Positions 1 through 64,000 of a DNA stretch of 64,000 nt are shown here, in pieces. The DNA comes from Methanocella sp. (GTDB taxonomy: Archaea > Thermoproteota > Bathyarchaeia > Bathyarchaeales > Bathycorpusculaceae). The notes beneath the pieces were generated by a model. That model did no database searches. It had not been told where the DNA came from and was given only the letters and a program-made list of their open reading frames with translations. A program made the position numbers and the translations under genes. The stretch covers positions 54,599-118,598 of the forward strand of contig JBLNCY010000006.1 in assembly GCA_050261115.1 (NCBI GenBank), read 5' to 3'. The stretch's first letter is position 1. Each line of letters starts with the position of its first letter.

Positions 1-596
1 GCAATCACGGGAATGCAAAGTTTTTCTTTGATCTGCTTGATGCTGGTCCAGTTTACTTTCCCCGCAAGTTTCTGGTCAGCGGTTCGTCCATGCACACAGA
101 GAGCAGCTATACCAGCGCTTTCTAGGCATTGGGCAATTCGCACACCGATGATTTTCTGGTTCTCCAACCCAATGCGCATTTTCACCGTGACTGGCCTCTC
201 AGTAGCCGCCACCATCTTACGCACAAGACTTTCTAACCTAGCAGGGTCTGCAAGCAAGTAGGCGCCGTAGCCTCGCTCAAGAAACTCTTTTTCGCTACAA
301 CCAACGTTGAGGTCGATTATGTCGGCATACTCCTCCACAAGCTTCACACTGTTAACTAGGTCCTCTTCGTTGTTGCCGATTAACTGGACGCTTACAGGGC
401 GCTCACAGTCCTGTATGTTTAGGATTTCTTTTACGTCGCTTGGTTTTCTGTTTTTGAGGATATCGGTTTCTATCATCTGCGTATAGATTAGCGCCGCATG
501 GTTCTCTTTGCAGAGCATTCGAAAAGCGGTGCAGTTGACAGCAGCCATTGGTGCAAGAACAAACTGGCCACGGAGAGCTATGGATCCGATGTTCAT
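1..596 (-). CDS. dus: tRNA-dihydrouridine synthase family protein (runs off window edge)
   Basis: Manual translation from ATG at 596: MNIGSIALRGQFVLAPMAAVNCTAFRMLCK...; LAPMA motif, DLNVGC and VTVKMRIG Dus motifs. Confidence 0.85.
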   Translation of the reverse strand, partial: MNIGSIALRGQFVLAPMAAVNCTAFRMLCKENHAALIYTQMIETDILKNRKPSDVKEILNIQDCERPVSVQLIGNNEEDLVNSVKLVEEYADIIDLNVGCSEKEFLERGYGAYLLADPARLESLVRKMVAATERPVTVKMRIGLENQKIIGVRIAQCLESAGIAALCVHGRTADQKLAGKVNWTSIKQIKEKLCIPVI

Positions 597-701
597 GAGA
601 TTCTCTTCCACAGAACTTAGTTATCGCATATTAAGGTTAACACCCACAAAACTTGCAATACAACAAGCCGCGGGCACCCAGAACGCAACCTCCAAAGGAA
701 A

Positions 702-1205
702 TCAGTACACTGAAACTTTGGCAACGCCTGGAATCTTTAGCAACTCAGGAATGAGTTCACCGGGAATCTTTCTATCCACAATCAACGTACACTTCGGCTC
801 AGGCGACAATTCAGGGTCATCAACAATAGCTTGGCGTATGCCCAACCCCGCCTTGAACAGAACTTGGGTGGAATTGGCCAGAATGCCTCGCATTTGGGCG
901 CTATCGGGGGTGATCTCAATAACGCCTAGGTCGAGGTGTTTTGCGATTTCTTTTAGGCTGTGACCTGCGGGGCGGATCGCCTCAAAAATCATGCGCAACT
1001 CTGCATTCTCGTGAATAGAGGCAAGAGTTTCGTTGACGGTCCGGCGGTCGACGCCTGCAACTCGCGCAATGCGGATAGGGGGAATTTCGATTTGGTTTAG
1101 GTAGATTTCGCCGTCTTTGATCGATAGGCCGTTTTCTATAAGGACACGGGCCACTTTGAGGCGTTCTGGATAGCTGTCGAGGGCTGTTTTAATTTTATTC
1201 CACAT
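702..1205 (-). CDS. HTH + ACT-domain amino-acid metabolism regulator (COG2150-like)
   Basis: IARVAGVDRRTV HTH; C-terminal ACT-like GILA...IRQAIVDDPEL. Confidence 0.75.
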   Translation of the reverse strand: MWNKIKTALDSYPERLKVARVLIENGLSIKDGEIYLNQIEIPPIRIARVAGVDRRTVNETLASIHENAELRMIFEAIRPAGHSLKEIAKHLDLGVIEITPDSAQMRGILANSTQVLFKAGLGIRQAIVDDPELSPEPKCTLIVDRKIPGELIPELLKIPGVAKVSVY

Positions 1206-1345
1206 TTGGATCGCTTTTGTATATTTCTGTGCGTTTGAGTATAAATGTGTTGTTTACAAAACATGCTTCAATGCACATAAATGTACACTAAAGCTTTAAA
1301 TAAAACCTAAAAGAACAGTTCACTACCAAAGCAGGGCGAAAAAAC

Positions 1346-2767
1346 TTGCACGACAAAAAAATCCTACTCAAAGAAACAGACATACCAAAACAATGGTATA
1401 ACATTGTCCCCGACCTGCCACACCCGCTTCCCCCCTTTATAGAGGCGGAAACCGGAAAACCAGGCGTCGGCATCGTCCCAAAAATTTTCCCTAAAGCAAT
1501 AATCGGTCAAGAAGTCAGCCAAGAACGCTGGATAGACATCCCCGACGAGGTCCGAGAAATCTACAAAATATGGAGACCCAGTCCACTCTTCCGCGCCTAT
1601 GGCCTCGAGCAGGCACTAAAAACTCCCGCTAAAATCTACTACAAATACGAAGGTACCTCTCCTTCAGGCAGTCACAAAACCAACAGTGCCGTACCCCAAG
1701 CCTACTACAACATGAAAGAAGGCATCACCCGTGTCACCACCGAAACAGGCGCAGGACAATGGGGAAGCGCACTAAGCTTCGCAGCAAGCGTCTTTGGATT
1801 AGAAGCCACCGTCTACATGGTCCGCGCAAGCTTCGACCAGAAGCCCTATCGCAAAGCCATGATGAACGCATACGGCGCAACCGTCTACGCCAGCCCATCC
1901 AACAACACACAAGCAGGCAGAAAAATCCTAGCCGAAGACCCACAAACCAAAGGCAGCCTCGGCATCGCAATCAGCGAAGCAATAGAAGACAGCTTAGAAA
2001 GCGAAAAAACAGGTAAAAAAGCAAACTATACCATCGGATCAGTCTTCAACCACGTCTGCCTACACCAAACCGTCGCCGGACTCGAGGCACAGAAACAATT
2101 TGCCATGATTGACGATTACCCTGATGAGATTTATGGATGCATCGGAGGCGGCAGCAGCTTTAGCGGATTGTTCTGGCCCTTCTACTATGATAAAGTCTCT
2201 AAGAAAGCGCCAAAAGAAACCAAGTTCTTTGCCGTTGAACCCACAGCATGCCCCAAAGTCACAAGGGGATACTACACCTATGATCACGGTGACACATCAA
2301 AATTAACCCCGCTGGTACCGATGCACACCTTAGGCCATGACTTCATGCCTGCGCCTATCCATGCGGGCGGACTTCGCTACCACGGCATAGCCCCAACCAT
2401 CAGCGTACTCGCGCAGGAAAACAAAATCAGCACTATAGCCGTCAACCAAGTTGACGCCTTTGACGCTGCAAAAATGTTCATACGAAGCGAAGGCATCATA
2501 CCATCACCCGAGTCAACGCACGCCATCAAAGCCGTATGTGACCAAGCACGAGCATGCGCACAAACTAATACGCCTAAAACTTTGCTGTTCGCTTTGACGG
2601 GTCATGGTTTCTTTGACATGACCGCTTACGAGGAATACTTTAGCGGTAGACTGCAGCCCTATGAGTATCCAGCTGAGAAAGTGGCTGAATCCATGGAGAA
2701 GCTCCGCAAACTCTACCCGTGGCTAAACGATGTCACAAAACAGTACATAACACCCTGCAAGCAGTAA
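1346..2767 (+). CDS. trpB2: TrpB-like PLP enzyme (TrpB2)
   Basis: SGSHKTN PLP lysine, TETGAGQWG, GGGS, IHAGGLRYHG motifs. Confidence 0.93.
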   Translation: MHDKKILLKETDIPKQWYNIVPDLPHPLPPFIEAETGKPGVGIVPKIFPKAIIGQEVSQERWIDIPDEVREIYKIWRPSPLFRAYGLEQALKTPAKIYYKYEGTSPSGSHKTNSAVPQAYYNMKEGITRVTTETGAGQWGSALSFAASVFGLEATVYMVRASFDQKPYRKAMMNAYGATVYASPSNNTQAGRKILAEDPQTKGSLGIAISEAIEDSLESEKTGKKANYTIGSVFNHVCLHQTVAGLEAQKQFAMIDDYPDEIYGCIGGGSSFSGLFWPFYYDKVSKKAPKETKFFAVEPTACPKVTRGYYTYDHGDTSKLTPLVPMHTLGHDFMPAPIHAGGLRYHGIAPTISVLAQENKISTIAVNQVDAFDAAKMFIRSEGIIPSPESTHAIKAVCDQARACAQTNTPKTLLFALTGHGFFDMTAYEEYFSGRLQPYEYPAEKVAESMEKLRKLYPWLNDVTKQYITPCKQ

Positions 2768-3122
2768 CTTGCAACCCCCCACTATTCTTTTCCTTTTTGC
2801 TCTTTTCTAGTCCAGCATTAAATGCTATGATTTATCTACGCTTAACGACTTTCTAACGTTAACACGTAGTGGAATTTCATAAATGATAAATTGCAATTCG
2901 CCTTAAGAGGTTTTTATGCCAGCTCAAGGTAAGCCATTTCTTGTTGAGAGAAGGCCTGTTTTGTGCCGTTTAGGTATTCATAGCTGGGGGGCGCCGCATG
3001 TGTATGAACCTAATCAATAAGAGTGTGGATGGTTGGGAGAAGAGTTGCCGCCATTGTAACGCGGTCAGGCGTTGGATGCGACGTAAGAGTTACACTTACA
3101 AAGAATATGGGTGTAGTGGAAT

Positions 3123-4094
3123 TTAGACTACAAGGTCAGCCATGTCTACACTGCGCTCATAAATTTGCCGCAGAAACTGAACCACAGCCAAAATCTGAGG
3201 CAACAAATCCACCGAAGAATCCTTCACAGCCGCCTCAATTCGGGAACAGTTGTCATCGACCTTTCCCCTCATCTCACGAACATTTTCAGCTAGTGCGATA
3301 TCCTTACATAAAAAGGCCTTGAACGCTTGCTCATTGGCATCTACACAGGTTGACTGCAACGCCAGCACCAGTCTCCTAAGTTCATCGGATAGCTTAGTGT
3401 TCTTGAGTTCAAGCGTGCTCTGCGCAATCTGAACGCAGGCGTCACCTATACCCTCAATAAAGCCCGCAATAAGACGGTAGTCCACGCATTCAATAGGAAT
3501 GATACCTAGCTTCTCGCTAAGTCGGGGGCTCTGCAAAATAGTACGCAGTATCCTAACAAGCAAAAAATAGAATTTGTTGTTCTCTACATCACGTTCGATA
3601 ACGTTCTTTGCTAAGTCCATATCAGAAGAGACAAAACTGCTAGCCGCATCACGGATCATCCGCACGGCGCTAGCCTGGTTACGCTGCAGGATTTTTCCCG
3701 GTGAAGTGAAGGGTTGCTGCATAAGGCACTGAAGCGTCATCATTGAGGGGGTTTCCTCAACAATCATAAGCCCAGCTAGCGAGTTCGCAGTGGATTTGAT
3801 GAGGTTACGCATGTTTGAGTCGATGCGGTCTTTGGCTTCTATTTTTATGATATCATAACCTAAGAGGTAGCGGCCGATGATTTCGCGGCTCAAATAAGGA
3901 TTAACCTTTAACGACACAGATTTAGGTTCGGGTTCAGAGGCGAATTGAGTGTCTACAAACAGTTTACCATCGCTGGTTACTTCGAGGTTAACTTGGGAGC
4001 CCTTCTGCAAGTTATGGCTCTTAGCCCATTCACGGGGTAAACAAACAAAAAACGTGCCAGTGGGAGTCTGCTGAATTTTACGCACTTCACTCAT
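3123..4094 (-). CDS. phoU: AbrB-domain PhoU-family phosphate uptake regulator
   Basis: N-terminal RKIQQTPTGTFFVCLPREWA AbrB-like domain followed by helical PhoU repeats. Confidence 0.85.
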   Translation of the reverse strand: MSEVRKIQQTPTGTFFVCLPREWAKSHNLQKGSQVNLEVTSDGKLFVDTQFASEPEPKSVSLKVNPYLSREIIGRYLLGYDIIKIEAKDRIDSNMRNLIKSTANSLAGLMIVEETPSMMTLQCLMQQPFTSPGKILQRNQASAVRMIRDAASSFVSSDMDLAKNVIERDVENNKFYFLLVRILRTILQSPRLSEKLGIIPIECVDYRLIAGFIEGIGDACVQIAQSTLELKNTKLSDELRRLVLALQSTCVDANEQAFKAFLCKDIALAENVREMRGKVDDNCSRIEAAVKDSSVDLLPQILAVVQFLRQIYERSVDMADLVV

Positions 4095-4275
4095 AGAGAC
4101 ACCAAGTTATAACACATCTAAACAAACCTGTCCCTATATAAATCGTAAGCATCAGGTTACGTCAACCCGGCTAGTAAGCCATACCAACAAGTGTTTTAGG
4201 GCAATGAAAAACAGTAAATAACTCTAAGCCATACTGCCTAACCATCGGAAACATAGTAATCGGGCAGAAGAATGC

Positions 4276-5898
4276 ATGAGTAGGCAAGAGAAACTCCAAA
4301 AAGCCATCGAGGCAGCCATCATTGCCGGCTACCAACTAAACAGCGAAGCTTTTGAGTTCCTTACCCAAAATGTGGACACAATGGACCCCGAAGCCGTAAT
4401 GAATCTAGCATTAATGCAGTTATCTGACTTAGAGGATAAGCCCATCTTCATCGACCGAGATAGACTCGTGTCAGTTATTCATCAATTAGCAGTTGCAGAA
4501 ATGCAACAAGCCTTAGAAAACCAAACCGAAACACAACCAACCAATGAACCCAATCCAGTTAACATATTCCCGGAAGCACAAAGCTACACCGAGCCAACCA
4601 TAAACGCGGTCGATGCCAGCGACTACTTTTACCCCTACGCCAAAGACATATCCTCCGAGCTTATAATCATAGAAGACCCCACAGGTAAACTCACCTCAAA
4701 CGGAACAATACAAGAATACACAGCGCTCTTCCAAGACCGCTTCAGACGGGTCGAAAAAATACTCCGCAACCGCATGGATGTCCGCTCAGCCACACCGCTA
4801 GCCGAAGCGGTCAAATCCCAACCGAAATCAAAACTCAAAGTCATCTGCATGCTAACAGAAAAACGCGACAGCAAAAACAACACCATCCTCTCAGTTGAAG
4901 ACCCAAACAGCAGCGCCACCATCGTCATCCCCCACAAGGCACCTGAAGAAGTAAAAAAGAAGGCACTAACACTATTGCCCGACACCGTCTTTTGTGCGGC
5001 AGTCATCAAAACCCGAACCAATCTGCTCATGGCAGAAGACATTATCCTCCCAGAAGTCGGCCGAAAAGCACCTAAACGGGCCCAAGAACCTGTCTATGCA
5101 GTGCTGACTTCAGATGTACATGTAGGTAGCAATAAATTTACCAAAGATGCATTTCGCCGTTTCATTCTTTGGCTAAGAGGTAAGTATGGCACCCCACAAA
5201 TGCGTGAAGTCGCAGGCCGCGTCAAGTACCTCTTAATCGCAGGTGACATCGTCGACGGCGTAGGTATTTATCCCGGTCAACAAACAGAACTCACCATACG
5301 TGATGTACGCAAGCAATACAACTTTGCCATCAAATATCTAGAAAAAATACCCAGCTACATAGAAATCGTGCTCTCACCAGGCAACCACGACGCCGCGCGT
5401 AAATCCCAACCTCAGCCAGCCATCCCAGAAGGATACCTAACCGCAATCAAAGATAAACCAAACATTCACTCTGTTGGCAGCCCCTGCTACCTAAGCATAC
5501 ATGGCGTTGAAGTCTTGATGTATCACGGTGTAAGCCTAAATGACATCATAGGGGTAGTGCCGGGGATGGATAATGATCATCCTGAGAAGTCCATGAGGCT
5601 ACTTATGCAGGATCGCCACTTGGCACCTATGTATGGCGGTAAAACCATGCTTTCGCCTGAGAACCGCGACTATATGGTTGTCGAGCGAGTCCCCGACATC
5701 TTTCATGCGGGTCACATTCACGTTTTAGGCTACTGTAACTATCGGGGGGTACTTGTAGTTAATTCGGGGGGCTGGCAACTGCAGACTGAGTATATGGAAA
5801 AGTTAGGGCTGATGCCTACGCCTGGGAAGGTTCCTGTAATCAACTTGCAAACAATGGAGATTACGGTTCTGGATTTCCTAAACCCCATTGAGAGTTAG
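4276..5898 (+). CDS. polD1: DNA polymerase D small (proofreading) subunit DP1
   Basis: OB fold plus calcineurin-like motifs SDVHVGS, GDIVDG, PGNHD, HLAP, GHIH. Confidence 0.95.
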   Translation: MSRQEKLQKAIEAAIIAGYQLNSEAFEFLTQNVDTMDPEAVMNLALMQLSDLEDKPIFIDRDRLVSVIHQLAVAEMQQALENQTETQPTNEPNPVNIFPEAQSYTEPTINAVDASDYFYPYAKDISSELIIIEDPTGKLTSNGTIQEYTALFQDRFRRVEKILRNRMDVRSATPLAEAVKSQPKSKLKVICMLTEKRDSKNNTILSVEDPNSSATIVIPHKAPEEVKKKALTLLPDTVFCAAVIKTRTNLLMAEDIILPEVGRKAPKRAQEPVYAVLTSDVHVGSNKFTKDAFRRFILWLRGKYGTPQMREVAGRVKYLLIAGDIVDGVGIYPGQQTELTIRDVRKQYNFAIKYLEKIPSYIEIVLSPGNHDAARKSQPQPAIPEGYLTAIKDKPNIHSVGSPCYLSIHGVEVLMYHGVSLNDIIGVVPGMDNDHPEKSMRLLMQDRHLAPMYGGKTMLSPENRDYMVVERVPDIFHAGHIHVLGYCNYRGVLVVNSGGWQLQTEYMEKLGLMPTPGKVPVINLQTMEITVLDFLNPIES

Positions 5899-7118
5899 GT
5901 TTTGTGGAGGCTTTTTGGCTGATAATTTAGCAGAGGGCCAAAACGTGCGTCTGTACCAAATACATCTTTTATTAAGCCACGGCTAATTTCAAGACGAATC
6001 TTCTTAGTTCGCCCATACCGGCCCATGCTAACAACTTTGGCGTTGACAAGCCCCATAGAATCAAGCTCGTTTACAAGCGTTCCGAGGCGTCGCTGGGTAA
6101 GTAATCCTGCGCCCATTTCGCCACAGAGTTCATTGTATATGTCATAGATTTCTCCTGTGGATGCACTGTGCTTGTTGAGGTGATATACGCTTAGCAGGAC
6201 AAGTTTTGAGTGCAACGTCAAGTTTTTTAGAGCTTCGATTACACGGTTGTGTTCTATGTGTTTTTCAGCTTGGCGAACGTGTTCTTCTGTGATGGTGGTT
6301 GCACCGTTCCGTTCGGCTACTTCACCGGCTACTCTGAGCAGGTCTAGAGCTCTTCTGGCATCGCCATGCTCTGCTGCGGCCAAGGCTGCGGATATGCTAA
6401 GTGCAGACTCAGTCAAAGCACCATCCATAAATGCAAGCTTTGATCGTTCAAACAAAATATTTCGGAGTTCGCTTGCATCGTAGGGTCGGAATACGAGTTC
6501 TTCTTCACTTAAGGAGCTGAATACACGGGGGTCTAGGAATTCTTTTAGGCGGAGGTCGTTTGATATGCCGATGATTGAGACTTTGCTTTTGTTGAGTGTT
6601 TCGTTGATGCGGGTGAGTTCGTACATGAAGGCGTCGCCTCGGTCTTTTATGAGGGCATCTACCTCGTCTAGTACGATGATGAATATAATGTAAGATTGGT
6701 CTAGGCCTGAGCGGAATCTATCGAAAACTTCGCCGACTGACAACCCAGTAAAGGGAATGGATAGCCCAACACTTTGGCTAAGGGCGGCAAAAACGCGGTA
6801 TTCTGAACCGGTCATGCGGCAGTTTATGTAACAGAATTTTATTTGGGCCCCATACTCTTTGGCTTTTGATTCGAGGTGGCTAAGGACGTATTTGGCTACT
6901 GCGGTTTTTCCTGTGCCGGTTTTGCCGTAGATGAATATGTTTGAGCAGCGGGCATTTCTTAGTACAGGGGCTACTGTGGATCCTAGGAGTCGGATTTGTT
7001 CTTCTCGGTGGGGGAGCTTTTCTGGTAGATAGTCATGTCTTAGGACTTCGCGGTCTTTGAAGAGTCTTGGGCCTTTTACGAAATTGTCAAACACATCATC
7101 AAGTACAGAGTTTCCCAT
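5895..7118 (-). CDS. cdc6: Orc1/Cdc6 replication initiator
   Basis: LPHREEQI, Walker A GKTGTGKT, Walker B LDEVD, GDARRALDLL, C-terminal wHTH GRYGRTK. Confidence 0.97.
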   Translation of the reverse strand: MGNSVLDDVFDNFVKGPRLFKDREVLRHDYLPEKLPHREEQIRLLGSTVAPVLRNARCSNIFIYGKTGTGKTAVAKYVLSHLESKAKEYGAQIKFCYINCRMTGSEYRVFAALSQSVGLSIPFTGLSVGEVFDRFRSGLDQSYIIFIIVLDEVDALIKDRGDAFMYELTRINETLNKSKVSIIGISNDLRLKEFLDPRVFSSLSEEELVFRPYDASELRNILFERSKLAFMDGALTESALSISAALAAAEHGDARRALDLLRVAGEVAERNGATTITEEHVRQAEKHIEHNRVIEALKNLTLHSKLVLLSVYHLNKHSASTGEIYDIYNELCGEMGAGLLTQRRLGTLVNELDSMGLVNAKVVSMGRYGRTKKIRLEISRGLIKDVFGTDARFGPLLNYQPKSLHKT

Positions 7119-7149
7119 TGTTTGCCCACCCTATTTTTTTTCAGAGGTA

Positions 7150-7170
7150 CAACCGTTATTTCGAGTGGAA
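7150..7170 (-). promoter_or_regulatory. ORB-like box 1
   Basis: Minus strand TTCCACTCGAAATAACGGTTG resembles ORB TTCCAGTGGAAA-n-GGGG. Confidence 0.65.
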
Positions 7171-7269
7171 CAGATAAAGGCTACAGTACAAAAAAATGGT
7201 TTTGAACAACAACATTCCTAAAAGAAGACAAAAACAGGCAGAAACAACCTATCAACCCAAGGATAGACT

Positions 7270-7291
7270 CACCCGTTGATTTCTACTGGAA
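7270..7291 (-). promoter_or_regulatory. ORB-like box 2
   Basis: Minus strand TTCCAGTAGAAATCAACGGGTG. Confidence 0.75.
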
Positions 7292-7455
7292 AAATCAACT
7301 AACTTTACACTAACCCATATTATAGTATAACATAATAATATACTCTGAGTTGTAAATTAGCTTTGAATATATTAATGATTGTTGTCCAAAAAAATAGATA
7401 GACTCTCAGAAATTATTTTTCGACCGCTTCTCAACTTCTTTTTTCCCCTAAAACT

Positions 7456-7477
7456 CTCGAGAGGAAAAAGAGGGGTG
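7456..7477 (+). promoter_or_regulatory. ORB-like box 3
   Basis: CTCGAGAGGAAAAAGAGGGGTG with G-string. Confidence 0.7.
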
Positions 7478-7612
7478 CCTCTCTGATCTGAATTCCATGG
7501 AAGAAAGCTTGTAAGCTGTCCCTTTGCTTCAATATTTTGCCATGGCTTGCTTTGCTCCTTACCAAAGTTCGCCTAGTGACCTCTTGATTGCCAGGTTTGG
7601 GTGGCTTAGGGG

Positions 7613-7913
7613 TTCACAAAACTGTGAATACATGTGAAATAGCAATAAATCTGTAGCTTTATCAAGCTTCTTTTTCGGAGATTTACTTGTTTTCTGTCTG
7701 TTAACAGTGAATGTGGCACCCCTTGGCTTCTACTGGAGAACTCGATTTAAGCTGGAAAGATAAATCTTTTAACCGTTTGTTTTTCTGTGAAGCTTGTAAT
7801 TCTAAAAACAATTATAAAATAAGTTATTTACTGAAAATAAGCTTGAATTGGGCTTTTTATTTTGGCTGTTTTCACCATCACAGTTATATGCTGTGAAGCT
7901 GTAGAGTTGTGAA
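7613..7913. repeat. GTGAA/TTCAC motif cluster upstream of the 143-aa wHTH gene
   Basis: Copies at 7613, 7624, 7634, 7707, 7787, 7871, 7893, 7909. Confidence 0.75.
7717..7738 (-). promoter_or_regulatory. ORB-like box 4
   Basis: Minus strand CTCCAGTAGAAGCCAAGGGGTG with G-string, inverted relative to box 3. Confidence 0.75.
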
Positions 7914-7932
7914 CAACCTAGGTGTCTAATTA

Positions 7933-8364
7933 GTGCCGACTCGCAAAATGCGCGTGGAGCTCTTTGACAATGAGGGCAATCGGTATACCATTGCCTTTGA
8001 GGGTCAAGTGACCCGCGACAAAGCTCTACGCCTGCTTGATCTTGTTGAATTGCTAGGCGGCACACCGAATGAAACATCAAATATAACAAGTCCAGCAGTA
8101 CCCAGTCCTCGTCAACTGTCTCGTTTTGAGAAGGTTCAAGCAGTAATTCAGAAGAATTTCCCCTTAATCTGGTTCTCATCCAAAGACATTCAGGCAGTCT
8201 ATGAGCAGGAATTCAAAGAACCTGTCAGCCTAAGCACCATATCCACCTACCTCTCCAGAATGGCCTCAAAAGGCATGCTTATGCGCACTGGCACCTCCAA
8301 CAACCTCAAGTACAAGACTGCCCCAAACATTCCAGCGACAATCAAGCAGCGTATAATAAAGTAG
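7933..8364 (+). CDS. Uncharacterised origin-adjacent protein with C-terminal winged helix
   Basis: Small N-terminal beta-hairpin/helix domain, P/S/T linker, wHTH FSSKDIQAVYEQ...LSTISTYLSRMASKGMLMRTG. Confidence 0.8.
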   Translation: MPTRKMRVELFDNEGNRYTIAFEGQVTRDKALRLLDLVELLGGTPNETSNITSPAVPSPRQLSRFEKVQAVIQKNFPLIWFSSKDIQAVYEQEFKEPVSLSTISTYLSRMASKGMLMRTGTSNNLKYKTAPNIPATIKQRIIK

Positions 8365-8365
8365 C

Positions 8366-8411
8366 TTCACAAGCCCTTCACAACAGTTCACCACTGTTCA
8401 CAGGGTTCACA
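8366..8411. repeat. Five phased TTCAC direct repeats
   Basis: TTCAC at 8366, 8377, 8387, 8397, 8406 (spacing 11, 10, 10, 9). Confidence 0.9.
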
Positions 8412-8484
8412 ACATGCTTGTATTAGGTTGACGATTATTGGTAGCTGCCCATATTTTTTAGCATGCTATTTAGTTGAGTTGAGT

Positions 8485-8532
8485 TGCGTCTCTTGCTTTG
8501 CCAAGAGACCCCTCCTTATATATATAGAGTCA
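8485..8532 (+). repeat. Dispersed intergenic repeat, copy 1
   Basis: tgcgtctcttgctttgccaagagacccctccttatatatatagagtca; matches copies at 40610, 45314 and 62633. Confidence 0.8.
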
Positions 8533-8645
8533 ACCTCGGGTTGAACCTGGTCTTGAAAGCATACCTGCAAAAATACTAGCCTCACGGAACCCTTTAGTAG
8601 TAAAGCCCAGGAGACTGTCTATTTTGCAGTGGAAAATAAATTCGG

Positions 8646-9527
8646 CTAGGTTACGGCTGGCGAAGGCTCTGTCTTCTGCAGCAGGGCCTCCATCTCCTTT
8701 TTAATTGTATATCGGAACGGAATCTTACCAGCCTCCCTCTCCACATAACCTTCCTCATAAATCCTTTTCATCAACCTAGCCGTATGCTCCCTGCTCAAGC
8801 CAAGACGCTCTTTAATTTCCGGTGCAGTCTTAGCGCCCTCCTTAGAGAGCATCTCCAGCACTGCAATCTCTGTCTCGGTCAACGCTGCAAGAGCCTTGTC
8901 ACGTTTGATAGGAACAACCGGAAGCGCCATTTCACTTCGAGCCTCTATTGGAGCCGGCGGGGCAGTAGCTAACTTTTGGAGTTGTTCTTCCAACATAGCA
9001 ATTTTTTGTTGCATGGCTTGCTGGGCATTTTGTGCCTCTTGGAGTTTTGCTTGGAGGGTTGCCATTTCGTTTGTGAGCTCTGATTTTAGGGTTGTATTGT
9101 TTTGTGTGATTTCTGCCAAGTTTGCTGTGACGTCCTGGGTTAGAGTTTGATGTATTTGGTTAAGGGCGATGATCTGGGTTTCCAAGGGGTCGATTAGGTT
9201 CTCTAGCCGTTCGGCCTTTCGGTAGCTGGCTTCTGCGGTGGAGTAGCTGCCCTCAACTCTTGTCACCATATTATCAAATTTTTCTGATTGACGTTTTAAT
9301 TCACGGTTAAAACTAAGCACTATATCGCCCAAGAAATCTTTGGCTTTAGCGTATTCTTGTAGGCTCTGTTCATATTGTAGATGAGTTTTTGCGTATTCCT
9401 GCTGGGTTAGCTCATATACTCGGTGAACTTTGCGGATTTGACGGTAGTATTCATATCCTGCTATTGCTGTGACAGCTAATAGCACGCCAAAGATTACTAC
9501 TGTTAGGTCAACCGTGATGCTCTCCAC
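8646..9527 (-). CDS. Membrane-anchored coiled-coil protein with C-terminal MarR-like winged helix
   Basis: N-terminal hydrophobic helix LTVVIFGVLLAVTAIAGY, ~160 aa Q/E/L/K-rich heptads, APPAP linker, wHTH LTETEIAVLEML...TAPEIKERLGLSREHTARLMKRIYEEGYVER. Confidence 0.85.
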   Translation of the reverse strand: MESITVDLTVVIFGVLLAVTAIAGYEYYRQIRKVHRVYELTQQEYAKTHLQYEQSLQEYAKAKDFLGDIVLSFNRELKRQSEKFDNMVTRVEGSYSTAEASYRKAERLENLIDPLETQIIALNQIHQTLTQDVTANLAEITQNNTTLKSELTNEMATLQAKLQEAQNAQQAMQQKIAMLEEQLQKLATAPPAPIEARSEMALPVVPIKRDKALAALTETEIAVLEMLSKEGAKTAPEIKERLGLSREHTARLMKRIYEEGYVEREAGKIPFRYTIKKEMEALLQKTEPSPAVT

Positions 9528-9867
9528 CTGTGATTTTTTCGTGATTCAACCGTGATTGTCACGTGATTATGATGATTTGTGATGATTACATGTGACATTA
9601 ACAGTTGCGTCACATATCACAAGTATCTCCATGGAAATTTAAGCCTATCGGTGACATTTTTCCATGAATTCATGACGTCACACATCACGGAAAACCGAAT
9701 TAATGCTTCTGTGATATCTATCCTTGGTTAAAGAGGCTTAATTTAAGCTTATTTTGTCGAAATAACTGTTATATTGGAGCTTGTGTGATGTGTGATAAAC
9801 TACCCCAAAATAGTGCAAAAATAATGGAAAAATTCGTGATTTGTGACGTCACAAAGGCTCTTGTGAT
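9514..9867. repeat. Dense GTGAY/RTCAC motif array
   Basis: 20 copies counted in ~355 bp; 11-bp phased run at 9530/9541/9552/9563; 12-mer GTGATNTGTGAY at 9609(-), 9677(-), 9785, 9836; palindrome TTTGTGACGTCACAAA at 9840-9855. Confidence 0.9.
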
Positions 9868-10346
9868 GGGCTAGAAAGCCGTTTTAGGCTTGTTTCGAGC
9901 TCATTTCTGATGATTTCTATGACTTTTGCATGGTCTTTTAGTTCCTCTTCCTTGCTGGGTAGGTTAGAGTGTGCGTCGACATAATCGTGCAGTTTATTGG
10001 CTATTTCTAAGTACGGGTCAAGAGTTGTGGTCTCAAAAACGCCCAAATAACCTAAAAGAAGTACTGTGTAAATGGATTTTATGACGTTTTCTCTGGACTG
10101 TTTTAAAGTCCTATTAAACGAACCGCGGCTTATTTTAGCCCTTGTTAGGCGTAAGGCTGCTTTTTCATCGTATTTTAGCTCTTTGCCTGCTATATTTTCC
10201 GATAAAATGTCAATGAGTAGCGTTTCGAGCTGTGTTTTTGTTAATTGGCTGTTTTTAGCCAGTATTTGTACAATAGGGTCTTTTAATGCTCCGTTTAACC
10301 ATGCTGTAACGCCGTCTTTTAGCTTCAAATCTCGTGATTCCTCCAT
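9849..10346 (-). CDS. Uncharacterised HTH-containing protein
   Basis: LTKTQLETLL...ISRGSFNRTLKQSRENV resembles a sigma-4/Bat-type HTH, followed by helical C-terminus. Confidence 0.7.
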   Translation of the reverse strand: MEESRDLKLKDGVTAWLNGALKDPIVQILAKNSQLTKTQLETLLIDILSENIAGKELKYDEKAALRLTRAKISRGSFNRTLKQSRENVIKSIYTVLLLGYLGVFETTTLDPYLEIANKLHDYVDAHSNLPSKEEELKDHAKVIEIIRNELETSLKRLSSPSQEPL

Positions 10347-10718
10347 ACCTTAAATGGATACAGTTTTGTATACCCACTCGGGTTTTTATCCTTTCGAAGC
10401 CCTCCTGACCCCAAAAACCGCTTGTTAAAGCAGATAAATTAGCCGTAAAAATGCAAATAACGCCTAAAAATTGAATTATTATTAAAAACAACGCTAAATT
10501 GGTACAGTTAACATAATAACGACTAAATCCTCGGTAATTTTATCGCTAAAAATGCCTGAACTTTACACAAAAAATGCACTTTTGCAAACGCCCACAACCC
10601 GCTAACCTCACCAGTTTTAACATACTCAGCACAATTAAACACACTTTTCAACCCCTAATCTAGCACCAAAACACATTTTTAGAAACCCAGCTCACAGTTC
10701 ACAATCCCGAAAAACCAC

Positions 10719-10791
10719 GTGATATCACCAAAAAATGCGTGATTTTAGCCTTAAACCACTTGATATCACAGCGTTGTGATGCACCTGTGAT
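10719..10791. repeat. Second GTGAT/ATCAC cluster
   Basis: Six copies (10719, 10724-, 10739, 10765-, 10776, 10787) including palindrome GTGATATCAC. Confidence 0.8.
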
Positions 10792-10826
10792 GCCCAAATA
10801 CCCATGGAGAACTTGTGGCATTCACT

Positions 10827-11660
10827 CTAAATCTGCTCAGACAACCGCCTTAGCTGGTCATAAAGCTCTGGGCGAAGGTCCCGTAAGGTCGGAATAAAGG
10901 TCTCAGCAGTACGCAAATCGCCAAAATCAACCTCACAAAACACAAAATCCTCCTCATCATACCTTGCCCTAGCTAAAACGTCCCCTGTTGGGCTCACAAC
11001 GCGGCTTCCACCCCAAAACTGCAAGCCATCCTCAACGCCTGCAAGGTTAACGTAGGCTAAATAGCAAGTGTTTTCCAAGGCCCGTGCCGCGGTAAGAACC
11101 TCAAAGTAGCTTCTGCGTACCGCTGGCGAAGCAGAAATGCAAATTATGAGTTGAGCCCCCTTCAGTCGGGATAGCCGAAAGACTTCGGGGAAGAAAACAT
11201 CATAGCAGATGGTTAGGCCGATGTTGCCGAGTTCAGTTTGGAAGGCGGCTGGTTCATATCCGGGCCGAAAATAGCGTTTCTCCTCAAACACGCTATGCGT
11301 TGGAAGATACATCTTGCGGTACTTGCCAATAAAGCCGTTTGGTCCCACTAGGACGGCGGTATTATAGATTGTCGCTTGGGTCTTCTCGCTTAGCTCTGGT
11401 AACCCAAAGACGATGTGTATGCCTGTTTTCTTAGCTATCTCTTCAACTTTCGCTGTGCTAGGTCCGGGGACTGGTTCGGCTAGCGTGTACACTTGGTCTC
11501 GCAGTACATAGCCGGTAAGGCACATTTCAGGGAAAACAGCCAAGTCCACGCCCTCGGCTTTTGCCCTCTGGGTTAATTCTTCGATTTTTGCTAGGTTTGC
11601 GTTTTTGTTTTCTCGTTGGGGTGCGATTTGGCAGAGGGCAAGCTTGATTCTGGCTTTCAT
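10827..11660 (-). CDS. Carbon-nitrogen hydrolase (nitrilase family)
   Basis: E-K-C triad in FPE, YRK and ICYD; probable start MKARIKLAL at 11660. Confidence 0.9.
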   Translation of the reverse strand: MKARIKLALCQIAPQRENKNANLAKIEELTQRAKAEGVDLAVFPEMCLTGYVLRDQVYTLAEPVPGPSTAKVEEIAKKTGIHIVFGLPELSEKTQATIYNTAVLVGPNGFIGKYRKMYLPTHSVFEEKRYFRPGYEPAAFQTELGNIGLTICYDVFFPEVFRLSRLKGAQLIICISASPAVRRSYFEVLTAARALENTCYLAYVNLAGVEDGLQFWGGSRVVSPTGDVLARARYDEEDFVFCEVDFGDLRTAETFIPTLRDLRPELYDQLRRLSEQI

Positions 11661-11670
11661 GCTATTCCCT

Positions 11671-12513
11671 TTAGTATGTGTGTCTGGGTAGCCTAAAATC
11701 GTTTCCCGGAGTTCTAAACCCCAGTTTAGGTGACAGCGGCGTGCGCCGTTTATGCTCGGTTGCAAGGATGCGGGCTTGGACGCGATCAACGATTGCCTGT
11801 TCTATGTTTAGTTGCTCAGCGATTTCTTGTGGTTTCATGAACCGTTCTAGGCCGTAGAGAATCAAATCCAGCGTTTCGTATTTGATTTCGAGTTCTCCCT
11901 CTGCGGTTTGGTTTGGCCAAAGCGAGGGGGTTGCGGGTTTGAGCGCGAGTTCCTTTGGAATTCCAACGTGCATGGCTAGCCGTCGGACTTGGGTTTTGTA
12001 GAGGTCGATGATGGGTGTGATGTCTGCTGCGGCGTCACCCCATTTGGTAAAGTAGCCCATGTAGGTCTCGGACTTGTCTGAGGTGCCCGCGACGATTCGG
12101 CTTTGGTTATTTGCGTAGTAGTAGAGAATTATCATGCGGGTGCGGGCTTTGATGTTTCCTTTGCAGAGCCGCTCAGTTGGGTTGAATTCTGGAATACCCT
12201 TGTAGAATTCCTCAAGGATACTGCTCATATTCACGGTTTGGGTTTGAAGGTGGAATAGGTCAGCTATGGTTTTTGCGTCGTCGAGGTCTTGCTGCCGAAA
12301 AGTTTCCTTCTCAGGCATTATGAGGGCTAGCACGTTTTCTCCTCCGATGGCAAGGCTTGAGAGTGCGGCTGTGACGGCGCTATCCACACCGCCTGAGAGA
12401 CCCAGCACGATGCCTTTGGCGTCTGCGTTTTCTACGTATTCTTTGATAAAGCGGCAGATGCGGTTTTGCACTTCAGAGAAGTCGAGTTCCAATACTTGGG
12501 GGGTTAACTTCAA
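11671..12513 (-). CDS. nadE: NAD+ synthetase (synthetase domain only)
   Basis: GLSGGVDS, NIKARTRM, GYFTKWGD, KTQV motifs. Confidence 0.95.
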   Translation of the reverse strand: MKLTPQVLELDFSEVQNRICRFIKEYVENADAKGIVLGLSGGVDSAVTAALSSLAIGGENVLALIMPEKETFRQQDLDDAKTIADLFHLQTQTVNMSSILEEFYKGIPEFNPTERLCKGNIKARTRMIILYYYANNQSRIVAGTSDKSETYMGYFTKWGDAAADITPIIDLYKTQVRRLAMHVGIPKELALKPATPSLWPNQTAEGELEIKYETLDLILYGLERFMKPQEIAEQLNIEQAIVDRVQARILATEHKRRTPLSPKLGFRTPGNDFRLPRHTY

Positions 12514-12607
12514 GGTTTAGGCAGCCTCACTGTGAAGGTTAGTAGGCAAGTATTTAAGCAGAAGGATAAATATTAATGACTACATCCAAAACTATGAAGG
12601 AAAATTT

Positions 12608-12877
12608 ATGGGGCGAAGAAGGAAAAAAGTAGTTCATGTTCCAAAGAAAAAGTTACCAAAGTTCTTCTCTTGCCCTAGGTGTGGTAAAGCAACCGTCCGA
12701 GTAGAAATCAATCGTGAGGAAGGCGGACGGGCCGTTGCACAATGTAGTAGCTGCGGACTTAGGGAAGAATTCACAGTAAAATCCGCACAAGGCGAAGTTG
12801 ATGTTTACTGCATGCTAACGGATAGAGTCTACGCTAATTTAAAGCGGACTCCCATAACTAAGGCTAAAGAAGAATAA
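12608..12877 (+). CDS. elf1: Transcription elongation factor Elf1-like zinc ribbon
   Basis: MGRRRKK, FSCPRC...CSSCG...EVDVYC. Confidence 0.85.
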   Translation: MGRRRKKVVHVPKKKLPKFFSCPRCGKATVRVEINREEGGRAVAQCSSCGLREEFTVKSAQGEVDVYCMLTDRVYANLKRTPITKAKEE

Positions 12878-12892
12878 ACTGACGGATGCTCA

Positions 12893-13645
12893 ATGGCTGG
12901 GCCCATAGAACGGTACTTGCTCGACAAAATCAAGGTCGATGGCTCAATCCATATGACGCTCATTGACCCCGAAAAAGTAACCGCAGAGGAAGCAGCAAGT
13001 ATCGCCCAAAGCGCCAGCAACAGCGGAACCGCAGCCATAATGATTGGCGGCTCAACGGTATCCTCCCAGAAGCAACTCGATGAAGTAGTTCAAGCGATAA
13101 AAGCCGCGGTGGCGACGCCGACGATTCTTTTTCCAGGCAACGTCAACGGGATTAGCAGAAACGCTGACGCCATCTGGTTTATGTCGATGCTGAACTCCAC
13201 CGACCCCTACTTTTTGATGGGCGCCCAAATCATAGGCGCACCATACATAAAAAAATTCAACATCGAACCCCTATCAATGGGCTATATAATTGTGGGTGAC
13301 GGCGGCACAGTGGGTAAAGTCGGTAAAGCCATCCCTATTTCGTATAGCAACCCTGAGCTAGCCGTGGCACATGCCCTTGCAGGTCAATACTTGGGCATGC
13401 GCTTTATCTATCTTGAAGGCGGCTCAGGCGTAAAGGTTCCTGTCCCCACAGATATGATTCGCGCGGTTAAGCAGACAATTGATATCCCCTTAATCGTCGG
13501 AGGCGGCATTCGTACCCCTGAGGCTGCAGCGGTCGCGGCTGATGCAGGAGCCGACATCATCGTCACAGGTAACCTCATCGAAACAAGCGAAGGCACCCAA
13601 CGAGTGGCCCAGATAGTCAAGGCCATCAAACACAGACGCGCTTAA
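12893..13645 (+). CDS. Geranylgeranylglyceryl phosphate synthase (PcrB family)
   Basis: TLIDPEK, IGGS, LFPG, YLEGGSG, VGGGIR motifs. Confidence 0.93.
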   Translation: MAGPIERYLLDKIKVDGSIHMTLIDPEKVTAEEAASIAQSASNSGTAAIMIGGSTVSSQKQLDEVVQAIKAAVATPTILFPGNVNGISRNADAIWFMSMLNSTDPYFLMGAQIIGAPYIKKFNIEPLSMGYIIVGDGGTVGKVGKAIPISYSNPELAVAHALAGQYLGMRFIYLEGGSGVKVPVPTDMIRAVKQTIDIPLIVGGGIRTPEAAAVAADAGADIIVTGNLIETSEGTQRVAQIVKAIKHRRA

Positions 13646-13717
13646 GTTCTTTTGTGATTTGTTTTCGAAAGCCCAAAATACCCTTTAGTCATTACTGTTG
13701 GGCAGTGACGCGGCAAC

Positions 13718-16700
13718 TTGAACATCAACCAGGGCATAAGTAAAAGCTACCGATCCTACGTCGAGGGCTTGGAGGCAGAACTCAAGCACCTCTATGAAAT
13801 CAGCGACGCCGCCAGATCCCTAGGCTTAGACCCCGCCCTAAAAACCGAATGCTTGGTTGCACAGGACATAGCTGACCTCGTAGAGGGTCTAGTGGGACCC
13901 ACAGGCGTCGCAGTCAGCATCCGCGAACTCAGCAAAAAAATGCCCCGCGAAGAAATCGCCTTCTATGCCGCCAAAGAGATTGCAGAGGGCAAATTCGCCC
14001 AAACCGACGAAGAGCGCCAACCTGAACAGCTAGCAGAGCAAGCTATTCGGACGGCACTGGCCATTTTTACCGAAGGCTTAACCGCCGCTCCCATCCAGGG
14101 CATTGCGCATGTGAAGATTAAGAAGAACGCTGACCAGACACGATATTTAGCGGTTTACTTCGCAGGACCAATCCGCTCTGCTGGCGGAACAGACCAAGCC
14201 CTAACTCTGGTCGTTGCCGACTACGTAAGGCGCGCCTTGGGGTTGGATGTGTATAAGCCCACCGAAGAAGAAGTCTCCCGCTTCATAGAGGAGCTTCGAC
14301 TCTACGAGCGCAGTGTAGGCCGCTTCCAGTACCACATTCCCGATGAGGAACTCCGCAAGGCACTCAACATCGTCCCCGTCGAATGCACGGGCACCGAATC
14401 CGACCCCGTCGAAGTCTCCTCCTACCGCAACCTGGACCGCGTGGAAACTAACCGCGTCCGGGGCGGCGCCCTAAGAGTCATTAACGACGGCATTGTAGGC
14501 CGGGCCCAGAAAGTCTGGGTTGTCTGCGACAAAATCGGTTTTCATGAATGGGATTGGCTTAAGAATTTTAAAAAGAAGTCTGAGAAGAAATCCGCGGGCT
14601 TCATGGATGATGTCATCGCTGGTCGCCCCATTTTCGCTTTTCCCTCCACCCGGGGCGGCTTTAGACTTCGATATGGCCGCTCACGCAACACAGGCCTCTC
14701 CGCGGTGGGTATCCACCCTGCCACTATGGCTGTTGTGGAGGGGTTTTTGGCTGCTGGAACACAGATGCGTCTAGAGTTGCCCGGCAAAGGCGGCGTCACC
14801 CTGCCAGTAGATTACATAGAAGAGCCCGTGGTGCTGCTCAAAGATAACTCTGTTGTCCGCGTCTCCCTAACAAAGCTGCCAGATGTCAAAGGCAAAATCG
14901 CAAAAATCCTCTTTCTAGGAGACATGCTTATCGACTTTGGCGACTTCCTCTACAGTAACAAAACCCTAATTCCCTCTGGCTATGTGGAGGAATGGTACTG
15001 CCAAGACCTCAACAACGCGGTACTGTCCCTCTTTGGCGGCGATTTAGAGAAGGCTGCGGAGGCTTGCGGCCTCTCATCTAAGCGCCTAGATGCCCTTATC
15101 CATGACCCTTTCAAGAACAAACCCAACATCAAAGAGGCATCTGCGCTCTGTCGAGCCCTCGGCGTTCCACTGGCGCCTAACTGCCTACATTACTGGAGTA
15201 ATCTGGCAACCGTTGCAGAGGTTGAGTTGATGCGTAAGTGGCTAGCTAGCTGTGATGTCACCGAAGCAGACGACGTGGGTTGCAGGATCACAGGCGCCGC
15301 AGGCAACGATGTTGTTACGGCTCTGCGGAAGGCCTTCATACCTCACAAGTACCTCGAGGGCAAAGTTACTATCCAGGGTCAAGATGCTGCCTCGTTTGCG
15401 TTCACGCTTGGGTATGGATCGTCAGGGCTAACTGAGCCGTTCCAAGCAGAAACCGTGCTCGAATTGTTGTCCAAGACCTCTGGCGTAATGATCAAGGATA
15501 AGGCTCCAACGTATGTGGGTGGACGTATGGGGCGTCCTGAGAAAGCCAAGCACCGTGATATGCGTCCTTTGGTGCATGTGCTTTTTCCTGTGGGGCTTGC
15601 AGGTGGTAGTCACCGTGATCTCTGTGCTGCAGCTAAAAAAAGCGCCGTGTTTGTTGAGATGGTTAAACGCAAATGCCCCGAATGCAAAACTTACACTATA
15701 AAACTCAAATGTGACGCTTGCGGTGTACCGACAATTCAGGAAAAAACTTGCCCCCGATGCGGCCGTTCTTTAAAGGATAGCTACTGCGGGTCATGTAAAG
15801 CTGACGCGGTTCTCTATCAGCGTCAACCCGTTAATTTTAAGCACCTCATCGATGGTGCATGCGCTACTCTTGGTTGTTCCCCGCCCAAGATGCTTAGAGG
15901 CGTAAAAGGCTTAACAAACCTTGACAAAACCCCCGAGATGCTCGAGAAAGGGATACTGCGCGCCAAGTACGGGGTTTCAACCTACAAAGATGGCACAACT
16001 CGCTTCGACGGTACCAACGCCCCCCTTACCCATATCACTCCTGAAGAAATCGGCGTCTCTGTTGAGAAGATGCATCAGATGGGCTACCACTATGACACGC
16101 ATGGCTTGCCATTAACTCACCCTTCTCAGGTTTGTGAACTTAAAATCCAAGACGTCGTCATCCCCCGAAAAGCAGGCGACTATCTCCTCCGCGTCGCAGG
16201 GTTTGTCGATGAGTTGCTTGAGAAAGTCTACAAGCTCCCACCCTACTACAAAGCCACCAAACCCGAAGACATGGTGGGTCAGCTTATCTTTGGGCTTGCC
16301 CCTCACACCTGCGCCTGCATCCTTGGCCGTATCGTAGGCTACACAGATCGCAACCTCATCTATGCGCATCCAGTTTGGCACTCTGCTAAACGCCGAGACT
16401 GCGACGGCGACGAAGACGCCATTATGCTAGCGTTAGATACGCTTTTGAATTTTTCAAAGGTTTTCTTACCTAGCCAAATCGGCGGTATCATGGATGCTCC
16501 TATCCTTATGTTGCCTTTCTGCAATACCAGGGAGGTTCAGCGTCAGGCCCACGACTTTGACGTTAGCCAAATTTACCCAGTGGAGTTCTATCGTAAAACT
16601 TGGGAGAAAGGCGAATCCCGTACCGTAAGTGCCGTTATGGATGTAATTAGCCACCGTCTTGGTACTGAGGGCCAATTTGAGGGTTACCAGTTCACTGTGC

Positions 16701-17149
16701 CCACCACCAACATCAACTTGGGTAACGCTAATAGTAGCTACAAAGAGTTCAAGTCCATGACCGATAAACTCAACATGCAGTTGGGGCTAGCTGAAAAGAT
16801 TGAAGCCGTCGACGCTAGGCGCGTGGCGCTTAAGGTTCTCAACTGCCACCTGATGCGTGACATTGCTGGCAACATGCGCGCTTTTTCCACCCAAGGGTTC
16901 CGATGCAAATCATGTAACGGGAAATACCGGCGTCTTCCCCTTGCGGGTAAATGTACTCGCTGCGGTGGAGAGTTGACATTGACTGTCTACCGGGGAAACA
17001 TTGAGAAATACCTCAAAGCCGCCCACAACCTAGTCGATAAGTATGGCCTGCCAAACTATTACACGCAACGTATGGATCTTATTCAGGAGGAAATCACCCT
17101 TATGTTTGATAACAAGAAGCCTAAACAAACCAAGCTTTTCGACTTTTAA
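13718..17149 (+). CDS. polD2: DNA polymerase D large subunit DP2
   Basis: AGPIRSAGGT, GGFRLRYGRSRNTG, RMGRPEKA, AKRRDCDGDED, zinc fingers. Confidence 0.97.
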   Translation: MNINQGISKSYRSYVEGLEAELKHLYEISDAARSLGLDPALKTECLVAQDIADLVEGLVGPTGVAVSIRELSKKMPREEIAFYAAKEIAEGKFAQTDEERQPEQLAEQAIRTALAIFTEGLTAAPIQGIAHVKIKKNADQTRYLAVYFAGPIRSAGGTDQALTLVVADYVRRALGLDVYKPTEEEVSRFIEELRLYERSVGRFQYHIPDEELRKALNIVPVECTGTESDPVEVSSYRNLDRVETNRVRGGALRVINDGIVGRAQKVWVVCDKIGFHEWDWLKNFKKKSEKKSAGFMDDVIAGRPIFAFPSTRGGFRLRYGRSRNTGLSAVGIHPATMAVVEGFLAAGTQMRLELPGKGGVTLPVDYIEEPVVLLKDNSVVRVSLTKLPDVKGKIAKILFLGDMLIDFGDFLYSNKTLIPSGYVEEWYCQDLNNAVLSLFGGDLEKAAEACGLSSKRLDALIHDPFKNKPNIKEASALCRALGVPLAPNCLHYWSNLATVAEVELMRKWLASCDVTEADDVGCRITGAAGNDVVTALRKAFIPHKYLEGKVTIQGQDAASFAFTLGYGSSGLTEPFQAETVLELLSKTSGVMIKDKAPTYVGGRMGRPEKAKHRDMRPLVHVLFPVGLAGGSHRDLCAAAKKSAVFVEMVKRKCPECKTYTIKLKCDACGVPTIQEKTCPRCGRSLKDSYCGSCKADAVLYQRQPVNFKHLIDGACATLGCSPPKMLRGVKGLTNLDKTPEMLEKGILRAKYGVSTYKDGTTRFDGTNAPLTHITPEEIGVSVEKMHQMGYHYDTHGLPLTHPSQVCELKIQDVVIPRKAGDYLLRVAGFVDELLEKVYKLPPYYKATKPEDMVGQLIFGLAPHTCACILGRIVGYTDRNLIYAHPVWHSAKRRDCDGDEDAIMLALDTLLNFSKVFLPSQIGGIMDAPILMLPFCNTREVQRQAHDFDVSQIYPVEFYRKTWEKGESRTVSAVMDVISHRLGTEGQFEGYQFTVPTTNINLGNANSSYKEFKSMTDKLNMQLGLAEKIEAVDARRVALKVLNCHLMRDIAGNMRAFSTQGFRCKSCNGKYRRLPLAGKCTRCGGELTLTVYRGNIEKYLKAAHNLVDKYGLPNYYTQRMDLIQEEITLMFDNKKPKQTKLFDF

Positions 17150-17248
17150 TGGCTAAACCTTTTCAATGATAACACACCTTAATCAGTTCGGTGACGTGGT
17201 ATCAGGCAAACTTGGCACCCCAACGCATACCTCAAAACAGTTCGTAAC

Positions 17249-17461
17249 GTGCGTAGCGGTCTTGCTGCAAGAACTAAAATCCTGATGCTTCTTGACTTGC
17301 AGGGGTTGGGTGCAGGCAAAATCTCCAAGGAATCAAAGCTTAGTTACAAAGTAGTGATGTACCACTTGCGGCTGCTGAGGGCTGAGGGTACTGTGGAGCG
17401 CCATGGCGATCGTCGCTATGTTTGGTTGTCGAGTGGGCTTGGGCAGACACGACTATCTTAG
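17249..17461 (+). CDS. Small ArsR-like wHTH protein (true start may be upstream)
   Basis: ARTKILMLL...LSYKVVMYHLRLLRAEGTVER; frame open back to 17195. Confidence 0.7.
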   Translation: MRSGLAARTKILMLLDLQGLGAGKISKESKLSYKVVMYHLRLLRAEGTVERHGDRRYVWLSSGLGQTRLS

Positions 17462-17745
17462 AATGTGCACTGGCAGGGTGCGCTTTGGCATTTAGGGCAC
17501 CTGTTTGGGTACTTCGATAGAGCCGCTTTTTCGAGGTCTATGCCCATAATGTTGGCAAGCGACGCTAGCCACGCTAAGACATCGGCGAATTCTTTTTCTG
17601 TTGATTCTCTGTCGTTGCCCTTGAATTCCTGTCCGAGTTCGGCGACTTCTTCAAGGAGCCAGTTGTAGGTGCCGTCTAATCCGCGGGCGCGGTCTCGGTT
17701 GCCGTAGAGGCGGTTCATCATCTCCTGAAATTCACTTATATGCAT
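17458..17745 (-). CDS. MazG-like nucleotide pyrophosphohydrolase
   Basis: WLLEEVAEL...EFADVLAWLASLAN, C-terminal CPKC..PCQC. Confidence 0.88.
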   Translation of the reverse strand: MHISEFQEMMNRLYGNRDRARGLDGTYNWLLEEVAELGQEFKGNDRESTEKEFADVLAWLASLANIMGIDLEKAALSKYPNRCPKCQSAPCQCTF

Positions 17746-17904
17746 ATGATTCATCTGGAAAACTTTGGCTAGCCGCCATAATTAAAGGTTAAACCCTGGA
17801 AAAGTTTGTTTGGTTTATGCTTTTGTATACAGACGGTGATTTTAGCTAGCAAGCTGTAAACAACAGATAAATAATCACAGTCTTAAACCTACACTTGATA
17901 GATT

Positions 17905-18402
17905 ATGTCAAGCAAATTGGCTCCCAAGTTTCAGGCCGCTGTGTTCTTTGTAGCCGATGTTGAACGCTCTAAGCATTTCTACCGCGACCTTTTAGGGCAG
18001 AAGGTAACCATGGATTTTGGTGCAAACGTTACCTTCGAAGGTGGCTTATCTATATGGGAAACAAACTACGCCCTAAACACCATCTTTAAACAAAAAGCTC
18101 AACAGCTCTCTGTTGGAGCAAATAATGCTGAAATATACTTTGAGTGCAACGGAGTCGACGCTTTCTTTAATAAACTAACTTCTGAGGAACCCTCGCTCCG
18201 AGTTATTCATCCGGTTGTGGAGCATCCGTGGGGTCAACGGGGCTTTCGCATCTATGATCCAGATGGTCATATTGTCGAGTTCGGTGAACCAATGTCTGAG
18301 ACCGTTTTGCGGTTACATGAGGCTGGCCTAAGCCTTGATGAGGTTGCAGCTAAGTCTTTGATGCCCCTTGAATTTATCAAGATGGTTCTTCAAAATAAAT
18401 AG
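17905..18402 (+). CDS. VOC/glyoxalase family protein
   Basis: VADVERSKHFY, HPWGQRGFRIYDPDGHIVE. Confidence 0.88.
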   Translation: MSSKLAPKFQAAVFFVADVERSKHFYRDLLGQKVTMDFGANVTFEGGLSIWETNYALNTIFKQKAQQLSVGANNAEIYFECNGVDAFFNKLTSEEPSLRVIHPVVEHPWGQRGFRIYDPDGHIVEFGEPMSETVLRLHEAGLSLDEVAAKSLMPLEFIKMVLQNK

Positions 18403-18596
18403 GTGAATTTTTCAAACGCTATGCATTTGGGTATGGTATTTATGTTGCAGTTATGGTGCTTATTGCAGTTAATCCATAGGGTATCAAGTGAGTGACTGTT
18501 TCAAACAAAACCTAAATAGCATTTTTTAATTTTGGGTACTTCCGCAAACAGTTTTATACCAAGACAGCCCTAACTATAAAATTAAGGTTTAATGAA

Positions 18597-19037
18597 ATGA
18601 AGAAAACTATCATAATTGCAGCAGTTGCAGTTGTAGCAATCATAGTGATTGCAGGTGCATATTTAGGATATAGTGGATTAGTTGCCCCGCCGGAACCAAC
18701 TCCTACTCCAAGCCCTCCTCCTGAAGTCGCTACCCAAGAAGCAGTAAGAGATGCAGCAATGCAAAAGATTGCATCTGACCATTCAGATCTCAAGGACTTA
18801 ACAGAGAACCTACAATGGACGGGTGGAAGACAAGAAACAGGCGTGGTAGGCTCAGATACCTACATCTACATCGCTGGAAACTGGAACGTGACAATAACCA
18901 ATCCTGTTGTTCTAGATCCCGTCTACGCAATCAGCGCCATCTATACTGACACGGAAAGTGCCGTCACCATCGAATGGGAAGGCACATACCAAGATGAAGT
19001 CATAACAGAAACAGGCTTCAACTATGTGGTGCCATAA
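18597..19037 (+). CDS. Hypothetical N-terminally anchored extracellular protein
   Basis: MKK + hydrophobic helix, P/T linker, acidic beta-rich domain. Confidence 0.75.
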   Translation: MKKTIIIAAVAVVAIIVIAGAYLGYSGLVAPPEPTPTPSPPPEVATQEAVRDAAMQKIASDHSDLKDLTENLQWTGGRQETGVVGSDTYIYIAGNWNVTITNPVVLDPVYAISAIYTDTESAVTIEWEGTYQDEVITETGFNYVVP

Positions 19038-19075
19038 CTACCACTCTCTTTTTTCCTAACAAAAGCGTTGTTCAA

Positions 19076-20023
19076 TTAACTGCGTATACGGTTTTTTCTC
19101 TTTCTAAGCATAACAACCGCAATCAAAACAGCCATAACGGCAACTACAACCATAACTGCCCAAGATAAAGGAAACTCGGCTGGCGGTGCAGGCGGCTGGG
19201 CAGGGCTTTTGATAAGTGGAAACCGGTCGTAGTTTAGGACGTCGATTATGTAGGGTGCGTCGCCTATGCCGTCGCCGTCTGTGTCGGTGCCGTTATAGTC
19301 ACTCCAGTAGTTGCCTCGTCCATTGTAATCCCATGCGTGGGGTACCTCGCTAAAATTGTATACCTCGCATACGCAGCCGCTGAGTTGCATTTCGTTTTGG
19401 ACAAAGCTGTTTTGATTTATGATGATGTCTGCTGGGATGTTTAGGGCACTTCCGTTTATTTGTTCGAATCCAAAGAAGAGTCCCTGCCTGTTATTTGAAA
19501 GGTAATTAAAAGTGACGTTGTTATTGGAGCCGGATAGTAGCACACCAACGATGTTATCCGATGCCGAGTTGCCCCTTAAGGTGTTGTTTGTGGTTCGGAT
19601 ATAGGCGCCGATGCTAAACGAGTGTATGTTGAGGTTCTGGATGATTACTCCACTCACATAGTCTTCGAAGTCTATGCCGATAATGTAGGGCACAGTTATG
19701 GTTGCGTTGGGTCCTATGCCTAGGATTTGCTCGGTTTGCTTCTGTGACTCATTAAGGGGCCCTATGAGGGCGTATCCTGCGCCGTCGATTATGATGTTGC
19801 TTTTTTGGACAAGAATAGGGTCGTAGACGTCGCCTGTGAAGGTGTAGGTGTCTTGGTTACGTTGAATCGGCACATTCGCAGGTTGGATTGAGCCGTCGGG
19901 TCGAATGAAAATTGTTGTCCGCGCAGTCTGGGCAACACCCAAATCAAGAGAGGTAAAGATTAACAGGCACAGCATAACCAGCGCTACTGAATAGATTTTT
20001 CTGCAAAACAAGACTTTCCCCAT
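19076..20023 (-). CDS. NosD/parallel beta-helix surface protein with C-terminal TM anchor
   Basis: Signal peptide, N-rich repeats, GNYWSDYNGTDTDGDGIGDAPY, C-terminal TM plus basic tail. Confidence 0.85.
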   Translation of the reverse strand: MGKVLFCRKIYSVALVMLCLLIFTSLDLGVAQTARTTIFIRPDGSIQPANVPIQRNQDTYTFTGDVYDPILVQKSNIIIDGAGYALIGPLNESQKQTEQILGIGPNATITVPYIIGIDFEDYVSGVIIQNLNIHSFSIGAYIRTTNNTLRGNSASDNIVGVLLSGSNNNVTFNYLSNNRQGLFFGFEQINGSALNIPADIIINQNSFVQNEMQLSGCVCEVYNFSEVPHAWDYNGRGNYWSDYNGTDTDGDGIGDAPYIIDVLNYDRFPLIKSPAQPPAPPAEFPLSWAVMVVVAVMAVLIAVVMLRKRKNRIRS

Positions 20024-20154
20024 TAAGCTATGATGGTGGAAGTATTTGAATCGTCACTGCCTGCATAACACCTCAAATCGATGGCAGCAAGTAACCCCAA
20101 AAAGGCTACCTGCCAACCCACTGTAAGATGGTGACCAAGAAGGCATGCAATATC

Positions 20155-20913
20155 CTAATGTGCTTTTGAGGAATCCCAGAGGAACTGGAAGTATTCACGG
20201 GCAAACCCCACCAACCCCACATGATTACTCCAAATCACAAGCGACGGCTTATCCTCCCCTAAAAACAGCATAGCCTCTTTACCATCCGCGATTATACCGC
20301 CGCCGAACATATGGTCTCGGATGCGGATTTCGCCTAATGCGCTGACCCTTTTGATAAACGCCCAGTCCTCTGCTTTGCCTGCAGCCATAAACTTGATTTG
20401 GACACTCTTCTTAAGTCCGCTCCCATTGCCTAAAAGAGGCTCCGATAGGGCGATTACGGGTTTAGCGAATTCGGGTGCTGCCACTACGATTTCAACAGAA
20501 GCCTTCTTTAGCATATCCTCAAGCCTTGTTAGCACCGCCTGTTGCCCGCGTAGTATTATGATTTCGGGACGTTCAACTAGCTCTCGCTGTTCATAGAGGG
20601 GCTGGAGGGTCTGTGCTATGTGGCTCTCTAGGTTAGCGTATTTGTCTTCGAGGCGTAGTTTAGTTAGTCGGGTGGCTTCCAGGGGGGGCACGGGGTAGTA
20701 TTTGAAGGGGCGACTTTCGGTGCTTTTGATCCAGCCTTTCTCTTTGAGGCTGTTTAGGACTTCGTACATTTTGCTGTAGGGTACGTTGGCTTGTTCGCTG
20801 ACTTCCATTGCGGTCATTTGGCCGCCGTTTAAGAGTACAAGGTAGGAGTCGATTTCGTAAGTGTTTAAGCCCATCTCGCGCAGTGCCGCTCGGGTTTCGT
20901 CGTCAGCCACCAT
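20155..20913 (-). CDS. TrmB family transcriptional regulator
   Basis: GLNTYEIDSYLVLL, VPYSKMYEVLNSLKEKG, RPFKY; C-terminal PLD-like effector domain. Confidence 0.9.
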   Translation of the reverse strand: MVADDETRAALREMGLNTYEIDSYLVLLNGGQMTAMEVSEQANVPYSKMYEVLNSLKEKGWIKSTESRPFKYYPVPPLEATRLTKLRLEDKYANLESHIAQTLQPLYEQRELVERPEIIILRGQQAVLTRLEDMLKKASVEIVVAAPEFAKPVIALSEPLLGNGSGLKKSVQIKFMAAGKAEDWAFIKRVSALGEIRIRDHMFGGGIIADGKEAMLFLGEDKPSLVIWSNHVGLVGFAREYFQFLWDSSKAH

Positions 20914-21018
20914 TTTTCCCCTCAATCACCGTTGGAAACAGTTGGAAACATTATTATCGCAACGTCGCCTCTTAAGCTCTTCGAAAGTAACGCTCACACG
21001 CTAGAAGGCAAAAAAATA

Positions 21019-22509
21019 ATGAAGGATATCAAACAAACTCAAAGCCTCTGCCCCGAATGCCTAAAACCCCTAGATGCAACCATCTACGAGGATCAAGGCA
21101 AAGTTTTCATCAAAAAAACCTGCCCCGAACACGGAGCATACATTGAACTATACTGGTCAGACTACGAGCAATACGTCCGAGCCGAAAAATACCGCAATGA
21201 CGGCTCAGGTATGGAAAACCCCCGCACAGAGAAAAACAAGGGCTGCCCAGCTGACTGCGGCGTATGCCCCCAGCACAAAAGCCACACCGCATTGGCAATT
21301 ATCGATATAACCAACCGCTGTAACCTCAAATGCCCCGTATGCTTTGCCAACGCAAACTACGCAGGCTACGTCTATGAGCCTACCATGGAACAAGTCACAA
21401 GCATGCTCGAGAACCTCCGAGCAACCAAACCTGTCCCGGCCCAGGCGCTTCAGTTCAGCGGCGGCGAACCCACTATCAGAAAAGAACTCCCTGCCATGGT
21501 GCGGAAAGCCAAAGAACTCGGCTTTAACCACGTTGAAGTAAACACCAACGGCTTACGCGTAAGCCAAAGCGTAGACTTCTGCAGAGAACTAAGAGCGGCA
21601 GGCGTCAGCACCATTTACCTGCAGTTCGACGGGTTAACAAGCGACGTCTACAAGTACATCCGGGGCGTCGATTTGCTTGACATAAAACTCAAGGCAATCG
21701 AGAACCTTCGTGCCGCCGGATGGAACAGCGTTGTCCTCGTCGTCACACTTGTTAAAGGCGTTAATGACAGCCAACTTGGCGACATAATCAACTTTGCAGC
21801 CAAAAACAGTGACGTCGTCCGATGCATAAACGTTCAACCTGTCTCGTTATGTGGACGTCTACCGGCAGATGAACGCGAAAAGATGCGTATAACCATCCCC
21901 GACTTTATGCGTGAGGTAGAAAAACAGACCGAAGGCGTGATTAAACAAAGCGACTTCTACCCCGTTCCAGTGGTTGTTCCAGTCTCCAAGGCAGTCGGTG
22001 CCATTAAAGACAAACACTATGTCGAATTCTCCGCGCACCCCCACTGCGGCATGGCCACGTTTGTCTTCATAGAAGACGGCAAAATCACCCCCATCACTCG
22101 CTACGGAAACATTGACAAATTCGTCGCGACACTCCAAAGCGTCTACAACGACGCCGAAAAAGGCAACAAGAGCAAAGCTAAACTCCGCCTAGTTGGTGCA
22201 GGTCGCCACATCAAATTCGGTTTCCTCCGCAAATACGTGCTTAAGGTGTTGGTTAACGGCGACTACAAGTCTCTTGGGGACTTTGCCCGCTCCGCCGTGC
22301 TTATTTCGTCGATGCACTTCATGGATCCCTACAACTTTGATCTTGAACGCGTTCAGCGCTGTGTTATCCATTATGCGGTTCCTGACGGTAGGATCATACC
22401 CTTCTGTACTATGAACTCCATTCACCGCGCTGAGGTAGAAAAGAAACTAGGCATTCCTATCAAAGAATGGCAAAACAAACATAAGGTTGAAATAAGCGAA
22501 ACCGTCTAG
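21019..22509 (+). CDS. tes: Radical SAM tetraether lipid synthase (Tes/GDGT-MAS family)
   Basis: N-terminal CPEC...CPEHG, CPADCGVCPQH, CNLKCPVC, HPHCG, FMDPYNFDLERVQRCVIHY...PFC. Confidence 0.88.
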   Translation: MKDIKQTQSLCPECLKPLDATIYEDQGKVFIKKTCPEHGAYIELYWSDYEQYVRAEKYRNDGSGMENPRTEKNKGCPADCGVCPQHKSHTALAIIDITNRCNLKCPVCFANANYAGYVYEPTMEQVTSMLENLRATKPVPAQALQFSGGEPTIRKELPAMVRKAKELGFNHVEVNTNGLRVSQSVDFCRELRAAGVSTIYLQFDGLTSDVYKYIRGVDLLDIKLKAIENLRAAGWNSVVLVVTLVKGVNDSQLGDIINFAAKNSDVVRCINVQPVSLCGRLPADEREKMRITIPDFMREVEKQTEGVIKQSDFYPVPVVVPVSKAVGAIKDKHYVEFSAHPHCGMATFVFIEDGKITPITRYGNIDKFVATLQSVYNDAEKGNKSKAKLRLVGAGRHIKFGFLRKYVLKVLVNGDYKSLGDFARSAVLISSMHFMDPYNFDLERVQRCVIHYAVPDGRIIPFCTMNSIHRAEVEKKLGIPIKEWQNKHKVEISETV

Positions 22510-22543
22510 ATGCTGGAATTAAAATAATCGGCAAGGTGAAAAC

Positions 22544-22867
22544 ATGGGTGGAAAAAAGAAGCTTGGCTTAAAGCAGATGGAAAAGCAGCAAGACGATAAA
22601 GCAACAGTCGAAGCAAAGAAGAAGGAAGAAAAGAAAGGTCCGCCACAGAAGAAAACCACAATCGGTGTCATCGCTCCAGACGCAAAAGACCCCAAAATCG
22701 TCGCTGAAATCAGCAAACTCGGTGTCCTAACACCATATGCAGTTGCAACACGATACGGCATACGCATAAGCGTAGCAAAAGACTTCCTTGAGCAGCTTGA
22801 AGCCGTCGGCGCAGTCCAGACTGTATCTGGCAGCCACAACCTAAAGATCTACAAACCAGCAGCTTAA
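22544..22867 (+). CDS. rps25e: 30S ribosomal protein S25e
   Basis: Lys-rich N-terminus, TPYAVATRYGIRISVAKDFL wHTH. Confidence 0.85.
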   Translation: MGGKKKLGLKQMEKQQDDKATVEAKKKEEKKGPPQKKTTIGVIAPDAKDPKIVAEISKLGVLTPYAVATRYGIRISVAKDFLEQLEAVGAVQTVSGSHNLKIYKPAA

Positions 22868-22927
22868 ACCCTGCTCCCTAACTACTTTTATTCAACTTTA
22901 CCCTTTCTAATAACGGAGTGTACTATC

Positions 22928-23401
22928 TTGAGTTTCCCCGAAAAAGTATACACAGGCAAAGAGCTTAAAGAGGCACGGGCCCTAATAGAGCAAGGCTATA
23001 AGCATCAACTTAATGTTGAGGGCAAATCCGAGTTCACCCGAAAAGTCAAGGAAGCCATTGAACACATCAAAACTGCGGGCTACTACGATTACCTTACCAC
23101 ATATATCCGTAACATAACTGAAATCGACGGCATGACTCAGCTCCGTCAATCTGAAGTCGCCATATGGGCTAACAAATTCGCAGTAGACAACCCCGTGGAC
23201 GCCGCCAGCCTCTTTATCCAGAAAGCCTTTAGCATGCAAGAATACTTGGCGGGCAAACTCTACTATGGCGGTGCAGCAGAAAAACGCTCCATCGCAAAAC
23301 GCATAATGTTTCTAGAGGCACTAAAACAGAAAACCACAGACGCCAGTATAAAAGAGGAATGCGACCGACTACTCGGTCTATGGAACGATAGTTCCCTCTA
23401 A
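22928..23401 (+). CDS. Hypothetical protein
   Basis: Clean 157-aa ORF with host-like codon usage. Confidence 0.75.
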   Translation: MSFPEKVYTGKELKEARALIEQGYKHQLNVEGKSEFTRKVKEAIEHIKTAGYYDYLTTYIRNITEIDGMTQLRQSEVAIWANKFAVDNPVDAASLFIQKAFSMQEYLAGKLYYGGAAEKRSIAKRIMFLEALKQKTTDASIKEECDRLLGLWNDSSL

Positions 23402-23412
23402 CCCACTTGTAG

Positions 23413-23799
23413 TTAAGAGGTGGCTAATTCAACACGAATTTTAGAGCCACTTTTTACTTGCCTAAAAATCTCTAGGTTATTGGTTATTTTACCCAGAATG
23501 CTCACTGGGCTGTAGGGTTGGGATTTCCCGTAGAATATGCATATGGCGCTGCTCATGGGCCAGTAGCCGATGGTGCCTTCTTCGACGGTACGTTTGGCTT
23601 TTTCTTCACCCATCTTTAGGGAGATTTCAAAGTAGACTTCTTCCTGCCAGAGTGCCGCTCTGCCCTCAAGGGGAAGCTTACGCACTATAGCGTCGATGGT
23701 TCTTGGTGCAAGGAAACGCACTAATTCGCCTTCAGCTTCACCTAATCCTTCTATGACAAACTTTACTTTTATACGAGAGACGCCTTCATCGTTACTCAA
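23413..23799 (-). CDS. Cyclophilin-like fold protein (DUF369-like)
   Basis: APRT..LP, WQEEVYF, GTIGYWP..AICIFYG. Confidence 0.85.
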   Translation of the reverse strand: MSNDEGVSRIKVKFVIEGLGEAEGELVRFLAPRTIDAIVRKLPLEGRAALWQEEVYFEISLKMGEEKAKRTVEEGTIGYWPMSSAICIFYGKSQPYSPVSILGKITNNLEIFRQVKSGSKIRVELATS

Positions 23800-24014
23800 A
23801 CTTCATGCCCCTTTAGAAAGCCCCTTTTATGTTTGGAATCAAAAGGATTATTGTGAAAGTGTAATTTAACTATTACAGTCACTGCCTGGATGGTATGCAG
23901 CAGCTTAAGCGTTATACTGTTTACTGGTTTGAGTGTTTACTGGAATGGTGCTACACCGTTACAGTCACATATGCATATGACCACGTGGGGCGTTGCTATT
24001 TTTGGAGATAACTT

Positions 24015-24401
24015 ATGGAATCTGAATTAATCGGTGAATTCAAAGGAAAAAATACTGTGTATCGTGTGCTTCCTGATGGCGTGATGGAAGTCACAGGGCA
24101 GGGAACGGGCAAGATCCTTGGGATAGATGCCATAGTGGCGTCTACCAGCATCGGTATCATGGACAACGGCCTGTTTAGCGGAGAGGTCAATGCAGCCATA
24201 ACAACCATGCAGGGAGACACGCTTTTGATGAGAGCGATCGCCATCGGCTATCCTTCGGAGAATGGCGGAATTAGCCGAGCCGCATCAGTGCAGACTACCA
24301 GCGCTGGGAAACTTTTGCAGCTAAATAAAGCCCTGCTGCTGCATGAGTACCAGACGGACAGGTCTGACAACTGGACAGGCAGACTTTGGCAGTGGAAGTA
24401 G
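24015..24401 (+). CDS. Hypothetical beta-rich protein
   Basis: 128-aa ORF with GGAG SD-like sequence upstream. Confidence 0.7.
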   Translation: MESELIGEFKGKNTVYRVLPDGVMEVTGQGTGKILGIDAIVASTSIGIMDNGLFSGEVNAAITTMQGDTLLMRAIAIGYPSENGGISRAASVQTTSAGKLLQLNKALLLHEYQTDRSDNWTGRLWQWK

Positions 24402-25538
24402 TCACTCTACAGTCATCTCGATAGTGGTTTTATAGTCAGATACCACGCGGACCCCTTGGGCCTTAAACATGCAGTCTAACTCGGGGTCGCCCGTGTCAAC
24501 CCGCAGGCTCTTGAGTTTATCCAGCTTGCTCTTAGTCGAGATTACAATTATGTTTTCTAAACCGACTTGGCGGATGACTTTGCTGCTTATCTGTTGATTG
24601 CCTCTGCCAAAGATAAATCCTTGCCCACCGATAGGCGTCACGAGGATTTTTGCAGGTTTACCGCTTATCAGCTGGAGGATTTGTTTCTCGTTTACGTCTT
24701 TGGCAACAATTTTCTTGTTTAACACTAAATCTACGCCCAACAGCGTCTTTCTCTGGTCAAGCAGGTCTGTTACGGTGCGCATGGTTGTGCCTGGACCGAT
24801 AATGTAGTAGCTGTCTGGTTGCATCTCTTCGATAATATAGACGGCGATAGCTGCTAGATTCTCTAACTCGTTTTCTGACATGACGCTCTCTAACTTGCTA
24901 CCCTGTACTAGGTGCGGCTCAAAAGGGCTAAGCATGTACCCATACAGTTCAGCCGAGAGATGTCCCTCACGGAAGGCTTTCTCGTCGATATCCATAACCT
25001 CCGCTTCCCTTAGCGGAAGCCCATTCCACAGAAACTGAATCGCCAACCTAGCCGCCGCCTGAGGGCTCACTGCAAACAAAGCACTATGCATCTTTACCCC
25101 CGTGGGCACGCCAATAACTGGCACCTTCAGGTCTATGGCCCGTTGGATGTCGCGGGTTGTGCCGTCGCCGCCGCAGTAAACAAGCAGATCTACCCCTTCT
25201 TTGACTATGCCCTCGGCGATGAGCTTTGTGTCTTGTGAGGTAGTCTCTGTTTTTGTTTCGCCTACGACCTTGCAGGTGTAGCCTTGTCTTTTTGCTTCTT
25301 CTTCCCCCATCCATCCAGCGCCCACTATCAGTTTGAGCTGGGGTTTTGCGGGTTCTAATTCGCGAAGAAAAATTTCTGCCCTTTGTGTAGCGATGGGTTT
25401 AGCGCCCAGTCCAATTGCTTGTTGTAGGATTTGTTGGCCGTCTGTGCCTTTGAGTCCGACGGCTCCGCCCATGCCTGCGATTGGGTTTACTATGAAGCCG
25501 ATGGTTTTGGTCGGTATGGAGGGTTTGTGTGCTGTCAA
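24402..25538 (-). CDS. ATP-NAD kinase family protein (COG3199-like)
   Basis: VNPIAGMGGAVGLKGTDG, GGDGT, GVKMHS, GQGFIFGRGNQQ. Confidence 0.9.
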   Translation of the reverse strand: MTAHKPSIPTKTIGFIVNPIAGMGGAVGLKGTDGQQILQQAIGLGAKPIATQRAEIFLRELEPAKPQLKLIVGAGWMGEEEAKRQGYTCKVVGETKTETTSQDTKLIAEGIVKEGVDLLVYCGGDGTTRDIQRAIDLKVPVIGVPTGVKMHSALFAVSPQAAARLAIQFLWNGLPLREAEVMDIDEKAFREGHLSAELYGYMLSPFEPHLVQGSKLESVMSENELENLAAIAVYIIEEMQPDSYYIIGPGTTMRTVTDLLDQRKTLLGVDLVLNKKIVAKDVNEKQILQLISGKPAKILVTPIGGQGFIFGRGNQQISSKVIRQVGLENIIVISTKSKLDKLKSLRVDTGDPELDCMFKAQGVRVVSDYKTTIEMTVE

Positions 25539-25611
25539 AGGATTTTAACCTATAGAGTAGACTAGGTGGAAGCTTATAAAAGAAAAACCGCTGCAGAGGC
25601 CTACTTGGCAC

Positions 25612-26187
25612 TCAGACGGTTTGGTTGGGGTTTTGTCGGCGGCTAAGCCACCATACGACTGCGATTACCGCGGGGATAGCGAAGATAGTTGCTGCCCAGA
25701 GCAGGATAGTTACCATAGAGTCGACGACGTAGTCAAGGGTCCAGCTTGCGATGGGTTGATTCCAGTTTCCGTCGAGGTAGACTTTGATGGCAAACGCAAT
25801 GAAGAGCAGCGGTGAGATGGCTCCACCCGCACGGCGGCTTTTGGATTTTTTACCTGTGCCTAAGCCAGCTTTTTCTGCTTCAGGAACATATTTCCACCAC
25901 CGCCAGCCTGCTATGGCAGCTATGGCTACGGGGATGCCTACGGCGGCGAGTTCCCAAAGCACCAAGTATATCATGAATATGACCACGTGGTGCATGGACC
26001 AGAGGTTTAGTGTTTGAGGCACTAAACCGGTGGCTTGGGCTTCTGCAGTGAACCAAGTGAGGATATAGACTGCTGAGGCGGCGGCTGCGATGGCTACGGC
26101 TGTAAGAACCGCAAATACTATCCAGTGTCTACGTATGAAGCTTCTCCAGTTTGCTTCTACGTTCTGAGTTTGCATTGGTTGAGTCAT
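25612..26187 (-). CDS. Hypothetical membrane protein
   Basis: About 4 hydrophobic helices; probable start MTQPMQ. Confidence 0.7.
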   Translation of the reverse strand: MTQPMQTQNVEANWRSFIRRHWIVFAVLTAVAIAAAASAVYILTWFTAEAQATGLVPQTLNLWSMHHVVIFMIYLVLWELAAVGIPVAIAAIAGWRWWKYVPEAEKAGLGTGKKSKSRRAGGAISPLLFIAFAIKVYLDGNWNQPIASWTLDYVVDSMVTILLWAATIFAIPAVIAVVWWLSRRQNPNQTV

Positions 26188-26209
26188 GCTATAGCCTCTA
26201 TGTGATTGT

Positions 26210-26821
26210 TTATGGCTGGCTGGGTGGCTGTGTTTGGTAGCTGTAGCCGTTGTTGTTGGGGTATGGTTGGTATTCACGGGGCTTCATGGTGGAGAAACCG
26301 ACCGCCATAAAGATCCATGAGATCACTATCAAGATGACGCCGATGCCAATCACGGTTAAGATTGCGCCGATGAGCAGCAGAGTGCTTGCGGTGTTAAATG
26401 ATTGCTCACCTGTTTTCACTGCGAGGGTCTCGTATGCTTTTCTGAGGTTCAACGCTGCAAGCAGGTAGAAGGCGAACGCCACCACTAAGCCCGCAGCGAC
26501 TGCCAGGATGCCCCCAACTATGCCTGTTGCAAAGCTAAAGGGTGTGCCTGAGAATAACCCTGCCGCTGTGAAGCTGGCTATGCCTATGCCTGTGCCGACG
26601 GCGAGCGCGATTAAGGCGATGATGTAGTATTTGAGTCCAGTCAATGAGTTCTTGTATATGCTTTCGTCTTGGTAGTAGTAGGTGAGTTCTTTTGCTGCTT
26701 TTAGGAGCAGGACTACACCAACTATGGCCAGTACCCATCCTATGGTTGGAATTACACCAAGTAGGAGCAGGATCGAGCCTTCGATGGCCAAGTTTTTGCT
26801 GTATTGGAAGTTTACGTTCAT
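26210..26821 (-). CDS. DUF996-like membrane protein
   Basis: GSILLLLGVIP..GWVLAIVG, F.TA..LLIGAILTVI; probable start MNVNFQY. Confidence 0.75.
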   Translation of the reverse strand: MNVNFQYSKNLAIEGSILLLLGVIPTIGWVLAIVGVVLLLKAAKELTYYYQDESIYKNSLTGLKYYIIALIALAVGTGIGIASFTAAGLFSGTPFSFATGIVGGILAVAAGLVVAFAFYLLAALNLRKAYETLAVKTGEQSFNTASTLLLIGAILTVIGIGVILIVISWIFMAVGFSTMKPREYQPYPNNNGYSYQTQPPSQP

Positions 26822-26916
26822 TTGGTTTTTCCTCCGAGTTTTTCGGTGAATGCCATATAGTGACGTTCGGGATATAGCCCTAACATTTAGAATGGGGCGT
26901 CTGGGGTTTAGACGTG

Positions 26917-26937
26917 TGACTCTAAGGGTTAGAGTCA
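26917..26937. promoter_or_regulatory. Perfect inverted repeat (candidate operator)
   Basis: TGACTCTAA-GGG-TTAGAGTCA between divergent genes. Confidence 0.55.
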
Positions 26938-27038
26938 TAAACAGAAGACAAGTTAGCGACCAAAAAAAATTTATTTTTAGTTGTTTAGGGGGTTTAATTT
27001 ATTTGGAAGTGCTACAGATATGTGGCTGGGTTAAGCGG

Positions 27039-27509
27039 TTGGCTAAGTCACGTGGAATCAGCTCAGATATTCAGTCTCCAAGAACACGGTTACTCTACCT
27101 CATCTACTCTGCTCCCAACAGCCGCATAAAAGCCGCTCCCGGAACCAAATCAAACATCGCCCAAGCCATTGGCTACAAATCCGACGGACACTTCCACTAC
27201 GATTGGAACTACCTCATCAGCGCCGGCATGATCGAGGAAAAACAGGGCTACTACCAAGTCACCGAAACTGGCAAAAAAGAATTCGCACTATACTCGACCC
27301 AAGCGATGAGTAACTGGATTATGGTTGTTATGGGTGTTGCGATTGTGTCGTTTACGGTGGGTATCCGGTTTGGGTTTCTACCTGTGGAGATCGCCGCCGC
27401 GTTTGGGGTTGCCTTGATTTTGGTTGGCGCCAGTTTCTTGTTTGTAGGCGGCAAGACTAAGCCAAAGCTGTCTGAGGAAGCAAAAGCGCTACTAAAAGAA
27501 CTCAAATAA
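27039..27509 (+). CDS. wHTH protein with two C-terminal TM helices
   Basis: IAQAIGY...WNYLISAGMIEEKQGYYQVTETGK wHTH then two hydrophobic helices; TTG start inferred. Confidence 0.7.
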   Translation: MAKSRGISSDIQSPRTRLLYLIYSAPNSRIKAAPGTKSNIAQAIGYKSDGHFHYDWNYLISAGMIEEKQGYYQVTETGKKEFALYSTQAMSNWIMVVMGVAIVSFTVGIRFGFLPVEIAAAFGVALILVGASFLFVGGKTKPKLSEEAKALLKELK

Positions 27510-27661
27510 GTTATAGCAACATACCCCTCCTTGTTATAGTTGATCGCTAGCGAATATTATCGGTGCACTAATCGCACGACATTTGCGGTTGCCTGTATAG
27601 CGCTATTCTCTACTTGAAAAAGCGAAAAAGAACGCAGCGGTAGAAAAGATAGGCTAGGCGG

Positions 27662-28165
27662 TTATTGTTTGTCGTATTTTACGTATTCGTTGTTCATTAT
27701 GCAGAGTTCGATTCCTGCCTGCTTGAAAATCTCGATAGTGTCTTTGTCGGCGTGGTAGCGTTTCTCGCAGACAACCCGCTTGATGCCTGCGTTTACGATC
27801 ATCATGGCGCAGGTGCGGCACGGCGTCATCTTACAGTACAAAGTAGCGCCCTCAAGGGGGATGCCAAAACGCGCCGCCTGCAAAATCGCATTCTGCTCCG
27901 CATGAAGTGTGCGTACGCAGTGCTGGGTAATCTGGCCTTCTTCGTTAATCATTTTACGAAGGTCATGTCCCGCTTCGTCGCAGTGCGGTAATCCCGCGGG
28001 TGCGCCGACGTAGCCAGTGGTCATGATGCGTTTGTCTTTAACGATGACTGAGCCACATTTGCCGCGGTCACAAGTGGCTCTTGCAGCTACCGCTTCACAC
28101 ATGTCTAGGAAGTATCGGTCCCAGTTGGGTCGCGTTTTCTGGTTGTTGTTTTCCTCAATAGCCAT
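27662..28165 (-). CDS. dCMP deaminase family protein
   Basis: HAEQNA and PCRTC zinc motifs, RATCDR, TGYVGAP. Confidence 0.92.
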   Translation of the reverse strand: MAIEENNNQKTRPNWDRYFLDMCEAVAARATCDRGKCGSVIVKDKRIMTTGYVGAPAGLPHCDEAGHDLRKMINEEGQITQHCVRTLHAEQNAILQAARFGIPLEGATLYCKMTPCRTCAMMIVNAGIKRVVCEKRYHADKDTIEIFKQAGIELCIMNNEYVKYDKQ

Positions 28166-28230
28166 TTGGTACCCTCAAGGTTAGTAGACAGTCTGCCAAT
28201 CAACTTAATAAATTCTGCATCCTAGTTTTG

Positions 28231-29532
28231 CTACTTTTGGAGTATGTGGATTTCTCGTCCAATCTTGTGGCGTTCATCCATCTCCACCAAAATGGGCATG
28301 CTCATCAGCTTCTTGTGGTTTGGGGCTTGAGCGCTGAACATGGCATCGGTGAAAGCGTAGACCCGTTTGAATCCCAGTTCCTTGGCTTTTTCTTCTATAG
28401 GCATTACCACGGCTTCTCTTGAGCGGGTGCGGATGTAGGGTGTTACCAGTACGAGTCTGCCGTTGGGGCGAAGGACCATGTAGGCTTGCTCAAGGAAATC
28501 CATAAACAGCGGCTCGAGCTTGTCAATGATTTTCTGAGCGTAGGGGTTTGTGGGGGTTTCTTTTAATGCGGGGCCTAAGTCGGGTTCCGAGACCATACAG
28601 TCCACGCTCTCCACGCCGACTTTCTCGGCTAGGTGAGCTACGTCTCCAGGGATCACTCGGAAGTCGGCGTCTTGGAGGCGATACTCCCGCTCAATCCACT
28701 CTAGGTTTTCTGTGGCGGCTTTAACACACCATGGGTTCACATCAACCCCGATTATCATGGCGTGCTCAAGTAGCGCCTCTTGGAGTATGGTGCCTACTCC
28801 GCAGAAGGCATCAAGCAGCGTCTTGTCGCTTGTGCACTGCGAGAGGTTAACCATCATGCGTGCAAGGCGTGGCGGCATGCCAAAGATGGCTCGTTGGCGG
28901 GGTTTGTAGACGTCGCGTTTTTGGAATTCAAAGGGGTTATGTACAGCCACTGTGGTGGCGATCCATGTGTCGGTTTTGCCTATGCATAGTAGCAGCTCTG
29001 CCTGTTTTTGGGCCAGGTCTTTTTTGAGCACTTCTATGTGGCTGAGTTGGGCTTCGCTTCGATCTGCGCCGACACCCATAAAGCTGCTCTTCTTGCCCAG
29101 TACCGATAGCTCTTCTTTGATTTGGCTGCCGATGTAGCGTTGGATGCTTCCCCCGAGTGGTTTTATGCTGTTGTCGGAGGTGTAGATGCTTATGCCAAAC
29201 AGCAGTTTCCCCTCGTCGGATTGCGCCATGTTCTTTATGGCGTCGGTTGCAGTTAGGGCTTCTATGACTTGGTGCTGGGCTGATTTGGTTTTTTTAAGGA
29301 ACGCTTCCTTAATGGTTTCGGTGGGAACTTTGGTTTTTAGTTTGGCGATTTTTATGGTGCCGCCTAAGTCGTCGATGACTTTTGGGTCGAGGTCTTTTTG
29401 GAAGCTTAATGTGAAGAATTCGGTGGAGAAGTAGTCGATTTGGAACTCTACTTTATGTGCTTTGAAGTAAGCGGTAAGTTCTGCTAGCGAAAGTATCCAG
29501 TTTTTCCCTGAAATGAATAGATATGTTTGCAT
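28231..29532 (-). CDS. SAM-dependent tRNA methyltransferase (Trm11/TrmG10-like)
   Basis: MPPRLARMMVNL, DAFCGVGT, SEPDLG; probable start MQTYLF. Confidence 0.75.
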   Translation of the reverse strand: MQTYLFISGKNWILSLAELTAYFKAHKVEFQIDYFSTEFFTLSFQKDLDPKVIDDLGGTIKIAKLKTKVPTETIKEAFLKKTKSAQHQVIEALTATDAIKNMAQSDEGKLLFGISIYTSDNSIKPLGGSIQRYIGSQIKEELSVLGKKSSFMGVGADRSEAQLSHIEVLKKDLAQKQAELLLCIGKTDTWIATTVAVHNPFEFQKRDVYKPRQRAIFGMPPRLARMMVNLSQCTSDKTLLDAFCGVGTILQEALLEHAMIIGVDVNPWCVKAATENLEWIEREYRLQDADFRVIPGDVAHLAEKVGVESVDCMVSEPDLGPALKETPTNPYAQKIIDKLEPLFMDFLEQAYMVLRPNGRLVLVTPYIRTRSREAVVMPIEEKAKELGFKRVYAFTDAMFSAQAPNHKKLMSMPILVEMDERHKIGREIHILQK

Positions 29533-29714
29533 TATGGGAAAGAAAAGTAAACTAGCTATATAAGTTGATGAGCGGCAAGGGCCAATATTGGGCAAGAAAA
29601 GTAAACATTTAGAAATAGAAAAAACGCACGAGCACATCGCAGAATGTTTACAAATCGTTTAAATATGGCTTGACGAGAGAGTATGCTACCGAAAAAAATA
29701 CGTCGTGACGTCGC

Positions 29715-30257
29715 ATGCATGCAAGAAACTATAGGCACGTAAAGAACCGCGCTTACACTAGAAAAGAATACGCTCATGGTTTTCCACCTCCAAAGATTGT
29801 AAAGTTCACCATGGGAGACACAAAGGCTGATTTCGAAATTGAAGGACAACTCCTAGCAACCGAGAGAGTCCAAATCCGCCACTGCGCCCTAGAAGCAGCA
29901 CGCGTTGCAGCTAACCGTGTCTTAATGGACAAACTAATCAACGACTACTACATGAACGTTCATACCTATCCACACATCATCCTAAGAGAAAACAAGATGA
30001 TTTTCGGCGCACACGCAGACCGACTTCAGCAGGGAATGAGGCGCTCCTTTGGATCCGCAGTCGGTACTGCCGCAAAAGTAGAAGTCAACCAGCCAATCAT
30101 CACCGTCAGAGTAAAGAAAGGTCAAGAGGCAATCGCCAGAGAATCACTCAAACGCGGTAGCGCAAAACTTCCCATCGCTTGCAAAATAGTCATCTCCAAG
30201 AGACAGGCTTCCCCAGTAGCTCCTGAGAAAGCTGAACCGGAGACGGAGACTGCTTGA
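29715..30257 (+). CDS. rpl10e: 50S ribosomal protein L10e (uL16)
   Basis: ALEAARVAANR, LRENKM..GAHADRLQQGMRRSFG. Confidence 0.96.
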   Translation: MHARNYRHVKNRAYTRKEYAHGFPPPKIVKFTMGDTKADFEIEGQLLATERVQIRHCALEAARVAANRVLMDKLINDYYMNVHTYPHIILRENKMIFGAHADRLQQGMRRSFGSAVGTAAKVEVNQPIITVRVKKGQEAIARESLKRGSAKLPIACKIVISKRQASPVAPEKAEPETETA

Positions 30258-32680
30258 GCGTCAAACAAAACGAGCTTGTTTTGTGGTTTGACGCGCTAAG
30301 AAATACTGATGTTAACCTTGTTGGCGGTAAAAACGCCAGCCTTGGCGAAATGATTCACGCCGGGCTACCTGTTCCTTTTGGTTTTGCAGTAACAGCCCAC
30401 TCGTATGAACGCTACATCGTAGAGCGTAAACTTAGCGAGCAAATCTACAAAATTATTGAGGAAACAGTAACCAACCCAAATGATCCCAAACAGTATGATA
30501 CAGCGTCAAAGCGCATCCGCGAATTGATGGAGAAGACCCCAATGCCAGAAGACATCGAGGCAGCCATCAAACTCGCATATGCAGACCTAAACAAGCGATT
30601 TGCACTAAAAGACACCTTTGTAGCTGTACGCTCAAGCGCCACGGCCGAAGACCTCCCAGACGCATCGTTTGCGGGCCAACAAGAAACTTATCTCAACGTA
30701 AAAGGTCCAGACGAATTAATCCAGAAAGTAATCAAATGCTGGAGCAGCCTCTTCACACCCAGAGCCATCTTTTACCGCAACGAGAAAGGCTTCCCACACG
30801 AGAAAGTCTTCATCAGCGTCGGCGTACAGAAAATGGTAAACAGCCGATGCGCAGGTGTCATGTTCACCATTAACCCCGTCACGGGCAACCGCGACGAAAT
30901 CGTAATCGAAGGCAATTTTGGCTTAGGCGAAACCGTAGTTTCTGGTGCAGTAAACCCCGACGACTATGTCCTAGACAAGGCAACCGGAACAATTAAGGAA
31001 CGACGCATCGCCAAAAAAACAATCAAATACGTTCGCGATCCCAAAACAGGCAAAACCATACACCTCGATATCCCTGAAGAAGAGCAGAAGATTAGCTGCC
31101 TCTCAGATGTTGAGCTTGCAAAACTAGCTGAACTTGCTAAGCGAATCGAGAAGCACTACGGTAAACCCATGGATATTGAATGGGCAATAGATGCCGACCT
31201 TGAATTCCCCGAAAACATAATGTTGGTTCAAGCACGCCCAGAAACCATCTTCGGAACCAAAAACTTGGAAGGACAAAAAATGGAAGAAACCAAAGTTCAA
31301 GAGCAACTCAAAATCGTTGTACGTGGTATTTCCGCTGGAAGAAGAGGATACGGTGTAGGCAAAGCAGTTGTTGTCCTAAATCCAGATGACGCTCATAAAA
31401 TGATGAAGAAAGGCGACATCCTGGTCACAGGCATGACTGACCCTGACTTCGTGCCCTTCATGAAGATGGCCTCCGCTATCGTTACAGACAAAGGCGGTAT
31501 CACAAGCCATGCAGCTATCGTTAGCCGTGAACTAAACATTCCATGTGTCGTCGGTACCGAGACCGGTACACAAGTCATGAAGACTGGCGTTGAATACACC
31601 GTGGACTCAAGAAACGGCATCATCTACGAGGGCATTATGCAACAAGCAGTTGCTCCAGTTGCCAGCAACGGCGGCGCAGTCACCGTAGCAGCAGAATCCG
31701 CGCCAGTTACCGCTACAAAAATTTACATGAACCTCGGCACCCCCGAGATGATTGAGCAATACAAGAATCTGCCCTTTGAAGGCATAGGGCTCATGCGCAC
31801 GGAATTCATAATGGCAAGCGCAATCGGCCAGCACCCCATGCTATTCGTCGAAAACAAGGAAGAACAGAAATTCATCGACATATTCGCAGAAAACGTCGCA
31901 ATAGTAGCACGCGCCATCCAGCCCCGACCTGTAGTAGTCCGCTTAAGCGACTTCAAAACCAACGAATACCGCGGACTCAAAGGCGGCGAAAAATACGAAA
32001 TCAACGAAGAAAACCCCATGCTTGGCTGGAGAGGATGCAGCCGATACATCAGCAAATGGTACATCGACGCCTTCAAACTAGAATGCCGAGCCATCAAAAA
32101 ATGCCGCACCGAATGGGGCCTCAAAAACGTCTACGTCATGCTACCCATGGTTCGAACCCTCTGGGAAGCCAAACAAGTCCTAGAAATCATGAAAGAAGAA
32201 GGCCTAGAGCGCAGCAAAGACTTCAAAATCTGGTTTATGGCAGAAACACCCGCAATCGCCATCATGGCCGACGAATTCAGCAAACTAGTCGACGGCTTTA
32301 GCATAGGCTCAAACGACATGACACAGGGCGTCTTAATGATTGATCGCGACAGCGAACGCCTAGGACAAATGGGCTACTTCGACGAACGCGACCCAGCAGT
32401 CAAACGCATCATCGCCCACTTAATCCGCGTAGCACACGAAAACGGATGCACCGTAAGCATCTGCGGCGAAGGCCCAAGCAACCTACCAGACTTCGCAGAC
32501 TTCCTAGTCCGCGCAGGCATCGACAGCATCTCCGTAAACAACGACGCCGTAGTCCAGACCCGCAAAAACGTCGCACAAGTCGAGCAGAAAATTATTCTGG
32601 AGCGGCTAGCCGAGCAAGCAGCAATCGCAGCTGGTAAGCCACTCAAGAAGCCAACCCCCGAATGGGCTTGGCCATACTAA
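30254..32680 (+). CDS. ppsA: Phosphoenolpyruvate synthase
   Basis: VGGKNASLGEM, VRSSATAED, TSHAAIVSRE, EENPMLGWRG, SIGSND. Confidence 0.96.
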   Translation: MSVKQNELVLWFDALRNTDVNLVGGKNASLGEMIHAGLPVPFGFAVTAHSYERYIVERKLSEQIYKIIEETVTNPNDPKQYDTASKRIRELMEKTPMPEDIEAAIKLAYADLNKRFALKDTFVAVRSSATAEDLPDASFAGQQETYLNVKGPDELIQKVIKCWSSLFTPRAIFYRNEKGFPHEKVFISVGVQKMVNSRCAGVMFTINPVTGNRDEIVIEGNFGLGETVVSGAVNPDDYVLDKATGTIKERRIAKKTIKYVRDPKTGKTIHLDIPEEEQKISCLSDVELAKLAELAKRIEKHYGKPMDIEWAIDADLEFPENIMLVQARPETIFGTKNLEGQKMEETKVQEQLKIVVRGISAGRRGYGVGKAVVVLNPDDAHKMMKKGDILVTGMTDPDFVPFMKMASAIVTDKGGITSHAAIVSRELNIPCVVGTETGTQVMKTGVEYTVDSRNGIIYEGIMQQAVAPVASNGGAVTVAAESAPVTATKIYMNLGTPEMIEQYKNLPFEGIGLMRTEFIMASAIGQHPMLFVENKEEQKFIDIFAENVAIVARAIQPRPVVVRLSDFKTNEYRGLKGGEKYEINEENPMLGWRGCSRYISKWYIDAFKLECRAIKKCRTEWGLKNVYVMLPMVRTLWEAKQVLEIMKEEGLERSKDFKIWFMAETPAIAIMADEFSKLVDGFSIGSNDMTQGVLMIDRDSERLGQMGYFDERDPAVKRIIAHLIRVAHENGCTVSICGEGPSNLPDFADFLVRAGIDSISVNNDAVVQTRKNVAQVEQKIILERLAEQAAIAAGKPLKKPTPEWAWPY

Positions 32681-32741
32681 ACCACCCCTTCTTCATTTTT
32701 GTTTAATCACTTTTAAGTATCCATGCGTCAGTGGATACCCT

Positions 32742-33743
32742 ATGCCAAGCTTTGATTTTGAAGAGCAACGCATTATAGAAGAAATTCGGCGGCTAAATGC
32801 CAAGCGGGTGTTGCTTCAGATGCCCCAGGGACTAAAACCCCAAGCAACCGGCCTAGCTCAAATAGTTGAAGAAGCTGGGGCAGTTGCAATAATCTCCTCA
32901 GATCCATGTTATGGCGCATGTGACATCGCGTTGTTTGATGCAGAGGCGGTAGGGGCAGATTTGGTGGTGCATTTTGGGCACGCAAGAATGGTGCCTGACC
33001 ACAAGCCGCCCGCACTCTACATAGAGACTCATGCAAAAATACCTCTAGAACCTGCCCTCCAGCAGGCGCTTCCACTGCTAATACCTTACAAAACCGTTGG
33101 CTTAACAACATCCATACAGCATATCAACGCTATAGCAGAAGCCAAACAGTTCCTCACCAGCCAAGGAAAAACCGTCCACGTTGGCGATGCTGGGCAGCTT
33201 GCCCATGCTGGGCAGGTGATAGGCTGCAACTATAGCAACCCCAAAGCCGTCGCAGACCAAGTGGATGCCTTTTTGTTTATCGGTGGCGGCGTCTTCCATG
33301 CGCTAGGTATCGCCTTAGGCACGGGCAAACCCACCATCATCGCTGATCCCTACGACAACCGAGCCTACTCTATCACCGATGAAGCTCAGCGGCTCTTAAA
33401 ACAACGCTATGCAAGCATAACGGCGGCAAAAGACGCCCAAACTATTGGTGTACTTGTCGGCTTAAAGCCAGGTCAGAAGCACCTCGACCATGCATTTAAA
33501 GCCAAAGCCCTAGCCGAGAAAACCGGCCGCGCAGCCTACCTCTTAGCGGGGCGCGAAATCACCCCCGACGCATTGATGGAGTTCCCCCAAATCGACGCCT
33601 ACGTGAACACCGCCTGCCCACGCATCTCTCTGGATGCCCCCAGCAAATTCCAAAAACCCATCTTAACCGTTAACGAGTTTATGGTGCTCTGCGGAGAAGT
33701 TTCATGGAACGACATGATCAAAAAAGGCTTATTCGAAAACTAG
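32742..33743 (+). CDS. dph2: Diphthamide biosynthesis enzyme Dph2
   Basis: CYGACD, HFGH, GQVIGC, TACPR. Confidence 0.93.
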   Translation: MPSFDFEEQRIIEEIRRLNAKRVLLQMPQGLKPQATGLAQIVEEAGAVAIISSDPCYGACDIALFDAEAVGADLVVHFGHARMVPDHKPPALYIETHAKIPLEPALQQALPLLIPYKTVGLTTSIQHINAIAEAKQFLTSQGKTVHVGDAGQLAHAGQVIGCNYSNPKAVADQVDAFLFIGGGVFHALGIALGTGKPTIIADPYDNRAYSITDEAQRLLKQRYASITAAKDAQTIGVLVGLKPGQKHLDHAFKAKALAEKTGRAAYLLAGREITPDALMEFPQIDAYVNTACPRISLDAPSKFQKPILTVNEFMVLCGEVSWNDMIKKGLFEN

Positions 33744-34405
33744 ACCTCGAACTCTTTCTCGGCGGATTAGAGGTTATGCCAAATCCCAAGTGGGAACTCG
33801 AACAGTACACGACTCCCGAGCAGATAGCTGCCAACATCCTCTATATCGCAGCCTACACCCATGGTGACATTGTGGGGAAGCGGGTGCTGGATTTAGGATG
33901 CGGCACAGGACGGTTGGGGTTGGGCGCTGCTTTTCTGGGTGCAGAGCAAGTGGTCGGCGTCGACATTGACCCGCAAGCCATCGTGGTAGCACAGAAAAAC
34001 GCCGAAAAAGCAGGTTTAACCGACAAAATCCAATTCCAAAACAGCGACGTATCTGTCGTCGAAGGGCACTTTGATACCGCTATTGAGAACCCACCTTTTG
34101 GAGTACAGAAACATCAAGCTGACCGCTCCTTTTTGGCAAAGGCACTGCAGTCAGCCCCCAAAGTCTATTCGTTACATAACCACCCCGAAGTTGACGAGCG
34201 CCTCATAAAAATCCTCAAAACCAGTGGGAGCTTTGTTCAGGTGCTGCCCTCTCCCTTCTTAGAGCGGTTCATAGCCAAATATGGTGGCCACGTTCAGGCA
34301 GTTTATGCCATGCTAATGACCATACCCAAAATGTTCGAGTTCCATAGCAAACTCAAGCATGACTTCGTTATCGACCTATACGTTATCCAAAAATGCCTGG
34401 GATAA
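33704..34405 (+). CDS. METTL5-family methyltransferase
   Basis: LEQYTTP, DLGCGTG, NPPFG, VYSLH. Confidence 0.9.
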   Translation: MERHDQKRLIRKLDLELFLGGLEVMPNPKWELEQYTTPEQIAANILYIAAYTHGDIVGKRVLDLGCGTGRLGLGAAFLGAEQVVGVDIDPQAIVVAQKNAEKAGLTDKIQFQNSDVSVVEGHFDTAIENPPFGVQKHQADRSFLAKALQSAPKVYSLHNHPEVDERLIKILKTSGSFVQVLPSPFLERFIAKYGGHVQAVYAMLMTIPKMFEFHSKLKHDFVIDLYVIQKCLG

Positions 34406-34414
34406 TCGACACCT

Positions 34415-34975
34415 TTAGACTCTTAAGATGCCACGGAAGCCTCTGTTGCTATAGAATGAGGGTGCGCTGTTATGGTACACAAACACGTGGCCGTAGCGTT
34501 TATCGGCGAAGAGGGCGCCGTCGAGTTTTCGGATGTCGTCTGGCGTTTTTATCCAGCTTGAAGTTTTAGTATCGAATTCCCCGTGTCTCTGTAGCGCTCG
34601 GTATTGATCTTCATTTAGTAGTTCGATGCCCATGGTGGCTGCCATATCCACGGCGTTGCCTGCTGGGTGCCCCCCGTGTTTTGCCCTTTCCTTTTGGCCT
34701 TCACCATCATAGCAGATGTTTATGCGGCCTTTAGGCGTCTGCGGTGAGCAATCATAAAATATGTATTCACTTGTTTCTTTATCGTAACCAACAACGTCTG
34801 GTTCGCCGCCGCTCTTCTCCATTTCCCCAAGCGACCACCGTTTTGCAGGGTTAGCTTCAAGTTTTGCTTGAACATTAACCCATTCGAGGTCTGAGTGGCG
34901 GCTTGGGTTCTTCTCAAATCGAGTTTGTAGGGTTTGAAGTAATTTATCCTGTTGTTCTAGGGGCAGTTTATTCAA
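34415..34975 (-). CDS. DUF4256 family protein
   Basis: ME.SGGEPDVV, FDTKTSSW, VFVYHNSAPSFY..RGFRG. Confidence 0.85.
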   Translation of the reverse strand: MNKLPLEQQDKLLQTLQTRFEKNPSRHSDLEWVNVQAKLEANPAKRWSLGEMEKSGGEPDVVGYDKETSEYIFYDCSPQTPKGRINICYDGEGQKERAKHGGHPAGNAVDMAATMGIELLNEDQYRALQRHGEFDTKTSSWIKTPDDIRKLDGALFADKRYGHVFVYHNSAPSFYSNRGFRGILRV

Positions 34976-35456
34976 ATCAGCTTCTCCTAAACAAAAAGCG
35001 ATTTACCGATCTAGCCTGCTTCCTATGCCTTGACCTTCTATCAACTCATTACAGACGTGGTATTTTAAGTATCTAGCCATAAAACGACCTCAACCGTGGA
35101 AGTGACAAAATGTCTAGACTGCCCAAGAATGGTAAAACTCGTCAGAAACGCCGTTTTCAAGCGTTTTCCGTGCATAATCCGCAGAATGCGTCTGTCTACT
35201 TGCAGAATCGTTATGCAACCAACAGCAGCTCAGCATAAACGCAGACAGCAAAACAGACGTTTCTGCCCAGCTCTAAGAAAAAGCTTCTATAAGCGGGTTC
35301 ACAGCAACTTCTAATATTAAAAAACGGTTAACCAAGGGCAATGGCGCGGCATCCTGTTCTTCTTTATTAATCAAAAGGTTTATTGCGGTGAGTGGAAACT
35401 AAACCTATGCATTTATCAAATCAAGCTTACCATTTAACATTCAAAGATGAAAACCT

Positions 35457-36038
35457 ATGGCCATGAAAGCTCCTGAACAAAAAAGCGGTCACCTCGTTAT
35501 GCCCGGTGAACGCCTCGGCGTCATTGAAGAATTTATCCCCGACAGCGGTACCTACGTAAAAGACGGCGTCATTTACTCAAAAATCATTGGGCACAGCCTC
35601 GTAGACTTACAGAACCGCCGAGTCCAAGTTTATCCCCTCACAAAGGGTGCAGTAACCCCCAAGGTCGGAACCATCGTCCTGGGCCAAATTGGAAACGCCC
35701 AATCCGACAACACTCTTGTCAAAATCTTTAACGTTAGCAAGAAACAGATTTCCGGCAGCTTCGGTGGCATTCTACACGTTAGCGACGTCTCCGACCGCTA
35801 CATCGACCAGATGAGCGACGCAGTCAAACCCGGCGACATCATCCGCGCCAAAGTTATCAGCGAAAAAAACCAGATCTATCACTTATCCACCAACGACAAG
35901 AACCTTGGTGTCTTGTACGCATTCTGCTCCCGTGACAGCACCCTGCTTGTCCAAGACCACTACAACCTGAAGTGCCCCAAATGCGGCAACATTGAACGCC
36001 GAAAGATTGCTCCAGATTACGGCAAAGACCCACTATAG
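35457..36038 (+). CDS. csl4: Exosome RNA-binding protein Csl4
   Basis: VMPGERLG..EEF, S1 domain, GDIIRAKV, CPKCGNIERRKIA. Confidence 0.93.
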   Translation: MAMKAPEQKSGHLVMPGERLGVIEEFIPDSGTYVKDGVIYSKIIGHSLVDLQNRRVQVYPLTKGAVTPKVGTIVLGQIGNAQSDNTLVKIFNVSKKQISGSFGGILHVSDVSDRYIDQMSDAVKPGDIIRAKVISEKNQIYHLSTNDKNLGVLYAFCSRDSTLLVQDHYNLKCPKCGNIERRKIAPDYGKDPL

Positions 36039-36051
36039 GAGAGAAAAATTT

Positions 36052-36336
36052 ATGATAAAAGTCAACGTCCTAAAAAAAACTGACAACGAGCTAAAAATCG
36101 AAGTCGAAGGCTCCAGCCATGGCCTCTGCAACCTCATTCAGAAACGTCTATTGGAGGATAAACATGTCGATTTTGCGGGTTACGATGTACCGCACCCCTT
36201 GGCAAGCAACCCCATCATCTTTGTTAGGGTGAAGGGCAAAGCTAAACCAGAAGACGCCCTCCTAGCTACTGTAGAGAAAGTTCAAGAAGCTAACGAGGCC
36301 TTCGGTGAAGAACTCAACCGCGCCTTCAAAGCCTAA
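36052..36336 (+). CDS. rpoL: RNA polymerase subunit Rpo11 (L)
   Basis: EG..HGLCNLI, FAGYDVPHPL. Confidence 0.92.
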   Translation: MIKVNVLKKTDNELKIEVEGSSHGLCNLIQKRLLEDKHVDFAGYDVPHPLASNPIIFVRVKGKAKPEDALLATVEKVQEANEAFGEELNRAFKA

Positions 36337-36389
36337 CTCTATATTTATTTTCCAACTAAACCGTTTTTAACTTAGCGTGCATTAGGTGT

Positions 36390-36983
36390 GTGGGTGTATT
36401 GTTGGGCATCCACAAAGCGTTTGGGGTTATTAAACAGGAGATCCGTATTCTAGGTATAGACGACGGCAAATTCACACCCCACACCAAGGGTGACGTGTTG
36501 ATTGTTGGGGTGGTTTTTCGGGGCGGCTGCTCTCTAGATGGTGTTATGCATACTAAAGTAGCTATAGATGGTTTAGACGCCACCGACAAAATCGCTGCCA
36601 TGATTAATAGTTCTCCTCATAAGCCTCAACTCCGCGTAGTCATGCTTAACGGCATCACCGTTGCTGGCTTCAATCTAGTGGATATCCATAGGCTTCATTG
36701 TGACACGGGGTTGCCTGTCATTTCTGTAACTCAGGATAAACCCGACTTAGACTCCATCCATGAGGCTTTGAAGAATTTGCCTGATACCGAGTTGCGTTGG
36801 CAGATTGTCCAGAATGCGGGGGGCGTCCGTGTGGTTCAGAATAAGGGTGCTAAGCTCTATGTGTGCTTGGCGGGTATTTCGGTGGATGATGCGTTGATTG
36901 TATTGGATACAACGTCAACAAGGGGTAGCTTGCCTGAACCGCTCAGAGTGGCGCATTTAATCGCTTCAGGAATAACACCTTGA
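36390..36983 (+). CDS. DUF99 family (endonuclease V-like) protein
   Basis: RILGIDDG, DGLDAT, AGFNLVD, PEPLRVAHLIA. Confidence 0.9.
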   Translation: MGVLLGIHKAFGVIKQEIRILGIDDGKFTPHTKGDVLIVGVVFRGGCSLDGVMHTKVAIDGLDATDKIAAMINSSPHKPQLRVVMLNGITVAGFNLVDIHRLHCDTGLPVISVTQDKPDLDSIHEALKNLPDTELRWQIVQNAGGVRVVQNKGAKLYVCLAGISVDDALIVLDTTSTRGSLPEPLRVAHLIASGITP

Positions 36984-37053
36984 AACGGGAAAATTAGAAA
37001 AAGTATAAAAGCTACTGCACCAAGGAAATCCCGCAAAGGGAAAGTGTAAGTCC

Positions 37054-37410
37054 ATGGAATTTTGCCCCAAATGCGGTTCTAGACTTGAGCCGAAAAAATC
37101 CAAGAGTGGAAAGGAAGCGACACTTGTTCTTGCCTGTGCAAAATGCGGTTATAAAAAGCCTGAAGAAGGCGAAAAGATAGAGCAGAAAGTGGCGCCCAAA
37201 GTTATCCAACACAGCCCCCAACAATTCGTGGCAGTAATCGGTAAAGAGGAGCAGAAACTCAGCACCCTTCCCACTGTACGTATCGAATGCCCCAAATGCG
37301 GCAACAACACTGCCTACGTGTGGCAAGTGCAGACCCGTGGTGCAGACGAGTCTTCAACTCAGTTTTTACGTTGCACCAAATGCAACTATACGTTTAGAGA
37401 ATACAGCTAA
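37054..37410 (+). CDS. tfs: Transcription factor S (TFS)
   Basis: FCPKCG, CPKCGN, QTRGADES, RCTKC. Confidence 0.93.
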   Translation: MEFCPKCGSRLEPKKSKSGKEATLVLACAKCGYKKPEEGEKIEQKVAPKVIQHSPQQFVAVIGKEEQKLSTLPTVRIECPKCGNNTAYVWQVQTRGADESSTQFLRCTKCNYTFREYS

Positions 37411-37510
37411 ACGTCCCTCTTCTCTTATGTTTGATTAGCGGCACCGCTAGTTGCAGTTTTTTATCTATGTTTTTAAGGTTCCGGATGAACTATTTTTGTG
37501 TGTATTTGGC

Positions 37511-38545
37511 TTGATTGTAGGTGTATCTCAGAAGGCCGCCAAGTATAGGGCTTTTTTGCTCAAGATGCTACCGCTAGCTGCGTTTGCCGTGCCTTTGGCG
37601 ATACTGTATGTGGCTAACCCTTTTGATGTAAGCCTAAACGTTTCTGCGCAGGCGTCTTTTGAGTTAATGTGGAAAGGTCGCACTTTCCAGTTATTCTTTA
37701 TCTGGCTAATCGCACTCGAACTCATCTTAAGCTGGGAAGGGCTCGCTACTAACTTCAGAAATCACTCGAGGCTGGCAGCGTGCCTTGTGGCTTTGTTGCT
37801 TCCCTCGGTCTATCTGCTGCTGGCGTTTATGGGCTTAAATGACACCATAGCGGCGGCGTCAAGCCAAATGGGTGTTGCTTTCTCTGAGTCTATGCCGCTT
37901 GCCCTCGAGTACCTGGTTTTTGCAGCGTTCTTCTGCATAATCGCCTTTATTTGGTTTGGAAAAAAAGGTCTCACAGAATTCCTTTTGCCCACGCTATTTT
38001 TGCTGCTAGTAGGTTCACTCTACATCATCGATAACATCTTTCCCTACGGGCAATTCACTCCCTTTCAGCTACTTGTACCTACCACTGCGTCTCTATCTGA
38101 AGGTGTGCTTCGCTTCATGGGCTATGCCACCGTTTCCGGTGTGGAATTCGCTTCAGGGATGCCTACGCTTACTGTGTCGGGCCCAGTGGGAAATGCAACC
38201 TTTGCCATCGCATGGCCCTGCGCAGGCATAGAGAGCCTGCTCATATTCACCGCAGTCGCCCTACTATTCCTCAAAAGAATGCGCCTCTCCTGGAAAGCCA
38301 AAATTGGGTTCTTTGCCCTCGGAGCCGCTGTAACCTACTTCATAAACATACTCCGCATCGCGCAGATCTTCATTTTAGGGATGCAGTATGGCGAATACTC
38401 TGCTGAGGTAAACGCTTTCCACTTCTATTATGGACCGCTCTATGCCATGGTCTGGATAGTTAGCTATCCACTAATCATAGTTGCCGCTAATCTGGTCTTG
38501 GAAAAGTTTAGGAAACCTCAACCGCCACCGCCAGCCCCTGCTTAA
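37511..38545 (+). CDS. Archaeosortase/exosortase family protein
   Basis: Multi-TM protein; catalytic-type C (WPCAG), R (NILRI) and H (FHFY); start uncertain (37451-37565). Confidence 0.85.
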   Translation: MIVGVSQKAAKYRAFLLKMLPLAAFAVPLAILYVANPFDVSLNVSAQASFELMWKGRTFQLFFIWLIALELILSWEGLATNFRNHSRLAACLVALLLPSVYLLLAFMGLNDTIAAASSQMGVAFSESMPLALEYLVFAAFFCIIAFIWFGKKGLTEFLLPTLFLLLVGSLYIIDNIFPYGQFTPFQLLVPTTASLSEGVLRFMGYATVSGVEFASGMPTLTVSGPVGNATFAIAWPCAGIESLLIFTAVALLFLKRMRLSWKAKIGFFALGAAVTYFINILRIAQIFILGMQYGEYSAEVNAFHFYYGPLYAMVWIVSYPLIIVAANLVLEKFRKPQPPPPAPA

Positions 38546-39137
38546 TCAGGATCTGCGCGTTTAGGGCAGGCAGCGTTGCCACGTCTTCGGCGTTGAATGG
38601 CCCGTAGGATTTCAGGTCTGCGCCCATAATTGCGGGGATGCTTTTGATGAATCGTAGCGTTAGGCGTTTATGGGTTACGTGTGTTTGGGGTTTGAGTTCG
38701 GGTTTTGCTGTTGGCGTTTGTGGGGTTGGGGTGGCTTGGGTCAGGGTTGGCTGGGTGATGGTGACTGTTATTTGGGTTTGTTGGCCTTGCATGAGGTTTT
38801 TGGCAAATTCCGTGTAGGCGTTCTCGAAGCTCACAAGGTTTTGACACATCTTAGCTTCTTCAGTGGTTAAGAGCTCGATGGGCGCTCGGTGCATGCGGGT
38901 TATGGTTTTGAGGATTTTTCGGTACCGCATTGACAGGAGTTCTTCAAGCATCCGCTCCACGTTGCGGGCTTCATGCTCAAGCAACTTAACTTTAACTGAC
39001 TTGTTATCCAAAGCGCCCTTGTCTTCTTTAATGTGGGCAAGGTATTCTGTTAGTCTAACGTAGAAGTCAGGCTCTAACCCCCCTAGGGTGGGGTCTTCGA
39101 TTTCCCTTTTCCAAGCTGCAAAAAGCTGATCATACAT
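38508..39137 (-). CDS. gins15: GINS subunit Gins15 (Gins51)
   Basis: L..DFY, RYRKI, LTTEE; C-terminal B domain IMGADLKSYGPF..EDVATLP..NA. Confidence 0.88.
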   Translation of the reverse strand: MYDQLFAAWKREIEDPTLGGLEPDFYVRLTEYLAHIKEDKGALDNKSVKVKLLEHEARNVERMLEELLSMRYRKILKTITRMHRAPIELLTTEEAKMCQNLVSFENAYTEFAKNLMQGQQTQITVTITQPTLTQATPTPQTPTAKPELKPQTHVTHKRLTLRFIKSIPAIMGADLKSYGPFNAEDVATLPALNAQILIKQGLAVAVEVS

Positions 39138-40379
39138 CTATAGTACCACCTCAGCCCTTCGTTTACACATAAGCAGCACTGCAGCAGCGGTTGGCAACTC
39201 AACCGTTTGATTCTTATATGGCCCCAAGGTCTCCCCACACATCCTAAACTCTGGCGCATCAGACACCAACACTTTCACTTCACCCTTTTTAAAAGCTACC
39301 GCTCCGCTAAACGGATCAAAATCAAGGATGTCTTTAGCTGGGAACTCGACTTTTTTAAGTCCCGTTTTGCCGTGAAGGGTGCCGTTCATGCGGATAAGGC
39401 GGTGGATGTCGGTGGTGACGACAGTGTCAATTTTAGCCGCTTGTTCCTCGTGGATGTGCTCGGCTAGTTTTAGCCATGTTGCTTCGCTGACTCCATGGAC
39501 GGCTTCCCACCTGCCCTCCTGTATGGCACGTTTGATGGCTGTGTCCCTGTTTTCTAACAGAGATTTGTTACGTAAGCCGATTTCTTTAAAGTCCTCTGGG
39601 CTGGCTTTTTCAAGGAAGTGTTGCATGCCGACTTTGAGGCGTCGATTCCAACCGTAATTGTGTAAAATGAACTTTTTGGCGCCTCCCCTTTTTTTTCGCT
39701 TAGCCGCTTCTTCCTTACCTTCTCTATCCAGGATCCCTAAGCCTAGCCCCGTTACATAATCCACGATTTCTTTGCGGGCCATAGCATCCAAAGAGCGCAC
39801 GGCTTCGCTTTCAAGGTGTAAGTGGTAACCGCGGTGCCCTGAAAAGAATGTGCGAACCTCATGCTGTGCAAACCCAAAATCCTTATCCAACATATCCAGC
39901 AGCTTAACAACTTCGTCACGGGCGGATTCAATGCATTGGTCGCATGCCCAAATGCGGGTTTCGAACTTGGTCGCTTCACAGCAGGGGCAAGACTCGGGGG
40001 TTATGCCTCGGCCTTGAAAGCCGCATTTTACGCATCGGAATTCGTCATGGATTTTGTTGCATTTGGTTGGGATGTGGTCGGCGTCGATATCGAAGACTAT
40101 GTCGCTTCCTATCCAGCCCTTCTTGTCCATGTCAAAATCGGGGTTCTCATAATAGGCGCAACTGTGGTAGACGTCGGAGGGGGTGGTTTGGGCTAACAGT
40201 TTTCTGAAGTCATTTATGTTGATAAACCGTCGGTGGCGAACCATAAATTTCTCTTTAAACGTGAGGTAGCCGAATTCACGTTGCTGAGGCAGCGGCGGCG
40301 AGGGAACAGCATTAGCTGGGTCACGGTAGAACTCGCTAAACTTTTGGAATAAGTATTCCCTAGAAGCCTCGGCACCCAT
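39138..40379 (-). CDS. priS: DNA primase catalytic subunit PriS
   Basis: REFG, FDIDADH, FSGHRGYH, IDTVVTTDIHRLIR. Confidence 0.95.
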   Translation of the reverse strand: MGAEASREYLFQKFSEFYRDPANAVPSPPLPQQREFGYLTFKEKFMVRHRRFININDFRKLLAQTTPSDVYHSCAYYENPDFDMDKKGWIGSDIVFDIDADHIPTKCNKIHDEFRCVKCGFQGRGITPESCPCCEATKFETRIWACDQCIESARDEVVKLLDMLDKDFGFAQHEVRTFFSGHRGYHLHLESEAVRSLDAMARKEIVDYVTGLGLGILDREGKEEAAKRKKRGGAKKFILHNYGWNRRLKVGMQHFLEKASPEDFKEIGLRNKSLLENRDTAIKRAIQEGRWEAVHGVSEATWLKLAEHIHEEQAAKIDTVVTTDIHRLIRMNGTLHGKTGLKKVEFPAKDILDFDPFSGAVAFKKGEVKVLVSDAPEFRMCGETLGPYKNQTVELPTAAAVLLMCKRRAEVVL

Positions 40380-40609
40380 ATCGTTCCCTCTCGGTTGGAG
40401 TTATTTGTGGGTTCCAACATTTAACCCTAACCGACGCTATAGCCCGATTATAGAGCAATCAAGGGCAGAAGTATTCAGCTGGAGGTTTATGCACAGCTTA
40501 CGCCGATACAAATATGCAGCTAAAAAGTGTGCCCTGTCTACAACCATGTAAGTATTCCACCAAAAAACCAACAAACATACAGAAAGGCCTGACTGTTGCT
40601 TACAGTCGC

Positions 40610-40657
40610 TGAGTCTATATATGGGGGAGGGGGTCTCTGGGCAAAGCAACAGACGCC
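40610..40657 (-). repeat. Dispersed intergenic repeat, copy 2
   Basis: Minus strand ggcgtctgttgctttgcccagagaccccctcccccatatatagactca. Confidence 0.8.
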
Positions 40658-40813
40658 GACAAAAAACAAACGCAAAAACCCATCATAGCTGCTAACAGAA
40701 ATGTATTGACTCTTTAGAAGCATCTTTGAGGTCTGCAGTGGACTAAATTTATAAGGTCTAAGTGTAATGATAACCTATTATAATCCTAATACTTGAGTGA
40801 GAGAGGTTTAGAC

Positions 40814-41569
40814 ATGTTCAAGCTTAAAGTTTCAGACGCTAAATTGCTGCGGGATATGTGCACCGCCATCTCGATTCTAGTTGACGAAGCTACCTTCAAA
40901 ATTGAACCTGACGGACTAAAACTCCGCGCCATGGACCCATCCAGAGTCGCCATGATTGACTTCGAATGGCCAAAAACCATCTTCCAAGAATACACCTGCA
41001 CAGAACCCACAAAAATATGCCTAAACATCTCTGAACTCCTAAAACTCCTCAAGCGTGCAGGCAAAGAGGAATCCGTCGAGCTATCAATCGACGAAAAAAC
41101 TGGCAGACTCCTAATCACCATCCAGGGCAAATACGCACGCAACTTCAATATGCCCACCCTGGAAGCAAGCGATGAAGAAGTCCCGACACCAAAAATCAGC
41201 TTCAACGTTAAAGCTAAAACCACAACCAACGGCCTAAGCCAAGCAATCGAAGACGCCCAACTCGTAAGCGACCACGTCAGAATCGAAGCCGAACCCGAGA
41301 AATTGACCCTCAGCGCCAGCGGCGACCTCATGGGCGCAACCATAACCCTCCAAAAAGGCAGCGACACACTCCTCGAACTCGACGTCAAAGAAAACGCCAA
41401 AGCCACCTTCAGCTTAAGCTACCTATCCGAAATCATCAAAGCAGCATCGGCAACAAGCGACATCGCAACACTAGAATTCTCAACCGACATGCCTGTTAAA
41501 ATCGACTTCCAGCAAACCAAAGAGGGGAAACTGACCTTCTTCTTGGCGCCAAGAATCGAAACCGAATAG
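40814..41569 (+). CDS. pcn: PCNA sliding clamp
   Basis: LRAMDPSRVAMID, FSLSYL, FFLAPRIE. Confidence 0.96.
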   Translation: MFKLKVSDAKLLRDMCTAISILVDEATFKIEPDGLKLRAMDPSRVAMIDFEWPKTIFQEYTCTEPTKICLNISELLKLLKRAGKEESVELSIDEKTGRLLITIQGKYARNFNMPTLEASDEEVPTPKISFNVKAKTTTNGLSQAIEDAQLVSDHVRIEAEPEKLTLSASGDLMGATITLQKGSDTLLELDVKENAKATFSLSYLSEIIKAASATSDIATLEFSTDMPVKIDFQQTKEGKLTFFLAPRIETE

Positions 41570-41581
41570 GCGCAATCCTAA

Positions 41582-42661
41582 ATGGAATTGGCAGTAATTA
41601 CGATTGAGGATTACGCCAAATATCCCTTTCTCAAACAAGCATCCAACCAAATCCAAACCCTAGACTTAACCATCCAAAGCATCACCGAAGACCGCTTCGT
41701 ACTTGAACGCGCCGAGAAACGAGTAGAAGCAGCCATCCGTGACTTAACCACAGGCGAAATGGTGCGCGACAAAAAGAACGAAATCTCCTCCTTTGCCGCC
41801 TCTCTCATACTTGTCATAGCAACAAAAAAGCCCTGGATAAAAAAACGCTATGCTCTTGCAGTAGCCAAAACCGCCTACCAGCACCTCATCAGCCCCGAAA
41901 CCTCAAAAAACAAGCTCCTCACCATCGCCCGAGACTTCGACTGGGACATAAGTGACGGCAAAGACGCCTATAAAGACTACAAACTCCACTTCACCCATTA
42001 TCTCAAAAACGCCGCCCACATGCATAAAGCCGAATGGAAACTTGTCAACCAAATCATAGACAAAGGCTACGTATTCCTAAACAAAGACAAAGTCGCACGG
42101 TTACTCCAAGAAGAAATCAGAGCACGCATCGAAAAACGCCTCGACATCGCAGAGCTCAAAAACCTGCCTGAAGACATCAATCTTATCGCAAACAAATTAA
42201 ACATGATGGCGGAGGAAATTATCGGGCAGGAGACTGAGGAGATGCCCAAAGAGGTCACCCAGAGCGCTTTTCCGCCATGTATAGTTTATCTTATTCAGGA
42301 AGCCTCGCAGGCGCATCACCTCTCACACATCGGCCGCTTCACCCTCACAAGCTTCCTGCTAAACATCGGCATGTCTGCGGAGGCAGTAAACGAGTTCTAT
42401 AGAACCTTCAGCGACTATAACGAACGCTTGACCCGCTACCAAATCGAGCACATCGCAGGCGAACGCGGCTCCGCAACCAAATACACCGCGCCACAATGCA
42501 GCGTCCTGCAAACCCATGGCGTATGCAAAAACCGCGATGGCTTATGCCGCAAAATATACCACCCCCTCAAGTACTACCTACTGAAACAGAAAACCCAACC
42601 CGCGTCTGTTCCAGTTACTGGACAGAAGCAAAGCCCAAACGGCAAGCAAGCGCCTGTTTAA
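41582..42661 (+). CDS. priL: DNA primase regulatory subunit PriL
   Basis: AKYPFL, FPPCI, H.GRF, TRYQIEHIAG, FeS cysteines, HPLKYY. Confidence 0.93.
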   Translation: MELAVITIEDYAKYPFLKQASNQIQTLDLTIQSITEDRFVLERAEKRVEAAIRDLTTGEMVRDKKNEISSFAASLILVIATKKPWIKKRYALAVAKTAYQHLISPETSKNKLLTIARDFDWDISDGKDAYKDYKLHFTHYLKNAAHMHKAEWKLVNQIIDKGYVFLNKDKVARLLQEEIRARIEKRLDIAELKNLPEDINLIANKLNMMAEEIIGQETEEMPKEVTQSAFPPCIVYLIQEASQAHHLSHIGRFTLTSFLLNIGMSAEAVNEFYRTFSDYNERLTRYQIEHIAGERGSATKYTAPQCSVLQTHGVCKNRDGLCRKIYHPLKYYLLKQKTQPASVPVTGQKQSPNGKQAPV

Positions 42662-42693
42662 AAGTTTATTAGTTGACATCCATTGTATCTTGA

Positions 42694-43449
42694 ATGACGA
42701 ACTCTATGGGATATCAAATAATGGGAGACGCCGAAAAATCAACCGACATCGGCGTGATCCTGCCAACTTATGGGGAAGCACAAAACATTGCGCGGCTTAT
42801 CGACGACATAGAACACCTAAACCTAAACGCTACGATTCTGGTCATCGATGACTCTAGCCCCGACGGAACCGCCGGCATCGTAGCGCAAAAACAAGCACAG
42901 TACCCAAACCTGCTACTTCTGAACAGACCCAAAAAGTCAGGCTTAGGCACCGCCATAACCGATGGCTTCAAAATTTTCCTATCTCAAGCCCAGCCCCCAA
43001 AATACGTTTTCACCATGGACGCTGACTACTCACACAACCCCCAAGACATACCCCACCTACTTGCCGTCATGCAGGAATGCGAATGCGCCATCGTCATCGG
43101 CAGCCGATACCATAAAGGCGGACAAATCCAGGGGTGGCCGCTTTCCCGCAAAATCATCAGCAAAGTCGCTAACGGCTTTGCCCGCACAATCTTAGGCATC
43201 AGGTTGCGGGATTGCACGGCGGGTTTCCGATGCTACTCGACTCGGTTTCTTACGCAAGCCATAGGCAGCCTGCACAGCACAACCTATGAGATCCAAATCG
43301 AGACCGTCCGCCAAGCATCCCTGCGTGGGTTTTCAGTCAAAGAAACCCCCGTGGTGTTTGTTAATCGCAAGCGGGGGAAATCCAAGCTTGCCTGGAACGA
43401 AATCAAAAGCTTCCTAACCTACACCATACGCGCCGCCTGGCAATCTTAG
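42694..43449 (+). CDS. GT2 polyprenol-phosphate mannose synthase-like glycosyltransferase
   Basis: IDDSSPDGT, GLGTA, MDADYSHNP, GSRY, DCTAGFR. Confidence 0.9.
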   Translation: MTNSMGYQIMGDAEKSTDIGVILPTYGEAQNIARLIDDIEHLNLNATILVIDDSSPDGTAGIVAQKQAQYPNLLLLNRPKKSGLGTAITDGFKIFLSQAQPPKYVFTMDADYSHNPQDIPHLLAVMQECECAIVIGSRYHKGGQIQGWPLSRKIISKVANGFARTILGIRLRDCTAGFRCYSTRFLTQAIGSLHSTTYEIQIETVRQASLRGFSVKETPVVFVNRKRGKSKLAWNEIKSFLTYTIRAAWQS

Positions 43450-43536
43450 TTCTAGGAATCAAAATATAGGGTTAGGCATACTGTGGTTAAGCGGTGACAT
43501 GGCACGGCTAAGCAAGGCAAACTCAGCGCTTACTTC

Positions 43537-45309
43537 TTGGTAGTTTTAGCGTTGCTAGCGTTTAGCGTAGCTTTGGGTGTTGCCAGCATATACTCCGTCG
43601 CTAACGGCGAGGCGGTTACCGAGACGTTGCTTGATGAGGTTTACCATTTGAGCCCCAATATGGAGTATCGGCAGGGCATCGGCAACTTTCATGGCAACGG
43701 CACCATCGGCGACGGTACCATACCCGAATACCTCACGCTAAACGTCGAGAACCTAGACAATTTTGTGCGCAACTTCTCCGTCATCAGCTACGGCTCAACA
43801 CATTTTAACTCCACCCAACCAAGCCTCACCCACAACCTCACCACGGGGGCAGATTATTACGAGGCCGTATTCTGGACTGACGGCCACAACTCGGGCTCAG
43901 TGCACTTCTCTGTAACCCTAACCACACCCCAAGTGACCTATCCCCTTGATTGGCTAGCTTTGCCCGCCAAGGTTCTGTTTTTGGTGGGCATCGCTGGGGT
44001 TGTGGTGCTGCTGCTAAAGGCTGGCTCAACCACGCCCCTAAAAGCTCCCATGTCGCTTGGGGAACCTGACAAGCGCCTGCTGCTGGTGCTGTTGCTTGCG
44101 TCTTTGGCTTTGTGGTTAGCGTTGACGGTGCTGAATACTAATTCGCTGGGTACCTTTGAGAACTGGTACACTGACCACGCCCGCGACACCTATGTGGCTG
44201 GGCTGTTTTTGAGGGAGGGGTTTGCAGTATTCAACGAACCTTTGGGAGCGCTTGCGGGTCGGGCTGTGTCGGAGATTGGGTTTGTCACCTGGCCTGAGAT
44301 GCCTAATCTCTACCCCGTCGGCAGTGTGGCTGTGTTTTTGCCGTTTGCAGGCTTGCTGGGAGCTGGGTTAGATGTGGTTTTAGTGTACAAGCTTGAGATT
44401 GTGTTGTTTTTGGTGCTTGCACATGTTTGCCTCTACGTCTTTTTGAGCCGCTACTGGACTCAGACCGTCCTGCCAGAGGTGACTTTGCAGCAGGCTAAAC
44501 AGAACTTAAATACGCTTACGCATGGTTGCTGGACAGAGAAGAAGCTCCTGCTCGAAGACTACTCCATTTTAGCCCTAAAACTAGTCGGCATCTACATAAT
44601 GTACGCCTCGCTGGTGCCCTTTGCCGCCAACGGCATGTTCGACTCAGTGGCCGTGCTGTTTCTGCTCTTGTCGGTAGGTGCCTTCCTGGCCAGTCGATAT
44701 GACTTTTTTGTTCTACTTGTAGGGGTTTCGGTGGTTTTCAAGTACCAGACGGCAATTTTCCTGTTTCCCTTGATTGTGGTGGCGGCGGTTCAGCTGCTAA
44801 AAAAACACCGCCTTGGGGGTTTGGTTAGGAATCGGAATGTGGTTTTAGCGGTGGCTTGCGCGGCAGTCAGCGGGTTTACGGCGGTTTTGAGTGCGCCTTA
44901 CTTGATGGGCACCCGACCCGTACTGGTCATGAACGCGGTGAACGCGTTTTCAGCTCATGCACAGATTCCCTGGAGCTGGCAGGCGGCCGCAGTCCTAAGC
45001 GTCCTAGCCGCCACAGCCCTCTACAGCATCTACATGTACAAACACAACCGACTACTCTCACTTAGCTCACTGTTCTTGCTGGTTCCGGTCTGCATGTTGC
45101 CCTACTTCCAGAACTGGTACCTACCCTTCCTATTCGCATACATGCTTATCCCCCACGAGAAGGACCAATTTGTAGCGACGATGCTTTGGCTAGTGTTTGT
45201 AGCCTTTATGCTCTCGTTTGGCGGCAGCGGCCTTAACCCACAAGTGCTAATTGGGCACTTCCAGACAATGGTCGGCAACAGTCTCGTGAGCTTAGGGTTT
45301 TCGGGATAG
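43537..45309 (+). CDS. Polytopic membrane protein, GT-C-like glycosyltransferase candidate
   Basis: Extracellular N-terminal domain, about 12 TM helices, WYTDHARD loop, GMFD and KYQ motifs; follows the GT2 gene. Confidence 0.6.
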   Translation: MVVLALLAFSVALGVASIYSVANGEAVTETLLDEVYHLSPNMEYRQGIGNFHGNGTIGDGTIPEYLTLNVENLDNFVRNFSVISYGSTHFNSTQPSLTHNLTTGADYYEAVFWTDGHNSGSVHFSVTLTTPQVTYPLDWLALPAKVLFLVGIAGVVVLLLKAGSTTPLKAPMSLGEPDKRLLLVLLLASLALWLALTVLNTNSLGTFENWYTDHARDTYVAGLFLREGFAVFNEPLGALAGRAVSEIGFVTWPEMPNLYPVGSVAVFLPFAGLLGAGLDVVLVYKLEIVLFLVLAHVCLYVFLSRYWTQTVLPEVTLQQAKQNLNTLTHGCWTEKKLLLEDYSILALKLVGIYIMYASLVPFAANGMFDSVAVLFLLLSVGAFLASRYDFFVLLVGVSVVFKYQTAIFLFPLIVVAAVQLLKKHRLGGLVRNRNVVLAVACAAVSGFTAVLSAPYLMGTRPVLVMNAVNAFSAHAQIPWSWQAAAVLSVLAATALYSIYMYKHNRLLSLSSLFLLVPVCMLPYFQNWYLPFLFAYMLIPHEKDQFVATMLWLVFVAFMLSFGGSGLNPQVLIGHFQTMVGNSLVSLGFSG

Positions 45310-45313
45310 GCCT

Positions 45314-45361
45314 GGCGCTTGTTGTTTTGCTGACCTGCCCCCTCCCTTATATATAGCCTCA
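45314..45361 (+). repeat. Dispersed intergenic repeat, copy 3
   Basis: ggcgcttgttgttttgctgacctgccccctcccttatatatagcctca. Confidence 0.75.
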
Positions 45362-45666
45362 GACACCGCGGAAAGTGGGGTGGCGTGTCTGGGTGCTTGC
45401 AGGTTTTAGGGTGTCGATGGTATGGCTGCAGACGGTCTAAACTTATTGACTGTACAACTGCTTTCGATAGAAACTGCATTTAACGACCGAATGCATGAAT
45501 ACGAACGGTTAAAAATTTAAAGAAATATCTACTGTCATGCTATGAGTATTATGCCACTCTCCCCTTTAGAGGGGGACTAGAGAAAAAAGGTTATTCTTTT
45601 TGGTTTATATGTCATAAAGTATATGAGTAAGTGTGTTTCCTTATTGGGAAGCTGGTAGTGAATTAC

Positions 45667-45942
45667 GTGAACGTTCCTAAAGAAATCAACACTTACTGTC
45701 CTAAATGTAAGCATCACACAGTCCACACTGTATCCCTCTACAAGGCTGGTAAACGCCGTGCGCTTGCTGCAGGCGAACGTGCCCACGCACGCGAGAAGGA
45801 AGGTTACGGTGGACAAAAGTATCCTTTGCAGCACACCTTTGCAAAGACCACCAAGAAGCAGACTCTGCGTCTAAAATGCAAGACCTGCAGCTATATGTAC
45901 CACAAAGACGGCATCCGCCTACGCAAGATGGCGCTCGTCTAA
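45667..45942 (+). CDS. rpl44e: 50S ribosomal protein L44e
   Basis: TYCPKCKHHT, GYGGQ, KTTKK..LRLKCKTC; GTG start inferred. Confidence 0.95.
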   Translation: MNVPKEINTYCPKCKHHTVHTVSLYKAGKRRALAAGERAHAREKEGYGGQKYPLQHTFAKTTKKQTLRLKCKTCSYMYHKDGIRLRKMALV

Positions 45943-45969
45943 ACCTTAAATTAACGGAGAAAAAAGCAC

Positions 45970-46167
45970 ATGTCAGAATGGAATAAACTCATCCCCAAAC
46001 CCCGCAGCGTATTCCTACGCGTAAAATGCCAAAAATGCGGCAACGAACAACTCCTCTTCAGCAACACAGTCAACAAAATCAACTGCAACGTATGCGGCGA
46101 AACCCTCGCAACCCCAACCGGCGGCAGAGCAGAAATCAACGGCGAAGTCTTAACCGTCCTAGAGTAG
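45970..46167 (+). CDS. rps27e: 30S ribosomal protein S27e
   Basis: PRSVFLRVKCQKCGNEQ...CNVCG..LATPTGG. Confidence 0.96.
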   Translation: MSEWNKLIPKPRSVFLRVKCQKCGNEQLLFSNTVNKINCNVCGETLATPTGGRAEINGEVLTVLE

Positions 46168-46179
46168 GAGGCCAAAACT

Positions 46180-46965
46180 TTGGCTGAGCGTAAGCCGCAG
46201 TGGCCCGAAACAGGCGACCTAGTCATCGCCACCATCGAGACTGTAACCGATTATGGCGCTTACGCTAAACTCGACGAATACGACAAACGTGGCTTACTCC
46301 ACGTTTCAGAGATTTCTTCCAGCTGGATACGAAACATCCGTGATTTTGTCCGGGAAGGCCAAAAAGTTGTCCTAAAAGTTCTAAGAGTGGACCCTGACAA
46401 AGGACACATCGACCTCTCGCTGCGCCGTGTCACCAAACGTGAACGTATCGAGAAAGTCATGTCTTGGAAAAAAGACCGCAAAGCCGACGCCCTACTCCGT
46501 GGAGTCGCAGAAAAAGCCGGCTTACCCCTAGAAGAGGTCATACAGAAAACTGTTCCTGCGGTCACCCAGAAATATGACCTCTATGAAGCGTTCGAGAAAG
46601 CCGCCATCGAAGGCCCAGAAATCCTGACCGCCCTCGGCGTACCTCAGAATCTAGCAGCAGCGTTTGCTGAGGTCGCAGCAGAACGCATCCACGTAAAACT
46701 CGTCAAAGTCCGCGGCGTACTCGAAGTTAAAGTCGCCAAACCCAACGGCGTCAAAGTCATCAAAGACGCATTCCACAAAACGCGAAGCGATAAATTCAAA
46801 GATGCAAAAATCACCTATTACGTCGTCGCCGCACCCAAATATCAGCTTGAAGTCCAAGCCGAAAACTACAAACGCGCCGAAGACGTGATGCAGAAAACCG
46901 CCGACAACATCATCGGCTATGTCCACAAGATGGGCGGAGAAGGCAACTTTAGAAGGGAAAAATAG
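46180..46965 (+). CDS. eif2a: Translation initiation factor aIF2 alpha
   Basis: S1 domain YGAYAKLDEY..GLLHVSEISSSWIRNIRD, IDLSLRRV, APKY. Confidence 0.96.
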   Translation: MAERKPQWPETGDLVIATIETVTDYGAYAKLDEYDKRGLLHVSEISSSWIRNIRDFVREGQKVVLKVLRVDPDKGHIDLSLRRVTKRERIEKVMSWKKDRKADALLRGVAEKAGLPLEEVIQKTVPAVTQKYDLYEAFEKAAIEGPEILTALGVPQNLAAAFAEVAAERIHVKLVKVRGVLEVKVAKPNGVKVIKDAFHKTRSDKFKDAKITYYVVAAPKYQLEVQAENYKRAEDVMQKTADNIIGYVHKMGGEGNFRREK

Positions 46966-46966
46966 A

Positions 46967-47143
46967 GTGGTTTGGCAGCTACGAAAATGCACTCTCTGCG
47001 GAGCATACACACTAAACAAGGAAAAATGCCCCGTATGCGGCGGTCAAGTCAAGATACCCCATCCAGCCAAGTTTTCGCCAGACGATAAATATTTCAAATA
47101 TCGTATGGCAGCAAAGATGAGTCAAGAAAGGAGTCAAGAATAA
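46967..47143 (+). CDS. nop10: H/ACA RNP protein Nop10
   Basis: RKC..CG.YTL..CPVCGG...PHPAKFSPDDKY. Confidence 0.93.
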   Translation: MVWQLRKCTLCGAYTLNKEKCPVCGGQVKIPHPAKFSPDDKYFKYRMAAKMSQERSQE

Positions 47144-47913
47144 TGAAGCAGACCTACATCAAAGAACTCACCCACATCCAACCCAACAACCCCATCCTCA
47201 TCGAAGGCCTCCCCGGACTAGGGTTAGTCGGCAAAATCGCACTCCGCTACCTCATAAAGGAACTCAAACCCAAAAAAATCGCCTACCTCTACAGCCCACA
47301 CTTCCCCTACTTCGTCTTAGTTAACAAAAAAGGCAGCGTGCGGCTACTCCGCGGCAGCTTTTACTATTACCAAAACCCCAAAGGCAGTGACATCCTCCTC
47401 TTCACAGGCGACAGCCAATCCCAAACCATCGAAGGCCAATACGAAATCGCCAACGCAATGCTAGACTTCTCAGAAAAATACGGCGTAAAAACCATCGCAA
47501 CCATCGGCGGCTACCGGATGGAGCCCAAAGAGAAACCCAAAGTCTACATCGCCGCAACCGACCCTAATCTCTTGAACAAAGCCCTCGAAGGAGGCGCCAC
47601 CCTATCCAACGCGGGCAGCCCAATAGTTGGCACCGCAGGCCTGATCCTCGGATTAGCCAAATTCAAAAACATCGAAGCCCTCTGCCTGCTGGGTGAAACC
47701 CGCGGCTACCTGCCTGATCCCCAAGCAGCCAAATCCGTCCTTGAAGTACTCAAAAACACCTTCAACTTCGACCTAGACCTTAAGCACTTAGACGAGGAGA
47801 TCGCCAAAGCCGAAACTATGGTTACTAAACTGCAGGCTATTGAGCAGAAGCGTGCCATAGCAGCAGAAGAGAGCAAAAAGCAAGAGGATAGGAAAACAAC
47901 CTATATCTCCTAA
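47143..47913 (+). CDS. Proteasome assembly chaperone PAC2 family protein
   Basis: EGLPGLGLVGKIA, GD.Q, TIGGY, GET.GY..DP. Confidence 0.9.
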   Translation: MKQTYIKELTHIQPNNPILIEGLPGLGLVGKIALRYLIKELKPKKIAYLYSPHFPYFVLVNKKGSVRLLRGSFYYYQNPKGSDILLFTGDSQSQTIEGQYEIANAMLDFSEKYGVKTIATIGGYRMEPKEKPKVYIAATDPNLLNKALEGGATLSNAGSPIVGTAGLILGLAKFKNIEALCLLGETRGYLPDPQAAKSVLEVLKNTFNFDLDLKHLDEEIAKAETMVTKLQAIEQKRAIAAEESKKQEDRKTTYIS

Positions 47914-47981
47914 TCCCCAAAAATTTTCAACCTCTATTTTCCATTAACATACAACAGCAAAAAATTTTTGTTGGCCGCCGT

Positions 47982-50012
47982 TTAGGTTTTCTTTAGGCAG
48001 CCTTCGCGTGGTTCATACACTGTGCCTTCCCGTAGGAGCTGGCTTATCATGCGTTCGATTTCGCTCTTGGGGATTTTGTGTTTGGTTTCTAGCTCGTTAA
48101 CCAGTGCGTCGCGTTCTACGATGCCTGCGACTTTCTCCATTTCGACGATGGTGGATATGACGATGCCTAGGCGGTCGCGGATGCTCTTGGGGCGTCCAGT
48201 CATGATGAGGTCTATGTCAACTTTAAAGTTAGACATGTCGATGCCCACTTCCTCAAGCGAGCGCTTCATGATAGATATGGCGGCTTCCGCGTCCTCGGGC
48301 GTTACTACCGGTCGCAGCGCAACCCGGGCTCGGGCTTCAGCCACACGCACCAACGACTCCAACTGGCGGGCAGTGATAGCAACAGGCGACCCCTCTGACT
48401 CGCTGGCTGAACGCATAGCTAAGTAGAATTCGCTTAGCCGCTTTAGTGCTTCTTCGCTTAGTTCAGGCTTAACGTTTTTGGCGTAGCTGACGTATTTGCG
48501 GAGTAATTCAGCGTTGACCTGGGCTTCAACGGGGGTTCGGCCGAAGCGGTGCATCTCTAGGATGTGGCGGGACATGCGTCCGTCGGAGTCTTTGTTGGGT
48601 ATGTCTCGGAGGACAAAGATGAGGTCAAAACGTGAGAGAATGGTGACTGGCAAAGAGATGTTTTCTGCTACGGTGCGGTTGGGTTCATATCGGCCAAGGG
48701 ATGGGTTGGCGGCTGCTAAGACGGCAGTGCGGGCGTTTAGGGTGGCGACGATGCCTCCTTTGGCTACGCTTACGGTGTGCTGTTCCATGGCTTCGTGGAT
48801 GGCAACACGGTCCTCGGGGCGCATCTTGTCCATTTCGTCGATACACGCAATGCCCTTATCTGCCAGCACTAGTGCGCCGGCTTCAAGGCTCATGCTTCCG
48901 CCTTTCTCACGCACAACAGCGGCCGTTAAGCCTGCGGCGGTGGTGCCTCGACCCGAAGTGTAGAGTCCACGGGGTGCTAGGCGGCTGATATATTGGAGCA
49001 GCTGCGACTTGGCGGTACCGGGGTCACCGATGATGAGTGCGTTGATTTCGCCTCGGATGTTAACGTCCGGAAGTGACCTTGAGACGCCGCCGAAAAGCAG
49101 GTACATGACGGCTTCTTTTAGGTGCTCATTGCCAAAGATGGAGGGCGCAATGGAGCTTAGGATTTTCTTGTGTACCTGGGGGTCTTTGGATAGTTTGATG
49201 ATTTCGGCTTCCTCTTCGGGGGTCGGCGGTGAAGTTTCGGGTTCTTTGCCTAGGACCTCTATGGAGTTTGCGTCTAGCTGGAGGATGAAGGTGCGTAGTT
49301 TGCCCATGCCCTGCAGTGAGGGTGCAAAGGCGCGCACGATGCCCACAATCGACACGTGGTCGCCGGGGCGTGCTAAGTCAACGATTTCATCACCGATTAG
49401 TTTGACGGCTAGGACACGGGGTAGCTGCCCAGGGGGAAGGTCTTCGGGTTTTTCCTGCAGTCTGAGGTCCTGTGAGTCTATGAATTGTGATTCTTCTTGG
49501 GTGAACTCAAAGGGGCCGTCTCTGCCGCAGTCAGGCGCCATACATATGGAGGGTGCCTTGAGGAATTGGCCGGTCTGTTCAACCATGTTCATGGTGCCAC
49601 AGCGTTTGCATTTGAAGGCGCCGATTTGTACCATGGGACGCACGGGGGTGGCTCGGACAATGATGCCTTCCACCATGACGAGTTTACCCATGTTTCTTGA
49701 GCCGAGCTTGCGAAGCTGCTCTTTGCCCAGCAGCTTAACGACACGAACTATTATTTTGTCGATTTTCTCGGCATATAGGGCGTCTTCGATGCGGAGCTGC
49801 TCAAAGGCGCCTTTGCTTGCGTACTGGAGATACTCCTCGGGTTTAGCTAAGAGCAGTTCTGCGAGGCTTTGGTCAAAGCCGTAGAGCTCCTCAAAATCAA
49901 TCGTCAAAGAGTTCTTGCCGCTGATGGCTAGCTGCGCTATGCGTTGGCGGTACTTCTCTTTTTTGAAGAACTCTTGGAACCGTTGAGTAGGTTCTACAAC
50001 TTCCAGCGTCAC
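47982..50012 (-). CDS. mcm: MCM replicative helicase
   Basis: GDPGTAKSQLL, IDEMDKM, AAANP, SRFD, ITARQLES. Confidence 0.97.
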   Translation of the reverse strand: MTLEVVEPTQRFQEFFKKEKYRQRIAQLAISGKNSLTIDFEELYGFDQSLAELLLAKPEEYLQYASKGAFEQLRIEDALYAEKIDKIIVRVVKLLGKEQLRKLGSRNMGKLVMVEGIIVRATPVRPMVQIGAFKCKRCGTMNMVEQTGQFLKAPSICMAPDCGRDGPFEFTQEESQFIDSQDLRLQEKPEDLPPGQLPRVLAVKLIGDEIVDLARPGDHVSIVGIVRAFAPSLQGMGKLRTFILQLDANSIEVLGKEPETSPPTPEEEAEIIKLSKDPQVHKKILSSIAPSIFGNEHLKEAVMYLLFGGVSRSLPDVNIRGEINALIIGDPGTAKSQLLQYISRLAPRGLYTSGRGTTAAGLTAAVVREKGGSMSLEAGALVLADKGIACIDEMDKMRPEDRVAIHEAMEQHTVSVAKGGIVATLNARTAVLAAANPSLGRYEPNRTVAENISLPVTILSRFDLIFVLRDIPNKDSDGRMSRHILEMHRFGRTPVEAQVNAELLRKYVSYAKNVKPELSEEALKRLSEFYLAMRSASESEGSPVAITARQLESLVRVAEARARVALRPVVTPEDAEAAISIMKRSLEEVGIDMSNFKVDIDLIMTGRPKSIRDRLGIVISTIVEMEKVAGIVERDALVNELETKHKIPKSEIERMISQLLREGTVYEPREGCLKKT

Positions 50013-50572
50013 TGCTTATCTGCTCCATTCTGCAGGATTTTAGCTTTCCAATGCGAAATTAATTTCACAAGCTGGTTGTAGAGGATTTTTTCCTCGGTTG
50101 TTAGTTTGTTTAGGATTTGGTCACTCTGCGCTGGTGCAGCGGATAGAGCGACGATCTTTTTTAGGCGAGAGTTGACGATGTCCCGCGCAAGCTGTCTTGT
50201 GCGATCGTATTCTTGGAATTTCTCGGCTTGCTGAGTTTGGGTGGCTTGCTCTTTTTGCTCTACTAGGAAACGGCGCAGTCTGGGGTAGAAGTCGCTTTGG
50301 AGTTCGCTTATTTGGCCGGGGATTTGGACGCCTTCTTTCCATTGAGCTTTGAATAGTTTAGTGGCGTCAAGTATGTCGTCTTCTCGGAAATGTACCATGC
50401 CGGCAGACGCGAGTTCTTTTGCTACCCAGAAATAAATCTCATACTCGTTGCCTTCATCGAAGGGACCAACGGTTAATCCTGCCAGCTTGATTTCGGGGCA
50501 GTTGCGGTTAGCGATAATTTTCACCATAGAATTCTCAAAGCAGAAATCTAGCGTGCATATTTTCTCCGCCAC
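50009..50572 (-). CDS. gins23: GINS subunit Gins23
   Basis: Coupled upstream of mcm; B domain WVAKEL, A domain DFY..RLKKIV..LTTEEK; GTG start after GGAGG. Confidence 0.85.
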   Translation of the reverse strand: MAEKICTLDFCFENSMVKIIANRNCPEIKLAGLTVGPFDEGNEYEIYFWVAKELASAGMVHFREDDILDATKLFKAQWKEGVQIPGQISELQSDFYPRLRRFLVEQKEQATQTQQAEKFQEYDRTRQLARDIVNSRLKKIVALSAAPAQSDQILNKLTTEEKILYNQLVKLISHWKAKILQNGADKQ

Positions 50573-50799
50573 GTTGTTATCCCTCCCTCTATAGCTACCT
50601 CTTGGGGTTCTCACATATAGCCTAGGTTGTGTAAAAGGGTTGCTAGCGAAAGGATGTTTAAACAAATGTTGAATTCTAGCGCTCTAAGCATTGAACAGCA
50701 CATTTTTTTGTATTAACGATGGATGTCATGCATCAATTTCTATCCTAAAATTCGTTGTAGCCCAGCTAACGCATGACGGGTAGCGTGGTTTTGCTTTTG

Positions 50800-51786
50800 T
50801 TAAAACGTTGACATATGCAGGCTTGGCCCCGGAAACACTGTTGGTGCATCGGTAATCTCTGCTCCGATTATGCGTGTAAAAGGCAGTTTGGCGATTTGAT
50901 CTCTTAGCGTGAAGAAGTCGTTAAAGTCTTTGACTGCACCGAGCACAAAGAGGTCAGCTTCTCCCATAATTTTGGTTATCAAATAAACATACCGCATCTT
51001 TGACAAGCTACTCACTACTGCGTCTACGGTTCCCTGCGATTGAATAGAGATATAAAATGAGGCGTTGGCTTGGAAACCGACCTTTCGGGGATCAATTTGT
51101 ATAACTACTTTGATGACTTTTTTCCTTTTTAGCCGCTCATACCTTCGAATTACTGTATCAACGGAGGTTCCTATTTCTTGGGCTATTTTGCTAAATGGTC
51201 GACGCGCGTTCTTGGATAGGCTATCGATAAGCTGGATATCTATATCATCGAATTCTATGAATTCCTCGGCTCTTTTCCCGTTATTATCAGCTTCTTTTAT
51301 TTGCCCGGGGCATTCTAGAAATAGATTTTCAGGAATATTTTTAATGTCAACCCATAGGTTCGAATTGATGCCTAAGGTGGTTATTGAGGAATATCTTCTG
51401 ATTTTTTCTTTGATCTCCTCGAATTCTTGTACGGTGGTTAAGTAGAGGATGGCGGTGAGGCTGTATTTCTTGTAGCTTGTTAAGATGCTGCCTACGTTTG
51501 GGATTGTATTGAGGTATTTTTTTAGTTTTTCTACGTCTTCTTCGCCTGTGTCGATGGCAATGGTGCCCATGTATCTGATTCCGTAGAATCGGTAGTTTAT
51601 TTGGTTGGTTGCGCCGATTATGATTCCTTGTTTTTTCATTTCCTTGTAGCGTTTTATGATTGTTTCGTAGGGTGTGTTGCATTCTTTGCCGATTTCTACG
51701 AAGCTTTTACGACCATCTTGGAGTAATTGGTTGAGAATTTGTTCGTCTAGCTGGTCAATTATTGGCATGTTATTAGTGCTTTTCAT
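50800..51786 (-). CDS. Tandem Lrp/AsnC family regulator
   Basis: Two Lrp HTH+RAM units (LDEQIL..DGRKSF and DDIDIQLI..NARRPFSKIA). Confidence 0.88.
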   Translation of the reverse strand: MKSTNNMPIIDQLDEQILNQLLQDGRKSFVEIGKECNTPYETIIKRYKEMKKQGIIIGATNQINYRFYGIRYMGTIAIDTGEEDVEKLKKYLNTIPNVGSILTSYKKYSLTAILYLTTVQEFEEIKEKIRRYSSITTLGINSNLWVDIKNIPENLFLECPGQIKEADNNGKRAEEFIEFDDIDIQLIDSLSKNARRPFSKIAQEIGTSVDTVIRRYERLKRKKVIKVVIQIDPRKVGFQANASFYISIQSQGTVDAVVSSLSKMRYVYLITKIMGEADLFVLGAVKDFNDFFTLRDQIAKLPFTRIIGAEITDAPTVFPGPSLHMSTF

Positions 51787-52024
51787 TGTTTTTAGTATTT
51801 ATCCTTTTTTTTCTATTCTTGATTTATTATTTGCGAAACTTTGATTATAGTGCGGTGACAACTATTTTAGGGAGTTAATAATTTGCCTGCTATTTTAAGT
51901 TATGCGAATTATTGTAATGTCCGTTCCTGTTGCGTTGATATTTTTCGCGATTATTCAGTTTTTTATGCGAAATAAATTTAAGTGTCATCAACCTCTCGGT
52001 TGACACCAAATTGGAGAAAAGAAA

Positions 52025-54637
52025 ATGAAAACTCAATCTAGTAAACTGACTGCAATTCTCATCGCAGCCCTGATGCTCGTATCAATCGGTACAGCATTGA
52101 TCTCGACAACCACTGCAGCAACCACACTCGACACATACGCATTCATCACAACAGCACCACACACAGTCGGTGTTGGCCAAAAAATCACCATATACTTCTG
52201 GGTAGACAAAATCTTCCCCAGTGCAGGCATGGCCAATGACTACAGATTCCACGACTGGAAACTAGTCATAACACTCCCAGACAACACAACCGAAACCAAA
52301 ACCTTCGAAACCATTGCCGACACAACCTCAAATCAAGGATACGGATACACACCAACCCAAGTCGGAACCTACCAAGCAACCTTCTACTTCCCAGAAACAT
52401 ACGTTAACAAAACCTCACACAACAGTGCCTTAGCATCCGCAAACGATGTCTACAAAGCAGCCAACGCAACATGCACCTTCACCGTACAAGAAGAACCAAT
52501 CTCAAGCTACCCCGGCAGCTACCCATTACCAACCGAGTACTGGACTCGCCCAATCTACGGAGAGAACCCAGACTGGTACACCATATCTTCAAACTGGCTA
52601 GGTACCGGTGCACCCGGCTACCTCTGGAACAGCATCAACCTAGGTGGCAACGGACAGATTTATCCAACCGATGCAGTTGGCTCATTAACCAACCACATCA
52701 TGTGGACTAAATCCCTCCAAAGCGGCGGTGTCGTCGGTGGAGACCTCTTTGACATCAAAGGCAACACATACTTTGACGGCTCAGCATACTTCGTAAGATA
52801 TGAAAACCCAATCGTCGTCAACGGATACATCTACTACACAGAACCCCTCTCATACACAGCCAAAGCCGGCGGTGACACAGTCTGTGTCGACTTACGCACC
52901 GGTGCAGAAATCTGGCGCAGCTCTGAACTCGGCTGGTCTGGTGCACTCTCATTCGCATTAATCTGGGATGCAGAGAACCCCAACCAACACGGAGTCTACA
53001 ACGCACTTCTAGTCGCAACAAGCGGCTCCACATGGAGATTCTACGATGCAGACACTGGCAAAGCACTCTTCAACGCAACAAACGTTCCAAGCGGCGCAAA
53101 AGCAGCAGGCCCCAACAACGAATACGTAATCTACGTAACACAGAACACAACCGACGGCTGGACCATTTCACAATGGAACTCCACCAACCTATGGTCACAA
53201 GGCGGCACTGGCACCACTGCAAACACTGGCACAGTTAACGCCAACACTGCAGCACGATTTAACTGGGCAAACGTTTCCATAACCTACAACGGCAGAGAAT
53301 TCCTCTCACGTTCACAAAGCTTCCGCGTCCTCTCAGCCCAATACGGTGACTACCTGCTATGCATGAACGGCACCTTCCCATCAACCGGCACCAACTCATT
53401 CATCGGCTCAACTACACCAATCAACGACCCATACACATACTTCCTAGTCAACCTCAACGAATCTAAAGGCGACATCGGCAGAGTCATGTGGTATAACACC
53501 ATCCAGCAGAGCAAGAACGAAACCATCGTTTGGAGCGGCGTTGACACAACAAACCGTGTCTTTGTAGAAAACGTCCGTGAAGAAATCTACTGGGTAGGTT
53601 ACAGCCTTGACACTGGCAAACAGATCTGGACAACCGAAGAGTATCCACAGACAGCAATGGACTACTACGGCAGCCAAGCCTCAGGCAGCTTATCTAACTC
53701 ATACTACAACGGCCGCATGTATAGTGCAGCCTACGGTGGTATAGTTTACTGCTATGACACAACCGACGGATCACTACTCTGGACATATGGCAACGGCGGC
53801 GAAGGCAACAGCACCGACAGCGGCTTTGAAGTTCCTGGCAACTACCCAACCTTCATCAGCGGCTATGGCCAAGACGTCGTCTACACAGTCACCTCTGAAC
53901 ACACAATCCAGACACCCATCTACAAAGGCGCAGTCGCACGTGCAATCAACGCAACCACAGGCGAAGAAATCTGGAAACTCAGCAGCTACTGCAACGAATT
54001 CACCGCACCAGTCTACGCATTAGCAGACGGCTACAACACATGGTTCAACGGCTATGACAACAGTATCTACGTCGTCGGCAGAGGCCCAAGCAAAACCACA
54101 GTCTCCGCACCAGGCGAATCCATCACATTCGGCAAATCCCTAGTCATCACCGGCACAGTTACCGACATATCAGCAGGCGCAAGCCAAAACGAAGTCGCAG
54201 CACGCTTCCCCAACGGTCTCCCAGTTAGCAGCGATGCAAGCATGGAGAACTGGATGGGCTATGTCTACCAAGACAAACCAGCGCCAACCGACTTTAGCGG
54301 TGTCGAAGTAACCATCAACGTCATCGACGCTAACGGCAACTACCGCACCATCGGAACCACCACCACTGACATAAACGGCTTCTACAGTCTACAATGGACC
54401 CCTGACATCGAAGGCAAATACACAGTCATCGCAAACTTTGCAGGCACAAATGGCTACTGGCCCTCAAAGGCAGTAACAGCTTTCGCAGTTGACGAAGCAG
54501 CAGCAACCCCAACACCAGTCCCAACACAGGCGCCATCCGCAGCAGATCTATACTTCATCCCAGCAGTCGCAGCACTCGCAATCATCATGGTAGTTATCGG
54601 CTTAGCGATAATCATGATGATGAAGAAACACCCATAA
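52025..54637 (+). CDS. Large PQQ-type beta-propeller surface (S-layer-like) protein
   Basis: Signal peptide, PLPTEYWTRPI, repeated D..TG..IW, Ig-like C-terminal domain, PT linker, C-terminal TM. Confidence 0.85.
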   Translation: MKTQSSKLTAILIAALMLVSIGTALISTTTAATTLDTYAFITTAPHTVGVGQKITIYFWVDKIFPSAGMANDYRFHDWKLVITLPDNTTETKTFETIADTTSNQGYGYTPTQVGTYQATFYFPETYVNKTSHNSALASANDVYKAANATCTFTVQEEPISSYPGSYPLPTEYWTRPIYGENPDWYTISSNWLGTGAPGYLWNSINLGGNGQIYPTDAVGSLTNHIMWTKSLQSGGVVGGDLFDIKGNTYFDGSAYFVRYENPIVVNGYIYYTEPLSYTAKAGGDTVCVDLRTGAEIWRSSELGWSGALSFALIWDAENPNQHGVYNALLVATSGSTWRFYDADTGKALFNATNVPSGAKAAGPNNEYVIYVTQNTTDGWTISQWNSTNLWSQGGTGTTANTGTVNANTAARFNWANVSITYNGREFLSRSQSFRVLSAQYGDYLLCMNGTFPSTGTNSFIGSTTPINDPYTYFLVNLNESKGDIGRVMWYNTIQQSKNETIVWSGVDTTNRVFVENVREEIYWVGYSLDTGKQIWTTEEYPQTAMDYYGSQASGSLSNSYYNGRMYSAAYGGIVYCYDTTDGSLLWTYGNGGEGNSTDSGFEVPGNYPTFISGYGQDVVYTVTSEHTIQTPIYKGAVARAINATTGEEIWKLSSYCNEFTAPVYALADGYNTWFNGYDNSIYVVGRGPSKTTVSAPGESITFGKSLVITGTVTDISAGASQNEVAARFPNGLPVSSDASMENWMGYVYQDKPAPTDFSGVEVTINVIDANGNYRTIGTTTTDINGFYSLQWTPDIEGKYTVIANFAGTNGYWPSKAVTAFAVDEAAATPTPVPTQAPSAADLYFIPAVAALAIIMVVIGLAIIMMMKKHP

Positions 54638-54681
54638 AAGGAGAGATCGACGATAAACATCATCTCCCCTCCCTTTTTGTT
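54637..54681 (+). terminator. Hairpin/T-rich terminator candidate
   Basis: aaaaggagagat...atctcccctccctttttgttt right after the stop codon. Confidence 0.45.
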
Positions 54682-54904
54682 TAAAAAACTCAGCTTTAAG
54701 CTGGGGCTGAAAGGGCTTTGGACAAACTCTACGATGTGGAACTCATCGTTTTGCATTTTTCTATTCTCCTAAATTGGTTCTCCAAAGCCTCAGCTAACCC
54801 AGCATTAAAGACAAACAAACCCCTAGAACCCTTCTTTGTTGTATAGTTTTGCCGTTACGGTTTTATATCCATCCCCAACCAATACACTGCAGAAGCGAAC
54901 TCTC

Positions 54905-56347
54905 ATGTCAGATACTGGAGTAACCGTAAAGAAGAACACTGACTTTAGCGAATGGTACGTTGAAGTCATCTTAAAAGCAGAACTCGCCGACTACGCACCC
55001 GTCAAGGGTTGCATGATTATCCGCCCTGACGCATATGCTGTTTGGGAGAAAATCCAAGAAGTCGTTAACCAAAAAATCAAAGCAACCGGCCACCGAAACG
55101 CATACTTCCCCATGTTCATCCCCGAAGCCTTCCTGAGGCAGGAAGCCGAGCACTTTGCAGGGTTCACTCCAGAAGTTGCCTGGATCACCCAGGGCGGCGA
55201 CACTCCCCTAGAAGAGAAACTCGCCGTTCGACCAACCAGCGAAACCATCATGTACAGCATGTACAGCAAATGGATCCGCAGCTGGCGCGACCTACCGCTA
55301 AAGATTAACCAGTGGTGTAACGTTGTCCGCTGGGAAACCAAAGCCACCAAACTCTTTTTGCGCACAAGAGAGTTCCTATGGCAAGAAGGCCACACCGCAC
55401 ATGCTACCGCAGAGGAAGCCGCCGCTGAAGTCATGTGGGCCCTAAACATGTACAAAGACGTAATCGAAAACACGCTTGCAATCCCCGTTATTATCGGCAC
55501 TAAGAGCGAGAGCGAGAAATTTGCCGGCGCCCTCTACACCACCGCGCTTGAATCCATCATGCCCGACGGCAAGGCACTACAGATGGGAACCAGCCACAAC
55601 CTTGGCCAGCACTTCGCGAAGGTGTTTGATGTAAAGTACATCGGCGAAGACAAACAGGACCACTACGTTTGGCAGACCAGTTGGGGCATAACTACTCGGC
55701 TCATAGGCGCCATGGTCATGGTACACGGAGACGACAAAGGCCTAATCATGCCACCCAAAGTCGCACCTATCCAAGTCGTCATTGTGCCTATTCCTTTTAA
55801 GGGTCAGGAGGCCGAAGCCATCGCAGCTAAAACCAAAGAAATCCAAGAAGCCCTACGCGCCAAATGCATCACCGTAACTCTTGATGATCGATCTGAGTAC
55901 ACGCCGGGCTGGAAATTTAACCAGTGGGAACTCAAAGGTGTGCCGCTACGCATCGAAGTTGGCCCCCGAGATGTCAAAAATGGGCAATGTGTAATGGTGC
56001 GCAGAGACACAGGTCAGAAAGCCTTCGTTAAAGATGCCGACATCACAGCCACCGCTGAGAAGCTTCTGCAGGAGATACAGGACAACATGCTTGCCAAAGC
56101 CAAAGCCCTCTTAGCCGAGAAAACCACTCTCGTCGCAAACTATGAAGAGTTTAAGCAGGTATGCGAGAGCAAAGGCGGCTTCATCAAGGCCGCTTGGTGT
56201 GGAAGCCCCGAATGTGAAGCTAAAATCAAAGAGGCGACAGGCGCAACCATCCGCGTCCGGCCCTTCCAAAAGGAGGAAGCCCATACCGGCTGCGTATACT
56301 GTGGCAGAGAAGCCGAAGAAATCGTTTACTTCGCAAGATCCTACTAG
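54905..56347 (+). CDS. proS: Prolyl-tRNA synthetase (archaeal/eukaryal type)
   Basis: FSEWY, VRPTSET, FLRTREFLWQEGHT, QTSWG, FARSY. Confidence 0.97.
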   Translation: MSDTGVTVKKNTDFSEWYVEVILKAELADYAPVKGCMIIRPDAYAVWEKIQEVVNQKIKATGHRNAYFPMFIPEAFLRQEAEHFAGFTPEVAWITQGGDTPLEEKLAVRPTSETIMYSMYSKWIRSWRDLPLKINQWCNVVRWETKATKLFLRTREFLWQEGHTAHATAEEAAAEVMWALNMYKDVIENTLAIPVIIGTKSESEKFAGALYTTALESIMPDGKALQMGTSHNLGQHFAKVFDVKYIGEDKQDHYVWQTSWGITTRLIGAMVMVHGDDKGLIMPPKVAPIQVVIVPIPFKGQEAEAIAAKTKEIQEALRAKCITVTLDDRSEYTPGWKFNQWELKGVPLRIEVGPRDVKNGQCVMVRRDTGQKAFVKDADITATAEKLLQEIQDNMLAKAKALLAEKTTLVANYEEFKQVCESKGGFIKAAWCGSPECEAKIKEATGATIRVRPFQKEEAHTGCVYCGREAEEIVYFARSY

Positions 56348-56548
56348 AGCGCTATGCTCTTTTTTTGTGGGCTTGCGCATCTTTCTAAGAATACAACCTT
56401 CAGCCATATTGTAGGTAATTAAGGGCTTTTAGCCTATGTCGGGTTTATCATGTTTCCTTTTATGTTGTTAGCTCTTGGGTATACGCTTCATTTATAAGGA
56501 ATGTTTATTTTTTGGCTGGACAACTCATCTGGAATACAGGTAAGGCAA

Positions 56549-57757
56549 TTGACAAACGTGAGAGCCACCAAACGCGCAAGCGACATTGAGTACGCGATAC
56601 GCGATGTAATCATCCATACAGAGGATCTTATCCGTAAGGGACGCAAAATCTACTATCTAAACATCGGCGACCCCGCCGCTTTTGATTACAAAACACCAGA
56701 CTATGTTAAAGCTGCCCTCTGCAAAGCCATCGAAGAAGATAAAAACTATTATTCTCCCAGCGAAGGCCGGCTTGAACTGCGGGAAGCCATCGTAAGGAAG
56801 GAGAAGAGAGTTAACGACGTCGACATCTCCGCTGATCAAGTCATTATCACTGAAGGCATCTCCGAGGGTATCGAGATGCTTATGGCTGCCATCGTGGAGA
56901 AAGGCGATGAGATCCTCTTCCCGGGCCCCACATATTCCCCCTATATTGCCTACACCAAGTTCTTTGAAGGTACCCCCGTCGCGTATGAAACCATCGAGGA
57001 AGAAGGCTGGGTCCCAAACATTGATGACCTGCGCAAAAAAATCTCATCCAAAACCAAAGCCATAGTCATCACTAACCCAAACAACCCCACAGGTGCAGTC
57101 TACAGCGAAAAGTACCTAAAAGAAATGATAGACATAGCAGGCGAATACAAGCTCCCCATAATCAGTGACGAAATCTACGATCAACTCACCTACGAGAAGC
57201 CCTTTGTATCCACCGCGGCATTAACAGACGACGTGCCCGTAATCGGCTTAAACGGGTTCTCCAAAGTTTACCAAATGACCGGCTGGAGACTCGGCTACAT
57301 GTACTTCAAAGGCAAAGGCCGAGTGCTAGACGACTTACGGTTAGGTGTCGAGAAGCAGTGCCGCATCAGATTATGCGCTAACACGCCGGTGCAAATTGCG
57401 GGTGCAGCAGCACTCAACGGGCCACAAGGTTTTGTGAAGGGCATCGTGGAAAAGCTCAAGCAGCGCCGCGACTATGCCTATAAGCGCCTAAATGAAATCG
57501 AAGGCGTCTCCACCACCAAGCCTGAGGGTGCATTCTATATTTTCCCCAAAATCGCAGACATCGGCGAAGGAAAACGCTGGAAAGACGACATGGACTTTGT
57601 CATCCAGTTGCTTAGAGAGACCGGCGTTTTAATCGTTAACGGCTCAGGGTTCGACCCAATCTATGGCAAAGGCCACGCTAGAATAGTTTTTCTGCCCCCA
57701 ATTGAGGAACTAGAGAAAGCCTTCGACGCTATAGAAAAATTCATGAAAAAACCCTAA
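56549..57757 (+). CDS. Class I/II aminotransferase (alanine aminotransferase-like)
   Basis: IEYAIRD, LNIGDP, NPNNPTG, DEIY, GFSK..TGWRLG. Confidence 0.9.
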   Translation: MTNVRATKRASDIEYAIRDVIIHTEDLIRKGRKIYYLNIGDPAAFDYKTPDYVKAALCKAIEEDKNYYSPSEGRLELREAIVRKEKRVNDVDISADQVIITEGISEGIEMLMAAIVEKGDEILFPGPTYSPYIAYTKFFEGTPVAYETIEEEGWVPNIDDLRKKISSKTKAIVITNPNNPTGAVYSEKYLKEMIDIAGEYKLPIISDEIYDQLTYEKPFVSTAALTDDVPVIGLNGFSKVYQMTGWRLGYMYFKGKGRVLDDLRLGVEKQCRIRLCANTPVQIAGAAALNGPQGFVKGIVEKLKQRRDYAYKRLNEIEGVSTTKPEGAFYIFPKIADIGEGKRWKDDMDFVIQLLRETGVLIVNGSGFDPIYGKGHARIVFLPPIEELEKAFDAIEKFMKKP

Positions 57758-57818
57758 AAAGAGAAACCCGTTAGCCGCATAGCTACGGGTAACTCTTCAT
57801 TCACCAGATTTTTTGTTA

Positions 57819-58197
57819 GATGATAATTGCTTCTTTGACGTTGGAAGTGAGGGTCGCCTGTTAGAATTTTTGCTCGAAGCTTTCGGGCGACTGCTAAGCG
57901 ATAGGCATCAGCTAGCCCGAAGTCCTTTTGGGTTTTCCTCATTTCACAGTGTAATAAGACTGCTTGATAGGGTAGTTCTTCATCGACGTTGACTATGTGG
58001 GAGTTGCTCAAGATGACGTCATAGGCGGGTTTGGGGTCTTGTCCCATGCGGGCAATTTTACTAACTACTTCTCCCAGAGTTACTGCACATGTGTATATTT
58101 CGTTGTCTGCGTCAAGTATTTGGGCTACTTTTTTTCCTTTGGTGCTCCCGATCAGGTATTCGATCCATGCATAGGCGTCTATGGCATGTTTAGTCAT
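57819..58197 (-). pseudogene. vapC: VapC/PIN toxin with 3' frameshift
   Basis: IDAYAWIEY, TLGEV, LADA, TGDPHF; a natural-looking tail NVKEAIII* lies in a shifted frame after ~57843. Confidence 0.7.
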
Positions 58198-58237
58198 GGG
58201 TTGTCAGCTCATCTTCTGCAGTGAAAGGGCCTACGCC
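58190..58237 (-). pseudogene. 3' remnant of a VapB-like antitoxin
   Basis: GVGPFTAEDELTTHD* overlaps the vapC ATG; no start codon or antitoxin-like N-terminus upstream. Confidence 0.5.
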
Positions 58238-58238
58238 A

Positions 58239-58267
58239 AGGGGGCCCCTCGGCAGAGCAACAGAGAC
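58239..58267 (-). repeat. Dispersed intergenic repeat, truncated copy 5
   Basis: tctgttgctctgccgaggggccccct, 22/26 identical to copy 2. Confidence 0.6.
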
Positions 58268-58355
58268 CTCACTCTTTAGGCACTGATAGCGCCAAAAACG
58301 CCACGTTGGGCTAACGCTATATAGTACCTCTAAGTATTTTCACCGTTGAACAGAG

Positions 58356-59285
58356 ATGGCGGCAACAGGCTTCGACTTAGCAGTGGTAGGGCACTTCTCA
58401 ATCGACACCATCGTGTTGCCAACCCGCAAATCACCCTTTCGCGTCCTTGGAGGCGCAGTAACCTATACCGCGTTTGCCGCAAAAAACCTCGACACATGCG
58501 CAAGTGTGGTTTCCCGAGTCGGCACAGACTTCCCGCAAGCATATCTATGGTGGCTAGAGCAAGAAGGCATCGACATCTCAAGCGTAAACAGATACCCCGA
58601 TGAAGCAACAACAAGCTTTGAACTCACCTACCGACCCGCCTTTGAGGACCGAACCCTTAAGCTCAAAAGCAGAGGTTCACCCCTCAAACCAGACGATATT
58701 CCCGGCGGATTCCACGCCAAAGCCATCCATCTGGGCCCCGTAGCAAACGAGATCCCCTATGAAGTGGCTGAATTACTCAAAAAATGCTGCGACACCCTCT
58801 CCCTTGACCCCCAAGGATTAACCCGCAGCTTCGATGCACAAGGCAACGTCTACGAAAACGCTACAGAAGTAGACAATGATATTTTTAGCCTAATTAACAT
58901 ATACAAATCCTCACATCATGAACTCTTTGCCTTAACTGGCGAAACCGAACTCAAACATGCCATACGAGCAATCCATGACGTAGGCGTCGAAACCGTCATC
59001 GTAACCATGGGCCAAAAAGGCTCAGTGCTCTCAGTGGAGGGCGCCCAATACAACGTAGGCGCTTGTCCTTCCAGTGTGCTAGTAGACCCCACTGGTGCAG
59101 GCGACGTCTTCATCGGTGGGTTCTTAGCCGAGTACCTCCGAGGCAAAGAATCCGTCTGGTGCGCTGCGGTAGGCTCCGCCGCAGCATCCATGGCAGTGGA
59201 ATCCATTGGCCCAACCTATTTTGGCAAAAAAGAAGACATTTATCAAAGAGCCCGCGTTCTGTATGAAAAAGAACTTAAGCAATAG
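58356..59285 (+). CDS. PfkB family carbohydrate/nucleoside kinase
   Basis: LGGAVTY, VG.DF, LDPQG, DPTGAGDVF. Confidence 0.92.
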   Translation: MAATGFDLAVVGHFSIDTIVLPTRKSPFRVLGGAVTYTAFAAKNLDTCASVVSRVGTDFPQAYLWWLEQEGIDISSVNRYPDEATTSFELTYRPAFEDRTLKLKSRGSPLKPDDIPGGFHAKAIHLGPVANEIPYEVAELLKKCCDTLSLDPQGLTRSFDAQGNVYENATEVDNDIFSLINIYKSSHHELFALTGETELKHAIRAIHDVGVETVIVTMGQKGSVLSVEGAQYNVGACPSSVLVDPTGAGDVFIGGFLAEYLRGKESVWCAAVGSAAASMAVESIGPTYFGKKEDIYQRARVLYEKELKQ

Positions 59286-59326
59286 ATAATAAACGGTAAT
59301 GAAACAGTAACGTGAGCGTGACTTAT

Positions 59327-59533
59327 TTGGGTCGTATCGACAAAGGCGAAAACTGCAGCGTATCTGGCTGCAAAAACGAAGCAGCCCGGTCAATAGCAGC
59401 GGATAAATGCAGAACTGCAGGATTAAACGTCAGCACAAGTGAGAAACGTGCATACATCTGCAAAGAGCACTACAAGGAATTCAAGAAAAAAACCAAAAAG
59501 GACAAGACCCTAGACAAATGGCGCTATGGATAG
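59327..59533 (+). CDS. Small zinc-binding hypothetical protein
   Basis: CSVSGC...YICKEHY, Lys-rich; cotranscribed with thrS; TTG start inferred. Confidence 0.75.
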   Translation: MGRIDKGENCSVSGCKNEAARSIAADKCRTAGLNVSTSEKRAYICKEHYKEFKKKTKKDKTLDKWRYG

Positions 59534-59545
59534 AGGCAATGGTCT

Positions 59546-61447
59546 ATGCGTATTTTACAGTTACATTCTAACTTTATAGTTTTCAAACCAGTCGAGAAAG
59601 AAATCAACATAGCAGAAGAGGCATCAAAAGACGAAACCCGCATAGAAGAAGTCGTCGTCTTATTCACAGCCATCGAAGAAGGCGACAACACCGCTATGGC
59701 ACAAAAAGCCATCGACGACGTTCGCGCTTTTTTGGGTAAACTAAAGGTAAACCGCATCCTAATTTACCCATTCGCACACCTAAGCAGCAACCTATCCCAG
59801 CCATCCCAGGCACTTGCAATAATCAAAGACATGGAAGCCTACGCCAAAACCAAAAACATAGAAACCTACCGCGCACCGTTTGGGTGGAATAAGCAATTCA
59901 CCATATCCATCAAAGGCCACCCCCTAGCAGAGCAAGCCAGAAGCTACACCCCCCAAACCACCTCCCCAGCACCAACAGGCGCCCCATGCGAAACAAAGAC
60001 CGAAGAAGAGCCCGTTTCCGCTGCGCTTAAAGCTGAAGACACGCTGAAATCCTACTGGCACATTCTACAGACCGACGGCTCTTTGGTGCCTATTGAAGAA
60101 TACAAGTTTAAGGGCAAATCAAACCTCCAGAAATTCAGCCAATATGAAATCAAAAAGACCCGCGCAGTCACACAAATGCCACCCCACGTGCCCTTGATGA
60201 AGCGATTAGAAATCGCTGATTACGAACCCGGCAGCGATCCAGGCAACATCCGCTGGTACCCCAAAGGCCGTATGATAAAGTCCCTGCTTGAAACATACGT
60301 GTCCCAACGTGTGGCACAGTATGGCGGTATGGAAGTAGAGACCCCCATCATGTACGACTTCCATCACCCAAGCCTATCAAGCTACCTTAACCGGTTCCCC
60401 GCACGCCAATACGTGCTAAAGTCTGAAGATAAAGAACTCTTTCTACGATTCGCCGCATGCTTTGGCCAATTCCTAATGGCGCATGACGTGCAGTTTAGCT
60501 ATAAGCAGATGCCAGTCAAACTCTATGAACTCACCCGCTACAGTTTCCGGCGTGAGAAAAGCGGTGAAGTCGTCGGCCTAAAACGGCTAAGAGCATTTAC
60601 GATGCCTGACTGCCACGCGTTCTGCATCGATCTTGACCAGGCCAAAAAAGAGTTCCTGATCCGCTTTGATCTATGCATAAGCGTCCTCCAAGACATCGGG
60701 TTAGACAAAGATGACTACGAAATCGCCATGCGCTTCACCAAAGACTTCTACGCCGAAAACAAGGACTTCATCACAAGTCTGGTGGCGAAATTCGGCAAAC
60801 CCATCCTAGCTGAAGTATGGAACGAACGATTCTTCTACTTCGCCCTGAAATGGGACCTTAACTTCATTGACAACCAGGATAAAGCTGCGGCGCTTAGCAC
60901 CGACCAAATCGATGTCGAAAACGCCAAACGCTACGGCATAACCTACGTGGACGAGAAAGGCGAAAAACAGCACCCGCTTATCTTGCACTGCAGCCCAAGC
61001 GGTGCACTTGAACGCGACATCTATGCATTACTCGAAAAAGCTTACCGCGACCAAATGACCGGTAAAGCCCCCATGCTGCCACTATGGCTATCACCAACAC
61101 AGGTACGCTTAATTCCAATTTCCGACAAGTTCCTTGACAAAGTCGAAGCCTTAGCCGAGCAAATTGCAAGCCGCAACATCCGAGTAGACATCGACGATTC
61201 CTCTTCGACGTTGCAGAAAAAGATTCGTGAAGCTGAACAGGAATGGGTCCCCTACGTTGTCGTGGTAGGCGAAAAAGAGATCGAGTCAGGCACGCTCTCG
61301 GTGCGTGATCGCCAGCAAAAGGGTAAACAGGAAGCCCTCACCGCTGAGCAACTCATCGCCAAAGTCTTAGAAAAGACCGCGGGTAAACCCTTCAAGCCCT
61401 TACCACTGCCGATGTATATTTCTAAGCGGCCCCAGTTCCACGGCTAA
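59546..61447 (+). CDS. thrS: Threonyl-tRNA synthetase (archaeal type)
   Basis: YPFAHLS and APFGW.K editing domain, LRFAACFGQF, LRAFTMPDCH, ILHCSPSG. Confidence 0.97.
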   Translation: MRILQLHSNFIVFKPVEKEINIAEEASKDETRIEEVVVLFTAIEEGDNTAMAQKAIDDVRAFLGKLKVNRILIYPFAHLSSNLSQPSQALAIIKDMEAYAKTKNIETYRAPFGWNKQFTISIKGHPLAEQARSYTPQTTSPAPTGAPCETKTEEEPVSAALKAEDTLKSYWHILQTDGSLVPIEEYKFKGKSNLQKFSQYEIKKTRAVTQMPPHVPLMKRLEIADYEPGSDPGNIRWYPKGRMIKSLLETYVSQRVAQYGGMEVETPIMYDFHHPSLSSYLNRFPARQYVLKSEDKELFLRFAACFGQFLMAHDVQFSYKQMPVKLYELTRYSFRREKSGEVVGLKRLRAFTMPDCHAFCIDLDQAKKEFLIRFDLCISVLQDIGLDKDDYEIAMRFTKDFYAENKDFITSLVAKFGKPILAEVWNERFFYFALKWDLNFIDNQDKAAALSTDQIDVENAKRYGITYVDEKGEKQHPLILHCSPSGALERDIYALLEKAYRDQMTGKAPMLPLWLSPTQVRLIPISDKFLDKVEALAEQIASRNIRVDIDDSSSTLQKKIREAEQEWVPYVVVVGEKEIESGTLSVRDRQQKGKQEALTAEQLIAKVLEKTAGKPFKPLPLPMYISKRPQFHG

Positions 61448-61649
61448 GCGCCCCTCTATAGGGGTTTTAGCCGAACCCCTTCTTTATTTTACAAAAACAA
61501 GTTCGCCTTTAGGCTGTTTTCTTGTGGTTTGGTTGTTTGAATGGTTTTGAATTAATAAATTCTGTGCATAGGAATCATATGTATCACAGGGGCAAGCTAT
61601 ATCAATCAACTAGACAATATGAAAAAGCATTCCAAGAGGCAATCAACAA

Positions 61650-62534
61650 ATGACCAATGAATTGCAAATCTACATAGATGGAGCCTACTATCCAAAGTCG
61701 CAGGCAAAAATCTCTGTCTATGACCACGGCTTCCTCTACGGTGACGGCGTGTTTGAGGGAATCCGTGCCTACAACGGCGTCATATTCAAGCTCAAAGAGC
61801 ACATTGACCGCCTATACCGTGGAGCACACGCCATAATGCTAAACATCCCCCTAACTAAGGAGGAAATGATACAGGCAGTAGTAGAAACCGTCCGCAAAAA
61901 CAACATGAAGGACAGCTACATCCGCCTGGTCGTTTCCAGAGGCGTCGGCGATTTGGGTCTTGATCCCCGTAAGTGCCCCAAAGCAACCGTCATAATCATA
62001 GCTGACACAATTAACATTAAAGCAGGCAACGCGTCTGAAACCGGCGTCACCGCACTGATTACTTGGGTTAGAAGAAACCCCGTAGATGCCACTACAAGCG
62101 AAGTTAAATCGCTTAATTACCTCAATAGTGTCCTTGGCAAACTTGAGGCTAACGCGGCAGGCGCTGACGAAGCCATCTGCCTTGAGCAAAACGGCTACAT
62201 AGCAGAAGGCGTCGGCGAAAATGTGTTCATTGTTAAAAACGGTGAAATCCTTACCCCGCCCACCAGCACCGGCGCACTCGAAGGCATAACTTCAGCTGCC
62301 GTAATAGGACTCTGTGAGAAATTAGGCATCAAAGTCACCGTCACAAACCTAACACCCTACATGCTATTCACTGCTGACGAAGCATTCTTTACTGGCACCG
62401 CCATGGAAGTTGTTCCCATCCGAGAAGTTAACAAGCGCGTTATCGGGTCGGGTAAACCGGGTCCAGTTACTAAGGCGTTGATGGCTGAGTACAAGACGCT
62501 AGTTGCGGATCCAGCTAACGGCGTCCCAATCTAA
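61650..62534 (+). CDS. ilvE: Branched-chain amino acid aminotransferase
   Basis: DHGFLYGDGVFEGIRAY, KSLNY, EG.GEN.F, LEGIT, TGTAMEV. Confidence 0.95.
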   Translation: MTNELQIYIDGAYYPKSQAKISVYDHGFLYGDGVFEGIRAYNGVIFKLKEHIDRLYRGAHAIMLNIPLTKEEMIQAVVETVRKNNMKDSYIRLVVSRGVGDLGLDPRKCPKATVIIIADTINIKAGNASETGVTALITWVRRNPVDATTSEVKSLNYLNSVLGKLEANAAGADEAICLEQNGYIAEGVGENVFIVKNGEILTPPTSTGALEGITSAAVIGLCEKLGIKVTVTNLTPYMLFTADEAFFTGTAMEVVPIREVNKRVIGSGKPGPVTKALMAEYKTLVADPANGVPI

Positions 62535-62632
62535 CCCCTTTCACTTTTTTATTAAGACAGTCCTCCGTTTTCAATTCTACAACATGCCCATTTGTAGTTG
62601 GGTATGTAGAGGGCTCTAAAACTATACGGGCT

Positions 62633-62680
62633 GGCGTCTACTGCTTTGCCCACCTACCCCCTCCCTTATATATAGAATCA
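62633..62680 (+). repeat. Dispersed intergenic repeat, copy 4
   Basis: ggcgtctactgctttgcccacctaccccctcccttatatatagaatca. Confidence 0.8.
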
Positions 62681-62976
62681 ACACAGGTTCAACTTTGGCT
62701 TGAAATGCACACTTGCTGCATTAACAACCTGTTGGGGGTTGGTTTGCTGGGGTTCTGGGAGGTATTAAGGAGAAAGGACACACACTCGATATGCTCTGTT
62801 AACTTGGCCAGAACCTTTTCAGCTACCCTTGCGAAACAAGTTTCTCAATGCGTTCAATCTGTGGACAGTGCTTATATATCATGTAGCAACGCAGTGTTGA
62901 GACAACCAGGACGTCGAAAGCTAAAGAACCAACTCACGGTAAAGAAGGTTTAATAGATTATTGCCTCAGAAAAGTT

Positions 62977-63038
62977 GGCTATGGCATTAGTCCTAGCAGG
63001 CGCCAAAACCGCAACCAACCGATGCTGATAATGCCTAC
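62977..63038 (+). ncRNA. Fluoride (crcB) riboswitch
   Basis: GGCTATGGCATTAGTC...AACCGC...GCTGATAATGCCTAC; P1 GGCTA/TAGTC and pseudoknot GGCATT/AATGCC; directly upstream of fluC. Confidence 0.85.
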
Positions 63039-63057
63039 CCTAGCTGGAAGATAGCGT

Positions 63058-63344
63058 ATGAAGTGGATAGAATTAAGGTCTTGGGCAGTTTCCTTTTAGG
63101 CGTATTCTCTGTGTTGTCGGTTGCTTTCCACTTGGATGGGCAATACTCTGTCTTTGTAGCTGTGGGGTTTTGTGGTTCTTTCACTACTATGTCTTCGTTT
63201 GCGCTTGAGACTACCAACCTTCTGGAGAATAACCGTTTGGCCTTACTGGCTCTTAATATATTAGCAAACGTCGGGCTATCACTTGGTGCGGTTATAGGCG
63301 GGAGAGTATTAGGCAACTTGGCTATGGAGCGGTTTATGCGTTGA
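63058..63344 (+). pseudogene. crcB: Fluoride channel FluC/CrcB with internal deletion/frameshift
   Basis: C-terminal GFCGSFTTMSSFALET intact; ATG at 63058 gives MKWIEL in another frame; TM1 GA.LR motif missing. Confidence 0.7.
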
Positions 63345-63714
63345 AGCAAAAAATATGGGTGGCTATTATCCGCAAAAAGAATGGGCATGGCAGTATACCG
63401 CTTAAACCGTTAGTCGTTAGTTTGGGATTCCTCAAGAAGACAGCGTTGTGGTGCAAGAAAATTTATGTAATTTAACGGTAACCATGATGCTGTTTGTTGC
63501 GCCTACGCTGTGTTGATGCGTGTGTTTCGGTGGCTTTTGGTGTCCTATAGATCAAAAAAAGCCGTGTAGGGATGGTCAAGTCAGCCTGCGCCACCCCGTT
63601 TCGGCTAAATATTTATTAACCGAGAAAGCGCATTACTTGCTTCAAGGTGAGCAGTATTTCTTGCAAAAGTACGCTTACCTTTCAAAAAACAGATTATTGG
63701 AGAAGAAAAGAAAA

Positions 63715-64000
63715 ATGAAAACCATAAATAAATTTGCAATCGCGCTCTTAGCCGTCTTTTTGGTCTCAGTAGTCGCTTCCGTTCCAATGTCTTACGCAGA
63801 TGAACCAGCACGAATGAAGACTTATGCTATCTCTGACGCAATTCCAAATGTTGTCGGTGTCGGCGATTCGGTGCTCCTTAAATGCGGTATCACCGAAGCT
63901 TTAGCATCAGCAGACTATGGATGGTCTGGCCTCAAAATCAAGGTGGTAGCACCTGACGGAAAAACCACCGAGCTAGGCCCATTAAAGACAGACTCAACAG
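63715..64000 (+). CDS. PQQ-type surface protein paralog, 5' part (runs off window)
   Basis: MKTINKFAIALLAVFLVSVVASVPMSYA signal, then TYA....PNVVGVG...PDG.T similar to the N-terminus of 52025. Confidence 0.8.
   Translation, partial: MKTINKFAIALLAVFLVSVVASVPMSYADEPARMKTYAISDAIPNVVGVGDSVLLKCGITEALASADYGWSGLKIKVVAPDGKTTELGPLKTDST

What the first reader, a model, noticed from the sequence alone, without database searches (positions are those of the whole stretch)
7613..10810. Origin-linked three-HTH-gene module embedded in two centromere-like motif arrays: candidate origin-tethering/segregation system without ParA
Seen: directly next to cdc6/oriC are three uncharacterised DNA-binding-type genes (143-aa wHTH; 293-aa TM-coiled-coil-wHTH; 165-aa HTH), and their spacers are filled with short motifs. 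GTGAA/TTCAC (13 copies) brackets the 143-aa gene. GTGAY/RTCAC (26 copies) brackets the 165-aa gene and covers the promoter of the membrane protein. Several runs are spaced 9-11 bp. No ParA/SegA Walker ATPase gene is in the locus. Known: origin-proximal repeated sites plus a site-specific binder plus a membrane link underlie Bacillus RacA/ram, Streptococcus RocS, plasmid parC arrays and Sulfolobus SegAB. Inference: two site-specific binders coat the arrays and the coiled-coil protein links the origin region to the membrane, or couples initiation to the cell cycle.
Basis: partly seen in the sequence, partly recalled or inferred. Interest (0 to 1): 0.92.

Follow-up and report, generated by a model that had tools for sequence, protein, structure and literature searches.

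The report
Conserved origin-linked DNA-binding gene trio
Next to the replication origin of this Bathyarchaeia genome sit three unnamed DNA-binding-type genes wrapped in short repeated motifs found nowhere else in the genome, and the whole arrangement is conserved as far as ammonia-oxidising archaea, so it probably marks, regulates or anchors the origin.

Summary
There are 13 GTGAA/TTCAC and 26 GTGAY/RTCAC sites at the stated places, and both clusters are the densest in the 2.15-Mb genome (20 per 350 bp against a next best of 7).

The module is ancient. The order PolD-small, Cdc6, oriC, 143-aa wHTH (A), TM-coiled-coil-wHTH (B), 165-aa protein (C) was seen in 20 of 20 fetched relatives, and again in AOA-like genomes.

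- **T-type sites (TTCACA)** lie among ORB-like elements. They stay beside cdc6 when gene A moves away (5 of 5 genomes). They change to GTTAA in two separate lineages where A's recognition-helix Thr102 and wing Lys/Arg126 are replaced.
- **R-type sites (RTCACA)** follow gene B, not gene C. The dimer TGTGAYNTGTGAY occurs only in this locus in four genomes.
- **B** has one N-terminal membrane helix.
- **Expression:** RNA-library contigs cover A and B in 4 of 4 runs, and C in 2 of 4.

Best reading: A is an origin-embedded site binder, and B is a membrane-anchored binder of a unique origin-proximal array, giving a tether or a control on initiation without ParA. Binding, localisation and function are all inferred. 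Plain autoregulated transcription factors remain a serious rival. No description was found in five literature searches.

The parts
5895..7118 (-). Orc1/Cdc6 initiator gene, divergent from the origin intergenic region
   Evidence: Pfam Cdc6_lid 7e-24, Cdc6_C 7e-24, AAA. Conserved neighbour in 20 of 20 loci.
7119..7932 (.). oriC intergenic region. ORB-like boxes at 7159-7171, 7270-7293, 7456-7477 (inverted) and 7717-7740. AT-rich stretch about 7300-7420 between the inverted boxes.
   Evidence: Blocks conserved in a 10-locus alignment. TTCTACTGGARAA has 2 exact matches in the genome, both here. GC is 0.38 in this kilobase. The ORB consensus used for comparison is recalled, not from a call.
7613..7913 (.). 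T-type sites (TTCACA/TGTGAA), 8 copies starting at 7613, 7624, 7634, 7707, 7787, 7871, 7893 and 7909. They include the palindrome TTCACAAAACTGTGAA (7613-7628), a copy abutting ORB4, and three copies flanking the putative TATA (7884-7889) of gene A.
   Evidence: positions and orientation conserved relative to the start of A. The palindrome is unique in each of 4 genomes of the genus.
7933..8364 (+). Gene A, 143 aa: an N-terminal beta-beta-alpha domain, a linker, and a C-terminal winged helix (recognition helix residues 100-112, LSTISTYLSRM)
   Evidence: Model pLDDT 75.5. Fold hits RosR, MecI/BlaI, Fur, ArsR at E about 6e-3. Found in 56 of 61 relatives and 199 of 301 genomes of the phylum. RNA-library contigs in 4 of 4 runs.
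8366..8410 (+). Five direct TTCAC(A) repeats 9-11 bp apart, immediately after the stop of gene A. This array is lineage-specific.
   Evidence: Two or more copies present in only 5 of 21 loci.
8646..9527 (-). Gene B, 293 aa: one N-terminal TM helix (residues about 4-26, basic C-flank), a coiled coil, and a C-terminal MarR/TrmB-type winged helix with the invariant helix REHTARLMK
   Evidence: Pfam. Hydropathy maximum 2.44 over 19 residues, with a single segment. Alignment A4. RNA-library contigs in 4 of 4 runs.
9514..9867 (.). R-type array 1, 20 RTCAC/GTGAY sites. It covers B's start, its 5' leader (direct copies 11 bp apart), its putative TATA region (about 9639-9645) and TSS region (7-bp dimers TGTGAYNTGTGAY). 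It ends in the palindrome GTGACGTCAC on the stop codon of gene C.
   Evidence: Genome maximum. The dimer pattern is found only in this locus in G000, G003, G014 and G052. RNA contigs of 3 runs end at 9580-9582.
9849..10346 (-). Gene C, 165 aa, all-helical, no family. A possible sigma-r4/HTH_10-like motif (LTKTQLETL...ISRGSFNRTLKQ) is read by eye only.
   Evidence: No Pfam, NCBIfam or PHROG hit. Model pLDDT 65 and no fold hit. 316 representative clusters. Found in 144 of 301 genomes of the phylum. RNA contigs in 2 of 4 runs.
10356..10374 (-). Conserved palindrome GGTATACAAAACTGTATCC just downstream of the putative TATA of gene C. It shares the core ACAAAACTGT with the T-type palindrome.
   Evidence: Conserved in 9 of 9 aligned loci. 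[TC]ACAAAACTGT[AG] occurs twice in the genome, here and at 7615.
10719..10791 (.). R-type array 2, 6 sites including the palindrome GTGATATCAC, 370-445 bp upstream of gene C
   Evidence: Conserved block in 9 aligned loci.

Best explanation
This is an ancient module attached to the origin, made of two protein and site pairs plus a partner protein.

(1) Protein A (143 aa) is a winged-helix protein, presumably a dimer. It recognises the half-site TTCACA. Its sites are woven between the Orc1/Cdc6 ORB boxes of oriC and also sit over its own promoter. That would make it an accessory origin-binding factor that also represses itself.

(2) Protein B is a single-pass membrane protein (N-out, C-in). Its cytoplasmic coiled coil carries a MarR/TrmB-type winged helix that recognises RTCACA. 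The only high-density array of that motif in the chromosome lies over B's own promoter and leader and flanks gene C, 2.1-3.4 kb from the AT-rich unwinding stretch. Binding would therefore both autoregulate B and hold an origin-proximal locus at the membrane.

(3) Protein C is a helical partner or regulator of unknown fold.

Functionally the module would work like the bacterial origin-membrane tethers (RacA, RocS, RicO), combined with an accessory origin factor. No ParA ATPase is encoded in the locus.

Shown here: the genes, the arrays, their uniqueness in the genome, their conservation, the co-variation with protein residues, and RNA-library coverage. Inferred: which protein binds which site, membrane insertion, and any effect on origin position, segregation or initiation.
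For: **Uniqueness.** Both arrays are genome maxima. TGTGAYNTGTGAY has 2-3 matches per genome in G000, G003, G014 and G052. All lie in the B-C spacer, and reversed-pattern controls give 0. TTCACANNNNTGTGAA occurs once per genome, about 320 bp upstream of A, in 4 of 5 genomes.

**Conservation.** Synteny holds in 20 of 20 loci of the order and in AOA-like loci L115 and L125 and other classes. Site positions and orientations are conserved.

**A with T sites.** Thr102 loci (n=54) average 6.6 GTGAA against 3.0 GTTAA per 700 bp. All 10 Ile/Val102 (AOA) loci have 10-16 GTTAA against 1-5 GTGAA. Three of 4 Ala102 loci have more GTTAA than GTGAA. Only 3 of 143 alignment columns separate both GTTAA lineages from the 37 others: position 11, position 102 (recognition helix) and position 126 (wing). 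The two GTTAA lineages are separate clades, 100/100 and 100/98 support.

**T sites belong to oriC.** In 5 of 5 genomes where A lies 20-500 kb from cdc6, the 1.2 kb upstream of cdc6 holds 8-10 GTGAA/TTCAC. A's own upstream region there holds 0-5.

**B with R sites.** In 29 loci with B's wHTH within 3 kb of C, the median maximum is 11 R sites per 350 bp, and 21 of 29 reach 9 or more. In 6 loci without it the median is 2.5, and 0 of 6 reach 9. B's wHTH was not found with this query in 5 of 5 genomes that keep A and C. B's recognition helix is invariant in 16 of 16 sequences.

**Membrane anchor.** There is a single hydrophobic segment with a basic C-flank. A hydrophobic N-terminal stretch stands in the same place in the aligned orthologues.

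**Expression.** RNA-library contigs cover A and B in 4 of 4 runs and C in 2 of 4.
Against: - No binding, localisation or phenotype data exist.
- The co-variation rests on two evolutionary events. One Ala102 protein (L165, Lys126 kept) still has GTGAA sites, 10 against 5. Six of 54 Thr102 loci have slightly more GTTAA than GTGAA.
- The Cdc6 control was inconclusive. It gave 33 of 407 discriminating columns with only one g18 sequence, so Cdc6 co-variation is not excluded.
- The sites sit exactly where promoter operators would sit: TATA-flanking, at the TSS and in the leader. Autoregulation alone would explain the positional conservation.
- Linkage to cdc6 is lost in some families. In 8 of 29 B-bearing loci the R density is low, 4-8 per 350 bp.
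- B's coiled coil is dispensable. It is 194 aa in an AOA-like genome and 146 aa in G084.
- The loci compared are kin, so the counts overstate independence.
Confidence: 0.45

Rival explanations
1. These are ordinary autoregulated transcription factors. A, B and C are local repressors or activators, and the arrays are their operators. The proximity to oriC is inherited gene order with no structural role. B would be a membrane-bound sensor regulator, released or modulated by a signal, that controls itself and C. C in turn would regulate other genes through a different site.
For: T sites flank A's putative TATA and TSS. R dimers flank B's TATA and TSS, and direct repeats fill its leader. RNA contigs of three runs stop at 9580-9582, which places 4-5 R copies in the leader. 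C has its own conserved palindromic operator. A is a generic wHTH like MecI/BlaI, RosR and Fur. B scores as MarR/TrmB.
Against: A regulator whose only strong sites are in its own locus has no output. Eight to 20 sites per array is far more than an operator needs. T arrays stay with cdc6/oriC and are lost from A's promoter when A relocates, which is the opposite of what pure autoregulation predicts. The sites are interleaved with ORB-like boxes up to 320 bp from A's start.
Confidence: 0.3
2. The T-type motif is part of the origin code read by Orc1/Cdc6 itself, or by the second Cdc6 paralogue. The residue changes in A would then be coincidental lineage markers.
For: T sites are inside oriC, one abuts ORB4, and they follow cdc6 rather than A. 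Cdc6 also has columns that separate the GTTAA lineages, 33 of 407, including R375 in the winged-helix domain. A second Cdc6 paralogue exists on contig C47.
Against: In A, only 3 of 143 columns discriminate, and two of them are the DNA-reading helix and the wing. Distinct canonical-looking ORB boxes are already present. T sites also flank A's own promoter. The paralogue's upstream region has no such sites.
Confidence: 0.1
3. The module is the relic of a captured extrachromosomal replicon. The repeats would be iterons and A a Rep- or WhiP-like second initiator, so the region holds a composite or second origin.
For: There are direct repeats about 10-11 bp apart next to a site-specific wHTH gene. 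Sulfolobus oriC3-WhiP is a precedent for a winged-helix initiator acquired by capture (review PMC4010727, passages read).
Against: The module is single-copy and found in 199 of 301 genomes of the phylum, in the same gene order as far as AOA. No integrase or other mobile-element gene stands among the ORFs listed for 4000-14000. A and C have no PHROG hit. A has no helicase-loading or Rep domain.
Confidence: 0.07
4. The R-type repeats act at the RNA level. AUCAC repeats in B's 5' leader would bind an RNA-binding protein or shape translation.
For: RNA-library contigs extend to 9580-9582 in three runs, so copies at 9530-9567 are probably transcribed. The copy number in the leader varies from 2 to 9 between relatives.
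Against: Sites occur in both orientations. They also occur upstream of the promoter, at C's stop codon, and in a second cluster 850 bp away. There is no Rfam match at E up to 1. The motif is the same sense as the 16S 3' end, not complementary to it (reading of the sequence; the 16S 3' end is recalled).
Confidence: 0.03

Closest known systems
Bacterial origin-membrane tethers: RicO of S. aureus (bioRxiv 10.64898/2026.03.06.710092, abstract read); RacA/ram and RocS (recalled)
   Same: One protein carries both a site-specific DNA-binding domain and a membrane-binding element. Its specific sites are concentrated in the origin-proximal region. It acts without its own ParA.
   Different: B has an N-terminal transmembrane helix and a C-terminal MarR/TrmB winged helix. 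That is the reverse domain order, with a true TM rather than an amphipathic helix or a DivIVA contact. No homology was detected. The sites form one dense array over its own promoter rather than being scattered origin-proximal sites. The system is archaeal. Function is untested.
Omega (ParB) heptad arrays of plasmid pSM19035 (PMC9499535, passages read); ParR/parC of R1 (recalled)
   Same: Arrays of a short non-palindromic unit occur in direct and inverted orientation. They overlap the promoters of the binder's own genes and serve both autoregulation and centromere function. The omega heptad WATCACW even has the same core as the R-type site (A)ATCACA, and 7-bp spaced dimers occur here too.
   Different: Omega and ParR are ribbon-helix-helix proteins with a ParA or ParM partner. 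Here the candidate binder is a membrane-anchored winged helix and no NTPase is in the locus. Most copies here are 10-11 bp apart, not contiguous heptads. The motif identity is most likely coincidence.
UBP/ucm of Sulfolobus oriC (PMC12141716, abstract and part 1 of 3 of the Results section read, plus found passages)
   Same: A short non-ORB motif inside archaeal origins is bound by a small accessory protein distinct from Orc1/Cdc6.
   Different: UBP is an abundant nucleoid protein with hundreds of sites, and it is not encoded at the origin. A's site clusters are unique to oriC and its gene is normally origin-adjacent. No homology test was possible because no UBP sequence was in hand.
SegAB of Sulfolobus (review PMC7617429, passages read)
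   Same: It is an archaeal chromosome-associated site-specific binder proposed to act in segregation.
   Different: SegAB needs the ParA-like SegA. No such gene is on this contig. SegB homology was not tested.
BlaI/MecI, RosR, MarR/TrmB winged-helix repressors
   Same: The fold of A's C-terminal domain matches, as does the family of B's C-terminal domain. A's palindrome with an ACA/TGT core resembles BlaI/MecI operators (recalled).
   Different: A scores below the Penicillinase_R cut-off and has a different N-terminal beta-beta-alpha domain. B adds a TM helix and a coiled coil. Neither has a detectable regulon outside the locus.

Membership tests
Archaeal oriC (Orc1/Cdc6 with ORB boxes) | Adjacent orc1/cdc6 gene | tested here: met
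   Pfam Cdc6_lid and Cdc6_C at 7e-24
Archaeal oriC (Orc1/Cdc6 with ORB boxes) | AT-rich unwinding stretch flanked by inverted repeated ORB boxes | tested here: met
   Conserved boxes at 7270-7293 and 7456-7477 (inverted) flank the AT-rich stretch 7300-7420, with further boxes at 7159-7171 and 7717-7740. The box core is unique to this spacer. The ORB consensus used for comparison is recalled.
Archaeal oriC (Orc1/Cdc6 with ORB boxes) | Replication shown to start here | not testable with these tools
   The only hint: in several complete AOA-like genomes the locus lies at the point where the record is linearised.
Origin-membrane tether (RacA/RocS/RicO kind) | Sequence-specific DNA-binding domain | tested here: met
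   B scores MarR 31.5 bits (cut-off 24.6) and TrmB 30.6 (cut-off 25.6). The recognition helix is invariant.
Origin-membrane tether (RacA/RocS/RicO kind) | Membrane-binding element in the same protein | tested here: met
   There is a single N-terminal hydrophobic segment, KD19 2.44, with a basic C-flank. A hydrophobic N-terminal stretch stands in the same place in the aligned orthologues. This is a prediction only.
Origin-membrane tether (RacA/RocS/RicO kind) | Specific sites confined to the origin-proximal region | tested here: met
   The R array is the genome maximum. The dimer pattern is found only in this locus in 4 genomes. That B is the binder is inferred.
Origin-membrane tether (RacA/RocS/RicO kind) | Homology to RacA, RocS or RicO | tested here: not met
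   Pfam and NCBIfam give only MarR/TrmB/Lrs14-type hits and generic coiled-coil hits. The domain order is reversed.
Origin-membrane tether (RacA/RocS/RicO kind) | Origin mislocalisation or segregation defect on loss | not testable with these tools
   -
Plasmid-type partition cassette (ParA/ParM with a centromere binder and repeats) | Repeat array overlapping the promoter of the binder's own gene | tested here: met
Plasmid-type partition cassette (ParA/ParM with a centromere binder and repeats) | Partner NTPase encoded in the cassette | tested here: not met
   No CbiA or AAA_31 match on contig C6. No such ORF in 4000-14000. A HerA-like ATPase gene was read inside the module in two relatives, and 9 of 19 relatives have an insert of matching size, but not this genome.
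Plasmid-type partition cassette (ParA/ParM with a centromere binder and repeats) | RHH or ParB-HTH centromere binder | tested here: not met
   A and B are winged-helix proteins.
BlaI/MecI (Penicillinase_R) repressors, for protein A | Family HMM above the curated cut-off | tested here: not met
   17.6 bits against a cut-off of 22.6. The resemblance is at fold level only.
UBP/ucm accessory origin factor | Many genome-wide sites (nucleoid-associated behaviour) | tested here: not met
   T clusters and the T palindrome are confined to oriC.
UBP/ucm accessory origin factor | Homology to UBP | not tested

The most novel reading that the evidence does not exclude
Bathyarchaeia, Nitrososphaeria (AOA) and related Thermoproteota share an ancestral origin-management system that does not depend on ParA. 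It would have a second sequence-specific origin-recognition protein (A), whose sites interdigitate with ORB boxes and which gates Orc1/Cdc6 or MCM action. It would also have a transmembrane centromere-binding protein (B, with partner C) that pins the newly replicated origin region to the cell membrane, coupling initiation, origin segregation and cell growth.
Probability: 0.3. Interest if true: 0.9.

Novelty: new variant of a known kind. Interest (0 to 1): 0.8.

Why it matters
How Thaumarchaeota and Bathyarchaeia position, segregate and time their single origin is unknown. The 2024 cell-cycle review read here offers only SegAB for Sulfolobus and ParAB homologues for Asgard archaea.

This module gives three concrete, unnamed, single-copy proteins and two defined DNA motifs to test. 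It is present in all 44 AOA-like genomes sampled (family f19; the AOA label is my inference), so if cultured ammonia oxidisers share it the test can be done in the laboratory.

The natural specificity switch predicts a clean swap experiment. GTGAA goes with Thr102 and Lys/Arg126, and GTTAA goes with Ile, Val or Ala at 102 and a non-basic residue at 126.

If A proves to be an origin-embedded factor, it would be a second example, after UBP/ucm, of non-Orc proteins being built into archaeal origins. If B proves to tether DNA to the membrane, it would be the first archaeal counterpart of RacA, RocS and RicO.

Tried and rejected
- **Fold of C.** The AF2 model has pLDDT 65. Foldseek against the PDB found nothing at E up to 0.001. 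A profile search of PDB sequences found nothing meaningful. The ESM Atlas returned only 'hypothetical' clusters, plus a 0.78 lead to Sigma70_r4, which is below the trustworthy range.
- **Complex of B(30-293), A and C (C as partner).** The verdict was 'no answer', score 0.00. This is neither for nor against binding.
- **Rfam** on 7000-11000 at E up to 1 gave no match.
- **Cdc6 co-variation control.** It was under-powered, with one g18 sequence and two AOA sequences, and gave 33 of 407 columns. It is inconclusive.
- **Pattern GTTAACN{4,8}GTTAAC in five AOA-like genomes.** The pattern was badly chosen because GTTAAC is itself palindromic. Hits lay elsewhere and the controls were as high, so it is uninformative.
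- **Triple 10-11-bp pattern GTGAYN{5,6}GTGAYN{5,6}GTGAY.** It was found only in the locus in G000, G014 and G052, and not at all in G003 and G243. It supports uniqueness but is not universal.
- **First ORB regular expressions** were mis-written and missed the boxes. They were replaced.
- **Other dense motif windows in the genome** are the 16S rRNA gene and coding repeats, not arrays.
- **RNA libraries.** No contig of the four RNA runs covers 7309-7926, 9583-9891 or 10300-10792. Absence of cover proves nothing.
- **The 80 named Bathyarchaeia loci** were used only for organism titles.
- **Literature.** Five searches found no description of this module. only confirmed the omega heptad. Supplements were not consulted because they are closed. 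Pelve et al. 2013 on the N. maritimus origin is not in the library and was not read, so it may describe the repeats in that origin.

Full report
**What is there**

The window comes from a Bathyarchaeia genome. Record titles of close relatives read Bathyarchaeia, 'Ca. Bathycorpusculum' or MCG-6.

Around the finding the gene order is as follows:

| Feature | Coordinates | Strand |
|---|---|---|
| PhoU-like | 3123-4094 | - |
| PolD small subunit | 4276-5898 | + |
| Orc1/Cdc6 | 5895-7118 | - |
| Spacer, 814 bp | 7119-7932 | |
| Gene A, 143 aa | 7933-8364 | + |
| Gene B, 293 aa | 8646-9527 | - |
| Gene C, 165 aa | 9849-10346 | - |
| C-N hydrolase | 10827-11789 | - |
| NAD synthetase, GGGP synthase, PolD large subunit | downstream | |

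- **B** has one N-terminal hydrophobic segment (residues about 4-26, with an acidic N-flank and a basic C-flank). A long coiled coil follows, then a C-terminal winged helix above the Pfam cut-offs for MarR and TrmB.
- **A** has no family above cut-off. A 46-sequence AlphaFold model (pLDDT 75.5) gives an N-terminal beta-beta-alpha unit, a disordered linker and a C-terminal winged helix. Its recognition helix is residues 100-112. Foldseek finds RosR, MecI/BlaI, Fur and ArsR at E about 6e-3.
- **C** is all-helical and has no family, no fold match and no name anywhere.
- Homologues of A in the large protein collection are all labelled 'hypothetical' and carry no Pfam domain. There are 2851 clusters, of which the best 120 were listed.

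**The observation**

- 13 GTGAA/TTCAC sites: 8 in 7613-7913 and 5 direct copies in 8366-8410.
- 26 GTGAY/RTCAC sites: 20 in 9514-9867 and 6 in 10719-10791.

Over the whole 2.15-Mb assembly these are the densest windows for both motifs:
- R type: 20 per 350 bp, against an expectation of 0.92 and a next best of 7.
- T type: 5 per 60 bp against a next best of 4, which is a stem region of the 16S rRNA gene. Also 8 per 350 bp against a next best of 5.

Pooling sites from 21 loci extends the motifs to TTCACA(A) and A-n-[AG]TCACA.

Composite patterns are concentrated in the locus. The locus is 0.18% of the genome but holds 4 of 13 seven-bp R dimers, 4 of 14 R pairs spaced 10-11 bp, and 5 of 20 T pairs spaced 9-11 bp.

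**Conservation**

- A is single-copy in 56 of 61 related genomes and in 199 of 301 genomes sampled across the phylum. That includes 44 of 44 of family f19, whose small complete genomes I take to be ammonia oxidisers (my inference).
- C's family is in 144 of 301.
- In 20 of 20 loci fetched from the order, A lies beside Cdc6. B and C follow in every locus whose contig reaches that far; L031 ends after A.
- The same order (PolD-small, Cdc6, A, B, C, GGGPS, PolD-large) holds in the AOA-like complete genomes L115 and L125 and in other classes.
- In 9 of 19 loci a 2.6-2.9 kb insert separates A and B. In the two loci read (L013, L015) it holds a NurA-like and a HerA-like (DUF87) gene. Neither was found in this genome by tblastn.
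- Linkage is not universal. Cdc6 lies within 1.1 kb of A in 22 of 40 further loci. In families f26, f31 and f41 the genes are dispersed.

**The spacer is an origin, and the T sites are part of it**

Aligning the Cdc6-A spacer of ten loci of the same family shows conserved boxes that resemble archaeal ORBs with a G-string. The consensus I compared them with is recalled, not from a call.
- TTTCGAGTGGAAC at 7159-7171.
- CACCC..TTTCTACTGGAAAA at 7270-7293.
- The inverted CTCGAGAGGAAAAAGAGGGGTG at 7456-7477.
- CACCCC..TTCTACTGGAGAA at 7717-7740.

The second and third boxes flank an AT-rich stretch. TTCTACTGGARAA has two exact matches in the genome, both here.

The T sites are equally conserved in position and orientation, at about -320, -309, -299, -226, -146, -62, -40 and -24 from A's start. 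They include:
- the palindrome TTCACAAAACTGTGAA;
- a copy abutting the fourth box;
- three copies around a TTATAT element 44-49 bp before the start codon.

RNA-library contigs for A begin at 7927-7955. This fits a very short leader.

**Which protein reads the T sites**

In AOA-like loci, and in one genus (g18) of a Bathyarchaeia family, the sites at equivalent positions read GTTAA(C) instead of GTGAA.

Across 68 loci (2 dropped: one with a short flank, one with no helix match), one search gives:

| Residue 102 of A | Loci | GTGAA per 700 bp | GTTAA per 700 bp | Loci with GTTAA > GTGAA |
|---|---|---|---|---|
| Thr | 54 | mean 6.6 | mean 3.0 | 6 of 54 |
| Ile or Val (AOA-like) | 10 | 1-5 | 10-16 | 10 of 10 |
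| Ala | 4 | mean 5.5 | mean 9.0 | 3 of 4 |

The Ala102 exception is L165, which keeps Lys126 and keeps GTGAA sites.

In the 46-sequence alignment only three of 143 columns separate both GTTAA lineages from the other 37 sequences:
- position 11;
- position 102, the third residue of the recognition helix, which is Thr in 37 of 37;
- position 126, in the wing, which is mostly Lys or Arg (30 of the 37 others).

On a maximum-likelihood tree the two GTTAA lineages are separate, well-supported clades (100/100 and 100/98). The starred branches force at least two changes.

A change from a polar to a hydrophobic side chain, matched by G:C changing to T:A, is what a direct base contact would predict. That last step is inference.

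The same test on Cdc6 was under-powered and does not exclude Cdc6.

**The T array follows the origin, not gene A**

Five genomes have A lying 20-500 kb from the orthologous cdc6.
- The 1.2 kb upstream of cdc6 holds 8-10 GTGAA/TTCAC, and TGTGAA is among the top hexamers in 5 of 5.
- A's own upstream region there holds 0-5.

This is hard to reconcile with the sites being mere operators of A.

**The R arrays follow gene B**

On the gene strand the B-C spacer reads as follows:
1. C's stop codon inside TGTGACGTCACAAATCAC.
2. A dimer TGTGATGTGTGAT.
3. A CCTTAAA(A/T) element, the probable TATA.
4. A second dimer at the expected start site.
5. Two to nine ATCAC copies 10-11 bp apart, running up to B's start codon. 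The window has the most copies.

RNA-library contigs from three runs of three studies end at 9580-9582, so several copies lie in the leader. This is a weak hint only.

A second conserved cluster lies 370-445 bp upstream of C.

TGTGAYNTGTGAY occurs 2-3 times per genome in G000, G003, G014 and G052. Every match is in this spacer and reversed-pattern controls give 0. It was not found in AOA-like G243.

Across 35 loci holding C:
- The 29 with B's winged helix within 3 kb have a median maximum of 11 R sites per 350 bp, and 21 of 29 reach 9 or more.
- The 6 without it have a median of 2.5, and 0 of 6 reach 9.
- In L121, where B is 7 kb from C, the densest window lies away from C. I take it to lie beside B, which was not checked.

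B's winged helix was not found with this query in 5 of 5 genomes that keep A and C. B's recognition helix REHTARLMK is invariant in 16 of 16 aligned sequences, from Bathyarchaeia to AOA-like genomes. These loci are relatives, so the counts overstate independence.

**Expression**

Contigs from four metatranscriptome libraries cover cdc6, A and B in 4 of 4 runs and C in 2 of 4. DNA carry-over cannot be excluded, and depth cannot rank genes.

**Interpretation**

Two site-specific binders with essentially one target locus each, beside the origin, argue for a positional or structural role rather than a regulon.
- A's sites are interdigitated with the initiator's boxes. This is reminiscent of the accessory ucm/UBP pair of Sulfolobus origins. 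The difference is that A's sites are unique to oriC and its gene is encoded there.
- B joins a membrane anchor to a DNA-binding domain. Its array sits 2.1-3.4 kb from the unwinding stretch. That is the logic of RicO, RocS and RacA, reached with unrelated parts.
- The arrays also overlap the promoters. Plasmid centromeres such as the omega heptads do the same, and their unit WATCACW shares its core with the R site. I treat that identity as coincidence.

I rate the tether and origin-factor reading at 0.45. The reading as plain autoregulated transcription factors gets 0.30. Smaller weights go to Orc1/Cdc6 reading the T sites, an ancient captured replicon, and an RNA-level role for the leader repeats.

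**Novelty**

Five full-text searches found no description of these genes or arrays. The primary paper on the N. maritimus origin is not in the library. The kind of system is known in bacteria. The proteins, the motifs and the archaeal setting are new.

Noticed in passing
L013:8515-11050 and L015:8486-11063 (between the orthologues of A and B): In 9 of 19 related loci a 2.6-2.9 kb insert splits the module. In the two loci read it encodes a weak NurA-like protein (about 340 aa) and a HerA/DUF87 ATPase (about 520 aa). Neither was found in this genome by tblastn.
   Followed up: partly
window 10356-10374: A conserved palindrome GGTATACAAAACTGTATCC sits at C's promoter. Its core [TC]ACAAAACTGT[AG] occurs only twice in the genome; the other copy is the T-type palindrome at 7615. 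It may be a cross-regulatory site.
   Followed up: partly
window 10447-10738: Four same-strand copies of AAAAATGC lie within 292 bp of the poorly conserved, A/C-rich spacer upstream of gene C. That is 4 of the 12 matches in the window (5.9 expected window-wide).
   Followed up: no
window 9530-9620 compared with L013-L030: The number of ATCAC copies in B's leader varies from 2 to 9 between close relatives, and this genome has the most. This suggests expansion and contraction of the repeats.
   Followed up: partly
G000:C47:25348-26490: A second, divergent Cdc6 paralogue (31% identity). Its upstream 800 bp has no T- or R-type cluster.
   Followed up: partly
L153, L156, L157 (G237, G061, G254): In several complete AOA-like genomes gene A lies at the very end of the linearised chromosome record. 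This fits the records having been cut at the cdc6 origin.
   Followed up: no
L113:8040-8500 (G084): In this lineage C and a short B (146 aa) overlap in one orientation, about 15 kb from cdc6. R-type sites lie inside the coding sequences of both genes.
   Followed up: partly
window 3123-4094: A fusion of a MazE/AbrB-like domain and PhoU domains is conserved next to PolD-small in most of the order-level loci fetched.
   Followed up: no
window 7100-10900: Twelve runs hold half or more of the sampled words of this stretch (share 0.93-0.95). They are labelled sludge, anaerobic digester, bioreactor or compost metagenomes. Eighteen holding runs in all come from 10 coded studies.
   Followed up: no

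Follow-up and report, generated by a model that had tools for sequence, protein, structure and literature searches.

Gene order at the putative replication origin

The window (the whole 64,000-nucleotide stretch of Bathyarchaeia DNA analysed here) contains a putative replication origin flanked by an initiator gene and by three further genes, designated wHTH143, target, and hyp165. The features of this locus are as follows:

5895..7118, minus strand: orc1/cdc6 initiator gene (Pfam Cdc6_lid and Cdc6_C, 84 bits each)
7119..7932, no strand: putative oriC spacer, AT-rich (GC 0.38), abutting orc1/cdc6, with three ORB-like repeats and A-type boxes (GTGAA/TTCAC; A-boxes)
7270-7296, 7455-7479 (inverted), and 7717-7743: the ORB-like repeats
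7933..8364, plus strand: wHTH143, encoding a small conserved protein whose C-terminal part is wHTH-like, facing the origin and convergent with target
8366..8410, plus strand: five TTCAC(A/C) boxes, 10-11 bp apart, directly 3' of the wHTH143 stop codon
8646..9527, minus strand: target gene, encoding a protein with a transmembrane (TM) helix, a coiled coil, and a wHTH (293 aa counted from GTG at 9527)
9528..9848, no strand: T-box (GTGAT/ATCAC) region between hyp165 and target, where the motif is denser than anywhere else in the 2.15-Mb genome
9849..10346, minus strand: hyp165, conserved, all-helical, in no Pfam family, with residues 33-97 resembling sigma-70 region 4 or a LuxR-type HTH

The first-pass annotation placed the target gene about 1 kb from oriC, and the measured distances agree: 0.7-0.9 kb for the 3' end of the gene and 1.6-1.8 kb for the 5' end. 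Of 80 close loci, 73 keep the order hyp165, target, wHTH143, oriC, cdc6, with a median distance of 1324 bp between the target 3' end and cdc6; so do 32 of 40 distant loci, each belonging to another family, order, or class. Because the close loci are mostly kin, they do not count as independent cases of synteny, and the cross-class cases carry the weight. Genomes bearing amoA share the order GGGP synthase, hyp165 homologue, target, wHTH143, ORB spacer, cdc6, and in one family the ORBs begin directly after the target stop codon. The possibility raised at first pass that homologues lie far from origins as ordinary regulators is refuted by these counts, which place them beside oriC/cdc6, ammonia-oxidising archaea included. 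The genome has two Cdc6_C genes, and the target cluster adjoins only one of them. For the neighbours, Foldseek with the hyp165 model returned nothing at E <= 0.001, and hyp165 and wHTH143 fall in the protein atlas into 'hypothetical protein' clusters only.

Architecture of the target protein

The protein consists of four parts, listed from the N-terminus:

9447..9506, minus strand: N-terminal TM helix (residues ~8-27), N-out/C-in by hydropathy and flanking charge, part of a continuous helix in the model
8967..9446, minus strand: heptad-repeat stalk (residues 28-187), ~24 nm if straight, containing a conserved juxtamembrane block (58-91)
8904..8966, minus strand: Pro-rich disordered linker (residues 188-208)
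8676..8903, minus strand: MarR/TrmB-like wHTH (residues 209-284), nearly invariant across the class

A hydrophobic 19-residue window lies at residues ~8-27, and by this TM-window test the architecture is kept in 117 of 120 homologous loci (Kyte-Doolittle mean of the equivalent window at least 1.6). Mean net charge is +1.9 in the 12 residues C-terminal to the window and −0.13 N-terminal to it, an asymmetry that, by the positive-inside rule, places the C-terminus in the cytoplasm. The residues ahead of the TM helix number 0-10 in most loci and 3-7 in the target protein itself, and the topology over the 120 loci and the AlphaFold2 model contain no extracytoplasmic sensor domain. Over residues 28-187, the hydrophobicity period of the alignment peaks at 3.5 residues (power 45 vs. 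a mean of 6); in the AlphaFold2 model (50-row alignment), residues 3-187 form a single continuous helix with pLDDT >95, the stalk being straight and without a hairpin, and residues 189-208 have pLDDT <50. A homodimer prediction scored 0.23 (mark 0.42) and counts neither way.

The wHTH exceeds the Pfam cut-offs of two families, MarR (PF01047; 31.5 bits vs. 24.6; residues 216-266) and TrmB (PF01978; 30.6 bits vs. 25.6; residues 216-275), and falls below the curated NCBIfam cut-offs for Lrs14 (NF040939; 24.6 bits vs. 90) and Sta1 (NF053606; 24.5 bits vs. 80). The best PDB matches of the model in Foldseek are MarR-family chains (rmsd ~2 Å over ~77 residues, E ~3e-4), including MarR chains solved on DNA; superpositions with rmsd <=4 Å span 74-90 alignment columns, the matched chains being 104-161 residues long, and the longer alignments listed have rmsd >11 Å. 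The match covers about half of a canonical MarR chain: such a protein shares the wHTH fold, but has ~140 residues and forms its dimer and ligand pocket from N- and C-terminal flanking helices, whereas the target protein lacks those helices and has the 76-residue wHTH only. The invariant residues of the wHTH (R246, H248, R251, K254, R264) are basic or polar and lie in the recognition helix and wing. Searches of PDB sequences with the full profile gave chemoreceptor, tropomyosin, and myosin coiled coils at the top, matches of high compositional bias that we attribute to composition and not kinship, together with one weak MarR match; searches with the wHTH by itself gave nothing but designed repeat proteins and weak matches to MarR, Lrp, and Z-alpha chains, with no TrmB chain. 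The architecture read from the DNA at first pass, comprising one N-terminal TM helix, almost no extracellular part, a cytoplasmic C-terminus, a coiled coil of ~160 residues, a Pro linker, and a MarR-like wHTH, is borne out in every part.

The family is large and without a name, with 3088 matches at E <= 1e-3; representatives number 564 at E <= 1e-3, 211 at E <= 1e-10, and 22 at E <= 1e-30. Its members are labelled 'MarR family transcriptional regulator' in source records, and a full-text literature search, with most subscription journals outside its reach, found no paper describing the family. Of 59 genomes sampled from the class, 8 have no match to the family profile, and in three of these 8 hyp165 immediately adjoins wHTH143. 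Several lineages without the target gene retain oriC and cdc6; the gene being missing there, the protein is dispensable in those lineages.

Translation start and transcript

The ORF check confirmed an ORF at 8646..9527 on the minus strand with a GTG start and 293 codons for amino acids. Comparison across loci indicates that the true start is probably ATC at 9518-9516, three codons downstream of the GTG. Across 81 loci, the start position is occupied by ATC in 50 and by ATT in 2; a purine-rich, SD-like stretch precedes these ATC/ATT starts, and in 50 of these loci ATG, GTG, and TTG are absent from the six codons 5' of the start. With ATC taken as the start, the extracellular tail shortens to just 3-4 residues.

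RNA-library contigs from four runs fall on the target gene, and three contigs, from three studies, terminate at 9580-9582, a weak hint that the 5' end of the transcript may lie there, inside the box array described below. As a separate observation, to which we attach no weight, the intervals 7322-7876 and 9653-9874 are without RNA-library contigs in all four runs.

T-boxes upstream of the target gene

The T-boxes are arranged around the presumptive promoter and leader of the target gene, and upstream of hyp165:

9530-9582: phased AATCAC units
9609-9620 and 9677-9688: double boxes, minus strand
9633-9643: TATA-like element
9785-9796 and 9836-9847: double boxes, plus strand
10692..10790, no strand: second cluster of T-boxes, upstream of hyp165 by 350-450 bp

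The double boxes flank the TATA-like element, the phased units span the interval between the likely transcript start and the start codon, and the spacing is partly phased at 11 bp. The densest cluster has 13 motif matches in 400 bp, vs. a mean of 0.4 for the whole 2.15-Mb genome, and the three densest motif clusters of the genome are all at the target locus. Four of the six double boxes of the genome are in the 320-bp spacer upstream of target, and the other two are inside ORFs; the other clusters and double boxes (C22, C38, C46) were, being inside ORFs, taken as chance.

The same concentration is observed across loci. In all 80 loci, the 350 nt upstream of target contain one or more same-strand double boxes (two or more in 77), and the 1.22 Mb of loci have a single double box outside this region; of the 22 double boxes in five other genomes, 17 are immediately upstream of the target gene. 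The median number of T-type cores upstream of target is 8 in 286 bp, and the number of phased units differs among loci, from 0 to 6. A palindromic form occurs in the family of L127 and L129. Upstream of hyp165, the median is 7 T-type cores in 550 nt (78 loci), a window widened, since the cluster is at 350-450 nt, from 250 nt, where the median was 0 in box counts that leave out, as non-orthologous, three weak wHTH-only matches with no TM helix and no cdc6 (L151-L153). The T-boxes thus located, in the target promoter and leader and around hyp165, are 1.6-3.6 kb from the ORBs. T-boxes are absent from the cdc6 start region, where the nearest boxes are A-type and begin ~490 bp away, and the oriC spacer has a median of 10 A-type vs. 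1 T-type boxes (71 loci).

Genomes without the target gene provide a further comparison. Five such genomes of the class retain hyp165, and three of the five also retain wHTH143 and A-boxes; their double boxes number 0, 0, 0, 1, and 1, and the lone matches (G378, G360) are both inside ORFs and were taken as chance. The T-boxes thus appear to travel with the target gene and not with hyp165, although they could have been deleted along with the promoter of the target gene, and assignment of a reader among the three neighbouring HTH proteins would rest on co-occurrence in few lineages. What is new here is a set of near-private GTGAT/ATCAC boxes ahead of the target gene, lost in gene-less relatives, and a distinct GTGAA box in the oriC spacer.

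A reading of the repeats as RNA structure is unsupported, RNAalifold with 17 leader sequences having yielded 12 pairs, none compensatory (−7.4 kcal/mol), and Rfam no match in 7000-11000, although invariant columns do not exclude such structure.

The boxes resemble sites of a known archaeal family. According to PMC4158304, TrmBL1 and Tgr (TrmB family) bind TATCAC-N5-GTGATA, with a half-site identical to the boxes at the target gene, and TrmB-family regulators bind ahead of BRE/TATA or at +1, as the boxes at the target locus are placed, and autoregulate, as is likely for the target. The same paper describes dimerisation of TrmB through a coiled-coil helix, an element also predicted in the target protein. 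The differences are that TrmB proteins are soluble, with an N-terminal wHTH, one short coiled-coil helix, and a C-terminal sugar-binding domain, whereas the target protein is membrane-anchored, its wHTH following the TM helix and the 160-residue stalk at the C-terminus, and has no effector domain; and that the TrmB site is one palindrome, whereas the boxes at target are mostly tandem or phased.

A candidate membrane anchor for origin-proximal DNA

We favour, tentatively, the reading that the target protein is fixed in the membrane, binds and pins DNA near the origin, and regulates its own gene, which would make it an archaeal analogue, not homologue, of RocS, RicO, and RacA, with DNA binding predicted from the conserved wHTH. 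According to this reading, the protein would cross the membrane once, with its few N-terminal residues outside and the remainder cytoplasmic; the heptad helix would have to associate with other copies; the Pro-rich linker would serve as a flexible hinge; and paired winged helices would read the T-boxes, repressing the target promoter and probably the hyp165 promoter too. Because the protein is confined to the membrane, binding would also fix to the membrane the stretch that lies 1.6-3.6 kb from the ORBs, the anchored DNA being held at the end of a ~24 nm stalk. On the phased, number-variable units, many copies would assemble into a nucleoprotein patch, as on plasmid centromeres that double as promoters.

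ParR/parC plasmid centromeres, which double as promoters, are read by a ribbon-helix-helix protein with a motor partner, ParM or ParA. At parC, as at the target locus, phased short repeats of varying unit number flank a core promoter beside the gene of the presumed binder; the fold differs, and the target cluster is chromosomal and archaeal, with no ParM/ParA motor partner seen.

Three bacterial (Firmicutes) proteins, RocS (Streptococcus pneumoniae), RicO (Staphylococcus aureus), and RacA (Bacillus subtilis), anchor the origin to the membrane or pole. As described in preprint 10.64898/2026.03.06.710092, they have a MerR-type HTH at the N-terminus, followed by a coiled coil and, at the C-terminus, an amphipathic helix or a partner, a combination that gives bacterial precedent for origin anchoring; its discussion adds that the amphipathic helix of RocS is replaceable by unrelated transmembrane domains. 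The target protein has predicted equivalents of their small HTH, self-associating coiled coil, membrane element, and origin-proximal action. It differs in the reversed order of parts, with the HTH C-terminal, in its MarR/TrmB-like rather than MerR-type wHTH, in an integral N-terminal TM helix instead of the peripheral amphipathic helix of RocS and RicO or, for RacA, DivIVA, and in its archaeal origin. The bacterial anchors have specific sites clustered around the origin; the T-boxes, as candidate sites of the target protein, lie 1.6-3.6 kb from the ORBs and almost nowhere else. Since sequence relation to these proteins is neither seen nor expected, the comparison with RocS holds as analogy only, which is how it was first offered.

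The overall reading of the first-pass annotation, a tether between DNA and membrane near oriC, accordingly stands for architecture, topology, origin linkage, and likeness to RocS as analogy, and changes in one respect: the boxes in the origin spacer are A-boxes, and the T-boxes lie over the promoter and leader of the target gene and on either side of hyp165. Since they overlap that promoter, regulating genes would be at least part of the role of the protein; the overlap with the core promoter is what a plain autorepressor requires, and speaks against the anchor reading.

Alternative readings

The main rival, a serious possibility though not the one toward which we lean, is that the protein is a purely local, membrane-bound repressor of its own gene and hyp165, acting via the T-boxes, with the anchor limiting its reach or coupling it to a membrane signal or cleavage, and with closeness to the origin reflecting gene dosage or cell-cycle timing and no mechanical role. 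The double boxes around the TATA-like element and phased units reaching the start codon are where such a repressor would bind; MarR and TrmB, both matched in Pfam, are regulator families, and the labels of homologues say the same; the binding positions and autoregulation of TrmB-family proteins (PMC4158304) offer a precedent; and a rare ATC start suits tight expression control. One or two operators would suffice for this function, however, and the locus has a median of 8 T-type cores, with another cluster on the far side of hyp165 and phased units that range in number from 0 to 6. A 160-residue stalk of conserved length class would be costly for a local repressor, and different classes share the gene order with oriC and cdc6 but not the other neighbours. 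Nor is there a sensor domain or more than a handful of extracellular residues.

Membrane-bound transcription factors of the ToxR/CadC and ArnR types have an N-terminal HTH and extracytoplasmic or HAMP-like sensor parts. The target protein shares with them a cytoplasmic HTH on a membrane-anchored chain, and differs in having 3-7 extracellular residues, no sensor, and a C-terminal HTH.

An improbable alternative is that the protein controls replication, delaying or licensing initiation by membrane holding, or together with wHTH143 and Orc1/Cdc6, in the manner of origin sequestration. The deep linkage to oriC and cdc6, the family in which ORBs directly follow the target stop codon, the A-boxes of wHTH143 that fill the origin spacer, and the position of the cluster beside only one of the two Cdc6_C genes would all be expected of such a factor; the scarcity of T-boxes in the origin spacer and near the cdc6 start (nearest A-type boxes ~490 bp away), and the lineages that have oriC and cdc6 without the target gene, would not. 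Least probable is that the wHTH is a protein-binding module of a membrane scaffold (for example, for division or envelope proteins) and the boxes belong to another factor: winged helices can also bind proteins, juxtamembrane block 58-91 resembles an interaction surface, and the HTH-like part of hyp165 could read boxes, but the invariant wHTH residues are those of a recognition helix and wing, the best fold matches include chains solved on DNA, and the T-boxes vanish with the target gene and not with hyp165.

Significance and a possible wider origin-region system

The family is a concrete, testable candidate for chromosome placement or separation in archaea outside the Sulfolobus SegAB group; a 2016 review (PMC5120986) describes SegAB only in Crenarchaea and Euryarchaea. 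The build of the target protein implies joining of DNA and membrane, an exact candidate site is given, and homologues are present in cultivable ammonia oxidisers. In a broader and rather doubtful proposal, the T-box arrays and the target protein would constitute a centromere-like origin-region anchor predating the split between Bathyarchaeia and ammonia oxidisers, maybe with wHTH143 (reading the oriC A-boxes) and hyp165; if true, lineages without a known chromosome-positioning system would have their first candidate for one. Three genes of DNA-binding type and at least two box types are kept with oriC and cdc6 across classes, which could bear on archaeal origin control. The A-boxes, for their part, track wHTH143; where an insertion splits wHTH143 from target (L006, L032), the TTCAC(A/C) array remains at the wHTH143 3' end.

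Architecture and distribution of the target

The reading frame under study (the target) was confirmed as real in its archaeal source genome (2.15 Mb, 66 contigs, 95% complete). The target and the features that surround it are:

8646..9527 (−): target, 293 aa from GTG
9849-10346 (−): hyp165, neighbour on the 5′ side of the target
7933-8364 (+): wHTH143, convergent with the target
7119-7932: spacer adjoining orc1/cdc6, GC 0.38

The target begins with a hydrophobic segment. In the AlphaFold2 model (mean pLDDT 88.5), residues 3-187 form a single unbroken helix (pLDDT >95 along the helix), residues 189-208 are disordered, and residues 209-284 form a compact helix-helix-helix-wing-helix domain. A 3.5-residue period dominates hydrophobicity over residues 28-187 of the family alignment, which is a coiled-coil signature for the stalk. 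Residues 216-275 score 31.5 bits with the Pfam model MarR, whose cut-off is 24.6, and 30.6 bits with TrmB, whose cut-off is 25.6; MarR-family chains top the Foldseek list (rmsd ~2 Å across ~77 residues), in a search that the first-pass annotation had proposed. Coiled coil, linker and MarR-like winged helix (wHTH) are as described there. The target departs from canonical MarR and TrmB proteins in lacking their dimer and effector parts, and it scores far below the cut-offs of the NCBIfam models for Lrs14 and Sta1.

A 19-residue window with hydropathy ≥1.6 is present at 117 of 120 homologous loci, and the mean net charge of the 12 residues flanking this transmembrane (TM) window is +1.9 behind it and −0.13 in front. 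The charge asymmetry indicates that the DNA-binding end is cytoplasmic and that few residues lie outside, as the first-pass annotation had read the topology (N-terminal TM helix, cytoplasmic C-terminus, almost no extracellular sensor), and it argues against an extracellular wHTH. Three loci (L151-L153) that have no hydrophobic segment and no cdc6 nearby were taken to encode unrelated wHTH proteins and not target orthologues.

A word-indexed search yielded 3088 homologues at E ≤ 1e-3; the best 120 of these are 53-99% identical and, where named at all, are called 'MarR family transcriptional regulator' or carry coiled-coil misnomers. An exhaustive search of a representative library gave 564, 211 and 22 matches at E ≤ 1e-3, 1e-10 and 1e-30. 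Distant representatives (25-50% identity) retain the TM helix, a conserved block directly behind it and the stalk, and their recognition helix and wing are almost invariant; ten distant clusters, from Thermoproteota or Bathyarchaeota, are named only 'MarR family', 'predicted transcriptional regulator' or 'hypothetical'. The target profile matched 199 of 401 genomes in a sample of the phylum (E ≤ 1e-5), including 51 of 59 in its own class, and no second copy was found elsewhere in the window's genome. One 4.1-kb contig with the target locus (L076) is filed under a Bacteroidetes MAG, an apparent case of misbinning in the source entry.

Linkage to the replication origin

The spacer 7119-7932 contains three ORB-like (origin repeat) elements that carry a G-string and surround an AT-rich stretch; two are direct and the third is inverted. 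Across 80 species-level loci the gene order is GGGP synthase, Zn-ribbon, nadE, nitrilase, hyp165, target, wHTH143, spacer, cdc6, with a median of 1324 bp from the target 3′ end to cdc6. Since these 80 genomes are kin, their synteny alone carries little weight, and 40 further loci were taken from other families, orders and classes to offset kinship. Homologues routinely distant from origins would have spoken against the earlier proposal of a DNA-to-membrane tether ~1 kb from oriC; instead, cdc6 lies nearby at 73 of the 80 close loci, all seven misses being loci ended by contig boundaries, and at 32 of the 40 distant loci, the other eight comprising two whose sequence runs out at the final base of a single-contig genome, three that are TM-less and three truly without cdc6.

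The linkage extends to ammonia oxidisers (G189, G012, G353 and G377, identified as such by archaeal amoA). Their homologue (~200 aa; TM helix, coiled coil and wHTH) lies in the order GGGP synthase, 120-130-aa ORF, target, wHTH143 homologue, ORB-bearing spacer, cdc6, and the 120-130-aa ORF is a hyp165 homologue (hhalign 96%, E 4e-9). Only the core genes stay together at that distance; nadE, nitrilase and Zn-ribbon are not retained. At three loci from another family of the class (L127, L129, L133), ORBs start a few bases past the target stop codon.

Several side observations concern these regions. At L127, L129 and L133 the place of wHTH143 is taken by another HTH-like ORF, 122 aa long and on the opposite strand. 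Insertions of 2.5-3.5 kb separate wHTH143 and target at L120, L118, L121-L123, L125, L126, L058, L061 and L063; that of L120 (another family, same order; 7099-9631) encodes two ORFs, one of 333 aa that belongs to no family and one of 519 aa in which a HerA central domain scores 32.3 bits (cut-off 23.2). At three ammonia-oxidiser loci (L147, L148, L142), the wHTH143-cdc6 spacer has clear G-string-bearing ORB pairs and roughly ten GTTAAC copies. The window's genome has another gene with Cdc6_C (63.6 bits), at ~25.3 kb of contig C47, with four motif hits ~8 kb from it.

Two box types that track different genes

GTGA-type six-mers are 14-17-fold enriched in three spacers around the target. The densest motif cluster of the genome is 9513-9862 (13 hits per 400 bp vs. 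a mean of 0.4), and the next densest, 7613-7908 and then 10698-10786, are also at this locus. The double box GTGAY-N-TGTGAY occurs six times in the genome, four times within the 320-bp spacer upstream of the target and twice inside ORFs, and triple TCAC at 10-11-bp spacing occurs only at two places, which flank the target on either side. Read toward the target, the first element is an inverted double box by the hyp165 stop codon. A same-strand double box follows, then a TATA-like element and another double box; AATCAC units repeated every 11 bp and an SD-like stretch lead up to the start codon, which falls in the last unit of the array.

This plan is retained. At least one same-strand double box lies ≤350 nt upstream of the target at 80/80 close loci, at least two at 77/80 and an inverted one at 79/80, vs. 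one double box elsewhere across 1.22 Mb of these loci; the last 100 nt before the target hold 0 to 6 units (median 3; background 0.19). Five other genomes contain 22 double boxes, of which 17 are directly upstream of the target gene; a reversed-pattern control gave 0-2 matches per strand. Promoters of the ammonia-oxidiser homologue have a shorter version of the plan, and the L127, L129 and L133 family has perfect GTGAT|ATCAC palindromes in place of double boxes.

The fifth base of the core separates T-type boxes (GTGAT/ATCAC) from A-type boxes (GTGAA/TTCAC).

Median numbers of boxes by region
Region; loci; T-type; A-type
Spacer upstream of target; 79; 8; 0
550 nt upstream of hyp165; 78; 7; 1
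oriC spacer; 71; 1; 10
250 nt before wHTH143; 74; 0; 5

Eight genomes of the class gave no match to the target profile, and six of these retain hyp165. In three of the six, hyp165 adjoins wHTH143 directly, with no space for a target, and A-boxes remain before wHTH143 (5-7 per 250 nt), which indicates that A-boxes track wHTH143. In five of the six (all but G246), double T-boxes number 0, 0, 0, 1 and 1, both matches sitting inside ORFs on other contigs. Double T-boxes are missing together with the target, so T-boxes track the target and not hyp165 or wHTH143. From this co-occurrence in a few lineages, our main argument, we infer that the target reads T-boxes. PMC4158304 provides a precedent that favours this assignment, in that TrmBL1 and Tgr of the TrmB family bind the similar site TATCAC-N5-GTGATA, before BRE/TATA or at +1.

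As regards the neighbours, wHTH143 is small, conserved, of no named family and faces the origin. A-boxes lie at its promoter, and a phased 10-11-bp array of five lies at 8366-8410, directly past its stop codon; wHTH143 may be an origin-binding accessory factor, and GTTAAC may be the ammonia-oxidiser counterpart of A-boxes. No Pfam family matches hyp165, whose conservation spans Bathyarchaeia to ammonia oxidisers and which has T-box clusters on both sides; residues 33-97 of its model (pTM 0.70) superpose on sigma-70 region 4/LuxR-type HTH and the archaeal transcription factor 8hno with middling Z values (6-7.3).

A probable non-canonical start codon

Of the 80 close loci, 73 matched the anchor and were scored; at 45 of these, no upstream ATG, GTG or TTG would allow the hydrophobic segment to be translated in full. 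This segment keeps its hydrophobicity among homologues though residues vary. The conserved 'ITVD' position is ATC at 50 and ATT at 2 of 81 loci (the window and 80 others). A purine-rich stretch precedes every such codon, and for 50 of them the six prior codons include no canonical start; most of the remaining 29 loci have an ATG, GTG or TTG at this position or beside it. The start in the window is probably the ATC at 9516-9518, embedded in the last ATCAC box; the GTG at 9527 falls within the SD-like stretch. Either choice leaves the TM helix intact. Since most loci with ATC or ATT have no canonical start nearby, database entries often have a TM helix cut short by the gene caller.

Anchoring versus regulation

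As a protein fixed in the membrane, the target would bear its winged helix, a domain of a kind that binds specific DNA sites, on a flexible hinge and a stalk ~24 nm long (160 residues, ~0.15 nm per residue). Binding to T-boxes, if it occurs, would both keep their DNA at the membrane and occupy the target's own promoter, two effects that are inseparable by sequence. We tentatively prefer the reading that the positional effect matters, and that the target anchors the origin region and also regulates itself. An anchor is favoured by how many units there are, by their phasing and variable count, by the further cluster past hyp165, by the absence of any sensor and by the deep linkage to oriC. A purely regulatory role is a serious second possibility: the boxes overlap the promoter, oriC itself is without T-boxes (spacer median 1, 71 loci) and the gene is lost in some lineages. 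A role in replication control appears improbable, and a protein-binding scaffold very improbable.

The first-pass annotation had likened the target to pneumococcal RocS. According to 10.64898/2026.03.06.710092, RocS, RicO and RacA combine an HTH, a coiled coil and membrane or pole contact and anchor origins in Firmicutes. The parts of the target are unrelated to theirs and in reverse order; the likeness is thus one of function by analogy. A full-text literature search, in a collection without most subscription journals, gave no account of the target family or of its oriC link; the accessible portions of a 2014 origin review and a 2016 segregation review include no such factor, the word 'membrane' being absent from the former and confined to unrelated background passages in the latter.

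Transcripts covering the target

Metatranscriptome contigs from four runs (three studies) cover target and wHTH143 with 0-1 differences, in libraries whose contigs carry neither strand nor level information. Three contigs from three studies stop at 9580-9582, 53-64 nt ahead of the start codon and within the unit array, a weak hint of the 5′ end of the target transcript. The contigs differ from the window at two positions, most simply through strain variation: 8399, in the A-box array, is C>A in two runs, and 9520, directly before the ATC start, is C>T in three.

Follow-up and report, generated by a model that had tools for sequence, protein, structure and literature searches.

A conserved, genome-unique array of GTGAY half-sites in the orc1/cdc6 cluster of Bathyarchaeia and its putative reader, a winged-helix protein with a predicted membrane anchor

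In plasmid centromeres of the R1 parC/ParR type, phased short repeats surround the promoter of the partition operon, and the protein that binds them, a ribbon-helix-helix protein, autoregulates. In Bacillus, RacA and Noc tether the origin to the membrane. As far as we know, the gene regulation and chromosome biology of the Bathyarchaeia, which are abundant and uncultured, are essentially unstudied. For Staphylococcus aureus, the excerpted text of a preprint describes RicO/ricS, which pairs a DNA-binding domain and an amphipathic membrane helix with a motif near the origin (bioRxiv 10.64898/2026.03.06.710092). At the origins of Sulfolobales, the UBP/ucm system involves an 11-bp AT-rich motif that, in the excerpted part of its description, lies within the unwinding element and has more than 300 genomic sites (PMC12141716). 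DNA segregation in archaea was called not understood in the excerpt of a 2024 review.

Here, we define a cis-element with a precise grammar in a 64-kb stretch of bathyarchaeal DNA (the window), together with the protein that probably reads it, p293, which combines a winged helix and a coiled coil with a predicted membrane anchor. Both belong to a conserved cluster of orc1/cdc6, the likely oriC, p143, p293 and p165, which extends to other classes of the phylum. Literature searches covering the origins of Bathyarchaeia, membrane tethers in archaea and the cdc6 clusters of Nitrosopumilus found no description of the element or of p293, and full-text searches for the palindromes together with "archaea" returned unrelated primer matches only. 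As in the R1 parC/ParR-type centromere, 11-bp-phased short repeats (a run of four boxes, with the peak recurring in 80 loci) flank an AT-rich core that resembles a promoter, and the binder would autoregulate. Contrary to that system, the locus has no partition NTPase gene, the proposed binder is a winged-helix protein, and the element is chromosomal and class-wide. ParA/SegA, ParM or TubZ were not found among the neighbouring ORFs, and a search of the genome for ParA-like genes gave eight CbiA-family matches, none of them on the contig of this locus.

The array (9514-9867) is non-coding save its two ends, which reach into p293 (8646-9527, minus strand) and p165 (9849-10346, minus strand). A recount gave 20 GTGAY/RTCAC boxes, the number put forward by the first-pass annotation, of which 14 are GTGAY on the plus strand and 6 are RTCAC. 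A pyrimidine stands immediately 5′ of 19 of them, so the half-site unit is YGTGAY. The other elements that the annotation had listed are also present, namely the run of boxes spaced by 11 bp (9530, 9541, 9552 and 9563), the 16-bp perfect palindrome TTTGTGACGTCACAAA (9840-9855) spanning the p165 stop codon (9849-9851), and the 12-mer GTGATNTGTGAY, found twice on the plus strand (9785, 9836) and twice on the minus strand (9609, 9677). The annotation had also proposed a Markov-background comparison; a third-order model of the genome predicts 0.93 boxes, and dinucleotide-preserving shuffles of the array region contained 2.66 ± 1.49 (maximum 11), with 0/5000 reaching 20. The window as a whole averages 1.07 boxes per 354 bp, its next-densest 354-bp stretch holding 6, and the scanned genome (2.15 Mb, 94.85% complete, 66 contigs) averages 0.93, the densest place elsewhere holding 7. 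All four of the genome's 11-bp box pairs and its sole 17-mer composite are at the array locus, and 4 of the 13 genomic copies of GTGAYNNGTGAY fall inside the array. The array is a real, genome-unique cluster, structured with genuine grammar.

Starting from p293, the promoter-proximal half-sites (9514-9596, plus strand) comprise boxes at 9514 (within the CDS), 9530, 9541, 9552, 9563, 9579 and 9592, with one on the minus strand at 9558; they vary from 2 to 6 copies across the genus. Box A (9606-9621, minus strand; gttgcRTCACayATCACa) is nearly invariant in all 24 aligned genus loci. It is followed by a TATA-like sequence, CTTAAATTT (9635-9643, minus strand), in conserved "ttaag" alignment columns, and by a lone GTGAC box (9651-9655, plus strand) retained in most genus loci. 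Box B (9673-9689, minus strand) is a composite, aTGAC-GTCAC-ac-ATCAC, conserved in 24/24 loci, and is the inverted partner of box C (9836-9855, plus strand; GTGAT-tt-GTGAC-GTCAC), with which it forms an inverted repeat of 17 nt that is 94% complementary and 145 nt apart. Box C, which includes the palindrome over the p165 stop, is the most conserved element and occurs in 80/80 genus loci. Between them lies the AT-rich core (9714-9774, dG -68.3) with a conserved aagcttatttt (9745-9755), a candidate distal promoter or terminator zone. The first-pass annotation had seen the layout as symmetric about this core. Boxes A and B do point one way and box C the other in the conserved pattern, but the 9785/9792 tandem, GTGATgtGTGAT (9785-9796, plus strand), is specific to this genome and absent from the other 23 aligned loci; the symmetry is thus partly specific to this genome. 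The alignment shows drifting spacers between boxes A, B and C, which themselves hardly vary. A second GTGAY array (10719-10791) lies upstream of p165, with boxes at 10719, 10724, 10739, 10765, 10776 and 10787, including a palindrome, GTGATATCAC, and one 11-bp pair; it has 7-16 boxes in 80/80 genus loci, where the 11-bp peak recurs. The two arrays together comprise 26 half-sites over 1.3 kb, all repeated units being 5-6-bp half-sites in both orientations and on both strands, arranged as 5-bp palindromes, 7-bp tandems and 11-bp same-face runs.

The array is conserved throughout the class Bathyarchaeia and is also seen in other classes of the phylum. The conserved core is a three-half-site box, GTGAY-RTCAC-N2-RTCAC, with half-sites 7 and 11 bp apart. 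Conservation in relatives, which the annotation had named as a check, was found in 34/35 measurable order-level loci, with 7-20 boxes between p165 and p293, and in 80/80 further genus loci, with 10-20 boxes where the background is 0.61 per 361 bp. In these 80 loci, the spacings peak at 7 bp (255 cases) and 11 bp (111 cases), so that the proposed internal grammar recurs beyond the first genome. The exact 17-mer composite occurs in 52/151 class genomes (reversed control, 0/151) and adjoins p165 in all 14 genomes compared; the looser form occurs in 102/151 (its control, 7). One locus, L032, has almost no p165-p293 spacer and no box there. In three class loci (L069, L073 and L084), hypF lies between p165 and p293; the p293 promoter retains only about one box, and the 3′ end of p165 still carries the composite. 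In L069 and L073, the dense "arrays" that had initially been scored lie inside hypF and were rejected as conserved codons (I-T, V-I, C-D, H-H).

Codons can yield such GTGAY-rich stretches. We considered whether the array could be a coding artefact of this type, a product of low complexity or of misassembly, or an RNA element. It is carried on both strands of a region that is non-coding except at its ends, the shuffles exclude a composition effect, and it is conserved in more than 100 independent assemblies. An Rfam scan of 6500-12000 (E<=1) gave 0 matches, and a tRNA scan of 1-20000 gave 0 genes. An explanation of this kind is next to negligible in probability.

The p293 gene encodes a protein of 293 aa with a predicted N-terminal membrane anchor, a coiled coil of about 170 aa, a Pro-rich linker and a C-terminal MarR/TrmB winged helix. 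Residues 216-275 match Pfam MarR at 31.5 bits (cut-off 24.6) and TrmB at 30.6 bits (cut-off 25.6). The match covers the winged-helix core alone, the remainder being membrane helix and coiled coil, and, judged from it, the sequence does not have the complete dimer fold of MarR, in which dimerisation helices at both termini surround the winged helix. Searches of PHROGs and PADLOC gave just generic coiled-coil or winged-helix similarities. A hydrophobic 19-mer and a K/R-rich stretch are found in 23/23 relatives; two distant homologues, L098 and L099, seem to have no membrane helix. The aligned rows show no change at R246, E247, H248 and R251, and T249 and A250 are retained in at least 90% of them. 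Elsewhere in the phylum, other classes keep the motif REH(T/V/I)(A/S)R, again with GTGAT/ATCAC boxes ahead of the gene. Like MarR/TrmB regulators, p293 passes both Pfam cut-offs for the domain and has palindromic boxes in its own upstream region. It differs from them in that its winged helix is C-terminal, behind a membrane helix and a long coiled coil, that the locus has 7-20 half-sites and three-half-site composites rather than one or two palindromes, and that a conserved site also lies at the 3′ end of the neighbouring p165.

Both the 293-aa and the 165-aa protein had been named as candidate binders, and the phyletic pattern favours the former and not the latter. Among 151 class genomes, p293 and the composite box occur together in 99, p293 alone in 10, the box alone in 3 and neither in 39, counts of related, non-independent genomes that overstate the support. 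Put differently, the loose composite is missing from 10/109 genomes with p293 and present in 3/42 without it; in at least one of these three, G052, the box sits at a contig end. In the nine families that have no p293, 0/28 genomes have the box. The composite tracks neither p165 nor the 143-aa neighbour p143 across the 151 genomes.

These observations make it, on balance, probable that the cluster is a multivalent operator array for p293, through which p293 would regulate its own promoter and mark the p165 gene. The array would offer several docking sites to a protein that binds DNA in a sequence-specific manner, for which the winged-helix domain of the neighbouring p293 is the most probable candidate. 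One N-terminal helix would anchor p293 in the membrane, a flexible linker would join the coiled coil to the winged helix, and each winged helix would take one YGTGAY half-site; a coiled-coil oligomer could then gain affinity from several half-sites occupied together. This multivalency would explain why the half-site is invariant while the number, orientation and spacing of half-sites vary between lineages. Cooperative binding on the same face of the helix is a reasonable inference from the 11-bp phasing of the boxes. Should p293 regulate just itself and its neighbour, the locus would serve as a clean and testable archaeal model of how operators are recognised multivalently.

Transcript data bear on the position of the p293 promoter. 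RNA contigs from three studies end at 9580-9603, which hints weakly that box A may lie at or near the p293 transcription start and that the phased boxes (9514-9596) are probably in DNA transcribed as the p293 5′ leader. The contig coverage has gaps at 9604-9891 and 10300-10788. The location of CTTAAATTT relative to the contig ends would fit a p293 promoter element. The boxes extend over what are presumed to be the promoter, start site and leader of p293, so their occupancy should repress or tune the gene. Box C and the second array bracket p165, and so p293 may also block read-through or loop the p165 gene. Simple promoter autoregulation, the alternative named in the first-pass annotation, could account for part of the picture: the position of the array would allow the 293-aa gene to be autoregulated, but this cannot be the whole role of the array because the composite stays at the p165 3′ end in the hypF loci.

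The array lies 2.4 kb from the orc1/cdc6 initiator gene (5895-7118, minus strand; Pfam Cdc6_lid 7e-24, Cdc6_C 7e-24 and AAA domains). The AT-rich spacer between cdc6 and p143 (7119-7932) is the likely oriC, about 1.6-2.5 kb from the array. This spacer contains two ORB-like repeats (7270-7290 and 7717-7737) against 0.03 expected, with none inside the array, and the ORB-like motif (C)ACCCC-N5-6-TTCYACTGGA is conserved there class-wide. It holds the first and third stability minima of the window, the least stable 60-mer being 7317-7377 (dG -60.8). The cumulative GC skew of the 118-kb contig gave a broad plateau that located no origin.

The array had been suggested to be an iteron-like second unwinding site, a reading that we weighed together with that of a second replication origin. 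Its repeats do flank an AT-rich core near cdc6. However, the duplex-destabilisation comparison proposed for the core ranks 9714-9774 just 11th among the non-overlapping minima, the ORB-like repeats and the least stable DNA lie in the cdc6-p143 spacer instead, the repeats are 5-6-bp half-sites in both orientations, and some families retain cdc6, p143 and p165 without any boxes. Nor do the half-sites match plasmid-type iterons, which are direct repeats of about 17-22 bp that share one orientation and adjoin a Rep gene: the half-sites are on both strands, and no Rep-like gene is adjacent. Because the likely oriC is the cdc6-p143 spacer, the idea of a second unwinding site was not supported, and we regard it as very improbable.

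Proximity to oriC bears on a further reading, which extends the operator model and makes autoregulation a by-product: the array may be an origin-proximal membrane tether or centromere-like site. The single-pass p293 would reach the chromosome via its long coiled coil, clamp the half-site cluster beside oriC and, by binding both arrays, retain the oriC region at the envelope, serving segregation or the control of replication. The genome has one such site, which shares the gene cluster of cdc6 in many lineages and has 26 half-sites with 11-bp phasing, seemingly more than a simple repressor needs; p293 combines a predicted DNA-binding domain with a membrane anchor and a long coiled coil, and the composite box persists outside any promoter where hypF has inserted. 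A bacterial protein of the same logic, RicO, has been described in the excerpted preprint (bioRxiv 10.64898/2026.03.06.710092), and the 2024 review, as excerpted, terms archaeal segregation poorly understood. On the other hand, neither a motor gene nor a partner gene is present in the locus, the sites crowd within 1.3 kb instead of being distributed over the origin domain, and some p293 homologues seem to have no anchor. Four families (f14, f23, f26 and f27) with p165 and p143 do without p293 and boxes, so a tether function would be dispensable. We hold it unlikely, though worth considering, that the array is such a site; that p293 and the GTGAY arrays form an origin-region membrane anchor that positions or segregates the origin in Bathyarchaeia and related Thermoproteota is likewise a tentative proposal that we doubt. 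If p293 does also tie the origin region to the membrane, it would be the first archaeal anchor of its kind that we have found described. Going by the excerpted preprint, p293 resembles RicO in having a DNA-binding domain, a membrane element and a specific motif near the origin, whereas RicO uses an amphipathic helix and another domain order, and the sites here form one 1.3-kb cluster. The logic of RicO and RacA would be analogous to that of a p293 anchor, built from parts that seem unrelated; the RicO, RacA and Noc families do not appear in the Pfam or NCBIfam match lists for the locus proteins. Compared with UBP, to the extent of the excerpted description, p293 would also be an archaeal sequence-specific protein at or near oriC, but the GTGAY boxes are unique to one locus and lie outside the ORB/DUE spacer.

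Finally, the boxes could be bound by p165 or p143 in place of p293, the array being their operator for the control of p293 and p165. Both arrays flank p165, box C overlaps its stop codon, and both proteins are predicted DNA binders with conserved recognition helices. The p165 protein is a conserved helical protein with a helix-turn-helix of the sigma-70-region-4/LuxR/Tfx-like type and a nearly invariant recognition helix. It has no Pfam or NCBIfam match, and PHROGs and PADLOC gave nothing for it or for p143. Its predicted structure has a pLDDT of 90.1 (an earlier model from 20 sequences, at 53.6, was too poor for use) and superimposes on helix-turn-helix structures with Z 6.8-7.4 and rmsd 1.3-2.8 over 52-64 residues, for example on 8hno_A (Z 6.9, rmsd 1.3 over 52 residues, 29% identity). 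Foldseek with this good model gave no match at E<=0.001, and searching PDB sequences with p165 profiles produced no meaningful match. The Tfx-family protein EnfR, as the excerpted report has it, binds a pseudo-palindrome as a dimer (PMC10570040). Set against that excerpt, p165 shares the sigma-70-region-4-like HTH and differs in its extra N-terminal helix and in a C-terminal helical hairpin that replaces the alpha+beta head of EnfR. Both p165 and p143 (7933-8364, plus strand), a conserved small protein with a C-terminal winged-helix-like region, are, however, also found in families without boxes, where these helices are conserved in the same way. Overall, p165 was found in 126/151 class genomes, among them 16/18 genomes of the four p293-less families named above, where boxes are absent; seven of the eight p293-less loci examined come from the p293-less families, and each of the seven has at most 4 boxes per 300 bp. 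Binding of the array by p165 or p143 thus seems quite improbable to us. The p165 5′ end moreover carries a distinct palindrome of its own, GGATACAgtttTGTATAC (10356-10373), a candidate for a different operator or an RNA hairpin, whose ATACA-N4-5-TGTAT pattern is kept class-wide, with or without p293.

The array (9514-9867) lies between two minus-strand genes, p293 (8646-9527) and p165 (9849-10346), named after the lengths of their products in amino acids. On one side are the initiator gene orc1/cdc6 (5895-7118, minus strand), an AT-rich spacer (7119-7932) and p143, which encodes a winged-helix-like protein (7933-8364, plus strand), and on the other a 480-bp spacer (10347-10826), where a second array, of only six boxes, spans 10719-10791, and then a nitrilase-family gene (from 10827, minus strand). 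The order cdc6-p143-p293-p165 is kept throughout the taxonomic order, and the cluster also occurs in other classes of the phylum, beyond Bathyarchaeia (L093-L099). As the first-pass annotation had claimed, the array holds 20 pentamers (14 GTGAY and 6 RTCAC boxes), and the grammar that it described was found in full: an 11-bp spaced run (9530, 9541, 9552 and 9563), a perfect 16-bp palindrome spanning the p165 stop codon (9840-9855) and four copies of the 12-mer GTGATNTGTGAY in both orientations (plus strand, 9785 and 9836; minus strand, 9609 and 9677). Since a pyrimidine precedes 19 of the 20 boxes, the unit is YGTGAY.

This box density is far above every background computed. The mean per 354 bp is 1.07 boxes across the window and 0.93 across the genome (2.15-Mb assembly, 94.85% complete, 66 contigs); the next-densest stretch in the window has 6 boxes and the densest genomic site outside the array 7, versus 20 in the array. 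The enrichment proposed from the sequence also held against modelled backgrounds, as a third-order Markov model of the genome gives 0.93 boxes and dinucleotide shuffles of the array region 2.66 +/- 1.49 (maximum 11), with 0/5000 reaching 20. Four of the 13 genomic copies of GTGAYNNGTGAY are within the array, and this locus accounts for every 11-bp pair (four) and 11-bp triplet (two) in the genome, as well as for its sole 17-mer composite. GTGAYRTCAC palindromes number six in the genome, about as many as expected by chance.

We then examined the conservation of the array. The p165 gene is single-copy in 37/41 relatives and was found in 126 of the 151 sampled Bathyarchaeia genomes (the class set). 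Conservation in relatives, named in the first-pass annotation as a check, was borne out: the p165-p293 interval contains 7-20 boxes in 34 of the 36 loci fetched at order level (of the other two, L021 stops before p293 and L032 is almost without a spacer, with no box between the genes), and all of 80 further genus-level records have the composite 17-mer, 10-20 boxes downstream of p165 and 7-16 boxes in the p165 upstream zone, against a background of 0.61 per 361 bp. At the sequence level, 24 aligned genus loci show a textbook footprint pattern, in which three composite boxes are near-invariant and the spacers drift: box A (9606-9621, gttgcRTCACayATCACa), box B (9673-9689, atgayRTCACacATCACa) and box C (9836-9853, GTGATttGTGACGTCACa), B and C forming an inverted pair of 17 nt, 145 bp apart. 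The phased cGTGATt boxes adjoining the p293 start vary from two to six copies in these loci. Spacings between neighbouring boxes on one strand form two peaks in the 80 loci, one of 255 cases at 7 bp and one of 111 at 11 bp (a further 26 are at 10 bp); in the upstream array there is a peak of 149 cases at 11 bp, with another 40 at 10 bp. The composite GTGAY-RTCAC-N2-RTCAC stands at the same places in other families of the order; the third half-site is spaced by N2 in this order, by N4 in family f30 and part of f34, and by N5 in f24. The array is real and strongly conserved, and is predicted to bind protein. A lone intergenic GTGACGTCACAAAGGC in G000 (contig C53:31923) is a 16-nt exact match to box C plus flanking sequence.

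The exact 17-mer is present in 52/151 class genomes (reversed control, 0/151) and adjoins p165 in 14/14 genomes compared with the p165 search results, while a looser composite (N2-6 spacer) is present in 102/151 (control, 7). The p293 winged helix was detected in 109/151 class genomes, 99 with the composite box and 10 without; where p293 was not found, the box was present in 3 genomes and absent from 39. As these genomes are kin, the table overstates independence and the family-level pattern is fairer: none of the 28 genomes in nine families without p293 has a composite box. In four of the families lacking both p293 and box (f14, f23, f26 and f27), p165 is present in 16/18 genomes, and seven loci from them all contain p165, five with p143, and no more than 4 boxes in 300 bp. 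The conserved helices of p165 and p143 are alike in lineages with and without boxes, and p165 has its own distinct element, a 5′ palindrome (ATACA-N4-5-TGTAT) found class-wide with or without p293 (GGATACAgtttTGTATAC, 10356-10373, just upstream of the p165 start; also L067-L086 and L095-L097). Hence, the boxes follow p293. The palindrome itself could be the operator of p165 or a 5′-leader RNA hairpin.

In three class loci (L069, L073 and L084), p165 and p293 have hypF between them. There, the 3′ end of p165 retains the composite box, which lies where two genes converge. This retention argues that the array is more than a p293 promoter element; the p293 promoter has about one box, directly after an A-rich TATA-like stretch (ggataaaaaagc). 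Dense "arrays" inside hypF (L069:5328-5457 and L073:5370-5499) were rejected as artefacts of conserved I-T, V-I, C-D and H-H codons, a coding mimicry that is a trap for density scans. At L067, a 7-box cluster (6169-6240, including GTCACATCACGTGACATCAC) lies 1.7 kb from p165; a p293 query found nothing in that genome, and there is no p293-like ORF near the cluster.

The p293 protein has an N-terminal hydrophobic 19-mer and then a K/R-rich stretch, which predict a cytoplasmic C-terminus. Next come a long coiled coil and a Pro-rich linker, and a winged helix forms the C-terminal part. This domain exceeds the MarR and TrmB cut-offs, but p293 is not a member of the MarR family proper, only the winged-helix core being present. 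Among 23 aligned sequences, R246, E247, H248 and R251 are invariant, and T249 and A250 occur in 90% of rows or more. In other classes of the phylum, homologues retain REH(T/V/I)(A/S)R and have GTGAT/ATCAC boxes 5′ of the gene (8 in ~220 bp in L093; 6-7 in L094 and L098), so that the predicted reading head and its GTGAY word are deeply co-conserved. The membrane helix is seemingly missing from two distant homologues, and the anchor is therefore not universal. The array is probably read by this neighbouring membrane-anchored winged-helix protein. RNA contigs from three studies (X1, X4 and X5) carry C>T at 9520, a strain variant within the first p293 codons.

Together with p143, p165 is a near-universal, uncharacterised small DNA-binding-like protein encoded beside the origin. 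It has no match among Pfam, NCBIfam or PDB sequence families. Its fold is predicted confidently from a 98-sequence alignment (pLDDT 90.1), and modelled residues 32-99 superpose on helix-turn-helix domains of the sigma-70-region-4/LuxR/Tfx type (rmsd 1.3-2.8 over 52-64 residues) with middling Z values (6.8-7.4), the matches agreeing with one another.

Metatranscriptome contigs over p293, from three studies, reach 9516 (X2), 9580 (X1, same sample as X2), 9582 (X4) and 9603 (X5); p165 is covered over 9892-10299. These ends hint weakly that p293 transcription starts close to box A, which would place the phased boxes within the leader and box B upstream of the start, in a classical repressor layout; the TATA-like CTTAAATTT (9635-9643) is a candidate promoter element. 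We propose that each p293 winged helix would bind one YGTGAY half-site, that p293 is at least dimeric via its coiled coil, which we assume, and that the flexible linker would let the heads reach adjacent half-sites. This multivalent model fits an invariant half-site with lineage-specific spacing of the third, as well as 5-bp palindromes (opposite helix faces) and 11-bp runs (same face). Occupancy of the boxes would tune the p293 promoter, and p293 on box C and the second array could also stop transcription reading through from p165 or hold the p165 gene in a loop. The array would function as the multi-operator regions of winged-helix regulators do, and its layout is like that of a plasmid parC. 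It is not an iteron array, nor is it a known partition system, the locus being without an NTPase gene. UBP/ucm of Sulfolobales differs in both motif and logic. Literature searches returned no description of the array element or of p293.

Nor is the array an archaeal origin. The probable oriC, predicted from its elements, is the cdc6-p143 spacer (7119-7932), where ORB-like repeats CACCCnTTGnnTTCTACTGGA with a C-string occur at 7270 and 7717 (2 matches vs 0.03 expected). The lowest-stability 60-mer of the whole window is between them (7317-7377), the third-ranked minimum is at 7780-7840, and (C)ACCCC-N5-6-TTCYACTGGA recurs class-wide in the relatives' cdc6-p143 spacer. The first-pass annotation had suggested a second unwinding site in the array. 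However, the AT-rich core (9714-9774) ranks only 11th in instability, ordinary for intergenic DNA, and the array contains no ORB element, which leaves this reading unsupported. Since p293 is membrane-anchored, any DNA that it binds would be held at the membrane; a bolder and rather unlikely reading is that array and p293 form an origin-proximal membrane tether. Bacterial RicO follows the same logic with unrelated parts. What makes the array interesting is that it is unique in the genome, deeply conserved and adjacent to oriC, and that the protein likely to read it has an odd architecture.

The spacer 5′ of p165 is mostly variable, with two conserved blocks in 10500-10595 (cagttaacataa...ggctaaat and aactttacacaaaaaatgcacttttgcaaa). 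They have no Rfam match and may be part of an unannotated small gene or promoter.
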